Notes under the pieces: generated by a model
What the model was told of the DNA's origin: nothing
What the model saw: only the letters and a program-made list of their open reading frames with translations
The model's database searches: none
Shown here: piece by piece, positions 1 to 58,018 of the stretch
Layout: each line of letters opens with the position of its first letter
Position numbering within the stretch: position 1 is the stretch's first letter
NCBI GenBank assembly: GCA_002269645.1
Contig: NIVC01004147.1
Span: 1-58,018 of the forward strand
Source of the DNA: Macrostomum lignano
Lineage: Eukaryota
Length of the DNA: 58,018 nt
Reading direction: 5' to 3'
Translations under genes and position numbers: made by a program

Positions 1-842
1 TGTTCTAGTTTCGTTTCGCTCATCTCGACACATGTAGGCCGTGTATGCAACATCAATATCCTTCTCTATTGCCTTAAGATAGTCGCTTTAGTGCAGTCTT
101 TGGCTCAATGACTTCCAAATACAGCTCGATTCCGGTTAGCTTCACCTCCATCCTTGTGTGATCCGCCCCAGTCCACAACACTCTACTGCGATCATCTCTA
201 GTCATCTAAAGGTGTAGCTAAAGTTACTAGTCAGTCGATTAAATGTATTACAGAATCCACTCATAAATCTCAGTGTACAAATACATCAACAGACCGATAC
301 AGCGGGTTTTTAGCAGCATCATCAGCACCTTGCAATGCATAGTTGTATCTCTTCTTCCTCTTTTTATAGCCACTGTCATTGATGTCTCTTCTTTTTCATC
401 TGCAATAAAACCCGCACCACTTCCCAACTGAATAAAATCAGGATTCTCGATCAAACAATGAGCGTCATAGGACAATTCCAAAGTATGGCGATTCGCTCCA
501 ACTCTCGTGCTCCATTCGATACACTAAACTCCTTGAACATGTACGCCCAAAAGTTACTGATCAGAGCCACATCCGCATCATGCTTGTCAACGTTAGCACG
601 AGCCGCATCCGCACCACCTTTTGTCTTGAATTGAAATGTCATATGGAAGCCTCTTAAGACTGTGCACACTAACCAGAGACGAACATCCATTGTATGTAAA
701 TGTCAGTGTTTGACCTGGACCAAATTAGTTTCATTCTGGTTCTCGTGACTCGGAACTCTAACTGTGTCGCTTTGATTGTGCTATCATCACTAAAAATAGG
801 CTTGTTAATTTTGTAGAAAACTGGTGTCAGTGGGTCGTTCAT
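1..842 (-). CDS. Major capsid protein (double jelly-roll, Polinton/adintovirus type), N-terminal part, multiply frameshifted
   Basis: AAAAAATG start at 842 (MNDPLTPVFYKINKPIFSDDS). Stitched frames give ALISNFWAYMFKEFSVSNGARELE, GYKKRK, LRFMSGFCNTFNRLTSNFSYTF and VKLTGIELYLEVIEP, which follow the Polinton MCP pattern (N..F..i....ng..ie; PL...GFc..y; k..i..i.l....P). Continues beyond position 1. Confidence 0.75.
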
Positions 843-874
843 TTTTTAACTAAAAATAATAAATAAAATAAGAA

Positions 875-2029
875 ATGAAGCGGAAAAGTTCATATCATAT
901 CTCTGAACTAGAAAAGCTGGCGCAAGCAGAGAAACGAGTTACCGGACTAATCAACAAAGAACAACAATCTTACAATGAATTCGTCCAAGCAGCCACCGAA
1001 TTTCACAAACCTGGATACACAGAAGCGAAGAAAAACATCGACACTGTGAAGGAAACAATTGATGATATTCAAGAGAGCCAATTGCAAAACACATTTGGGT
1101 AAAATCCCATCTTCACCGGAACAACCACAGGCTCAGCAACCAGGACAACCAGTGCAGATGAATGTGACGGATAACTTTTTTGGCCCCGTAATGGTTGATG
1201 GAAAATATATTTTTGGAATTAGCGCCTGGCGAAAAGAAATTACCAAGGAACCGGTGGATTACAACATTGAAGTGACAAAGGAAAATATTTCAATCAATAA
1301 AGGTGTAGAAACTAAAAGAATCCCCTACACTAAAACTTTACTTGATTACATGACTAAAAATCTAGAGAAAACGTCTGAAAAGCAGCTAAAAAATTACAAA
1401 GATCTTGTTACCTTCGCTTTAGAGAGGGACATAGACATTCTCAAGAACAACGGTGTTTTGAAAGTTTTACATGAAAACAGGATTGACTTGAACAGGTTTA
1501 GAAAATACAAATACTTTAAACAATGGTTTGGTTGCCAGATCAGTTGGAAGTCATAAAATATCTAGAACAACAACAGCAGCAACCACAACAACAGCAACAA
1601 CCACAGCAACCACAACCTCCACAGCAACAAAAAACCCAGGTTGATCAAGTACTTGATCAACTTGACGCCGCAGAACCGATTCTTGTTTCGCAGTACAAAG
1701 ATACAAACCCTGATACTTGGCGACAATTAGAGCGGCTCTCCCCAGAACGAATGAAGCGAATCAATGACAGATTATTCACACCTCAACAAAGACAAGCGCC
1801 ACATGACAGTTCCTCCTCTGACCAATCATTCGAATCACCTCCAAGCTCTTCCGGAAAAGGCATGCCTGAATTCTACAAGCGGTTAGCTGTTCTTCTAGGA
1901 GCGGCAAAGACTGGAATGAAAGACGAGAATAGAAAAGAGTTCGTTCATATCCTAGACAAAATGCTTGAGAGAAAATGCATCGATAAAAGAGCAAGAGAAC
2001 TTTTGCTTTCACGGTTTAACAAAAAATAA
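875..2029 (+). CDS. Hypothetical viral protein (Q-rich), probably one gene split by two frameshifts
   Basis: Three overlapping ORFs (875, 1059, 1523). The C-terminus FYKRLAVLLGAAKTGMKDENRKEFVHILDKML resembles the RL.lL.a...aGn....E...i...L motif common in Polinton hypothetical proteins. Confidence 0.55.
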
Positions 2030-2045
2030 ATTTCTATTTAAAAAG

Positions 2046-2423
2046 ATGCCAATTATTTTCGAAAAAGACATTGACAAATACTACGACAAAGAGGAACTTA
2101 ATCTCATTAAACGCGGATCTGGACTTTTCCCTGCAGGCCACTATCCAAGAAAAGAACGCTCTGGGAATGGCCTTGCTGATTTGATCGCTCAGGGGCCAAG
2201 ATTTTTAAGGTCATTGGAGAGAAAAAGAGAACATCAAGAACGTTGCCGAAGCGGCTGGCAGTGTAGCCACAGCAGCCAAGAGATTAAAGATACGGTTAAT
2301 GAAACCCAGAAATCAATACCAGATATTCAACCCCTTGCACTGAGTGCAGATAGTGTCGATCCAGCCATCTACGCAAAGATGAGAGCTGAATATAAGAAAG
2401 GAGGCGGTTTTAAATTTGACTAA
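2046..2423 (+). CDS. Putative virion core/maturation-substrate protein with GxG motifs
   Basis: ATG at 2046 after an A-rich leader. Contains KRGSGL, RSGNGLADLIAQG and C-terminal KKGGGFKFD; probably one internal frameshift. Confidence 0.55.
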   Translation: MPIIFEKDIDKYYDKEELNLIKRGSGLFPAGHYPRKERSGNGLADLIAQGPRFLRSLERKREHQERCRSGWQCSHSSQEIKDTVNETQKSIPDIQPLALSADSVDPAIYAKMRAEYKKGGGFKFD

Positions 2424-2617
2424 TTTGGTGCACCCTGACGGTAAAAGAGGTGTGAGGGTGTAGGACTAGTCGGATGTAGGACTAGTCAAAAAAAGACACA
2501 CACAACCCGAAAAAAAGACACCACATCCGTAAAGAGACACACACATACACATCCCGCAAAGAGACACACGCGTCTTAAATACACAAGTTTAAAAAGAAAA
2601 ATTTTTTTACATAAAAA

Positions 2618-3415
2618 ATGGACTTCACAAACGACTTTCATCCCCACTGGACACGCAATCAGATAAAATTTGCTCACAACGAGATAATTCCAGGCATTTC
2701 CGATGCATTGTTGTTGGCTCATCTGGGTCAGGGAAAACCTTCAGAGTTTTTAACATGCTCCTCAGACCTGGATTCCTCGATTATGACACACTACATATCT
2801 ATTCACCCACTCTGTATCAAGATGAGTATAAAATGCTAGTAGCGGGCCTACAGAACAAACTCAACAAGGAAGATATTATTCAATGTTTTAGACATCAAAA
2901 AGACCTCAACAGCAACCCGGAAGTTGTAGCCACTGAATACGCAAAACACATCCCAGACAATGAAAAATGGCAAAACATTAAAGTTTTCACTTATGGAGAT
3001 CCACAGATAGATCCTAAAACTAAACTCTTACCTCAACCTGATGAACTAGAAAAGGGGAGAAAGCACCTGATTGTCTTTGATGACTGCATGACCGGTCCCA
3101 GAAACAGATAGAAAATTATTTCACCCGGGTAGACACAATAACTGCAATGTTATTTACATTGCCCAAAACTGGTTTGAACTGCCAAATAAAACAATTAGAG
3201 GTAACTGTAATTTGATTCTCCTTTTCCCAACCATACCACAGGATCGACTGAAACGATTTTATAATGAGGTCATTGCCCCAGCTCACATTACATATCCAGC
3301 TAAGAACTCTAACAGAACAATATCACAGGAGGAATTTGTTAACATATGCTATGAAAAGTGGAACCAACCCTATCAGTTTGTCATGATTAATAAGGAGAAA
3401 AGAATTTTACTTTAA
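2618..3415 (+). CDS. A32/FtsK-like genome-packaging ATPase (frameshifted)
   Basis: Stitched frames: RCIVVGSSGSGKT (Walker A, 2716-2739), HLIVFDDCM (Walker B), FTRGRHNNCNVIYIAQNWFELPNKTIRGNCN (A32 motif). Confidence 0.92.
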
Positions 3416-3431
3416 TTTTTTATTTAAAAAA

Positions 3432-4166
3432 ATGTCTATTAATTTTGCAGGTGAGTCAACTACAGGCAACAGCACTCTCACAACTTCCTTCCTTGATAAG
3501 CGCTACATTAACACTGATGAGGAGATCCCAGAGATCAAACTGAATAAAAACAGACTGAAACAATTAGAACGTTCCATGCACCAGTTGCAAATGAACATGG
3601 AAGATCTCAGGCTTAAAGTAGCTAGACAGAAGTTTGACAGTGATAAGCTTTATGTGCCGTTGTTAAACGCAACTAATGAACTAAGGTCAGAAATAACTTC
3701 GATAGTCTCGCAAATCAACGGCTTAAGATCATCAGTTAATCTTCTGGGAAATTCCATTGATAGACGGATGCGTATTCTTGAAGGAGGAGTTTTCACAAAC
3801 ACAGCTAAAGTGAATAATTTAGAAGAGTTCATGAACCAGTCAACAGCATTGCATGATAGAATTAAAGAAAACGTCGCAACCAACACAGTTAAAGTGAGGA
3901 ATTTAGAAGAGTTCATGAACCAGTCAACAGCGTTGCATGATAGAATTAAAGAAAAACTTGAAGCATTAAAGAGAAACGATGTATCACACAGTAGCTATCT
4001 AAACGGAATGTATAGCTCTTGGGGTAAAATACTAAGGAGGCTTAATCGTCTGGAGAGAACACTCAATCTTCGTGATATTGCTATTGATGAAGCAGAATCT
4101 ACTGCTCGTCCGGTCGTTACTGCAGATGAAATTATCAAAAAGAAAACAGATCTTCAAACCGGGTAG
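3432..4166 (+). CDS. Coiled-coil protein, candidate fibre/receptor-binding protein
   Basis: Intact 244-aa ORF with long heptad periodicity and an internal 84-nt (28-aa) duplication at 3789 and 3873. Confidence 0.6.
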   Translation: MSINFAGESTTGNSTLTTSFLDKRYINTDEEIPEIKLNKNRLKQLERSMHQLQMNMEDLRLKVARQKFDSDKLYVPLLNATNELRSEITSIVSQINGLRSSVNLLGNSIDRRMRILEGGVFTNTAKVNNLEEFMNQSTALHDRIKENVATNTVKVRNLEEFMNQSTALHDRIKEKLEALKRNDVSHSSYLNGMYSSWGKILRRLNRLERTLNLRDIAIDEAESTARPVVTADEIIKKKTDLQTG

Positions 4167-4200
4167 TTTTGTAATTTTTTTATTTTTTCTAGAGAAAAAA

Positions 4201-4912
4201 ATGGCCCAACAAAATTCTCTATACGATCAGTCTCAATACGTTGAACCTAAAATACCGACAGCACCAAACCCAATGGCACCGAATTCGAACACACAAAGCC
4301 TGGCACCGAATCTGAATGCACCCAATATGAGCAGCAAAAACTCTACCCCGTCATTACTTGTAACTCTCAACAGTTTTGACTGGTGGAGATTCAAAAAATG
4401 CGCGATGATCTTGAAAAAATATTTTCCACAACACAAAGAAAATTAAGCGCTATGACAACCACTGTAAATTTTTCGACTACAGCAATATGATTCTAGGATC
4501 TGTGTCTGTTCTAACTGGGTCTGCTGCAGCTGTCTCAGTGTTGCTAGTCATCACAGCCCCAATCGCAATCCCGCTCGGCTCTGTGGGTGCTGCATGTGGA
4601 CTTATTTCAGCAATTACTGGAGCAGTAGCGCGAAACAGGCGAAAAAAACTAAAGCAGCTACAGGAGAAGCAAGTAAAAGAGAAAGGAGTGCACACTTCAA
4701 TCATAGGGTACATTTCAAGGGCAATCGAGGATAAGCTCATTTCAGAGGATGAGTTCAAAACCATTCAGGATCTTTATGAACAATCAATTCGAATGAACTT
4801 GAACATGGTCGGTACTGATGACATGAGTCAGCTGAAAAATGAACTCGAGAAAGTTTTTCAACATTATGCGGAAAGAAAGTCGGCAAGAAGAACGGTGAGA
4901 AATGCACAATGA
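4201..4912 (+). CDS. Conserved Polinton protein with hydrophobic helical hairpin (membrane-active candidate), frameshifted
   Basis: Stitched frames: F.LVEIQKMRDDLE, then hydrophobic ILGSVSVLTGSAAAVSVLLVITAPIAIPLGSVGAACGLISAITG, basic RNRRKKLK, and ISRAIEDKLISEDEF. This layout is typical of a recurrent Polinton/adintovirus ORF. Confidence 0.6.
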
Positions 4913-4916
4913 ACCC

Positions 4917-5317
4917 CTATGAAACACAGGTACGAATAATTTCCTTGTAGGTCTTTCGTGTTTTGGTCATTGCATACAAAACAGTCATGCACAGCTCACC
5001 GCAAATATCACTGCTAAGACCTTGAAGAATAAAGTCTGAGTGGTAAATTTTTTTATTATTTTCCCCTTCATATAATTTCTTAGCTCTTCTGGTACTGCCG
5101 TCCCATAGCTATCAAAGTAATAACACTTGTGCTTGCGATCGGGATCAATCACCCAGCAAACCCAATGAGATCCTGGCTTATCGGTGGTGTCAAAGTTCAT
5201 GATGCCGCATTCCTTTCTTAGAGGAAAATCAGGCAGAGTGTCCCTCATAAATATTCCTCTAAAGTTTGGGATTTCCAGTTCGTTAGCCAAATCTTCAAGA
5301 AAGTTATTTGTCGTCAT
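4917..5317 (-). CDS. Adenain-like cysteine maturation protease (one frameshift near 5060)
   Basis: GSHW (His), YFDSYG (Asp), and after a -1 frameshift LQGLSSDICGELC (oxyanion Gln and catalytic Cys); stop TAG at 4917-4919. Confidence 0.9.
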
Positions 5318-5381
5318 TTTTATGTCACATTTTATGAGGTTTATTAAACTTTCTCTTAAACCTAAACCCAATCTCCACCTC

Positions 5382-8300
5382 CTAAACCCAACCTCCTAAG
5401 CCTAATCTCCAATGCCCGAACGGCAGACTGTTGATATTGTCATCAAAAATGAATCTCTTGTTATCTGCACCTGACAGTCCAATCTTCTTTTGCTGAATTG
5501 TGTGAATAATATGGTTTTTAGATTGTAGCTTTGAGAACTCATGAGATGTCTTTTTGTTGCAATTCAAGGCGTCTCTGTATTCAGCTTCATTAATTTCCTT
5601 CCTAACCACACGTTTCGGAATTCCCTTTGATTTTTTAATTGGGTCTGACGACTCACATTTTACAAAATAGGACTTTGCTCTCAACCCAATGAATTCAGTG
5701 ATTATGTCACCAGCAATCTCGTCCTTCATTTTCCCAATCACTTTCTTGTTAGTGGCGTCAAACACTTGATCGCCCTTCTGTGTCCTGCAAGATTCATCAT
5801 ACTCAGACAAGTCAAACAAATCTTTTTGCTGCAGCATGTCCTGATAAATGTCTTCTGTTTGAATGTCCATAATAAAACTGTCTGTGTCAGTGTACAAGAG
5901 TTTCATTTTATCCTTGTACTGCTGCTTCATGCCATAGAAGAACTGGTACATCAGACGTTTTGATTCGTCGAGTACAGTGACACCTGTATAGATCGGCTTG
6001 CGCAGCGTCACCTTAGTTTTGTAAAATATGATCACACCTAAGTAGCTATTAAAGATATGGAGTTCTTTGAATGTTGGCTTTGACATATTTGCCTGAATAA
6101 CAGCAGGCTCTGATGAGGTAACAAGTTTCAGGTTTGTTCTTTTCCGCTCATTTTCAAGAGTCTTGCCATAGACAGAGTTGTTGGCTAACTTAAAGAGGTT
6201 CTTGTCAAAGTCGTTGGTTGCTTTGGTCCTAAACTGGTGTTCTTATCAATGTAGGGTTTCATCCACGCTTCCTCTGTAAATGTAAGAGCCCGGTGAACTT
6301 TGGTGACCCTGCAACCAAGTGAGATAAAATACTGAAGCAGTTTGTAATGGATTTTGTAACGTGTCTTGTTGTTTAGATTCTGTGTTAGTTTCTCTGTATG
6401 TTCTTTTTCTGTTCCTGACAGGTGCCAAGTTCCATTAATATCATTGGGAGTTTCGATTATTTTCGGGCACTTGATGTTCTCTGGGAAGGGTGGAAAGTCA
6501 GAGAAATAGTCGTGAAGCTCTGGTGGAATGTAAACATCAACCTCATAAATGGCAGCCAATGAAAAGTCCCATTTGAATTCTGATGAGGGTAGCCATCGAA
6601 AATCTCTAACTGGAAGATCTTGACTCATCGCCCACCCGTAGAGATTATTAGCGTCCAAGTAAGTAATGTAGTTTGAGGGCTGCTCCTTATTGTAAGATTC
6701 AATGTAGGGATTGTTTGCTTTTGCATACCTGTTAACGCAAATTGAGATTCCCCCTCGCTTTGACGATTCGACAAAATTGTACATGTCAATGTCTGTAAGA
6801 AGTTCAATGTACCAATCTGGATCTTGATCCCATTTCATTTTAAGCAAAGATTCCCAGCTGTGGCAGGCAGAGACACATAATGTGCTGGATCGAGGCCATA
6901 TGCTGTGTACCAGGTATATCTGAAGGTTTCAAACACATCAGCCAGCAGAAACACATCTGTGAAGAGGTAAAGCAGGTGATACTGGAAGAAGTTTTGACAA
7001 TTAAAGTAATTATAGACATGCTTCGCGTGCTCATAGTCATTGTCAGAGATTCCAGAGTCTGTTAGCTTTGAAAAGAACTTTTCTTTTGGTGGTAAACCTT
7101 CGTCAAATACGTGATACCCAGTAATATTTTCATAGGGGTAGAAGCCTTTGGTTCTCAGGAGTTTAAATGATTCATCACTGTTGTAAATTTTACTTGCAAA
7201 CATCTTTGTATATGTACATTGTTCATCTTTTAGATTCTTGCTTAGTTCGTCTAGACTGGCAGCTAGAAATTGATATGAATCCTTCAGTCTTATCTTACCT
7301 GTACCCGAATTATCCTGTTTAATATCAACACACTTAAACTTCTCCTTGTTCTCTGCGATGCAGTCAAGGTGTATGTCTGGAATCATGCCGATTTTTTCAA
7401 CTATTAAATGCATGTCATAGTTCTTTGCGTTGTGACAAAATATCGTTAGATCATGAATGTTCGATTTTAGCTTTAGATTACAGGTGTTATGCGCTGCACC
7501 TCTAAATTTCCCAGTAAAGTGGCAGTGGTCCCTAACGGTGGGGTTTTTAATATTAGTGCAAGTTAACTGTTTCCTGCAGATGTGGCAATGAGTTGCTGAT
7601 AGGAAATTGCTTTCATCCTCCTCAGACATACTTATTGGAACAGGTTGAAGGGTGCTAATCACTTTTTGCAACTCTAACATTCTGGCAATAAACTGCTCCA
7701 CACACTGCTCTCCAAAGAAATAATTATACTCAACAAGTCCTTTTGTAGTAATAAAGTCATATGCTACTGAATTGGGGACATGTTTTTGAGTTTGAGTTCG
7801 TTTTTGAGTTTCTGGCATGATTGAGCATTCGAAATCAGCATATACAACAAATGGGAGCTTCTCCATCTTATGATAGTTCTTAAACCGGAGATACTTCTCT
7901 TCAGCTGAAGGAAGAGAGCAGTTTGTTGGGTGATCCTCGCATGATAATTCATGCTCTGCTAGTTTTTCAAAGCGTTCAGGTCCACTGTAATGTTTAAGGC
8001 ACAAGCGGCAGATGGCAACAGCCTCGTGATGATTATTCAACTGCTTGTGAATGAGTCTTGAAAGATCTTTAATCCAAACATAGTGAGCCTCCTCTAGTAA
8101 ATTACCAATCACTAGAAGATCCACTTCAGTCCGCCTTTTCCCCTCGGGATCTAAAACGTCTTTGCTACATCTGACTGGTTGAACTTTCTCAGTTTTCTCA
8201 CTCCACTCAAAGACTGTGATTCTAATTTTGTTATTAAACACTTCTTCTAGCTTTGGGATCTGAGAGATCGCCAAGCCTCCTTTATCAAACCTGATTCCCT

Positions 8301-9243
8301 TCTTTTCACATTCGATGAGATAGTAGTCGAAATAATTTTGATAATTTGAGGTTCTTTCGGGGTGGTGAGGGACACTATCATGAAGAAGTGCAGAAAGTAC
8401 TGCCCATAGAGCACAGCAATTGTCTTTATTTTTAACATTTATGCAAGCTTTTTTGCCGGTTAGCTTATGCGGGAGCTCTATATAAGAGGAGGCTTTAAGT
8501 GGGTCATATTTCATGACCATGACAGTCGCTCTTTGAATCCCTCCCACGACCCATCCGGAACCTCTGGATGTAAACGCTTCAATTTTCTTATTGACATCTT
8601 GAAGGAAAGGATCCAGTGTGTCTGTTGGGGTGAATGGCTTTGCCTTTGTTGTCATGTAATACTCGAGATGCTCAGTGGGTTTTGCAGGCATATAAAACGC
8701 AATCTTGAATGATATCTGTAGTTTAAAGGTCTTGCGTGTTTTGAGTGTGGGATCAACAACTGATTGGATGCTGTCTTTATAGTCGTAGATGTTTGCGGTG
8801 GTGTTGTTGGTGGCGTTAATTTGGTTGGTGTCGTTTATTGGGATTGAGTACTCTATGTAATGTTCTGTAAACTTCCTCTGTGCAAAATTAATCTCTTCAA
8901 TGGCAAGCTCCGACTCTTATAAATGGATTAATTGCTCTAATTTCTCTTGTTCCTGCTTATTTTGTGGGTACTTTGCTTTTTCACCAGTGAGAGTTTCGTA
9001 TTTGTTAATTAAGTTGCGACTCCTCTCTTGGTGTTCCTTTGCAGGATTTTTTATAGGCGCATACTGGTTGGATTCTAATTGATTGATGATTTCCAACTGT
9101 TTTTCATAGCTTCCCAGGTGACCAGGGTCGGTGTTAAAATTTTGCTTGCATGCTTTTCTTAGTAAATTACTTTTGTCTTGAAATGAGACGCCTTTTGAAA
9201 AATATTTGTTGACTAAATCTTTTGCTGGATTGGCTTTTGGCAT
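5382..9243 (-). CDS. Protein-primed family B DNA polymerase (~1290 aa when frameshifts near 8925, 6865 and 6235 are corrected)
   Basis: ExoI YADFE, ExoII HNAKNYD, ExoIII YLFTDVFLL, PolA YLDANNLYG, PolB KLANNSVYGK, PolC YTDTDS, endonuclease-VII-like VRDHCHFTGKFRGAAHNTCN, and a long N-terminal extension. Confidence 0.97.
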
Positions 9244-9366
9244 TTTTTCTCTAAAATAAAAAAAAATTTTGAGGGTGACCACCCTGATAGAAAAGTTGAA
9301 CTGTTTCTACATCCTATCAGTAGCGTTAGGTTTATGAAGCTGGATAAAGTGGGGTTTTAAACCTCA

Positions 9367-9813
9367 TCACATGCGCATTATTGTAAACCCAGCATTGTGC
9401 AGTGTCATGATGGCTTTGACAATGTCAGACTTGCTTACAGAATTTTCATGCTCACAATCATCACGATCGGGGCAACCATCTCCTGCCTTAATTGTTATAC
9501 CTTTGTCTCTTGCAATCTTTTGCAATTCTAGCTGGTGGGCTCTATCATTACCAGCTTTAACAGCAGTTGCTACACCTCCAGCTACACCACCTGCGGCACT
9601 TACAGCGCCTGCAATGATTGGAATAAGAGCTGCTAATGGTAGGATTCCTCCTGACTTTTCATCTGTGATGCTGTGTCTTTGTTCATTACATTGAACTATT
9701 TGCTGCGTGGGATCGATTTTTACTTTGATACCTTTAATTGATTTAAGACCTGGTTTCTTTGATTCAATGATTTTATTGAGTTTATTGATGGTTCTGGTTT
9801 CAATCTTTGTCAT
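9367..9813 (-). CDS. Adenovirus protein X (pX/mu)-like virion precursor
   Basis: KSGG|ILPLAALIPIIAGAVSAAGGVAGG closely parallels the adenovirus pX segment GGILPLLIPLIAAAIGAVPG; basic N-terminus. Confidence 0.7.
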   Translation of the reverse strand: MTKIETRTINKLNKIIESKKPGLKSIKGIKVKIDPTQQIVQCNEQRHSITDEKSGGILPLAALIPIIAGAVSAAGGVAGGVATAVKAGNDRAHQLELQKIARDKGITIKAGDGCPDRDDCEHENSVSKSDIVKAIMTLHNAGFTIMRM

Positions 9814-9830
9814 TTTTTTATTTTAATATT

Positions 9831-10868
9831 TTAATTAATTTCCGTGTCAGCTGGTATCACTAGGAGTTCAGCTCTAGTGAATGACCATGTGGGGGATTTA
9901 GGGTTAAAGGCTTGAGATAAAAAGTAATAGTCACCGGAGTCGGAGGTAAAATGTCTGTCAATTTTATGTACATCAAGGCTGAAGTATGGATCTGTAGCTC
10001 TTCTTTTGGTGTTCTTCTCTAGCTCTCCATGTAGATATAAAAAGCGTAGAAACTCAGAGTTTGTCAGTATGTATGGTGATTCAACTCCTGGAAGCTTAGG
10101 GTAGTTCGAGGTGTGTTTTGTGTTGTGTGTGTTGTGTGGGGTTGTCGTGTTGTTGTCTGTTCTATGAGATGCCTTAAGTTCGACAGTGTCTTGTTTAATT
10201 GCATGGGACGGTTTCAATCCAGTCATGCGTGTGACTTCATTGTTCAGTTGTTCTATAACAGTGGGGAGGCGGTCTGTCCATTTTGTATAGTATTGGCCCG
10301 CACTCAGTTTGAGTTCTTGTGCTGTCTGCTTAGTGAATAGTCTCTTGGCTAGAGTTAGATTGAATCTTTCCACAAAAGCCTGGTCTCTGTGCAAGTCTGT
10401 TCTGCCATAGCGAATCTCTGCATTTTTCTTTTCCATAAGGGATTTGACTGCACCCATGAATTCTTTACCAGGGTCCGTCATAAAGATTTGGGGGTATGTG
10501 AGCGGAGAGTTTTTATAAATATCTTGGAGTGCGGTTGCAACTGCTTCTGACTTCTTCGTCTTAAGCGGTCTTGCTTCCTTATATCTGGAGGCAACGTCTG
10601 TAATTGTGAGAGCATACTTGTAGCCCGAGTCATTGGGTAGAAACAGAAGATCTGCTTGGTGCGCCTCATTAGGTTTATAAATACTGAAATGGGGCCTTTC
10701 AAATTTTACTGGTGGGAAATAGACTTGAAAGACAGCCTGCTTAGAGAGCCACTTTTCTACTTTAGCTTTTGGTTCCTTACTTAGTTCTGCGAGTTTGATG
10801 ACTGCATTTTTTCCTACAAAGAATCCTTTGTCACTGTAGTAGAGCTTTTTAAGTTTCTGATCTGTCAT
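9831..10868 (-). CDS. Retroviral-type (rve) DDE integrase of Polinton class
   Basis: Intact 345-aa ORF with HQADL (D), TDPGKEF (D), VERFN (E) and C-terminal RRATDP...TRAELL; no obvious chromodomain. Confidence 0.95.
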   Translation of the reverse strand: MTDQKLKKLYYSDKGFFVGKNAVIKLAELSKEPKAKVEKWLSKQAVFQVYFPPVKFERPHFSIYKPNEAHQADLLFLPNDSGYKYALTITDVASRYKEARPLKTKKSEAVATALQDIYKNSPLTYPQIFMTDPGKEFMGAVKSLMEKKNAEIRYGRTDLHRDQAFVERFNLTLAKRLFTKQTAQELKLSAGQYYTKWTDRLPTVIEQLNNEVTRMTGLKPSHAIKQDTVELKASHRTDNNTTTPHNTHNTKHTSNYPKLPGVESPYILTNSEFLRFLYLHGELEKNTKRRATDPYFSLDVHKIDRHFTSDSGDYYFLSQAFNPKSPTWSFTRAELLVIPADTEIN

Positions 10869-10897
10869 TTTTTAAAAATAAAATTTTAAATAAAATA

Positions 10898-11293
10898 ATG
10901 CAACGCTCTGGTGGTAAGTTAGATTCACATGGACTGATAGAAAAGCTTCCTCATCCAAACAAAGGCTGGACAGTTCCCGGGTACAAATATTGCGGGCCTT
11001 TAAATCAACTTGAAATACAGTTAGATAAAAACAATAATCCAAATCCTGGGCATGAGCCTGTGAATGAGCTAGACTCTGTCTGCATGTGGCATGACGTTAA
11101 ATATAGAGATTTTCCTGAGGAGAAGAATCGCTGGGACAAAGAAATGCTTAGGAGACTAGACAATATAGGGGCTTCAAGCGGATTTCGCGAGTCTATTGCT
11201 CGGAAGCTAGTTAAAGCTGTTATTTTTAGTAAGGCAAAGTTGGGATTACCAAGGAGACATTATCATTCATTAATACCTATCTATTCTATTTGA
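10898..11293 (+). CDS. Parvovirus VP1u-like phospholipase A2 domain protein (PLA2X type)
   Basis: VPGYKYCGP (Ca-binding loop, cf. YLGPG), PVNELDSVCMWHDVKY (catalytic HD), and K.KLGL near the C-terminus. Confidence 0.88.
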   Translation: MQRSGGKLDSHGLIEKLPHPNKGWTVPGYKYCGPLNQLEIQLDKNNNPNPGHEPVNELDSVCMWHDVKYRDFPEEKNRWDKEMLRRLDNIGASSGFRESIARKLVKAVIFSKAKLGLPRRHYHSLIPIYSI

Positions 11294-11384
11294 CATGGTA
11301 TGTTTTCTAGCGACTTGCATGAGTCACTTCTATTGGATGCTAAAATTAAAACTTTTTGGCAGACGTTTTGAGCAGTTCAAATAA

Positions 11385-11700
11385 ACTAACCTCTTTTGTG
11401 CTCGCGAGAGGTCTTTTGTGTCTGAAAGTCTTTTGCGTTTTTTTTGTTACTAAATATAGATCCACGCAAGATAGTTGAGCCACTAGACTTGTACAGTGGA
11501 GAGGGTCTTTTTGATACTAAAAGCACCAAATCCAACTTAGTAAAAGACAAATCTACTTTTCATAGGACAGGTGAAAAAATGATAATTGATTTAGATGCTG
11601 TTCCAACCAGTGACTTGTCTGTGAGTTTGCATTGGTACTTACTCTTGTAATTAGGCTCGTGCGCTTTGTAATAAGAACCTGGAGAGACAACTGGAAACAT
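11385..11700 (-). CDS. Small hypothetical viral ORF not in the ORF track
   Basis: ATG at 11700 preceded by the same AAAAAATG signal as other viral genes. Reads MFPVVSPGSYYKAHEPNYKSKYQC; one in-frame TGA, then open to ~11385. Confidence 0.35.
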
Positions 11701-11867
11701 TTTTTATTGAGAATTTATTATTTTTTTTCAAAGGGTAAGGACCCTGGGTTAGGGGATTTAAAGTTTTAGGGATCTGGTTTCAACGCTTCGCGTTGTGAGT
11801 TGAATGTGGGGAGAAGAATGCAGATTTTTTTCTGATTGTTTCGAAGATGCTATGGGTGGATTTAGAG

Positions 11868-12137
11868 CTGTTATGCTCAGAGCATAAACCCTCAGAGCAT
11901 AACAGTAGGACACCTGTTATGCTCTGATTCTGTCGGGAATAATACGGATGGATTTAATGGGATTATGGAGGACGTTTTGTGAGCGAGTACGACCCCCCCC
12001 TTTTTTCTGATTCTGTCAGGGATAATATGGATGGGTTTAATGGGATTACGTTCGAAGTTTTTGGAGCAAGTGCGACCCCCTTTTTTCTGATTCTGTCAGG
12101 GATAATATGGATGGATTTAGGTGGATTATGGAGGACG
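11868..12137. repeat. Subterminal palindromes and three ~80-bp direct repeats (probable TIR interior of the virus)
   Basis: TTATGCTC-A-GAGCATAA palindrome; 14-bp inverted pair 11892-11905 / 11914-11927; CTGATTCTGTC.GG.ATAATA.GGATGG.TTTA repeats starting at 11924, 12007 and 12087. Confidence 0.75.
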
Positions 12138-12177
12138 TGAAAAATTTTGTCCCAGAAGCCCCCTCATGCCTTCTACT

Positions 12178-12385
12178 GAACTGCAACAAAACACAAACCG
12201 CAAACCAAACAGAACTGCAACAAAACACAACCGCAAACCAAACAGAACTGCAACAAAACACAAACCGCAAACCAAACAGAACTGCAACAAAACACAAACC
12301 GCAAACCAAACAGAACTGCAACAAAACACAACCGCAAACCAAACAGAACTGCAACAGAACACAACCGCAAATCAAGCGGACCTGA
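12178..12385. repeat. ~33-34-bp tandem repeat (GAACTGCAACAAAACACAAACCGCAAACCAAACA), ~6 copies
   Basis: Read directly from sequence. Confidence 0.9.
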
Positions 12386-12466
12386 AACATAACACACAAA
12401 AAACCTTTGTTTAGCAAAGGCCACTGCAACCAGGACACAACGTAACCCAACTCTGCACCATTGCAG

Positions 12467-12828
12467 TGGCCTGCCAAATCGTCTGCATCGACGTCTACAG
12501 CCGGATCCTTCGAGCCGAGCAGGCCGACAGGAAGTTGATCAAATTTCCTCGGGAACTAATGACGAGCATCGGTGCCAGCCCGATGCCAACTACAGCGGCC
12601 GCCGTTTCCGATGCCAGAGGCCCCGACCAAGCCCCAAGGGCGAGGGTGCTGGTCCGCGTGCTGTCCTGGTCGTTCGGCTACAGCCTGGCGTTCGTCATCG
12701 CCTCGGCTGTGGTGAGCGGTTTGGCCGCCTGTCTGTTCCTGCTGTACAGCCGGAAGCTCAAGGAAGATCGGGCGCCTGACCGGAAGACGGCCGAGGCTAA
12801 CGAGGAGGTTCTGATTGGCCGGGTGTGA
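12467..12828 (+). CDS. Terminal exon of a host claudin/PMP22-like tetraspan membrane protein
   Basis: TTGCAG acceptor at 12461-12466 and a GC shift. Encodes a TM3-like ACQIVCIDVY and SWSFGYSLAFVIASAVVSGLAACLFLLY (typical S.g.S.al TM4), then a short cytoplasmic tail and stop. Confidence 0.65.
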
Positions 12829-14195
12829 AACGATCGCAAATGAACGAACAAGGCTTCGAAAGATTGGATGGATACACTTCGTGATTGTGTTCCATAGCGG
12901 CGGTGCAAACTCGGAGATTGATTTATTAAGCGCAGCACGAATGATTTGTTTCTGAAATTCATTGAATTTTGCTACATTATAGCAAATTCAACTTGGCTTC
13001 TAGGGATGTTCAAATGTCCGTATGTTCAAACAAGTTTGGGCTTAAAGTAGCGACATACTCCGAGGAATGTTCCAGAGACCAGCAGCTTTCTCCTGCCCTA
13101 GAAAGTACCCTAAAGTATCTACCAAATGCACTAATTCTAATGTCTATTTAGGTTTCTCTACTCCATAGTGTCTTCGTGCAACCTACCTCGGGTCTCTGCA
13201 ATAACTCCGATGATGTGTCTCTAGGTACCTCGATGCACCACAATCTGTCTCCTCAAGCCATAAAAGTCTTAACCTACCGAAATTGCGGATAGCGCATGAT
13301 TTCACGTGCACCAATTTATAGCAATGTTTTGACCCATTTGACACACAGCTTCAATTTTGCACACTATAATCCCATGCACCTATACTCCCACCAGGTTTGT
13401 TTTTGCAGAGTTCGGTCAAATTTTTTGCAGAAAAAAAACTAAAGTGATATAACAAATTTTTAAGTAAAAACGGCTAATATTCTACCAAAGTTGTTGTATT
13501 GTTAATGACTTTATAATAAAATACGATTTCGTTACACCGAAGGACACCTCTGCAATTGTTGTAAAGCTTTACCTATGTTGCAATTGTTCTCAATCATCTT
13601 TCGATGTTTCAGAATAATTGCTCTTGTCTTGTACCCTTCAGAAATATTCGCTAGCAAAAGCATAACATTTATCGATATTTTTATGCGCTGTTGTTGTAAA
13701 ATCGCTTTTGCCAAAGCTCTGTCTGTGTGTCACTACTAATAGTAACAATGAATTTTCCAATATGTTGAAATGCGTTTGTTTTTGTGTATTTTTAAGAGCA
13801 AAGTTTGAAGCACAAATTTAGCAAAAGCAGACAAAAATAAGCTGTTTTAACTAATTATCTACTTCAGCATCAACACTGCTTCTAAATAAACAATTCTATC
13901 TTCATCGATAAATCTTTTTTTGTTTACAAACTATCAATAAGGTGTTAATGCTGTTTTAGACGCCGGTTAGAAATGATAATTGAAGAAATTGATTGTTCAG
14001 TCAGATTTTCACCAAAGCTTTGTGAACTTCTCCTGGAAGACGCCGCAAAATCTTGGAGTCTGAGGTTTGATTTAAAGACGCTTATGCTTAAACACGAAAG
14101 ATGCCGCGGTTTCGAGTTGCGATGTGAAATAACTTTTCTGTGGACTCATTTCTGTTTGCCTGTTTAGCGGCTTGTTCAGCAGTTTCATGAACGGT

Positions 14196-14376
14196 CTGTT
14201 TAGCGGCCTGTTTAGCAGCCTGTTTAGCAGCCTGTTTAGCAGCCTGTTTAGCGGCCTGTTTAGCAGCCTGTTTAGCGGCCTGTTTAGCGGCCTGTTTAGC
14301 GGCCTGTTTAGCGGCCTGTTTAGCAGCCTGTTTAGCGGCCTGTTTAGCAGCCTGTTTAGCGGCCTGTTTAGCGGCC
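14196..14376. repeat. 12-bp minisatellite CTGTTTAGC(G/A)GC, ~15 copies
   Basis: Read directly from sequence. Confidence 0.95.
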
Positions 14377-14955
14377 ACGAGCGGCGTTACAAACCATTTA
14401 TAGCACTTAGGCTGTCAAGCTCTGCCGATTGTACAGGTATACCGACAGGCGCTATGACGCTGACGCTGACGACGTGATGACGCTTAAAACTCGCGTTGCT
14501 ACCAGAGGTGTTGCGACACACTCTGGTGCTGATACACTGCATGGTTACTGTATAAGTATGGGTAAAGTAATAGTATCCGATCTTACGGCGTTATGACTCT
14601 CTGGCAAGAAGGAACTGTACGGCCCCTGCCTACCAAGCTTCCTGGAAAGTCAAAATGACTCGAAGCAGGCGGCTTACCAGAGACCGAGTAAAAGGACGTT
14701 TTTATATTTAAATACGAGTACGCGACGACACTTAAAGTAACGATACTCGAGTAGAACTCGCTGGCGGAAATTAATTCGGTGATGCTTCGTTGATCTGTTT
14801 GGACAAACTTTTGCCCTTATTATTTGGCCTTCTTTGACCCGTTCTCGGGGTTTCATTAAGCTTTTATCTTTCTACTCTAGAGATCAGTATCCAATGACCG
14901 CTAGGACTGATACAGTGACTCGCGCGGGCGAAACAAAAACAAAAACCAGAGCGTA

Positions 14956-15840
14956 GTATTCCTGCTTGATTTTGCGGGCAAGACTGCTTAAGAAATGGCC
15001 CATTCTCTGCCCGATATCGGGCTGGGCCATAGACGAAGCCGAAACGATTGTATTTAAAACGTTAAAAGTGCAACATTACAAAGAGGACAACAGTAACGAT
15101 TTAATATAGTCTTGTGGTGCAACCCACGCCGTCTTTACAGTACATGGCGTTCAGAGGTACTCACTTATAGGAAAAATAGAACACGGGATCCATTTTTCTC
15201 TAGCACTGCAGTCGGCAGAACTCCATTAAAGTCCCTTTGTTCGCAGTCAGTATCAGAATTTCTCCACACACTGTCTTGTTTTTGCTTCGGTAGAGACGAC
15301 GCGTGAGGCATTCTCCACATCCAAGATGGCGCTCACTTCATCACTTGTTAGCTCCCGGAGTTGATTGTCGCTGCTCGCTTCAGCAGAAAGATCGTTTACT
15401 AGATCATCCAACAGGCCGTTGTCGAGCGCCTTGCTGACTCCAATTCCAGGCACAGGCAAGCCAGTGTACTGATTGAACATTCGCCCACGGCCACGGAGTT
15501 GGCACACAAAGTCGATTTCTTCGCGCTGCAACCCAGAAATCTCGCCTCCTTCTATACAGGAGTAGTCTGTCATGTTCTCAGAACGCTCGGGTAAGGAGTT
15601 AATGAAATTCATTTTTAATAAAAAGTTAGACTAATTACGAGCGTATTACTTTGTCAGTCGCTCTTTTAGGCTCAGAGCTAAAATGAAATACAGTTTGCAT
15701 TTTGTGCCATAGACAAATTCCATTTTCTTGCGGGCCGAGAATCTGGACTTGCACTGAACTTAGACTGAAGCAAATGCAGTTTGACTCGCGGGCCGAAGAA
15801 TGTCGTTTCTCGGCCCGCCCGCAAAATCAAGAAGGAATAC
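14956..15840 (-). mobile_element. Inverted-repeat-bounded element with a decayed ORF resembling the N-terminus of a Crypton-type tyrosine recombinase
   Basis: 24-bp inverted repeats 14956-14979 / 15817-15840 (1 mismatch). ORF 15612-15253 ends LTSDEVSAIL...TRQCVEKF*Y*LRTKG, similar to the ls.eel..l...T...v..F..Wl..kg pattern, with TGA stops where Arg/Trp would fit. Confidence 0.4.
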
Positions 15841-16210
15841 AAATCCAGCAGGTTATCTAGGGAAAAAAGTCGGAAATCCTCGTGCCGCTTCGCGGCCCTC
15901 GGATTCTCCTCCTTTCTGCCCTAGAAAGCCTGAAGGATTTATATATTTCTGAATAGTCTATGTGGCGACTTTTCAATGTTGATAAGTATATTTCAAGTCC
16001 AGTTGTTTGCAAACCCCACAGTGGGCGCCAAAACGTACGACTGCGTGCTCGTTCACCTTTTTGGCATCGGACTGAAACGGCTGCTAGATGATCACGTGAC
16101 CAGTTGAGTAATCACTGCAGTATAGCTAGTATTGATGAGTTCCATGAATGGGGTATGAATTGTCAAGAGACTTAATTTACATTTACCATGTACAGCACCA
16201 AAGCCTTCTC

Positions 16211-16290
16211 GGGGCGGAGCAGCTCAGTGGTAAACGCGTCTGAATCTCGTGCCACAACCCCTGGTTCGATTCCTGGCGCGCTTACATGCG
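16211..16290 (+). mobile_element. tRNA-derived SINE head or tRNA pseudogene
   Basis: A box AGCTCAGTGGTA and B box GGTTCGATTCC at tRNA spacing; acceptor and anticodon stems do not pair well. Confidence 0.6.
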
Positions 16291-16479
16291 CCCAGGAATC
16301 AGCGGAAAGGGCAGAATTGCTCAGCGCTGGTTGTGAGACGATTAATATAAGCTTTTTGACGCCCACTTGAGCCTACGTGGATTTTATCATTCCTGCACGA
16401 CTGCCTTCATTCCCGCACGCTGGCTCAAACAAGAATGAATTTAATCCAGGATAGGTTTTTGCTATAAATGCAATGGAGC

Positions 16480-17357
16480 TTTTGTCTATGGTGGCAAGGC
16501 TGGCAAAGCGGTATTTAATTTGGTCCAACAAGCATCAATTTAGTCCAAACGCTGATCGTGAGCCATTCGGCAAACTCCTGCCTTCTCGCAATCCTCTGTG
16601 GGTTGTTGCGTACCGGTGGAATATCAGCGTCTCTACGAACCATTTTCAGTCGCTTTTCCGAAATTTGATAACCAACTGGAACTGTTCCTTCAACTTCTGC
16701 TGTATTTTCTGCACCGTCAACAAAGGGTTCGTCTCAACCATAGATCTTATATTCTATAAGATACAAGATCTATGGTCTCAACTGCATCGAGTAGCAGTTG
16801 GATCTGAGCATGGATGAAGGAATAGAAAGGATCGCTCATCTGTAATCGAGTCTAGGGCCAAGACTTCCTAAAAATTGGGATATTTCGCCCCATGAATTTC
16901 ATTGGCTGCTTGAATTTAATAATACTCGTAGTCCCCCTAAGTTCTTACTGGCTGAAGCTTGTACGCGGGGGGAATTCACGATGTCTAACGTTAATCGTGA
17001 CTTTGGAATTTCCCCCGCGTACAAGCTGCAGCCAGTAAGAACTTTGGGGGGACTATTATTAAATTCCAGCAGCCAATGAAATTCATGGGGGGAATATCCC
17101 AATTTTAAAGAAGTCTTGGCCGTAGACTCGCTGTCAGATGAGCGATCCTTTCTATTCCTTCATCCATGGATCTCGAGCAACTTGCCTTGACGATCGCTAC
17201 CCTTTAGCAAGTGATATCTGCCGGCAGTGGTTTCAACGCAATCTTGCAACCTTGCAATGTCCAGCGCTTCGATCACAAGCCAATGGCATTCGCTCGACAG
17301 CCTAGCATAGGGTCCACAATTCTGGGGATGATGATGCTCCTCTGCAGCCTTTGCCAA
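16480..17357 (-). pseudogene. Decayed Tc1/IS630-like transposase N-terminal remnant interrupted by a MITE
   Basis: Removing the MITE joins RQGKLLE|IQLLL...VETNPLLTVQKIQQKL; a shifted frame gives IPPVRNNPQRIARRQEFAEW. Confidence 0.5.
16809..17168. mobile_element. 360-bp foldback MITE
   Basis: Near-perfect palindrome CATGGATGAAGGAATAG...CTATTCCTTCATCCATG; flanks GATCTGAG and GATCTCGAG form an 8-9-bp TSD with one indel. Confidence 0.88.
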
Positions 17358-18127
17358 TGAAGCTCCACGAAAGCTCCGCTACTTTGACAAACGTATCTTG
17401 GATTAAATTCAATGCGCGTAAGCCCGAATGGGCTGCAAAAAGCAATAATACAAAACGCAGTTTTTGGGGACGATCCAGGGTGAAGGCAAATTTCACTAAA
17501 AATAGTCGTAAAAAAACTTTAAGTATTGATTGCCATATTTCTCTTCGAATTACCAAGCCTCTACGTACACTACATCTGCTCGTATCAAAGATAACATTCG
17601 CTTCAGAAAAAACGTATGGATGGAATGCATGCTTTCTGTGCAGTTGTAGACACTAGAATTCCTATTTATGGGGAACTATCAGGCACATCGCAAAAAATTT
17701 TAATGCGCTGCAGGTAGGAATAAAATTCAATGACATGGAATAGTTCTTATTGCGCATTTCTAAGCTTGGAAAGACCCTGGTTCAGGGGTTAGAGGTAAGA
17801 AACGATGTAGCATAGGTCGGACTAAAAATCCTCATAAGCAAATCCCCATGAGCAAATGGCTCATGGCTCTCTCCTCTGTCCTCTCCCCCTCCTCTCTTCT
17901 GTCTGTAGTGCTCACGCTCGTGTGTACATCGGCCTTTCGTACGTACAATTCACGCAATTTAAGTGCAGAGATTCGCTACCCCCACTCTGGCGGCGTGATC
18001 ATTATTTATCGTCTGAAAATAAATAAATATCGATCAGCCCACCTAGCAGGACTTCATATTTCGTCTCAGCACTGCACTCCGGTCTCTTTTTGCCATAGCA
18101 ATTACATTGGCATTACAAGAGAGAGCC

Positions 18128-20216
18128 ATGGCCTTGCAACTGCCGCCCCCAGCATCATTCAGCAGTAGAGAAGACCCACCTACAGCGCTACCTGGCGGCC
18201 AGCGGCATCACCAATGAGGCCCAAAAGCGGGAAGTTCTGCTCTACACGGCCGGAAAGGAAATCAGCGATATGTACAAAGAGATCGCTAACAGCGAAACTA
18301 TCGCAGAAGGCCATAGTGCAAACACTTATCGAGACTTTCAACAAACAGTTTAAAGGCCGCGACAAAGTCGTCTTCATCAGATATCAATTCCGGAATTGCC
18401 TTCGAGAGGATGTCGAACAGATCAACTCATTGTACAGCAGACTGTGGAGCGCATCAGAAGCGTGCCAGTTTGGAGACCTGCAGCAGTCACTGATCCGATA
18501 TCAAATCGTGGCCTGTTGCCGCAGCGACGCCCTCAGGAAGCGACTCTTAAACGTGCCGAACATCAGCCTCGCAGATACTCTACAGCTGGCAAGAACTCAC
18601 GAGGCGGCCGAAAAGCAAGCCGCCATCATGTCGAAAAGCGCTGCCACCTCCGAAGACGTCAACATGCCGCGCCGCCGCCAGCCAGGTGGGTCAGCCAGTC
18701 CGCGAGCCGCCAAAGACTGACAGCAAATGCATCCGCTGCGGAGAGTCTGGACACCGAAGCTGCAACAAGGTCCAGGGCAAGAAGTGCGATAGCTGTGGCA
18801 AGATGAACCACCTCGCTAAGGCCTGTCTCAGTAGCCGTTCGCGCATCAACGCACTTGGCCACGACTCGGACGAGCCGACCGACCAGTCATGCGAGGAAGT
18901 GTTCGGCACGCTGGAAGACAAGAACGGGAGCGCAAAGTTCGTCATCAGCATCAACGGCCATGCAGTCAGGGCGCTCATCGACAGCGGAGGGAGCTGCAAC
19001 GTGCTCGACCTGTGCACCTTCAGGCGGATCAGCAACCCGGGCACCAGGATCGAGCCCTGCAGCACAAGGGTTTTCCCACTTGGCGCAAGCCAACCGCTGG
19101 CCGTTGAGGGACAAGAACTCTGGCAAGGATCAACGGCAAGGGCTGGTGGCCGAGCATCAAGGAGGACGTGCAGTACTGAGTGGGCAGCTGCGAGAACTGC
19201 CAGAGTCGCAAGGTACCTACCTCATCAGCATCAGCGGGCGCCGCTGCAGTGCAACTCGGTGCCGTCACTGCCCTGGGAGATCGTGCAGGTGGACATCAAG
19301 GGGCCCCTGCCAGCCACCGATACCGGCCTTACATACATCATCTGCTTCACCGATGTGTTTTCCAAGTGGGTCGAGGCGGTCCCAGTCAGCGAAGACGGTG
19401 GCCCAGGCGATGCTGCTGAGCGTCATTCTTGGCATGAGTCACCGGAGGTCATCCACTCCGACCAAGGCCGCCAGTTCGAGAGCGAGGCTTTCCGCGAGTT
19501 GTGCCTCGTGCTGGACATTCGCAAGACCAGGACGACACCGTTACACCCGAGCGGCAATCCAGCGGTTCAACCGTAGGCTCGGTGACATGCTGGCCGCCTA
19601 CTGCACGGAGCAGCAAGATCGGTGGGCGCACTACCTGCCGTTCGTCATCTGGGCGTACAACTCGTCCGTCCACAGCACCACCAAGCTGTCGCCGTACGCA
19701 GTGCTGCACGGTCGCGACCCCCGGATACCGATGGAGCTCAGCTGGCCCACCACTGGAGAGCAGCAGGGCGGGCCCGACGAGTTGGCCGACGCCCGGCCCG
19801 GTCTGCAGCTGGTGCACGAGCCCCAGTCATCAAGGAAGCGGCAGTACGACAAGCGCGCCGACTTCGCGCCGCTTCGGGTGGGCCAGCTGGTGCTGCTCAG
19901 CAACACGGCGATGCGGAAGGGCAAGGCGCTGCGGCAGCGGTAGCTGGGACCCTACAGAGTCCTGGAAAAGCTGGGGCCCATCACCTACCGCATCTCCAAG
20001 CGCACCGGGTGACGGCCGAGCCCGATGGTGCACCACGACCGCCTGAAGGCCTTCACATCGCAGCGGCCCCAGGGGGCCGGCCCGCCGCCTGTTTTGACTT
20101 CGCCTCCAGACAGCCCGGAGAGCCTGGACGGCGACGGTGACCTGCGGCAGAACTGGGAGGAGCTCTCTTCAAGGAGCCGGAGGCTCCCGGTCTGGGAGGG
20201 ACCGAAGGCCGCCTGA
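18128..20216 (+). mobile_element. Degenerate Ty3/Gypsy internal region: gag, protease, integrase; RT and RNase H absent
   Basis: Gag RDKVVF.RYQF...CQFGDL...LRKRLL, CCHC knuckles CIRCGESGH and CDSCGKMNHLAKAC, protease LIDSGGS, integrase WWP...C..CQ, VDIKGP, HSDQGRQF, GPYRV. PBS-like TGGCGGCG near 17988. Confidence 0.88.
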
Positions 20217-20905
20217 TTTCTATGTGGCCCAGTTTTAAGTCTGTGTTCGTGTCCTTTAATTTGTTAAGATTCAATTTTGTGCGAGTTACATTGCGGTTTC
20301 GTTTGAATTAAAATATTTTGCTGCTCGCATTTTACTACCCTCTCCTCTCTCTTCCCTCCTCTCTCCTGCCCTCTCCAGCCCTCCTCTCTCCTGCCCTCTC
20401 TCCCCCTACTCTCTCCCTCTACTCTCTCGATCATGCCCTCTCCAGCTCTCCTCTCTCCTGTCCTCTCTCTACTCCCCTCCCTCTTTTCTCTTCTATCTCC
20501 CCTCTCATCCTTCCTCTCTCTCATGTCTCTTCTCACTCATCCTTTCTCTCCCCTTTTCTCATTTTCCTTTTCGGAGAGAATGAGCCGCTTCACAGGCGGC
20601 AGCTAACAACTTTATTATTGACCACTGAGTCCATCCATAGCAAAAGTTAGCCAATCTGCGATTTTTGTTTCTCTTCTTTTTTTAGGCCTTGCAGCTTAAT
20701 AATCGGAATTAAATACAGGATAATATCTCGACTTCGCGAGGTCGTCCGCGAATGCCCGCCAAACTCCCTCGCTCTACATTGTAAGCCTCAATAATCTCTC
20801 TCGATTCTTTGACAGCATTTTTTGGAAGAGAAAGCTCACTCTGTATTCTGCTTTTTCCACGGCTTCTTTCGGCGCGCCACAGATTGCTGTACTTTGGCCC
20901 TTGTC

Positions 20906-21486
<581 letters not shown>

Positions 21487-22351
21487 ACAGACAGCGTATT
21501 GAACTGTCGCATCTGCACGGCCTTAAAATACAGAAATCACCCAGTGTGACGCACCGGCTGTAGGAAAGATGCTTCTTGACTTTTTGAACGAAACGTAACC
21601 TATCCATATATTCAAGCCAAAGAAAAGCTGAAATGTTTCAAACCTGAGTTTTGCCTGATTTTTTACGAAAGAGCATTTGAAAGTCTAAAAAGCAAATTAT
21701 AGAAAATAAAAACGCAAAAAGATTTACCTGAAGAAACTAACAAAGTCTTGTGAACTACATGTATGAGTTCTAACCGCGTGAATTGCATCCCGACTCTAAA
21801 AGTTTGCACTATTGTTAACTACTTTACAAAAAATGCACGCGAAGGCGTATTCAGCATGCCAGTGAAGTATGAGACAGACTAGGCCCATGGGCTAAGGTCT
21901 GCGATGCTTCACGCCTGCCCCTATCTTCAGCAGGTCAAGGCTGGTGGGAGGTCTGCACCCTCTATTTGCCTCTGGCAGCCGCAGACCCCCCCCACGCTGT
22001 CTCGCAAGTCGACCCAGGGTACTCGTCCCCGCGTGTGTTCAAGGCAGTCCCTAGGGCTGCTGGACAGACTGGGCTCCGGCGCTGGCGACCCTATCCAGTG
22101 GCTTCGGCCGAATTTGGGTATGCGGGTCTGGCTCGCCAACCTGCAGGCCGTGGTACTGCTCAACGTACTCTCTAATGCCTAAGGTGTTGACCGTGCCGAT
22201 GGGCTGGAAGGCCGGGGAGTAGTCCGGTCGCTAGCGGTCCCCCTCCTGGTGTCGGGCCAGCCTTGAGGGTGCTATTGGCCTACTGCCCGGTCAGGTGGAG
22301 CGGCCGGGTGGGTACCGCGCCCCTTTGAGGGTAGCCCACCAACCTTTTATC

Positions 22352-23872
22352 ATGGCCTTCGAGTCGCCTATGGATAACCAAACTAATTCTAGGGACGGGG
22401 ACCCTTCTAAACCCCAACCTCAGTCCGAAGGACCGGCCGGCCCTGCTGGCAGATCCCAACCGACTGATTCAACTGTGGCAAAGGAAGGACCGGCTGGCTC
22501 TGCTGGCAGATCCGACCAGAGCTACCAAACTCATAATACCCAAAGACCTGCCAGCTCCGCTGGTGGATCTAAGGGAACCGCGAGCTCTGAGCCTAAAGGA
22601 CCGGCCAAATCTGGCAGATCCGATGAAGCTCAGCGAGCTCGGCTTGAGCGCAAACGCGCTAAACAACGCGCCAAAAGGCAGGCCAAGAAGGGAGCTGCGG
22701 GGGCCAAAGCGGCGGCGTCCACCATGGATGCTGAAGCGACTGGCGTCCCAAGGCAACCAGACGGGCCGGCCGGTGGAAGCTCCGGTAGTTCAGCGGCGGC
22801 GCTCCCTGGAGATGCTGCTGCGGCTGCTGAGGCCGAAACCACGGCGCAACAAATGGCCACTGCCAACAAGGAGGTTCCTTCGGGAGCTACCTTTGCGGCG
22901 AAGGCCAAGGCCAAAATCCCGGGAGTGATCATCCAAGGTCGCGACCAGGACTGGACCACTGATCAGCTTCAAAAAGTGTGGAGTGCTGTTGACTCCTATC
23001 TGATTGAGCTGACTGTCGAGGAGGGAATCTCCATCGGCATTGAGCGGATGGTGCTGCGAAGCACATTCGTTCTTATTGCTCCTAGCAGCGAGGAGGACGC
23101 TCGGCAGCTGCTTCAGCGGCTACCGACGGTCTCCTTGGATGCTGACCTTGGCGGAGCTCTTTTTCTTCGCGAGGGCCAGCGTCCAAAGACGATACCCTAT
23201 GTGGTTTTCGTCCCTGCTAAGAGCACCGCAGCTGGACCAGACGTTATTCGCCGGGTCCTACTGCGTCTGAACCCCGACCTCCCTGCTAGTGGACTGGTGT
23301 ATCACCGTAAAGTCCGCAGGGGGGAGACGGGCAACTCAATTGTCCTCGGCCTTTCCAGCACTTGGGCGAGTCGGTACCCTAATGGATCCTCTTTCCAGCT
23401 GGGTGCCCTCAAGCTCAAGATGCGCCGAGGAAAGTCTGCCAAAGGGAAGGCTACTGCCAACCCCGGCATCTCCGGCAAGAGCGGGGCGCAGTCTAAGGCC
23501 CAAGGAAAGGCGCAAGCCGATCCCAAAGCCAAAGCTGCATCTCGCCCCTCTGCTAGCAGCAGTTCGGCGACCGCGGTAACGGCTCCGGTCAAGCTCCGGG
23601 AACCAAACCTGCCAGTCGGAGAAGGAGTTGAGGACGAGGCCGGGTCTTCGGAATCCGAGCTCTCCTCAGCCACCCTGGTGGGGTCTGAAGGTAAAGATGC
23701 AGGTGAGGAAGCTTCCTCCATCCTGTCATCGGAGCCTAAGGACTCTGCTGGGGGGCCGGTGGGGGTGAGGAGGCCATGGACGTCGACCAACTCCCATCTC
23801 CCAGTCAAGCCCCAGCGGCCTGGGACGAGGACGATCTGTTGTCCAAGTCTCCTTGATGGCCCTGGGCTCTAG
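22352..23872 (+). CDS. LINE ORF1 (gag-like RNA-binding protein)
   Basis: Long ORF directly upstream of ORF2, with basic RKRAKQRAKRQAKK and an RRM-like central alpha/beta region; no clear CCHC knuckle. Confidence 0.8.
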   Translation: MAFESPMDNQTNSRDGDPSKPQPQSEGPAGPAGRSQPTDSTVAKEGPAGSAGRSDQSYQTHNTQRPASSAGGSKGTASSEPKGPAKSGRSDEAQRARLERKRAKQRAKRQAKKGAAGAKAAASTMDAEATGVPRQPDGPAGGSSGSSAAALPGDAAAAAEAETTAQQMATANKEVPSGATFAAKAKAKIPGVIIQGRDQDWTTDQLQKVWSAVDSYLIELTVEEGISIGIERMVLRSTFVLIAPSSEEDARQLLQRLPTVSLDADLGGALFLREGQRPKTIPYVVFVPAKSTAAGPDVIRRVLLRLNPDLPASGLVYHRKVRRGETGNSIVLGLSSTWASRYPNGSSFQLGALKLKMRRGKSAKGKATANPGISGKSGAQSKAQGKAQADPKAKAASRPSASSSSATAVTAPVKLREPNLPVGEGVEDEAGSSESELSSATLVGSEGKDAGEEASSILSSEPKDSAGGPVGVRRPWTSTNSHLPVKPQRPGTRTICCPSLLDGPGL

Positions 23873-23895
23873 CCAGAAATTGCATTTAATACAGT

Positions 23896-26800
23896 ATGAA
23901 TAAGCTCCACGCTGCCAAAGGAGCGACATTCTGTCTGCAAATTAATTTACAGCATTGCGTATCTGCGTCAGTAAATCTGATGAAGATTGCTGAGCTGTAC
24001 AGGCCAGGCCTCATCCTGATCCAGGAACCCTGGATGCGCAACGGTAAGTTGCCCAACATTCCCTCTGGCTACTCTGATTTTTATGTGTGTGGCCCGGGGA
24101 ACAGCCGCCCTAGAGCGGCTATCCTCGCTGCTAGCCATCTCCAGGCTTGGCTGAGGACTGATCTCTCTGATGGAGACCTTTGCGTCATCCAATCTAATCA
24201 TTTCTCTCCGCGTACGTGTCTTGTTGCCTCGGTTTATATCCCAGGCGACAGAGACCCTGCTCCTGAGAGTTTACTGCGCCTCGCGCAGTACTGCGAGTCC
24301 CAGAACGCTGAGCTGTGCTTAGGGGGCGACCTCAACGCGCACCACAAGCACTGGGGCAGCAAAGATACCAACACTAGAGGAGAGGAGCTTCTGGCCCTCA
24401 TCTCTAACACAAACCTCATGCTCTGCAACCGCGGCAGCACTCCTACCTTTAATAATGGCAGATGGACCGAGGTCCTCGACGCCACACTCGTTACCCCAAG
24501 ACTCTTTTACAGAGTTGAGGAGTGGAGAGTCTGGTCTGAGGAGCCCTCCCTGTCTGACCACTGCTTTATCGCCTTTAACATCGCGGACACTAAAACCCAG
24601 TCTCCGATCACTTGGAGGCGCAATATCCGCAACACTGATTGGGCGGCCTACAAGGCTGCCCTTGATCTGCACCTGCAGGAACTCACGGACTTACGTCCGA
24701 TTGAGACCTGCGAGGATGTGGATCATATGGCTGAGACGCTGACAGGTTGCATTATTGCAGCCTACGTAGCGGCTTGTCCTGCTCGCGCCTACAAAGGCAA
24801 GACCTCGGCGCCGTGGTGGAACCCGGAGCTGGGGAAACTCAGGCGGAAGGCCAAAAGCCTTCATCGCCGTGCCATGAAGACCGGAAACCCGGAGGACATG
24901 GAGCTTTTCCGGCAAGCCTCCCGCAATTTCAAATCTGAAGTGCGCAAGGCCAAGGAATGTAAGTGGCGCCAATTCTGCAATGAATTGGATCAAGACAGAC
25001 CTACTTCCAGGCTTGTCAAGGCCCTTACAATGGACAAAATGTCCAAATTAGCCATGATCAAAAAAGATGATGGCTCTCTTACTAAAGACCCTGAAGAAGT
25101 GCTTCAGCATATGCTTAGCACATTCTTCCCGAGGGTACCTACTGCTAGACCGGAGCCCAACCATTCGATGGATGGAGCCACCCTAGCGGCGGGCATTGTC
25201 ACTGAAGACCTAATCGCTCGTGCGGTCAGAACCTTCAAACCCTTCAAATCTCCTGGACCTGATGGTATCTACCCTGTTCTCCTTCGTGAAGCAGCCAAGA
25301 TACCCTCGTTCCTGAGACTCACCCGCAATCTTATGCGGGCCTCTATCCAGCTGGGATACGTTCCCAAATGCTGGACTGAAGCTCGGGTAGTCTTTATTCC
25401 CAAACCTGGGAAGGGTGACTACCAAAGCGTCAAGGCCTTCCGGCCTATTAGCTTAACGTCAGCGATGCTTAAGCTCACTGAGAGGCTTATTCTCTGGCGG
25501 CTGCTGTCCTGCGAGCTGACAGCGATGCCCCTCAGCAATAATCAGCACGCCTTCCGTACCGGGAGGTCGACTGACAGCGCCCTGCATGCGATTGTCGAGA
25601 AGATTGAAAGGGCGGTACTGGGTGACGGTTACGCTCTGGCTCTCTTTCTTGACATTGTTGGCGCCTTCGACAACGTTATCTTTGAAGCGTTTCAGAGGGC
25701 CCTTCAAAATCGCAAAGCTCATGCTACCCTCATACGGTGGATCATGTACATGATCTCCAACCGTACGGTCACTGCCCAACTTCTTGGGCAAACTGCCTCC
25801 ACCAGAGTCTGTAAGGGTGGACCCCAAGGCGGAGTCCTCACCCCGACGCTCTGGAACCTGGTCATGGACGCTCTTTTGAGTGACTCCCGACCCGACCCCG
25901 TCTTCAAAGTCGGGTATGCTGATGACGTCACGGCCATTGTGGCAGGACCGTCTCCCAGCACGCTCAGGGATCTGATGCAGAGCTTTATCCGCAAAGCAGA
26001 ATCCTGGGCCAATGACAATGGTCTGGAACTCTCTGAGCCCAAAACCGTTGCCATTATGTTTACCAGCAGACTACGCTGGAACATACGTCCTCTGCAGCTC
26101 TACGGCAGAGATATTGCCTTCGCGCACCAGACCAGATGTCTCGGGGTCATACTTGACCACCGGCTCAACTGGTCCTCCCACGTGAAAGCAAAAGCCAAGC
26201 GTGCCTCAGCCATCCTGGCCCAGCTCCGACGAGCACTTGGCACTTCTTGGGGTCTATCCCCAAAGCGGCTTTGGTGGATCTATACTTCCGTAGTTAGACC
26301 TGCCATTACGTACGCCTCTGTTGTCTGGGTTAGCGCTACCCAGGTCAAAAGCCATGCAGACCTGCTCAACACGATCCAAGGCAGAGCGTGTAGGCTCATC
26401 TGCAACGCCACCAGGTCCACGCCCTTTGCTGGCATGGGGGCCTTCCTTAATCTTCCGCCTCTTGACCTCTTCATCAGGGGTGAGGCGGCTAGAACGACGC
26501 GGCGTCTAATTGATGCCGGCGTCAAATTCATTTACATGAGAGCACCTGCTAAGCGGAACCTTGTCCCGCATAGCGATCTGTGCCTCAACTTTCTCAACGA
26601 GTGTCAGGCCAATCGCGTCTTCACCGATGGCATTGCCTCAACGCTCAACCTGAGACAGCGCTACTCCGTAGCTATCGACCGCGCGATAACATCAATGACC
26701 AATGGAACCCTGGTGAGCTTCATTGCTACACCGACGGTTCTAAGCAGTCAGCCAACACCGGCTTTGGTGTTGGAATCTTTCTGAACGGGAGGGTCATCGC

Positions 26801-27635
26801 TACCCACGCTCAATACACTGGGGTCAACTCCAGTGTTTTCCAAAATGAAGTTCTGGCCATCAGCTCCTGCACTGCAGAGCTTCTCGCCACTGGCGTTACT
26901 GGTAAGAACATCATTTTCCATTCGGACAGCCAAGCTGCCTTGCACGCCATCAGTGGCTGCAGCACCAACTCTGCTACAGTCCTCGACTGTATCAAACTCC
27001 TCAACGTGTTGGGTTCCGCCAACAAAATTACCCTTAAGTGGGTTCCGGGGCATGTGGGGATCCGAGGAAATGAGTTGGCTGACACCCTTGCAAAAGTTGG
27101 TGCCTCCGGCTCCTCTCTCGGCCCCGAACCTCTTGTCCCGATTCCTGGCTGTGTCATCGACTCGCGCATCAAAGTGTGGATCAGGACTCAGCACCGCTCG
27201 ACTTGGGCGAACCGCACGAACTGCAGGCAATCCAGAGGCGCTGTCCCTCAGCCCTCTCACCAGCTCCGGAAGCTCCTCTTGCGCCTCTCGCGCAGAGACA
27301 TCCGGGCTGCCACCATGACCCTCTCTGGTCACGGCTGCTTCTCCAGGCACCAGTACCTGCAGGGCAACGCCACCAACGCCACCTGCAGTTTCTGCAACTC
27401 AGGTGACGAAACCGCTGAGCATTTCGTCAGCATCTGTCCCGCCTTCACGCGGGCCAGACTCACTTACCTCGGGCCACACACATCTATTACTGAAGCGTGC
27501 AAACCCGAAAACTTTAATCAGCTCATGCGCTACCTTCGGGCCACCCGCAGGGCTGAACTCTCCTTTCCAGAGAGCATTATAGCTGCTGGCGACACTGGGG
27601 GACCTCCCTGGGCGGCGCCAACCCTCCGTCCATAG
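23896..27635 (+). CDS. LINE ORF2: AP endonuclease, reverse transcriptase, RNase H (single -1 frameshift near 26680)
   Basis: QINLQH, IQEPW, GDLNAHH, SDH; KSPGPDG, FRPISL, LDIVGAFD, PQGGVL, YADD; YTDGSK, HSDSQAAL, WVPGHVGIRGNELAD; C-terminal CSFC...ETAEHF..C. Confidence 0.97.
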
Positions 27636-28168
27636 CGACGCATCGGCCGTTCAGGGACTAGCGGAATGGGCGCTCGCGCCTTCCCGCTGTGTCCCCTCCG
27701 GGACAGCCCTGCAGCTAAGTCAAAGTAAGTCAAAAGGCTAAAAGCACTATCGAAATTTTGTACGGCTAAAAACAGCTCGCTGCATCTCTGTTACTAATAA
27801 ACAGTTTTTGACGCAGCCACCTCTCGAAGATGAAAGTTTCGAAACACAGTGTCTACTTTTAGCAAAAAAACTATGCTGCTTCATATTTGAAAAGGCGCAA
27901 TTAATAATCGTTTGCGTTGTGGAAGTCTTACGTAGACAATATCCCATTTCCCCGAATGCTTTCGTCTTCTTATTCGACGAAAGGGAATTGACCAACGAGA
28001 ATAGATGGCGGGATCTGGAGAGGGAGCTTTTGTGAGCTGCCCCAGTCAGCTAGTTAGTTGAAGACATGCGCTGACTTCCGCTTCCCTGCTGTTAAGACTG
28101 CAAATGCTCTACTCCGCCTCCGCGCGGCACCTAAGCGACTCAACAGCCAGTAGCAACCAGTTGTTGTC

Positions 28169-31100
28169 ATGCGGAGCAGCGGCGACAGCGGCGGCATCGC
28201 GGGCAGCGGGAAGCTGCGCGCTCATCTCGCCTCTCTGTTTGCTCACTCGACTGTCCACGGAATCTCTCATGCCGCGTCAGCTCCTAGCCGCCTAGAGAAG
28301 ATTTTCTGGCTAGCCCTCGTCCTAGGCGGACTAGCTGCATTCGTCGCCAACGTGTCGTTGATCACAAATCGCTACCTCCACTTTCCTGTGCTCACCGCGC
28401 ACCATCCCAGTAAAGACGTTTTTGTCTGGCCCGATGTGACCTTCTGCGACAACACACCCGTTTTCCTTGGCGACAACCGAACGTATAGCATCTTCCAGGA
28501 GGCCATCGACGATTTGGTGTCGAATCCTCGAGTGCAAAATCTTACCGCCACGTTGGAAACGTTCCTTCAAGGTGATTCACGCGAACGGATCCTGGACGAG
28601 ATGTTGAACACGCTGGTTAGATCTATTGCCCTGTCCACCCTGAACAGCTCGGTGTTCAGTGACACGCTGTCAAACAGCTTGTTGGCTGCCGTCTCCTACA
28701 AGTTGCACAACGAGCTCATCCAGAGTGAGGTTAACATCGACTCCAACTGGCTGCCGCTGACTGTGAGCGGCCAAGCAGATGAAGGATTCCACAGCTGCAG
28801 TTTTGTGATGCGGTTCCGGTGCGCCTGTCACACTCTGAGATTGAACGAGCTCACCAATCAAGGAAATCTGCAAGCAGTCGACTCGCTGCAATTCGTTATC
28901 AAAGGCAACTATTTGTCCTATTTGAGATTCAACTCGTCTAATTATCAGTACGGTGGCCGGGTGTTCATTCACAAGCCTGGCACGCTGCCAGAGGACGGCC
29001 GACAGATTGAGACACCACCGGGAGTGGCGACCACCGTGTTTCTAGAACAGCGACGGCACCAGATGCTTCAGGCGAAAAGCAACTGTCGACAGGACGTGAT
29101 GCCAATGCCTGTCTATGACTATTTCTTGCGCGAGACCCGAGTGTATAACCTGAGCTACGGACTTTGCCATCAAGCGCTGTCGCAGAGGATCTTCTACGAG
29201 CGCTGCGGCTGCTACAACCCGCACCTGATGGTGCCCCGCCTGAACGATAAGCAGCCAATGCTGTGCTTCAACGTCTCCCAATTTCGGATTGAGGGTGTGG
29301 AAAAAAATCTACGCTGTTTGGATGCAACGGCCAGGTTCTTCCGCAATGAGTAAGTTTTGGTTTTACGATCCGGTCGTCTTAGTCAGGACCAGGATGTAAT
29401 AAAATGTTATTTTATTTGTCATTTGAAAGCAAAGCTTTTTATGCTGATGCTTTCGCATTTAAATTCTAAAGATCAATTTTCTACTTTTCTAATTTGTGAT
29501 CCCCCTGAGATCGCAAAGGCAAGGCAAGGCCCACCCCCTGAGATAATTTATTAGCAGCAGCTGCAGCTAATAAATCACGGAAAATGCCTGCTCGCTTTTC
29601 TCTTTGGGCCCGGATCTTGACTTAATAATCAGTGCTGCAGTACCAAATCAATGTTATACTTATTTTGCAAGCAGTACACTTATTACAATGCTACAACTAA
29701 AACGTACGAGTCAGTCTGGGGGATTTCTAATATAGAAATGAAATAAATTATTGCTTCGGTTTTAAGGGCTTTCTAAACGGACAACTGTCACGGATATAGT
29801 CAATTATGCAGTTTTATGATGCAAAGAATAAAAACTTTTTTCATTCTCTTGGACTTGTGACTTTCGAAAATCAAATTAAGCCAGTAAATGCTGGATATGA
29901 GCGATGGCTGATGTCTTGCGGGCTTCCTGATTGGTCAATAAAATTGACATTTTCTCGGAGTTCCCGATAGTAAAAAATATTGCAAGGATTTGAAGCACAG
30001 AAAATATAGATTTAAATCTTGACGACTATTTATAACCAACAATAAATCCATGCTCAAAGTAGCACGCCTCATAAGAGCGAAGTAGCCTAATCAATACTAG
30101 ATATTGCTATCCTTTAAACTCACTTAATTCCCTCAGCTATTCCGGCATCGATGTTTTCCTTAGGCCCTAAAATCTGAATACAACTCCATGTTCGCAGATT
30201 GACAGCTGGTTCTAGTCCATGAGAGTTCACACAGGAATGACGTTGAACAACTGTTTTAATGCCAAGCTGATCCAGACATGCCAAAATTATTTTGCTAGAT
30301 TAACACAAATTTAGGCCAAACTGCAATCAAGAAATGGGGTTCTAAGAAAGCGGAGTTTTTTATTTCGCTGATTCAACTCTAGCGTCAAATACGCTCGTAC
30401 ATAATATTCACAGGTCGAACTTCAGACCGCTACTTGAGCGCCAGTGCGACCATCTGAAGAGGCCGGAATGCGACAGTCTGACCTGGGATGTGGACAGTCA
30501 GCGCGAAATGTACAGGGAGATGTGGTCAGAAATGGCCAATCCGGCCAGGCTGCACTTCATTGCGGACGTGTTAAAGTTCGTATTGCTCAATTCCTAAACT
30601 TTATTACTAAAATCGTAAAATAGAGCGTAGGCCTAAACTTTCAGACATCGCATTGACGTAGTCAATGTGTGTGTTGTGTTTTATGCGTTGATTCAGCGTT
30701 GAGCCGAAAGCTTTTATTAAAAGAGCATAGCTTAAGTTGAATGTATATTTTGTTTAACGATATAAGTCAAGGCAAGCCTTTATAGAGTCAGTCGATAGCT
30801 GTTTGGGACACAGACAAATAAATTAACGCTGGGACAACGACTGAAAATAAAAGTACGTTGGATTCGGAGCGGTATTGTTACCTACCGATATAAGATACAT
30901 CAGTGTGGTATTGCTACCTGCAATCACCAGAGTTTATTTAGTCGAGAAATTCTTCACCCGCGAATTTTCGCTGCAAAGTTACGCTCGTAACTTCAGAAAG
31001 CATCTCTGACATTCTGAAGTTTTTTATTCTTGGCTGTAAAATCTGAAAACACGAGGGTTGTCCGGTGGTCTACAGGACTGATGCCTATTTTTAAAACAGC

Positions 31101-32303
31101 AGCAAACGTCTTACAAAACAACAATTAGTTTTCAAATGTCTCCAGCTACGCCACTACACCTCTTCCAGCTAGTCCTTCACTGTATCAAAAGCCTCAGCAA
31201 GCGCTGAGGTGGGTATGTGGTCCGTAACTCTCTCCCAGACAGTCTTTCTTCACCTGCTCGGCTTCAAGTCTGCTGGACGCTGAAGTTGACTTTTCGAACC
31301 GGCCAAAGAATCCGCTGCTGGTGCTAATTTACCATGTAGGCGAGTATAGGCTGGGTGCGACACCACCTGGATGCTGTCCTGGCCAGATGCTCGGCCTTGT
31401 TCCTCACCGACACAGCGGGGTGCGTTCTCCAGGCTTGCGCTTGCGACCCAACCTTGCAGACACCATGCTTCAGCTGCAGATCAGGGACCAGGATCTCATC
31501 AACCAGGAACATCATGCTTCAGCTGCAGATCAGGGACCAGGATCTCATCAACCAGGAACATCATGCTTCAGCTGCAGATCAGGGACCAGGATCTCATCAA
31601 CCAGGAACATCATGCTTCAGCTGCAGATCAGGGACCAGGATCTCATCAACCAGGAACATCATGCTTTAGCTGCAGATCAGAGACCAGGATCTCATCAACC
31701 AGGAACATCATGCTTCAGCTGCAGATCAGAGACCAGGATCTCATCAACCAGGATCTGTTCTGCAGCTGAAAACCAGTTCTGTCTCAGAATTGCTAATAAT
31801 TGGCCAATTCTTATTCCAGATCGGTGACAGGGAAATCAGAAACCAACAGTCGGGCCTTACTGCGCCGTGGCAAGCTGGAGGTGAGCAATCTGATTCTCAC
31901 AGCGGCCTCGAATCGCGGCGACGTCACAATTGAAGAGGCTGAGTACCCGCTGTCGCAGTTTCTATCCGACATCGGCGGCCTAATGGGGCTGTACCTGGGC
32001 GTGTCCGTGGTTGGTCTCTGCGAACTAATCGAAGTTTTGGTGCTACTAGTTAAAACACTGTTGTGCCGGAGTTTGCCAAGCCTGTTGAACTGCATGTACA
32101 GAGGCCACGGTGGCGATGTTGGAGGCGACGGCGATGGCAACCTACGACGGGACGACAGCAGCGGGTCAACTTGCAAAGCACCCTGGCAACTGCAGCAGCA
32201 GCAGCGGCGGCTGATGTTAGAAAAAGAGAAGACAACGAACAACAGCGGAGGCTGTGACTATGGCACAGCAGACGAATATTTCACTTTGGCTACTGGTGTC
32301 TGA
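28169..32303 (+). CDS. DEG/ENaC/ASIC-family ion channel; exons 28169-29349, 30414-30575, 31820-32303
   Basis: Pre-TM1 STVHG motif, TM1, WPDVTFCDN, Cys-rich ectodomain, TM2 FLSDIGGLMGLYLGVSVVGLCELIE; GT-AG junctions all in phase 2. Confidence 0.92.
31050..31460 (-). pseudogene. Mariner transposon 3' remnant in DEG/ENaC intron 2
   Basis: Decayed HPAY(SP) motif, C-terminal WKRC...GD.FE*, and TIR-like CACGAGGGTTGTCC at 31050. Confidence 0.55.
31464..31753. repeat. 49-bp tandem repeat, ~6 copies
   Basis: CATGCTTCAGCTGCAGATCAGGGACCAGGATCTCATCAACCAGGAACAT starting at 31464, 31513, 31562 and so on. Confidence 0.95.
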
Positions 32304-34396
32304 AGATTTTACTGTCGTTGCTTGTCACACAAAATCATTCACTCGTCCCTGAAGTACATTTGTCTGTCAAATTTTCTCCTGTACTAGAGTAAAGTTTTAG
32401 GTCAATATGGAACCGATGCAGTGTAATTTGTATCGATGAGTTGTTTATTGCTTTATTTTTTAACTAATTTTCTATACCAAGGCTGTGCTGCGAACCAATT
32501 TTACAAGTTAACGAGTCCAGTAATTTTTGGGGCTCCCGGATTCAGCTGCGTAAGTCTTCTTAACCGCGCTACTTATGTTTATCTTCCAAAATTCTGAATT
32601 GGAAGCATATGGTCAACAATAGGACGGCTTGACACACTACTGTTCAGGAGTAGAGTCACACGCTTGTTTTGAAAAACAACAATATAACAAAGCACAGTAG
32701 TAAATATAACAAAGCAGGATAGAATCAGAGTACATTTTTCGAGCTTCTAAATTTGTCTCCATAAGTGAGATTCAAACTCTTAGGAGCGCAGTGTCTGCAT
32801 CTTCACTCTCAGTCAGCAGGTGCATAACCGCTGATCTATAAGGACGTCACCCGGGCATACGCAGTAGTGCATCTAGACTTGACGGTACTCTAATGTTAGT
32901 TAAAAACCTAGTAATTCAGTAAAATAATATTGATAGTCTCAGTATATCAGGATGGCCTTTGAACACGCTTGCGCAACGCCTTCGGTAACAAATCCTTTCT
33001 TAGTTCTTTCTTTCTTCCAATCACATTACTCGAGATTTGCGACTGTCAGATGCGTTTACCGTTGATCTGCTCTGCCCAAAAAGGTGAAATAAATTTTCCG
33101 TTTACCTAAATATGAGATGCTCTGGTATTAAAATTAATTGCAGACTACACGACACGACCATGAAATTTATATATGTTATAGATCTCTTTGAGTTTTTTAT
33201 TCATTTCTATATCCAGGCAACTCCCAGCTTCCCAACTATTTTTATTAGGATAAGCCTATTTAATTAGTCAGCCGTGTGTCCAGGTGCAGACAGGAGGCGT
33301 CATTAGCATGCGCGAGCCTGGGAAAGGGGGCGCGGGTGATTGCTAAGCCAAGCCAAGGACACCGCGAACTAAAATTTGGAGCAGCAACGACTTTTACAAC
33401 GCCTAGATTCATGTACAAACTGCACACTATAAGATCTGGAGAGGAGAGAATAGAGAAGAGAGGAGATCAGAAAGAAAAGAGCTGAGAAGAGACACAAACC
33501 TTGAGCTATTGTGAAGTTTCAAAGGACCTGAGGGCCGGATAGAGAGGCTTTCCGGGCCGCATGATTGCTAACCGATGAGTTAAATGGTTTAGAATCCGAT
33601 TGTTTTCTAAAGAAATGCCGGGAAAACTGCTCGGATTGAGTTTTATCAAAAACTGAGAATTTAAATTCTATAAAGCGTCTTTGCAAGGATACAGTGAACT
33701 TTCAGTTTACTAACGACAGCATCAGACATTGGAATTAGCAATTTCTCAGTCAGAAATTTGCGTGTTGTCTATGGCCCAACTTATCTTTGCCCTGAAGGAT
33801 TTCAACTTTGCAACTGTCCGTTTTCTAAACTTAGCCTTGCGCTAAGAGTTGGTCGGCATCGGCAATACAGATTGTCGTTTCAAGGGCTCCTTGGTTACAA
33901 AAATGAGCGTTACAAAGGCTGAGCTGAGGTAAGACAGGTTACAGCGAGCCGCGGGTCACGCTCTCGACTGAACGAGTTCAAATAAAGAAACAGAGGAAGA
34001 GGAGGGGGATAGAGAGACAGAGGGAAGCGCAGGCGGCTTAGGCGAGGGCATAGGAAGTTGTAGGCACTGGCGTTATCTGCACAAGTCTGCACTGAGTAGT
34101 AAACAGGGATTCGATAATGGAAAGAAAAGAAATAAGGAAGGGGAGAGAAAGAGAATTTGGGGAGCGCGCAAGGAGTCTGGGTGTGTGAGCAGGCTGCTGA
34201 TTAGCTACTGAGCTCCGAGTGCAAATCCCTGGGATGGCACTTTCACCCCTGCCTAACCAGCATTGCCTCAGCGCCGGTCACTGACTGGCCGGGAGATCCC
34301 CATTTGAACTGAGCACGTCCGAATGAGCAGCACAAATTTTTGGCTTCGAAATCGCTTCTTCTTCTTCTTCTTCTTCTTCTTATTCATTCTTTGAGG

Positions 34397-37300
34397 ATGG
34401 CAACGAGCTCTAACGCCAGAAAGTCTGGAAGGCCGCCGCCTGAGGAGGACGAACTGGAGAAGCGGGTGCCGTCGATGCTGTCGGACCGAAAACTTATGCG
34501 CGCTTTGGACGGAGGCACTGACGAGAGCGACGCTCAACAAGACGAAGCATCGACGTCTAATACTGACCCCGCTGTCGTTGCCGCCGCCGCTGCCGAGGCC
34601 GAAGACGAAGCCGAAGAGCTGTTTCTAGTGTCAGCCACCGAGCTGCAGGTACTGCAAGAGACATTTCGAATGTTCGACAAAGACGGCGATGGGTGCATTA
34701 CTACCGAGGAGCTGGGCACTGTACTACGCTGCGTTGGACTGTCGCTCAGCGCCTCGCAGTTGAAAGTGAGCGACTAAGATGGGTTTGAATTCTACGAGAG
34801 AAGTTGTAGAAATTTATTGAGTGATTTTGTGTTTTGTAGAGGAGGTGGCAGACTACTGTAAGAATTGTGGGCAATTTTATAGCCACGGAGAGGAGAAGAG
34901 GTTTAGGATGAAAGTGAAACCAGATTAATACAATAGTCGGTTTTGCAGGGCTAGTCGGGGAGGCGGGGTGGCTGGTTCTATTATAACTTAGAGGGGGTGG
35001 CTCTCCTCTCAAAGAAGGGAGAAAGAGTGGGCTGTTTTTATCGGTGAGGGAGGGTAGGTGATCGTTCCAGTGGGGAAAGGGGTGGCTTTATCAGTTAGGG
35101 AGGAGAGGTGGTTGTTTTTATCAATTTCGGAGGAGGGGAGGAGGGGTGGGTGGTTTTATCACTTAAGCAGGAGGGTTGGGTGTTTTATCATTTGGGCAAA
35201 AGAGGTGGGTGTTTTTATCAGTTTGTGAGGGTTGGGAGGTTGTATCATTTGGGGAGGAGGGTTGATGGCTTTATCAATTGGAAAGGAGGGTTGGTAATTT
35301 TATCAGTTGGGGAGGAGAGGTGGGTGTTTTTATCAGTTTGTGAGGGGTGGGTGGTTTTATCATTTGGAGAGGAGGGTGGTTGGTTTTACCAGTTGGCGTT
35401 GGTAGTTTTAACAGGGCGAAGTGATTCGACAAAAAGGGCTGAAAAGCACCCATGCCATCGGCTGCTTTAACTGCCGCATATTTTATAAGTGAAAGTAAAA
35501 CAAATAATTTTGTCGACAGAGCTATAGCAAGCAGCGCAACGAAATCTGAATAGATTTTTTAGCCAGTCTGTTCAGTCAAGTAGAGTTTTTTTCAATTCTG
35601 TAGCTTAAGCTATCGAACATATTATTTTCTCGATTCCTCAGCTCACTGCTTTGTCTAACGACGAAATTGCAGAGGCCAGAAATGGTAAACGCAGCAGCTG
35701 TTTCTAAGCAAATAATTATTATTCCTTTATGTAGGCAGACTGCCTTGACAGCGACTTGCCTGCAAGCCTTTTGAGTCGATTGAAATTTTTACCGGATTAC
35801 AGAGAAAATTGCAGCTGTAGAAGCAAAACAGACGCTATTTTTGTCTCTAAATATAGAGACAGAATTGCTTTCCCCAGGGGAGGGGCGCCGCCACCCTGCA
35901 TGCCTCTGAGAGGGGCGAAACCTTGTCCGAAAGGCCATTTGAGACTTTGAGACTGCACTTTGAGCCTCAGGCATGGGCCTCAAGATGGCGACTTTAGACG
36001 TCAGAGGCGCTTAATTCAGTGTCAGGGTGGCGCCAACTAGGAGACAGGGTGGGGCTAAACTAGAAGACAGGGTGGCGCTAAACTAGGAGACAGGGTGGCG
36101 CTAAACTAGGAGACAGGGTGGCGCTAAACTAGGAGACAGGGTGGCGCTAAACTAGGAGACAGGGTGGCGCTAAACTAGGAGACAGGGTGGCGCTAAACTA
36201 AGAGTCAGGGTGGCGCTAAACTAAGAGTCAGGGTGGCGCTAAACTAAGAGTCAGAGTGGCGCTAAACTAGGAGACAGGGTGGCGCTAAACTAGGAGACAG
36301 GGTAGCCCTAAGTAAGAGTCAGGGTGGCGCTAAACTAGGAGACAGGGTAGCGCTAAGTAAGAGTCAGGGTGGCGCTAAACTAAGAGTCAGAGTGGCGCTA
36401 AACTAGGAGACAGGGTGGCACTAAACTAAGAGGCAGGGTGGCGCCAATCTTGTAGTCAGGGTGGGCGCCAAACTAGAAGGCATGGTGGCGCTAAACTAAG
36501 AGTCAGGGCGGCGCCAATCTTGTAGTCAGGGTGGGCGCCAAACTAGAAGGCAGGGTGGCGCTAAACTAAGAGTCAGGGTGGCGCTAAACTAGGAGACAGG
36601 GTGGCACTAAACTAAGAGTCAGGGCGGCGCCAATCTTGTAGTCAGGGTGGGCGCCAAACTAGAAGGCAGGGTGGCGCTAAACTAAGAGTCAGGGTGGCGC
36701 TAAACAAGGAGCCAGAGGTTCATTTGCTGATGCCTCACAAATAATTCAAGCAGAGGATTTGTGGAAACCGAAAGGAAGGATTGGGAAGCCCCAAAAGCAG
36801 GGCCAGTAAGTAAATACGCTCGTAACACAGTTTTGCTGCGCTGCAAAATTGACTCAAGTGATTTAAAGCTTTCCGAGACTTCCTTGCCCGCGGCTTGTTA
36901 GAAAATTATTGTAAAACAAGAAGTACGCTCGGTACGCTGGAAATCTAAACAGAAATTTCGAGGCGTAGAAGGATTATGAAAACAGGGAGATTTTACTTGT
37001 TAAGGAAGTTTGGGTGCAGAGTTTTCTGTATCTGATTCCAAAATAGGCGGATGCTTCCTTCACTGGCTATACAGAGCAGCTAAGCGGCAGCTCAAACACG
37101 CTACACGTTACATTGAAAATCAGGAACGCTGTGCACCCTGTGTGAGCGTGCGTTTTTATCAGTATGTGAGGGTTGGGAGGTTGTATCATTTGGGGAGAAG
37201 GGTTGATCAATTGACCAGGTTAACCAGGTTTTATCAATTGGAAAGGAGGGTTGGTAATTTTATCAGTTGGGGAGGAGAGGTGGGTGTTTTTATCAGTATG

Positions 37301-38310
37301 TGAGGGGTGGGAGGTTGTATCATTTGGGGAGGAGGGTGGATGGTTTTATCAATTGGAAAGGAGGGTTGGTAATTTTATCAGTTGGGGAGGAGAGGTGGGT
37401 GTTTTTATCAGTGAGGGGTGGGTGGTTTTATCATTTGGAGAGGAGGGTGGTTGGTTTTACCAGTTGGCGTTGGTAGATTTAACAGGGCGAATTGATTCGA
37501 CAAAAGGGCTGAAAAGCACCCATGCCATCGGCTGCTTTAACTGCCGCATATTTTAAGCGAAAGTAAAACAAATAATTTTGTCGACAGAGCTATAGCAAGC
37601 AGCGCAACGAAATCTGAATAGATTTTTTAGCCAGTCTGTTCAGTCAAGTAGAGTTTTTTAAATTCTGTAGCAAAGCTATCGAACCACTCAGAGGGAAAAA
37701 TACTGAGTAGGCCTAATCGTCTAGCAACCCAACTAAACAGCCCCGAGTGCGCGGTGTACTTTAATTTTCCAAGAAGCGTCTTCAATCGCAGGAACTTCTC
37801 CGTCGAATCGACCGCGACGGCAACGGCACCATCGAGTTCGACGAGTTCATCCAGCTCATACGGTCGGGTAGGCGCGACCGAACCGGCGCCAAGAAGAAAG
37901 AGCGCCAGCCTCCGCGGCGCCCAGGTTCCAGAGAGTCGAGCTCCGGCTCCGCGTCCGGTTCGCGACGCGTTTCGCCGACACGCGGCGTCGGCGGCGACGA
38001 CTCCGAAGACGAACTGCTGGCCGCCTTCCGGGTGTTCGACAAGGATGCTAACGGCTACATCAGCGCCGCCGAGCTCAAGGAAGTCTTGTCGGCGCTCGGG
38101 CACGCGGAGGTGTCCCTGACCGACGCCCAGGAAATGCTTCGCGAGGTCGACACGAACGGCGACGGCTTGATCGACTTTCCCGAATTCGTGTCCATGCTGA
38201 CCAGCTCGCCAGTATCGCGTGTGCCTACGAGAATGTCGGAGTTCACCGATTCAACGTCGGCTGCAGGCGACTGCGACTCGACCAGGGCCTGCAAAGCTGA
38301 CGACGACTGA
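34397..38310 (+). CDS. Calmodulin/troponin C-like four-EF-hand protein (295 aa); exons 34397-34765 and 37792-38310
   Basis: EF loops [48 protein letters not shown]; phase-0 GT-AG intron. Confidence 0.93.
35215..37685. repeat. Direct duplication of a ~400-bp G-rich/AT-rich block (~35215-35610 and ~37153-37685) within the calmodulin-like intron
   Basis: Shared string from TTTTATCAG...GGGAGG through CACCCATGCCATCGGCTGC to AAGCTATCGAAC. Confidence 0.85.
36021..36710. repeat. 23-bp minisatellite CAGGGTGGCGCTAAACTAGGAGA, ~30 copies
   Basis: Period of 23 measured at 36068, 36091, 36114. Confidence 0.95.
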
Positions 38311-38940
38311 CATGATGGCGAAGGACTTGAGGATTTTTCGGGGATTGCGTGACTATCAGACTGAATTTTCGGGATCTTTGCTGCTTCGATGCACGGCAAC
38401 ACCTGTATGGGCGCAAATTAAATTAGGCCCTGACACCTAAGTTATAGCGTCCCCATGACAAACAAGTTGACGTCCCCCCCCCCTGACAAACAAGTTGACG
38501 CCCCCTGACACTTTTCCTAATAGCTTTTCTAATAGCTGCACGATGCAAGTGACACTTAAATGTTAGCAATGCGGGTGGGCCGATTTTTTTTTGTTGAAAC
38601 ATAGTAAACAAAAGTTTAGTTAATCTGGCTTTTCCTCCAGCGAATACTCACGGACTACTTAAGTACTTATCTACTAGTGGTCCTTGCGAATACTCTGGTT
38701 ACACGTTCGTACTAGACTGATAACTATAAATACGCTGGCAACCATCTCTTATCCTTGACTTTGGTGTTTGCAAAAAATATTTATTCCAATATGAATTTAT
38801 TCGTAGCGAAGTTTACAATTTAACTATTGATTTATATAATTTAAAGCTACCAATTCTTTACTAATGTTCAAATAAAGTTTTTAAACCAATCAAAGTCTCT
38901 GAAGTCGTGAAAGTAAAACAGTCGTTCCCATATCTTCACG

Positions 38941-39955
<1,015 letters not shown>

Positions 39956-40340
39956 AAGTTTTCGCTCGTATTGTAGTAGCATGTAGCGCCAGTGAATCAA
40001 CAGGACGCCTTCAAGTCCCAAGCTTGCTAATTACAAGAAAAACGTTTCTTTAATTAAGGTTTCAGAGACTCCAAGAAGGAAGACTGCAGCTAAGCAACGC
40101 TAATTAAAAATGGCGGCGGATTTTCGGAAATTTAGAATTTTCAATTTCCTACGGCACGATTTACAATCCTAGCGGTGTTGGAGTTGCTCAAAATGTTTTT
40201 TCTTGGCTTTTTCTCGCTGAAGCAGAAAACAGAATTTCGCCAGTCGCTGAGGTCGTGATCGTGCGAATTAACTCCAAGCTGAGCAGGCACATCTCGGGTC
40301 ACGTGTGTCTCAATTTCGAACGAACGAGGCGGGGGGGGGT

Positions 40341-40645
40341 GCGTTAGCGCTCAAGAGCCGAGTGCGTTCAGCACAGCTGCCTAGCGTCGGTCGGGGGTTC
40401 GATTCCCGAATCCCACTGGAACAATTTGTGTCCTTGAGCAAGACACTTTACTCTGCATTGCTTCAGTTCACCCAGCTGTAAAATGGATGCCAGCATTAGC
40501 TGGGGTAATTGAGGGTGTGTGTGGCGACCCCCCATGGGCTGAACAGCCGTACGCAGCCTTCAGATGCGCCGCGCAATAGCTGCGGCTGAGCTGTCGGTTG
40601 CACATCAGGCGGCCCAAATTGGGGCAGGTGTAATCAATAAAAAAA
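40341..40645 (+). mobile_element. tRNA-derived SINE with CORE-like central domain
   Basis: B box GGTTCGATTCC at ~40396, then TGTGTCCTTGAGCAAGACACTTTAC...TTCAGTT...CTGTAAAATGG (40427-40486), matching the CORE pattern TGTGACCTTGGGCAAGT.ACTTAAC...CTCAGTTT...CTGTAAAATGG; A-rich tail. Confidence 0.7.
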
Positions 40646-40851
40646 CGTCATTAAGAGCTTGAAACCCAGAAGCTCGACTTTATAGACTAAATATATACGG
40701 ACGTTGACTTCACCCCAGCTTCTAATAGTGAAACTCCGTGGCTTATTTATAGATTCCTCTTCAGATTTATCTGTAGTAGCACTGCACTGTGTGTATATTT
40801 ACCAGGTCAAAAACAATATGATTTTTAAAGCATTCACTTTATTAAAATCTG

Positions 40852-42806
40852 TCACTTCGACTTCTGCGTCGCCTCCTTAGCCGGCTGTCGAGTCGTGGGC
40901 CAAGGCGGCTCAATGCTCACCTTGATGCCCTGGGCCGCCTTCAGGCCTGCTAGTGGCGGCTTCAGCATGATGAGGCATTTGCGCAGTCCGACTGGCACGA
41001 ACCTGTCGAACGCTTTGATGCCCATCATCCAGGCTATGGCGAGCAGGTGCAAGCCGATCAGATTAGGGTGGCTCACCTGCCACTCGCCGTACAGCAGGCA
41101 GTCGACAAAAAATGCCACTTGATATTGTATTGGCCATTTGTGCACAAAATTAGTGCAGACGTACCAATAGCAGGCCCGAAGGTAGGCGTCTTTCTCGCCT
41201 TTAGTTGCTTTGTACGTCTCGTACCTGACGGGAAGGTGTTGGCGTGTGTATTAATTAAAGAACAAAGTGACACAGCCTCCAAGCCAGAATAATGTTCGAA
41301 CTCTACTTGTCCGAAATTGACCTGAAGTGACCTGTCCTTGAAGTGGCCGGTCCTTGTACTGACCTGTCCCTGAAGTGGCCTGTCCCTGAAGTGACCTGTC
41401 CCTGAAGTGACCTGTCCCTGAAGTGACCTGTCCCTGAAGTGACCTGTCCCTGAAGTGACCTGTCCCTGAAGTGACCTGTCCCTGAAGTGACCTGTCCCTG
41501 AAGTGACCTGTCCCTGAAGTGACCTGTCCCTGAAGTGACCTGTCCCTGAAGTGACCTGTCCCTGAAGTGACCTGTCCCTGAAGTGACCTGTCCCTGAAGT
41601 GACCTGTCCCTGAAGTGACCTGTCCCTGAAGTGACCTGTCCCTGAAGTGACCTGTCCCTGAAGTGACCTGTCCCTGAAGTGACCTGTCCCTGAAGTGACC
41701 TGTCCCTGAAGTGACCTGTCCCTGAAGTGACCTGTCCCTGAAGTGACCTGTCCCTGAAGTGACCTGTCCCTGAAGTGACCTGTCCCTGAAGTGACCTGTC
41801 CCTGAAGTGACCTGTCCCTGAAGTGACCTGTCCCTGAAGTGACCTGTCCCTGAAGTGACCTGTCCCTGAAGTGACCTGTCCCTGAAGTGACCTGTCCCTG
41901 AAGTGACCTGTCCCTGAAGTGACCTGTCCCTGAAGTGACCTGTCCCTGAAGTGACCTGTCCCTGAAGTGACCTGTCCCTGAAGTGACCTGTCCCTGAAGT
42001 GACCTGTCCCTGAAGTGACCTGTCCCTGAAGTGACCTGTCCCTGAAGTGACCTGTCCCTGAAGTGACCTGTCCCTGAAGTGACCTGTCCCTGAAGTGACC
42101 TGTCCCTGAAGTGACCTGTCCCTGAAGTGACCTGTCCCTGAAGTGACCTGTCCCTGAAGTGACCTGTCCCTGAAGTGACCTGTCCCTGAAGTGACCTGTC
42201 CCTGAAGTGACCTGTCCCTGAAGTGACCTGTCCCTGAAGTGACCTGTCCCTGAAGTGACCTGTCCCTGAAGTGACCTGTCCCTGAAGTGACCTGTCCCTG
42301 AAGTGACCTGTCCCTGAAGTGACCTGTCCCTGAAGTGACCTGTCCCTGAAGTGACCTGTCTCAAAGTGACGTGAAGTGACCAACGGGAAATCAGAAATCA
42401 GGTCAAGAAAAGAGACTTACTTCTCCAGAATCGCCTCAGCCGACTCTCCATTGGCTTTGAGCGCCTCCTCCAGGATGCGGAACATCAGAAAGCCGTCTCT
42501 GAATGCCAGCATGTAATCGCCGGGAAACATAACGAACTCCAGCGGAGGATCGCGCACAAACGGATTCGTTGTCTCGGTGAATTTCGGTCTAAATTTCTCC
42601 TTTGTCAAAGTCTCAGCGTTATAGTCGGAGTCAAGGAACACCTTGAGAGTGTCAAATAGCCTCAACTGGTCCAGCAGTTTCGAGTAGAACTGGTAGATTA
42701 AACTGTCTAACAGGCCTTGCTCAGGTCTTAGGGACAAATAAAATCCAATGAACTTTTTATCGTTGTTTTCTGTAGCGGAATCGGCCCTTTCCTTTGTTGG
42801 TGCCAT
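40852..42806 (-). CDS. Two-exon hypothetical protein (252 aa); exons 42806-42421 and 41224-40852
   Basis: Donor AA|GTAAGT and acceptor TTCCCGTCAG|G are phase-compatible (386+373 = 759 nt); protein-like composition; no family recognised. Confidence 0.7.
41320..42381. repeat. 16-bp minisatellite AAGTGACCTGTCCCTG, ~65 homogeneous copies (intronic)
   Basis: Period of 16 measured at 41407 and 41423. Confidence 0.98.
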
Positions 42807-42977
42807 TCTTTAGCACTGCACGTAGCTATCATCTGTGTAGAAATCTAATGATTTCAAGTATTTCAATGATTTCTAATGGAATTTAATAGACTCGAAAAAC
42901 TGTCTATGGCAAAAACCTACCCGAGTAGCCCCTCTGACACATTTCAGATTCATTTTAGAATTATGACAAAAATACTG

Positions 42978-45026
42978 TAGAGATCGGCAGTGCTACTAGT
43001 AGAGAGCGGCAGAGCTACTAGTAGAGAGCGGCAGAGCTACTAGTAGAGAGCGGCAGAGCTATTAGTAGAGAGCGGCAGAGCTGTTAATAGAGAGCGGCAG
43101 TACTACTAGTAGAGAGCGGCAGAGCTACTAGTAGAGAGCGGCAGAGCTACTAATAGAGAGCGACAGAGCTACTAGTAGAGAGCGGCAGTACTACTAGTAG
43201 AGAGCGGCAGAGCTACTATAGTAGAGAGCGGCAGAGCTACTATAGTAGAGAGCGTCAGAGCTACTAGTAGAGAGCGGCAGAGCTACTAATAGAGAGCGAC
43301 AGAGCTACTAGTAGAGAGCGGCAGTACTACTAGTAGAGAGCGGCAGAGCTACTAGTAGAGAGCGGCAGAGCTACTAATAGAGAGCGACAGAGCTACTAGT
43401 AGAGAGCGGCAGTACTACTAGTAGAGAGCGGCAGAGCTACTATAGTAGAGAGCGGCAGAGCTACTAGTAGAGAGCGGCAGTACTACTAGTAGAGAGCGGC
43501 AGAGCTACTAGTAGAGAGCGGCAGAGCTACTAGTAGAGAGCGGCAGAGCTACTAGTAGAGAGCGGCAGAGCTACTACTAGAGAGCGGCAGAGCTACTACT
43601 AGAGAGCGGCAGAGCTACTAGTAGAGAGCGGCAGAGCTACTACTAGAGAGCGGCAGAGCTATTAGTAGAGAGCGGCAGAGCTATTAGTAGAGAGCGGCAG
43701 AGCTATTAGTAGAGAGCGGCAGAGCTACTAGTAGAGAGCGGCAGAGCTACTAGTAGAGAGCGGCAGAGCTACTAGTAGAGAGCGGCAGAGCTACTACTAG
43801 AGAGCGGCAGAGCTATTAGTAGAGAGCGGCAGAGCTATTAGTAGAGAGCGGCAGTACTACTAGTAGAGAGCGGCAGAGCTATTAGTAGAGAGCGGCAGAG
43901 CTACTAGTAGAGAGCGGCAGAGCTACTAGTAGAGAGCGGCAGAGCTACTACTAGAGAGCGGCAGAGCTACTACTAGAGAGCGGCAGAGCTACTAGTAGAG
44001 AGCGGCAGAGCTACTACTAGAGAGCGGCAGAGCTATTAGTAGAGAGCGGCAGAGCTACTAGTAGAGAGCGGCAGAGCTACTACTAGAGAGCGGCAGAGCT
44101 ACTAGTAGAGAGCGGCAAAGCTACTAGTAGAGAGCGGCAGAGCTACTAGTAGAGAGCGGCAGGGCTACTAGTAGAGAGCGGCAGAGCTACTAGTAGAGAG
44201 CGGCAGGGCTATTAGTAGAGAGCGGCAGGGCTACTAGTAGAGATCGGCAGAGCTACTAGTAGAGAGCGGCAGAGCTACTAGTAGAGAGCGGCAGAGCTAC
44301 TAGTAGAGAGCGGCAGAGCTACTAGTAGAGAGCGGCAGAGCCACTAGTAGAGAGCGGCAGGGCTACTAGTAGAGAGCGGCAGAGCTACTAGTAGAGAGCG
44401 GCAGAGCTACTAGTAGAGAGCGGCAGAGCTACTAGTAGAGAGCGGCAGAGCTACTAGTAGAGAGCGGCAGGGCTACTAGTAGAGAGCGGCAGAGCTACTA
44501 GTAGAGAGCGGCAGAGCTATTAGTAGAGAGCGGCAGGGCTACTAGTAGAGAGCGGCAGGGCTACTAGTAGAGAGCGGCAGAGCTACTAGTAGAGAGCGGC
44601 AGAGCTATTAGTAGAGAGCGGCAGGGCTACTAGTAGAGAGCGGCAGGCCTACTAGTAGAGAGCGGCAGAGCTACTAGTAGAGAGCGGCAGAGCTACTAGT
44701 AGAGAGCGGCAGGGCTATTAGTAGAGAGCGGCAGAGCTACTAGTAGAGAGCGGCAGAGCTACTAGTAGAGAGCGGCAGAGCTACTAGTAGAGAGCGGCAG
44801 GGCTATTAGTAGAGAGCGGCAGAGCTACTAGTAGAGAGCGGCAGAGCTACTAGTAGAGAGCGGCAGAGCTACTAGTAGAGAGCGGCAGAGCTATTAGTAG
44901 AGAGCGGCAGAGCTACTAGTAGAGAGCGGCAGAGCTACTAGTAGAGAGCGGCAGAGCTACTAGTAGAGAGCGGCAGGGCTATTAGTAGAGAGCGGCAGAG
45001 CTACTAGTAGAGAGCGGCAGAGCTAC
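42978..45026. repeat. 22-bp minisatellite TAGTAGAGAGCGGCAGAGCTAC, ~90 copies
   Basis: Period of 22 measured at 43041 and 43063. Confidence 0.98.
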
Positions 45027-45954
45027 TTTAACTAATAGAGGCGTCGGTGTGCCATCGCTCAAAAAAGCACGGGGCAATTTGCTACAAAACTGTGCCAAAC
45101 ATCTGTCTCGAAGCTGACTCAAAATTTACAAAACTGCAGCTCTCCATCTAATTTGCACGTAGTAACTTTGTTACTCATAAACAATAAAGCAAAATTTTCT
45201 CAAGCATACAGGTGCAACGCAGGTCCAGTTGATCTTGTGTGCAGGTTTTCAAAAAAACCCCCAGAATCTAGATGTCGCTTACCGAACTCATTCCTACGTG
45301 CTAAAGAAGTTTATTCCAATTAGTAGTTGGTGCCAAAAAGCTCTCTGACTAATGGCACTGTTTAATTGTTCACGACTATGATAGCGTTTCTTCTACCCAG
45401 CTTTGGGTGAAGTGGAACAGCGCAGCCATTTAACAGTTTTGCAAGTTCGTACAGTCTCTCACCCTAGCTCCGGCAGCAGCTCCAGCTGGGCTAAAGCCTA
45501 GTTAAGCCTTTGACAAGCAGCGGAGCCTTTGTAAAAAGACGAACCTTAATCCTTTGACACGTTTTTAAATGACGCTTCTGCCCCACCTCCAATTCCTTTC
45601 TATGAGCAGGTGTCTCGGCTCCAAAACGTTGAAGTGGCCAACCAACCTGCGCCATTGTGCCCTCGAACACAGCTTGGTTTCTTGCAATAAAAAATGCCTA
45701 TCCGCCAGCAAGTCATTACACCGTTAAATACAAGCCTCAGTGTAGCTTTGGTTTATTGCTTGAGAATACTTACTGTGCCTTATTCTGTCCAGAATTTGAG
45801 CAGCTTTTTTCCTTGTGATTTCAACTCTTTAAATCGGTCTGTTTCATATGGACCCCCCTGCATCTTTTCAACGGTAAGCTGGCCTACTGAATTTGTCATT
45901 TATAATCTGTCATTTATAAACCTGTGAGTGTGTTGCAGAAACTACTCATTATCT

Positions 45955-46362
45955 GTGACTTGTCCCTGAAGTGACGTGCCCTTAATGTGACCTGCCCTGA
46001 AATGACCTGTCCCTGAAGTGACCTGTCCTTGAAGTGACCTGTCCTTGGAGTGACCTGTCTTTAGAGTGACTTGTTCCTGGAGTGACCTGTCCTTGAAGTG
46101 ACCTGTCCTTGGAGTGACTTGTTCCTGAAGTGACCTGTCCCTGAAGTGACCTGTCCCTGAAGTGACCTGCCCTTAATGTGACCTGCCCTGAAATGACCTG
46201 TCCCTGAAGTGACCTGTCCTTGAAGTGACCTGTCCTTGGAGTGACCTGTCTTTAGAGTGACTTGTTCCTGGAGTGACCTGTCCTTGAAGTGACCTGTCCT
46301 TGGAGTGACTTGTTCCTGAAGTGACCTGTCCCTGAAGTGACCTGTCCCTGAAGTGACCTGCC
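45955..46362. repeat. Diverged 16-bp GTGACCTGTCC array with a ~191-bp higher-order duplication
   Basis: Same monomer as 41320-42381; the variant CTTAATGTGACC recurs at 45981 and 46172. Confidence 0.85.
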
Positions 46363-46599
46363 CAGTAAAAATGAGAGCACTTCAGTTTTTAACAGTCAAG
46401 TTATTGAAAAATTAGAAAACTGTTTATTAATATTGCAGAAATCCACAGATTTATGAAACAGTGCCAACCTCGGCAACGCAGCTGCTTCAAAGTTACATCG
46501 ACGATTTTGAACGCGAAACTTCCGTTAAGCGGTAAAGATGCAAACATTAAGAGAGCGAATCCAATTTCGTCATCAATACTTTTTCAATGAACTTTGCAG

Positions 46600-47294
46600 A
46601 CTTTCAGAGCCTATCGACTGGGCGCTCCGGTTGTCTCAGAACGGAGTTTGAAGTTACGCTAAAATCCGCCGACTCAACTGCAGATCTGGGAGTACAACAG
46701 TGGGATAAAAGTGAACTCAATTTCTCATCATCAGGCCAATGCCGCTCGGATGGCGAGAGCGCTCGCACCGAGTGCGCTTCAACACTGAGCCGCTACTCAG
46801 AGCTGCTGGCAGACCATCGGCAGGGGGACTACATGAATAGTTCTGCAGAAAAATTCCAAGCATTTCCTCGCAACTATACTACTAGTATTAGCAGCAGTAG
46901 TAGTGCATTTCAAATTGCTGACCGCTGCTACAGCCCAGGTGAAATTCCGCTGGTCAGCTCCGGATCTGGTGGCGAGTTACTCGCAGCCACTGTCAGCCCG
47001 TCGGTCAGGCGACTCCAGGAGCGAATCCGCGTGGCCGCGGGCAGCTACCGGGGGCGGATTATGTCGTCGAAGGAGAAATCCGACATTCGAGACAATCTGA
47101 ACCGGTTGCAGTTTGGCTTGCTGACGTCTGCGGACGATTCCAGAAGACGACAGGCAGCTGTGGAGCAGTTCGCCAACAACTGGTGCGCTTCTTTGATGCA
47201 GCCTGACGCTGGAGTTCGTTGTCAGAGACCAGCGACCAACCGACTGTCTTCTCTGATGCGGAGTGCATCCAGATTTGTGCCAGATGATAAGTAG
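46600..47294 (+). CDS. Possible terminal exon of a Ser-rich hypothetical protein
   Basis: 235-codon GC-rich ORF with TTGCAG acceptor at 46594-46599; no recognisable domain. Confidence 0.4.
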
Positions 47295-47517
47295 CCGAAC
47301 CAGCTGGACAGACAGCTAAATTAGATCAACTTTAATAGATCATATTTTAAAATTATGTAAAAATTACATTTCTATTGAAGTTTCAATTTACGAGTTCGTA
47401 GCGTGTAGTCCCAAGTACAATCGTTGATGCGATGATGAACTACTTACAGTTGGTAACTTAACGTGTCTTTTATTCAGCTTAAGTTTCTTAGGAATGTCTG
47501 CGGCGCCGAAATGCGGC

Positions 47518-48038
47518 GGGATGCTTGCTATCGGGGGGATGCTTGCTATCTGGGGGATGCTTGCTATCTGGGGGATGCTTGCTATCGGGGGGATGCTTGC
47601 TATCTGGGGGATGCTTGCTATCTGGGGGATGCTTGCTATCTGGGGGATGCTTGCTATCTGGGAGATGCTTGCTATCTTGGGGATGCTTGCTATCTGGGGA
47701 TGCTTGCTATCTTGGGGATGCTTGCTATCTGGGGATGCTTGCTATCTTGGGGATGCTTGCTATCTGGGGGATGCTTGCTATCTGGGGATGCTTGCTATCT
47801 GGGGATGCTTGCTATCTGGGGATGCTTGTTATCTGGGGGATGCTTGCTATCTTGGGTATTGCTTGCTATCTGGGGGATGCTTGCTATCTGGGGGATGCTT
47901 GCTATCTGGGGGATGCTTGCTATCTGGGGATGCTTGCTATCTGGGGGATGCTTACTATCTGGGGATGCTTGCTATCCGGGGGATGCTTGCAATCTTGGGG
48001 ATGCTTGCTATCTGGGGGATGCTTGCTGTCTTGGGATG
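47518..48038. repeat. 17-18-bp minisatellite GGGGGATGCTTGCTATCT
   Basis: Read directly from sequence. Confidence 0.95.
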
Positions 48039-48445
48039 ATTTCTTTTTGCATTGCACTTCATTTGAGTATTTTGTCTGTTTTCTTTTTGAAGGCTTTATT
48101 TCGCTATCTTTTTGTTACTTGTAGAGAACAGAGATTCTATACAGATGTCCCCCAACGGGGGCGAAGATTGCTAGTTGAATCACTAAATCACAACAGAGTG
48201 CTAAATATACACCGATTCTCAAAATAATGTACACGGAGGAATTTAGTCTTGTAAAATTCTTGGGCTTTGTCCCCCAAACCATAAAAATTAATTGCGACGC
48301 TCCTGCTAAGAAGCATGCTAACAACTATTCATTCCTTACGAGACTCCGGCTCATTTCTAAGAAAAACTAACCTAGCATCCCATACTGCAGTTTTCCATGC
48401 GTGAGTAGAAGTTTCAAAAAAAGATTTTCTAAGAAATGACTAATA

Positions 48446-49087
48446 TACTCAGCGTCAGTCAAAAGTTCCACCCTCCAAATTGCGAAAATTTCACACTCAC
48501 AATTCAACCCTCAAGTTACGCAACTAAGCCGCCGCGAGGAAGGGGGAAAGTTGATTGACTATCAATACTCGTAGTAAACGTCAGTCGCACAAAATCAGAA
48601 TTTTTTATGCAATATTCAGTTAGAATCGCGATGCCTGTGGGATCCCCTCGCACGCAGAAGTGCGACGACTCTGCGGGGCATCCCAATGATGAGGCGGCGC
48701 AGAAAGTCCTGGGGAAGCCGCTCCAAAGCGTTTTCAATGGCATGACGCAGAGCTCTCCGCAACATTCTATGGTGGATTCTCTTTTCGAATGCTACGTTTT
48801 AGGAAGTCCCAGACATGCTCGATGGGATTCATGTCTGGGGACCGGGAAGGCCAGCGCAGAGTGCGCAGCTGTAGCTGTTCCTTCAGTTGACTAACAGCAT
48901 CGGCTTGGTGTGGCGGGGCGTTGTTCCTGGGCTTGGGTCTGCATAATGTCCAGGCCTGGACCATTAAGCAGACCCAAGCCACCCCCAAGCGGCAATAAGC
49001 TTTGCGCGTGCCGTAGGTTGCGTCACTCGCAATAAGTGAAAAAATCATCTCGCTTAGTGGGGTGGAGCTTTTGACTGTTGCTGAGTA
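48446..49087 (-). mobile_element. Internally deleted Tc1-family element (642 bp)
   Basis: Imperfect TIRs TACTCAGC..CAGTCAAAA, TA TSDs at 48444-48445 and 49088-49089; retains NAPPH, WPSRSPDMNPIEHVW and MPRRVVALLRARG. Confidence 0.88.
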
Positions 49088-49761
49088 TATTTTGGGCTGG
49101 ATTCACGAGTTACGCTAAAATACGCTGCTTAGATAGGAGATGGGACCATTCTATTTTTAGCACAAAAATAGCAGATCAAATCTTCATTTTTTTATATCAA
49201 GTGACCCCTTGATGGCTTGATTGATTGTGCAAAACTAAATTTCTAAGAGTCTAAGAAACAAGAAACTCATTTTACATTTGTCAGGCTGTGTCATTTATCA
49301 ATGATTTTTTTGGCTTTAAAAAATGTGTCCGAAATTTTAAATAATTCACAAATTAACTATATGGCTCGTGTTATAAAATTACTAAAATCTTTACTAAAAT
49401 CTATTGTGCAATTAATTAGGAAAATTCAGCCTCAGAAAGTATTTTCATATTTTTAATACCAATAGCGACATAGCTAAATGTCTTAGCGACGTACTACTCG
49501 CATGTCCCAATGAGCTCATGCCAATTAACCTTCCAGACATTCAACAAGATTTTTCAAACCAGTAAACTCTATACTTTCAGGAGAAGGCCATAAATAAGAT
49601 ACACTCAGACTTTAATAAATATATATTTTTCCATTTGATCAACGTAAATCTGCTCCATACAGATTAGTTGCCAAGTCTGTCTTGGCTTACAAATTATTAG
49701 AATGAAAGCGCAGTAATATATATAGTGGAAATTTAAACAAAATAATATACTAGCGATGACG

Positions 49762-52700
49762 TCATCGCTTGCGACTAGCGTCGCGGATTCGCTTAGTGGC
49801 CAGCGTTTCTACGCCTCCGCGGTCCCGACGAAGCGGCAGCAGGCTCCACCAGATGAAGCTCGCCACCGTTTCATCCAACAGGCTGAGCATTCGCTGACAG
49901 CCGGCGATTGGCGGAGGCCATAGCAGCTCCGGCCGAGTCCTAGCCAGCCGTTCGACCGCCCGACGCTGCGATCGGACGGTGGTGACCGCCATTGCTTCGG
50001 CCGGCCGGCTAGGCGTCTCCTGGATGACGATCGCCGCGCTCTCCTCGATTTTGGCGACGCAACGTCGAGCAAAGTAGGTGGTCCGACGATCGGGGTGGCT
50101 CATGTAGATTGGCTCATCGCTGTCAGCGTTGTTGTTGTTGTTGTGGCAGACGCTGCGGCTGTCTGCTCTGCCGCCGCCACTCGAGTCCGAATCGAAAATC
50201 AGCAACGAAGTGTGCAGCGCGGCCTGGCAGTAGCTCCGGCTGCATGGCTGCGCCGACATTTCCGCTACTCGACGACCAGTCAAATTGACCACCCGTCTGA
50301 GCGAAGATGACGTCATCGTGTTCGGCGCAGACGAGGCGGACGAGGAAGAAGAGGCCGAGCACGACGAGATCGAACGGTGAAGCAGCCGGGCGAGAAGCCG
50401 ACGGCAGCGGTCGAGACTCCGGTCAGCTGAGTTATTTGACGCGTTCCAGTTGTTCCGCTGGCCAACCTGCGGATGCGGCGCCGCGGCTGCCGCCAGAGCA
50501 AACTTGGTGCTCATCGCCGGCTCCAGGGTGCCAGCGATGAAGTCGCAGGCCAGTAGAAGTTGCGGCTCCAACGGGCCGTGACGCAAGGCGTTTCCGCTGC
50601 CGCTTCCGACACTGCCGCTGAAAACTGCGGTTTCTCTTGCTGCCAATTTCGCAGACGCGGCGCCCATCCTGCCCGTGTCGTCTCGGTGCAGACTGATAGG
50701 CGCCAAGAACAGCGCGGCTCGGCTAAGCTTTAGCCAGTCGATAGCCAGGAGGGACACAAATTCCACCATGATTCGACTGCCGGCCGCGAAGGCGATAGCC
50801 GGAGAGCGACTGCAGCCGTCGCCTTCGTAGGAAACTGTAGCGAGCTCGGACAGTTGTTTCTCAACGCCATAGCAGATCGCCGACTGCTGTAGCGGCGGGC
50901 CTGACTGAGGCAGCAGGTACTGATGAATTCGCAGCCTCTGCGAGCGTTGCAACCGCTGCAGCCGATCGCCCATGGAGCACTGAACACTGCGAGCCTGCAT
51001 GATCAGCGGCGGCGATTGGATTAAGCAGAGTGTCTGCTCTCGGGCTCGCCACGAGCTCCTGTCGTCGCTGACAACCAACATTGGCCTGCCTAGAGGGTTG
51101 TCCGGGTCGTTGTCCTCGCTGCGTCGTTGGCCGCCGCCGCTGCTGAAGCTGCTACGATCGTCCAGGATTCTACTGGCCAGCTGGAACACAATTGACGATT
51201 CAAGTCGCGAGCTGCTAACGGCTTCGCGTTCAAGCGTTGGCAAGGCGGACGCCGTGGCAGCCGCGTTGTTAACTAGAGGCGGCAGGTTGTCCACAGGGCA
51301 CAGCGAGCAGCTGCGCATTGCGGTTGTGAGGTCCAGCTTTCTCAGCGCAGCGTCCGTGATGGCACCGACTGGCGCTCGAATGGTCAGGCATCGGCTGTCC
51401 GCCAGCTGCGCCGCCTGCTGTCGCTCCAAGCCGTCTGATTGTCTGCGTCTGCTGCGCCGACTGCTCGTTGAACTCGACCAGCACTGCTGCTGCAGTCGGG
51501 GACGTCGCCGTCGGTGCCGATTTAACAGCGACAGCAGCTGACTGGAGCTGTCAATCGAACGCTCCGCGGTGCCATCCGAGGGCATCGTGTTGGTGCTGTA
51601 GCTGCAGTGCCGTCCGCCTGCCGGCGTGCCGTCCTGCTTGGCTAGACTCGACGTCCTATAGCGAACATTCTGCTGCCGAGTCTGCACCGGAGCCAGCACC
51701 TCCCACTCCTGCTTGCGGACGGGTCCAAGAGCCGCTAAGCAGTTGTTGCCGCTGCCAACATGCACCTCTTCAACCGACCAGGAGAAGGCTTCCGAACTGG
51801 ATGATATCGAATCCTGCCTGGGCACTTCTGAGATTAATGTAAGCCGTGTACTTTCGTCGCTGCTGCTGCCTGTCGATTCGAAGGTAAGCGAGTTCAGATA
51901 CTGCGGCGACTGTTTTGGAGTCTCCAGAAGACCCGCTATGGAGACTTCCAGCTCTTGTGTGAGCCAAGTGCTACTGTTGGTGCTGCTGCTTTTGCTCATG
52001 CTGTTGCTATCGTTGCTGACAGTGTTGCTGACACTGTTAAACCTGACCCCGGCAATCACCAACGGCTGGCAGCTCTCCTCCGAATTGGTGCTGGAAGAGT
52101 CCAACAGCAGTTGCTGCCGCTGCTGCTGGGCCAAACTGATCGCAGCGAATTTGTTTGCAAAATGCCGCGGCCCGCTGGGAGGCGAATGCGGGTTGGACGT
52201 CATAGACGGCTTAGTAGATTGGTACGGGAGTGTCTCAACTTGGCTGACCTTTCTGATCGGAGTAAGAGCTGCCATTGCGTTGTCAATGCCGACTTCGAGT
52301 TCCTCGTCGCTACCTTCTGTGGAGCCGCTGAAGTTCTGCGCCGAGTCGGACGATGTTGGCCGAGGCGTTTCGGCAATCAGCTGGATGCTGCTGCCGTCGC
52401 TGCCTCCAGCTGCGGTGTCCACTGTCGGCGTGGCGATGCTTACAGCAGAGGCTGTCGACTCTTCTTCGACAACTGGCGGCAGTGACCGCTGGGACACAAT
52501 CAACTGTTCCTCGTCATCGGCAAGCTGACTGTCGGAAACTGCTGACACTTCAGTGACTTCTTCAGCCTCGGGTTTGTCTGGCTCGGTCTTCTCCGATACT
52601 CGCTTGACTTTGCTGGACTTGCCGCAGCCGCAGCAGCCTCCGCCACCGCCGCCGCCTCCGTCACCCGCTGCGTCGGTTGTACCAACCGGCTGCTCCTGTT

Positions 52701-53613
52701 TCGGCGGTGGTGGCGGTGGTGGCGGCTGCTGCGGCGGTGGCGGCGTGGGTGGCGGAGGTGGCGGTGGCAACGGCGGCTCCGGCTCCGGCTCCTGCGGTAG
52801 CGAAGCCTCCGAGTTGCTGTCGCCGTCCAGCATCTCCAAGCCTACGTGGATCTGCTCCTCCGACACGATGTCACTCAATTCGTGCAGGCAGACGCCCCCT
52901 GTGGTGATCATCTCCTCGCTGCTTGAGGAAGAGGACGTGGCCGCGTAGACCGCCACCTCGATGATCTCTGAGGTTGTGCCACCATTGAAGGCGAAATTTC
53001 CCGTTGTGGCGACGCTCATTTGGCGAGACTGACGTCGATACAGTGGGTTGGAGACGCTGGGCCTTGTAGGCGCAGGCGGCATCCACACTCGACGAAGTGG
53101 CGTCACATTTTTCAGCGCGTTGGCCGGCACGTAGGCCGGGCAGTTGCGGCCGCTGTCGGCATCGCCGCTGACGCTGTCTCGGCTGAGCGTCGGCATCATC
53201 ACCTTGGCGATGGTCACCGGGACCGCCGACTGTCGTGTCGCTCCAACGGTAGAAACATTGTTTGATCGATTTTTTAGGCAAGTTTTCGGCGCGTAGACTC
53301 GCCCGCTGCAGTTAAGTTCAAGTTCAACGCTTCTATCGTTATTGTTACCTTGGCAACTGTTGAAGCTTCGATCCAATCTGGAAGTTGATTCGGTGACGCC
53401 GCTGATTGAAAAAGAGGCTGGCGATTCCGACCGACGCGACCAATGAAGACCCCGATCGCCCGCGCCAGTTCGACTACTGGAACAGTTCGAGCTGAATCGG
53501 CGACGCAGGCTGGCAAACTGGCGGCGAACGCGGGTGAGACTGTCGCCCAACCGACGTGGAAGCCGTTGACGCGACCAGACCGGCCGGGACCGAGAGTCCG
53601 ACTGCTGACTCAT
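49762..53613 (-). CDS. Large single-exon Ser/Pro-rich low-complexity hypothetical protein (1283 aa)
   Basis: 3.85-kb uninterrupted GC-rich ORF with poly-P, poly-G and GCCGCGK; no domain recognised. Confidence 0.65.
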   Translation of the reverse strand: MSQQSDSRSRPVWSRQRLPRRLGDSLTRVRRQFASLRRRFSSNCSSSRTGAGDRGLHWSRRSESPASFSISGVTESTSRLDRSFNSCQGNNNDRSVELELNCSGRVYAPKTCLKNRSNNVSTVGATRQSAVPVTIAKVMMPTLSRDSVSGDADSGRNCPAYVPANALKNVTPLRRVWMPPAPTRPSVSNPLYRRQSRQMSVATTGNFAFNGGTTSEIIEVAVYAATSSSSSSEEMITTGGVCLHELSDIVSEEQIHVGLEMLDGDSNSEASLPQEPEPEPPLPPPPPPPTPPPPQQPPPPPPPPKQEQPVGTTDAAGDGGGGGGGGCCGCGKSSKVKRVSEKTEPDKPEAEEVTEVSAVSDSQLADDEEQLIVSQRSLPPVVEEESTASAVSIATPTVDTAAGGSDGSSIQLIAETPRPTSSDSAQNFSGSTEGSDEELEVGIDNAMAALTPIRKVSQVETLPYQSTKPSMTSNPHSPPSGPRHFANKFAAISLAQQQRQQLLLDSSSTNSEESCQPLVIAGVRFNSVSNTVSNDSNSMSKSSSTNSSTWLTQELEVSIAGLLETPKQSPQYLNSLTFESTGSSSDESTRLTLISEVPRQDSISSSSEAFSWSVEEVHVGSGNNCLAALGPVRKQEWEVLAPVQTRQQNVRYRTSSLAKQDGTPAGGRHCSYSTNTMPSDGTAERSIDSSSQLLSLLNRHRRRRPRLQQQCWSSSTSSRRSRRRQSDGLERQQAAQLADSRCLTIRAPVGAITDAALRKLDLTTAMRSCSLCPVDNLPPLVNNAAATASALPTLEREAVSSSRLESSIVFQLASRILDDRSSFSSGGGQRRSEDNDPDNPLGRPMLVVSDDRSSWRAREQTLCLIQSPPLIMQARSVQCSMGDRLQRLQRSQRLRIHQYLLPQSGPPLQQSAICYGVEKQLSELATVSYEGDGCSRSPAIAFAAGSRIMVEFVSLLAIDWLKLSRAALFLAPISLHRDDTGRMGAASAKLAARETAVFSGSVGSGSGNALRHGPLEPQLLLACDFIAGTLEPAMSTKFALAAAAAPHPQVGQRNNWNASNNSADRSLDRCRRLLARLLHRSISSCSASSSSSASSAPNTMTSSSLRRVVNLTGRRVAEMSAQPCSRSYCQAALHTSLLIFDSDSSGGGRADSRSVCHNNNNNADSDEPIYMSHPDRRTTYFARRCVAKIEESAAIVIQETPSRPAEAMAVTTVRSQRRAVERLARTRPELLWPPPIAGCQRMLSLLDETVASFIWWSLLPLRRDRGGVETLATKRIRDASRKR

Positions 53614-54105
53614 CCGCTGCCGGACTTGCAGGACTGCCAGGCACTCACTAGCCTGGGAGTTCAGCCTGTCAGATTTGGTGCAACCGCTGTTTGCATTCAG
53701 TTAGTGACTGATTCTGAGCTTGATGCTTCATTCAGCATGCCGGGGTAGCGTTGGTCTTTCAAATAAACAATCAGGAAAATTATAACTGCGAACTTGTCTA
53801 TGGTTGAATTGGGCAGTAGCCTAGTGGTGTAGCGCGGCGCTCTCCGTATGTGCTGATTTTAAGTGCAGTCTCTTTAATTTTGGGGCTACTCGTAAATTGG
53901 AATCTCGACTCGGCGAAATGGACACTACAATGCCTCACCGATTGTGTGACAATGTCCCTTAAAGTGCGGCAGGGTACACACTGCTCTATGTCTCTATCAG
54001 AACAGCCTTTGCACTAAAAGGTCTCTTCTCTGTGAGCCTTCAAAAGGAGTAGATGTGTTTCATTATTTATAGTTTAACCGATTTCGTATAAATACAAGCT
54101 ACAGA

Positions 54106-54946
54106 CACTACACCTGTTCGTGTCCATATAAATCCTACAGACAGAGCTCACTACACCTGTTCGTGTCCATATAAATCCTACAGACAGAGCGTCACTACAC
54201 CTGCTCGTGTCCATGTAAATCCTACAGACAGAGCGTCACTGCACCTGTTCGTGTCCATGTAAATCCTACAGACAGAGCGTCACTACACCTGTTCGTGTCC
54301 ATATAAACCCTTTAGAAAGAGCGTCACTACACCTGTTCGTGTCCATATAAATCCTACAGACAGAGCGTCACTACACCTGTTCGTGTCCATATAAACCGTA
54401 TAGACAGAGCGTCACTACACCTGTTCGTGTCCATATAAACCGTATAGACAGAGCGTCACTACACCTGTTCGTGTCCATATAAACCGTATAGACAGAGCGT
54501 CACTACACCTGTTCGTGTCCATATAAACCGTATAGACAGAGCGTCACTACACCTGTTCGTGTCCATATAAACCGTATAGACAGAGCGTCACTACACCTGT
54601 TCGTGTCCATATAAACCGTATAGACAGAGCGTCACTACACCTGTTCGTGTCCATATAAACCGTATAGACAGAGCGTCACTACACCTGTTCGTGTCCATAT
54701 AAACCGTATAGACAGAGCGTCACTGCACCTGTTCGTGTCCATATAAACCGTATAGAAAGAGCGTCACTGCACCTGTTCGTGTCCATGTAAATCCTACAGA
54801 CAGAGCGTCACTGCACCTGTTCGTGTCCATATAAACCGTATAGACAGAGCGTCACTGCACCTGTTCGTGTCCATGTAAATCCTACAGACAGAGCGTCACT
54901 GCACCTGTTCGTGTCCATATAAACCGTATAGACAGAGCGTCACTAC
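54106..54946. repeat. 44-bp tandem repeat, ~19 copies
   Basis: CACTACACCTGTTCGTGTCCATATAAACCGTATAGACAGAGCGT; period measured at 54369 and 54413. Confidence 0.97.
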
Positions 54947-55540
54947 CGCGGACACCGCAGCATCTATCGAAAGTTAGCACGAATTTACAAGAGCAAGGCG
55001 TCCTTCCACTTCAGTCTCGATCACCAAGGCTCTGTCGAGTGCGTGACGTACTCAAAGATTTAAAAAGCCTCTATTTATAAATTTAGGATTCAAAAAAATT
55101 GTTGAAAGCCTGAAAGAAACTGGATGCCGGTGTGTTGCTCTGCAGTCGTACGGAAGAGGCGGCACACATCAAAGAATCAAAGTCCGGGTCCTGATTGAAG
55201 CGACAGCTGTCTGTACCAGAGATGCTCCATACTCGTACAATTGAGATTTTAAAAACAAAAATTTCTGTCAACAAGATGATAATGGCCTGCCTTGCACTTC
55301 TCTATCTGCATAATTGCACTAATCCAGTAGCTAAATGCGCCAATTATCCGCGTAAAAGTACATAACAGATGTCCAAAAGAAGCGTAACATTGAGTCCTAA
55401 CTCTGGGGCGCACTCTGAGGGGTCGAGGCCCCCCCACCAAGAGAATTTAGGACGCCCAATAAGAGACCAAGGACTACTCAAATAAAAGAACAGGAAAATA
55501 CGTTTCTTGGGAAATTTTTGGAGGCAGATTTTACTGAAAA

Positions 55541-57908
55541 CAGGGACAACTAAAACCCTCGGGACGCGAAACGAGCCAATTCCTGGCAAAAAATCTGAGG
55601 GGCTCGCCTAAAAGTATTGTTCTATGGCTTTTTTGAAGTCTTCTCTGCTATCAGGCATTAACGGTTAGATTAAATAGTAAAGCGAGGCAATGTCGAGTAT
55701 CTAATTTAAAGAATAGGAACCAGTGATATAATTACAATGTATTTACAATAAAGTAACCGCCATAGCAACAAAAAAACTCCAACGGCAAGAAGATAAAAGA
55801 TGAAAGCAAAGATATAACTCCAACGGCAAGAAGATAAAGGATGAAAGCGAAGATGAAACTCCAACGGCAAGAAAATAGAAGCAAATACGGAACTCCAAGG
55901 GCAAGACGACACAAACAGTCAGTAGCTCGTACATAAAGGAATGAAGAATTCCGACTCCTGTGCAGCATCCGTTCCAATCCATGGCTTCTCTCTTCCATTG
56001 CTAAATAAAGCAAAACACTTGCGGTTGGTAGGGTGATTGTCGCTGACGAGAGCAACGACACGGCCACCGTTGTTGTTAATTGCTTTAATACATTGGCTGA
56101 CGCATTTTCGCAGAAACTCCGCAGACAAAATGTTGTCGGCAATAGTCGGACTACAAACGGTTTTCTACCAAGTAATGGCTTTACCATTATGGCCAAAATT
56201 GTCCTAGCAACCTGGTCCGGATCGTCGACGGCTCGACCCAGAAGGTGACGGCATCGATATCGAACGGACGGTTGTATGTACATTTCGTCAAACATAATTA
56301 CGCAGTTTCGCTGAGCTCCTGATAGACTAGCAAAAACTGACTGGATCACATCGGCTGCGTCGGTTTCTGTGCCAACTTCTCCTGTACCTGCTAGTTGCAG
56401 CTGCAGCGTTCGGGATGAGGCAATGGCAATAGCTTCCGTAGGTAAGAGTAAGCCGAACTACTGATCAAGTAGAGCAATGCTGACTGTCGCACTAGTGAAA
56501 TGTCATAGCGGCGATTGTTCCGATTTACTAATGTAAGGCTAAGTTGTCGAATCAAAAACTGAAGCGACGGATCCAAATCAGAGTCAGAATCTATATCATC
56601 ACTGATTCTACTAACAAACGCTTCGACTTCACGTTGGGGATTGGCGTCGGAATGTTTGCACCGCACGACAACAGCATCCAGTTGCGACCAGCGCTTAAGT
56701 GTCGGTTGAAATCCCAACAAGTCTCGAACCGAAATCGGTGTATGCAGTTTGAATGCACGAATCAGAAAGTTGGGTGAGACAAAAATTCGAATAGACAAGT
56801 CTCCATCTTTATCTAACGTAAACAAGTAAACGTCTTCGTTCAGAATAGCTGTGTTCAGTGCATGTCGAGATACGACATCCGAATTTTTCACCTCAGCTCG
56901 AAAACTTTCCCATGCTGGCAAAAAATCAAGCAGCTGAAAAGCGTACATCTCATCGATGTCGCCGCACCTCGCGTCAGAAAGAACACCGCGCTTTTCGGCC
57001 TGTCGGTCCTGGTCTAAAATAAGAGTAAAAATAAAAGTAAGATAATTGTGAGCGGCAAAATCGATATAGACGCTAAGTGTTGAGCAATCTTTAAGTTACG
57101 TACCTTGGTTCTGAACAAAACACGAGCTAGGAACTCCATTAAAAACAGAAGGAGGATTAATTGGCCTTTCGGTAGAGTTTTTCTTGACCATTGGAGCATC
57201 GCTTGGCCAATGCTTTACGCACACGCCCATATTGTCAGTCACTCTCTAAAATAATAAATTTTGGGTTTCAAGTTGTTTGGACGAGACTGGCATGCAGAAT
57301 TGAAGCGGAATTATGCAGCAGAAATGACAGCAAATGATCTGGTTTCTTACCTGGAGAATATTTGGCAGCGCCTTTCTCCATCGCTCTCGCTCCTGTGGAT
57401 CTCTGGGAAACGCAAATATCCGTGTTCGAACGGCTTCAGAGTTGTAATTTGACGAGCACGGACATACGCTGCACTTTCTTGGCATTTCATCAAGTGAATA
57501 AAAAATGCTTCTCTTGATGTAGTTCAGCTTAGCTTCACTGCTGGCCGCAGCTAAAGCAATTTTTAACGTACTTTAATTCAAATTAGCGGGCAGTTAATGA
57601 CATTTAACGCCCGATTGTCTATTTCAAACTTACTTTAATGCAAATTAGCGGGCAGTTAATGTCACTAACTGCCCGCTAATTTTGTTCCACTTTGTCAAGG
57701 ACAAAAATGTCTATGGCACAATAATAGTAATACCCATGCTTTAAGGGCGTTAATGGGAAAATCAGAGGGCGCCGTTTAATGGCATTAAAAGGCAAGAATA
57801 AGTGCCCAGCGGGCACAAAGGTCATGGTACAATACTTTTAAGCGAGCCCCTCAGATTCTTTGCCATGAATTGGCTCGTTTCGCGTCCCGAGGGTTTTAGT
57901 TGTCCCTG
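55541..57908 (-). mobile_element. P-element-superfamily DNA transposon, internally deleted (2368 bp)
   Basis: ~85-bp TIRs starting CAGGGACAACTAAAACCCTCGGG, perfect 8-bp TSD ACTGAAAA on both sides, and a THAP transposase inside. Confidence 0.93.
55950..57485 (-). CDS. Spliced THAP-domain P transposase (THAP9-like), C-terminally truncated; exons 57485-57351, 57245-57104, 57013 to ~55950
   Basis: THAP C-x4-C...FP.D...W...CVKHW...PSVF assembled over phase-compatible GT-AG introns; LPHP(RT)L, CVIMFDEM (D), VSDNHPTN (D); ends in ~41-bp repeats before any third catalytic residue. Confidence 0.85.
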
Positions 57909-58018
57909 ACTGAAAAAATACACTACGGAGAATGGATGTTTTTCATTTTTTCCAGCATATTTGTTAATTGCTTTTGATAGAAGGCAGACCCAATGATCAT
58001 CTTTGATAGGACCTGCCT

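Follow-up and report, generated by a model that had tools for sequence, protein, structure and literature searches.

The 58,018-nucleotide contig of Macrostomum lignano analyzed here over its whole length (the window) begins with a cluster of virus-like genes, which raises the question of whether a virus that can still replicate lies in this chromosome. An earlier note had read the cluster as a near-complete and possibly still intact adintovirus or Polinton-like virus. Positions 1 to 12178 are a real provirus of the Polinton/Maverick (adintovirus) type integrated in the animal chromosome. Comparison of the window contig with two further contigs of the same insertion site (C4576 and C4218) gave a full element of 14,203 bp with a 6-bp target-site duplication (TSD). 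As the window spans an entire contig, the penton-like gene and the left terminal inverted repeat (TIR) were found on these other contigs, together with the remainder of the major capsid protein (MCP) gene; both adjoin on the left, as had been predicted. The right end of the element was mapped to position 12178. The termini read AGTAGA, which is near but not exactly (AG)3 or (AGT)2, and are accompanied by the 6-bp TSD expected of a Polinton. In some family copies the left and right TIRs differ by as much as about 9%, and one copy has a perfect terminal match of 499 bp. The tight, AT-rich cassette that had been described was confirmed, with a GC content of about 37-41%, whereas the remainder of the window mostly lies at 41-64%. 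A preference of the family for the 33-bp satellite at this site was ruled out, as the satellite was present at 2 of 30 loci, both of which represent the insertion site of the window.

Table 1. Features of the element and its insertion site, in window coordinates
Feature	Position	Strand	Remark
MCP gene, 5' two thirds	1..842	-	runs off contig end; 428 aa in other same-site assemblies
Conserved ORF of ~384 aa (orf384)	875..2029	+	two deeply diverged allele types across family
Small basic, glycine-rich ORF	2046..2423	+	no Pfam match
A32/FtsK-type packaging ATPase	2618..3415	+	266 aa in most copies; window copy has minority allele
Coiled-coil ORF, 244 aa	3432..4166	+	84-bp internal repeat; length differs among copies
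ORF with hydrophobic segment	4201..4912	+	from sequence; no family assigned by Pfam
Adenain-like maturation protease	4917..5314	-	frame broken near 5054-5064 in each of the three same-site assemblies
Protein-primed DNA polymerase B (pPolB), divergent ('Beta') class	5382..9243	-	endonuclease VII-like insert
In-frame stop codon inside pPolB	8917..8919	-	private to window insertion site
ORF with adenovirus pX-like segment	9367..9813	-	PF05829, 30 bits, cut-off 25
rve integrase	9831..10868	-	open frame; PF00665 36.8 bits, cut-off 32.6
Parvovirus-type PLA2 gene	10898..11293	+	over Pfam cut-off; 3' end departs from other copies at ~11248
Segment resembling the end region of another Polinton-type family in this genome	11251..11571		87-93% identical to that region
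Right TIR	11624..12178		~555 bp, 87% to left TIR, 83-bp subrepeats; terminus 5'-AGTAGA
6-bp TSD	12179..12184	+	from same-site contig comparison
33-bp host satellite, site of insertion	12179..12396		resumes past left end of element

Pfam, structure, PDB and homolog searches supported a Polinton of the adintovirus type and a complete set of genes, among which MCP, packaging ATPase, maturation protease, pPolB and integrase are present as claimed. The predicted fold of MCP (pLDDT 93.5) is a double jelly roll, and its best structural matches were the capsids of Sputnik (Foldseek E value of 1.6e-18), PBCV-1 and mavirus; the profile match to PF21738 (23 bits) was under the cut-off. No named MCP relative was found in the searches made, and the 50 matches listed from BFVD all had at most 12% identity, with no named Alpha or Beta hexon among them. 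MCP relatives with 71-77% identity were found in ENA, JGI and Logan, all on short contigs; insensitive scans of viral and metagenome contigs gave no relative with genomic context. Many indels in the MCP gene were private to the window assembly. The penton-like open reading frame (ORF) between MCP and the left TIR had 287 aa in 8 of 15 copies and an Atlas score of 0.98 to unnamed Preplasmiviricota proteins, with recognition just below the threshold; its fold predicted without an alignment reached a pLDDT of only 33, and a PDB sequence search gave no match. The ATPase showed a weak match to Pox_A32 (PF04665) and motifs that we take to be Walker-like, and the protease showed a weak match to PF00770, with adenain as its best PDB match (E value of 0.047); their membership in the Polinton set also rests on position and selection. 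The pX-like ORF exceeded the Pfam cut-off, in agreement with its proposed identity, and the ORF that had been called fibre-like gave just weak coiled-coil matches, so that a fibre identity is unsupported. Judging from position and composition, the small glycine-rich ORF likely encodes a virion core protein, and the product of the ORF with a hydrophobic segment is likely membrane-associated. The module, which had been described as virion-producing, may have this capacity.

The match of pPolB to PF03175 (E value of 1.9e-5) was below the cut-off of this profile, and the best 120 of its 1036 long homologs were 31-43% identical. The 129-aa ORF at 8917-9306 is the N-terminus of pPolB. The protein carries what we take to be exonuclease and polymerase motifs, and the Cys and His motifs in its N-terminal region presumably fit a vOTU domain. 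The vOTU domain concept for such polymerases is given in the available portion of PMC11161782. The integrase was unbroken, as reported, and its rve domain exceeded the Pfam cut-off. On the other hand, PLA2, which had also been described as unbroken, has an open frame, but its sequence from position 11251 onward has been substituted for the 3' end that other copies conserve. The segment from the other family stands in place of this 3' end and of the accessory slot of other copies, and the junction was 100% identical in both same-site assemblies. The accessory-slot proteins gave no match in Pfam, PHROG, PDB or homolog searches and an Atlas score of 0.91 with low recognition; four of them formed a single cluster, and three more were similar by eye, not clearly above shuffles.

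The suggestion that the window copy is possibly still intact did not stand, given the nonsense codon of pPolB in both covering assemblies, the replaced 3' end of PLA2 and the frame break of the protease. An intact Maverick is defined in PMC8097293 as one in which all core ORFs are uninterrupted, and here pPolB contains a stop and the protease a break. The stop was also observed in C4576, which spans the position (C4218 does not), and was absent from all 15 other sites; 2 of 40 scored matches were identical in this region, and the contigs from the three of four runs that cover the position differed. The protease break was common to the three assemblies of the site and is uncertain because it lies in a homopolymer-rich stretch. 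It could be argued that the copy is intact and that every break, including the stop, is an assembly error, since, of 28 frame-changing places, 21 were found in neither of the other assemblies and another 4 were missing from one of them, two same-site assemblies differed by 41 gap columns versus 7 mismatches, and short-read contigs have indels at the same places. Most of the frameshifts in the window indeed look like long-read errors. However, the stop is present in two assemblies and is a substitution, a rare class of error here, the PLA2 junction is identical in both assemblies, and the 26 site-private substitutions (12 silent, 13 missense and 1 nonsense) fit some neutral decay after insertion. 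Intactness of this copy is therefore highly improbable. Nor are the breaks simply single-base deletions, as had been stated; missing and extra bases were both seen, and the in-frame stop had been overlooked. The window copy is likely replication-dead owing to this stop; at most, it could still supply capsid or integrase products, or a helper could mobilise it.

The family comprises approximately 250-300 assembly copies, a figure counted from contigs. A first look gave 297 candidates for the integrase, 299 for the ATPase, 651 for the TIR end and 256 for a piece of PolB. All 98 scored MCP matches were full length at 97-100% identity, and 95 had no stop, so that there are at least 95 open capsid genes. 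A 6-bp TSD was found in 8 of the 9 other copies of which both ends were read. The dN/dS values between the window element and 8 copies were 0.04-0.37 in 14 of 15 segments, one segment being saturated, with 0.08 for MCP, 0.12 for the penton-like gene and 0.04 for the ATPase; these are simple pairwise counts between non-independent copies and reflect past, not present, selection. ATPase alleles with a dS of about 1.6 lie next to MCP and PolB at 0.04-0.08, and all four combinations of ATPase type and orf384 type occurred in 16 copies (5, 5, 5 and 1). The longest pPolB ORF in 15 copies had 1059 of about 1290 aa, the lengths being cut by assembly indels and 10-kb retrieval boundaries, and a gene set open throughout was seen in none of these 15. 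Insertions of 2-7 kb were present in 6 of 8 copies examined, and no Rfam match to a group I intron was detected in 14 loci. The sequences suggest that the family likely multiplied recently.

Two defective elements were mirror images of one end. The left-left element (11.3 kb), found in two assemblies, has arms 99.85% identical over 4.7 kb (4 mismatches) and an intact TSD, and lacks PolB, integrase and protease. The right-right element (C975; 11.5 kb), found in one assembly, has arms 99.2% identical over 5.4 kb and an intact TSD. Long palindromes may form in chromosomes and in long-read libraries, and the mirror elements could accordingly be products of chromosomal repair or template switching after integration, or read artefacts, and be uninformative on free replication; the occurrence of C975 in a single assembly agrees with this. 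However, the left-left element was found in two contigs, and in both elements the left flank differs from the right, the 6-bp duplications are exact and the centres are asymmetric, which makes a post-integration origin doubtful. The mirror elements presumably resemble the snap-back or copy-back defective genomes of adenovirus and AAV, with two identical same-end arms, an asymmetric centre and helper dependence, but unlike those genomes they are integrated with 6-bp duplications. Palindromic non-autonomous Mavericks occur in nematodes. No description of a mirror-image (snap-back) Polinton was found in the literature on Polintons and palindromes or in the accessible part of 10.1101/2024.01.15.575659.

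It is probable that the provirus in the window is a single integrated copy, likely unable to replicate, from a young Polinton/Maverick family of high copy number whose members likely swap genes and re-enter the chromosome by their own integrase. The directly observed part of this reading consists of the gene set and TIRs, the 6-bp duplications at scattered insertion sites, the signal of purifying selection, the mosaic alleles, the mirror derivatives and the lesions of the window copy. Members of the family would be copied as linear DNA through protein-primed strand displacement, presumably by way of an extrachromosomal linear intermediate; gene modules would be swapped among copies by recombination, and the integrase would return copies to the chromosome. 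Mirror-image elements may arise by template switching, and defective copies may receive polymerase and integrase in trans. Selection on the capsid, penton-like and ATPase genes suggests particle formation, and the family possibly multiplied as virus particles.

All of the evidence on activity comes from contigs of public runs, and no free end, virion or transcript was seen among them. It is possible, though less likely than not, that the family is a true virus that still replicates in this animal, with a divergent capsid lineage of its own, phage-like module recombination (even across Polinton families) and snap-back genomes integrated by a helper integrase. A serious contender, though short of probable, is a single recent spread out of a population of exogenous viruses, after which the family became wholly endogenous and is now decaying, with inherited mosaics and selection and no present replication: nested insertions are many, no complete open pPolB was seen, and the MCP relatives in ENA, JGI and Logan indicate that related lineages exist beyond this genome. 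Against it stand the nearly identical mirror arms, the perfect terminal match and the open MCP genes, which point to very recent events but do not thereby demonstrate current ones. Movement only within cells as a self-synthesising transposon, in which the capsid genes hitch-hike or are retained for some other purpose and infectious particles do not form, is unlikely. All 20 runs holding the family bear one organism label, no RNA run being listed among them, and the insensitive contig scans gave no relative, as this explanation would have it, but MCP, the penton-like gene and the ATPase are constrained as strongly as the polymerase. Such selection on capsid genes is read as a sign of particle formation in the available text of PMC8097293.

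In the portions available of PMC8097293 and PMC10748475, animal Polintons/Mavericks share with this family pPolB, rve integrase, ATPase, protease, a major and probably also a minor capsid gene, TIRs, a 6-bp TSD, an accessory region by the core, genes under purifying selection, numerous degraded copies and inter-element gene exchange, and the size of the window element falls inside the 12.7-24.6 kb given there for vertebrate elements. Unlike the known ones, the present family has a capsid lineage without a named relative in the searches made, alleles of saturated dS that are shuffled at a fine scale within a nearly identical backbone, and mirror-image derivatives with a TSD. The beta adintoviruses, as partly seen in PMC8502044, have in common with the window element a divergent PolB under the PF03175 cut-off, Cys/His motifs that fit a vOTU by our own labelling, adenain, an FtsK-type ATPase and integrase; the sub-cut-off score and these motifs agree with the divergent OTU-PolB class of Beta. 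In contrast, the accessory genes differ from the Beta pattern (GasderminX and cupiennin-like rather than PLA2X), as PLA2, tied to Alpha virion modules in that part of PMC8502044, is present, and pX is separate rather than fused to PLA2. A Pfam search of the window ORFs gave no gasdermin match. As for clustering of the Beta hexon and penton with Terrapene cognates, no named reference was among the sequence matches or the listed BFVD matches. Polinton-like viruses (PLVs) share the double-jelly-roll capsid with the element, whose best MCP matches were named above. Identity as a strict PLV was rejected, because the element encodes both pPolB and rve integrase, a pair missing from most PLVs (PMC5499653, as far as available). 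A further difference from PLVs is the animal host of the element.

It had been suggested that the lineage may be poorly described if the host is a flatworm. A test of the host by its mitochondrial code gave no COX1 above the cut-off. Poor description applies at most to the capsid lineage and the family dynamics, because 748 flatworm Polinton polymerases from 8 of 73 genomes are already tabulated in the accessible part of PMC10748475, and members of this family may be among those rows. No description of the family was found in the literature on Macrostomum or planarian Polintons or Mavericks (Repbase, Dfam and bioRxiv supplements lay outside this search), and flatworm terms are absent from the supplement of PMC8502044. 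According to the available text of PMC8097293, animal Mavericks encode capsid genes and particles had not been observed. The window copy itself is ordinary and damaged. However, roughly 100 capsid genes with open frames, a virion module under strong selection and what appear to be recent by-products of replication make the family a good place to seek Maverick particles, and public runs of the host come from at least 7 studies. The mirror-image derivatives would be an anatomical trace of strand-displacement replication, which is usually just assumed, and if the family still replicates as a virus, this much-sequenced animal would be a natural system for testing virion formation by animal Polintons. 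As a minor observation, GGNCC was not avoided (14 observed versus 19 expected), and CGNCG occurred 3 times versus 19 expected, which is largely explained by CpG at 0.6.

The window is an entire contig (C4147) of the 764-Mb genome, and a compact gene cassette with a GC content of about 37-41% occupies its first 12,178 bases. In a Pfam profile search, the integrase, PLA2, and pX of this element exceeded the cut-off, and weak matches were obtained for pPolB, endonuclease VII, the A32 ATPase, and adenain. The same insertion site was assembled again in contig C4576, which aligned with the element and its right flank at 95-99.5%, and a third time in C4218, which holds the left half of the element. 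In C4576 the MCP gene is complete, and a penton-sized ORF and the left TIR are also present; this contig thereby supplies the left end, which an earlier note had predicted to lie to the left of the window. From end to end, the element is 14,203 bp long with AGTAGA termini; it lies within a 33-bp satellite and is flanked by a 6-bp duplication. CpG was depleted in the window element (0.60 at positions 1-12178) relative to the host flanks (0.93), and CGNCG occurred 3 times, whereas base composition predicts 19 occurrences. GGNCC was not avoided in the window element, and no Rfam intron match was found among 14 family loci tested. To the right of the element, the host DNA encodes a DEG/ENaC channel and an EF-hand protein and contains retrotransposons, a content consistent with an animal.

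Features of the right flank and mirror-image elements at other sites
Feature	Position	Remarks
MITE-like element	window 16809-17168	360-bp, nearly palindromic
LTR-retrotransposon remnant	window 18169-20140	degraded; zinc knuckle, protease, rve
Non-LTR retrotransposon	window 22235-27635	ORF1 and endonuclease/reverse-transcriptase ORF, then RNase H-like ORF (labelled by eye)
DEG/ENaC channel ORF	window 28154-29353	PF00858
Calmodulin-like EF-hand protein ORF	window 37765-38310	
Low-complexity ORF	window 49762-53700	1312 aa
P-element/THAP-like transposase remnant	window 55541-57908	flanked by 95-bp inverted repeats
Left-left mirror-image element	C1652:28604-39932, C276:289398-300645	11.3 kb; two left arms 99.85% identical
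Right-right mirror-image element	C975:122373-133902	11.5 kb; two right arms 99.2% identical

The element is real, and its assignment in the earlier note was correct: it has the features that define a Polinton/Maverick, the penton being a candidate only. Its polymerase belongs to the Beta class in the sense of PMC8502044, whereas PLA2, which that paper gives as a mark of the Alpha module, is present beside it, and the matches of the capsid include no named reference. Therefore, the element was not filed as a Beta adintovirus. The MCP was confidently predicted to fold as a double jelly roll (pLDDT 93.5, 96 homologs used); the best PDB matches of the model were the Sputnik and PBCV-1 capsids, and the identity of the BFVD matches listed never exceeded 12%. 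Its sequence relatives stood at 71-77% (7), 43-44% (2), near 45% (2), and 30% or less (the remainder), and none of the 29 clusters of relatives looked up bore an informative name. Long homologs of pPolB numbered 1036; the best 120 shared 31-43% identity with it, and those with names came from insects and molluscs. Flatworm Polinton polymerases are already known in bulk, according to PMC10748475.

The suggestion that the window copy is possibly still intact proved wrong. Over 9.5 kb, the window and C4576 differed at 41 gap columns and only 7 mismatches, which is the signature of long-read consensus error. At 28 places, 60% or more of the copies from other sites with coverage there (15 copies examined) carried a frame-changing indel relative to the window. 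The window's state was absent from both other assemblies of the site at 21 of these and from one at 4; 2 precede start codons, and a single place, in a homopolymer-rich stretch of the protease, was common to all three assemblies. Short-read contigs from all four runs, which pool all family copies, had indels at the listed shared places. Two lesions look genuine. A stop separates pPolB from an upstream 129-aa ORF in the same frame, the two forming one continuous ORF in other copies; it was present in C4576 and at none of 15 other sites, and the stop region was identical in only 2 of 40 scored matches (the window and C4576). Furthermore, 320 bp matching a different Polinton-type family with AGTAGT ends occupy, in the window, the place of the PLA2 3' end and accessory slot seen in other copies. 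The copy falls outside the 'intact' Maverick definition of PMC8097293. Over 6.45 kb it bears 26 site-private substitutions, of which 12 are silent, 13 missense, and 1 nonsense, and the insertion is therefore young but probably decaying.

What is of value here is the family, whose members are young, recombine, and have a divergent capsid, and which has left likely by-products of replication. First-look candidates in the genome numbered 297 for the integrase, 299 for the ATPase, 651 for the TIR end, and 256 for a PolB piece; because several sites were assembled two or three times, we infer 100-150 sites. The repeated assemblies include real haplotypes, since C4261 and C1527 represent one insertion site at which the integrase gene is interrupted by 7 kb of inserted DNA in only one haplotype. 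The insertions are dispersed and integrase-type, with 6-bp duplications in 8 of the 9 copies whose ends were both read and diverse flanking DNA. Each of the 98 scored MCP matches was full length, and 95 had no stop. Between the window element and 8 copies, dN/dS was 0.04-0.37, which shows purifying selection. However, insertions of 2-7 kb in 6 of 8 copies count against present activity, and no full-length pPolB ORF was found in 15 copies, a count confounded by sequence errors and fetch boundaries. The family may, though this is less likely than not, be a virus replicating at present.

The family is mosaic. The backbone is near-identical (dS 0.04-0.09), and the ATPase has two alleles (dS about 1.6, dN 0.07), that of the window occurring in 39 of 40 scored matches. 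All four combinations of ATPase type and type of orf384, a conserved ORF, were seen among 16 copies, the proportions not being frequencies because the copies were picked by similarity. Gene exchange among Polintons is already described in PMC10748475 and PMC8502044. An element of the second family, with AGTAGT ends (C1157, about 303450-317110, and C3314), contains the 320-bp segment also found at window 11251-11571, and its inverted arms share 99.9% identity across 3 kb or more.

Mirror-image derivatives were also present. The left-left element lacks polymerase, integrase, and protease, the right-right element lacks capsid genes, and each has an exact 6-bp TSD. If the left-left element formed before insertion, help in trans would be needed, since it has no integrase. 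The public runs examined are contigs, none recorded as RNA. We infer the mechanism throughout from Polinton and adenovirus biology, described in part in PMC11161782. A terminal-protein-primed polymerase would copy the linear molecule while displacing one strand. Snap-back molecules and, between co-resident genomes, module swaps would result from template switches, and the integrase would insert whole or defective molecules. The MCP, penton-like, and ATPase genes are under selection, which points to packaging into particles, for which PLA2 and the protease would serve entry and maturation, respectively.

The accessory slot, from PLA2 to the right TIR, is variable; in 7 copies the distance from PLA2 to the element end was about 1.0-2.9 kb, and the slot proteins were unnamed, helical, and 131-273 aa long, with a mutual identity of 15-32%. 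An 80-aa ORF beginning inside the TIR was present in 6 of 16 copies. At C2829:83152 and C1098:29333-34390, family members adjoin or lie within other members as nested or tandem insertions.
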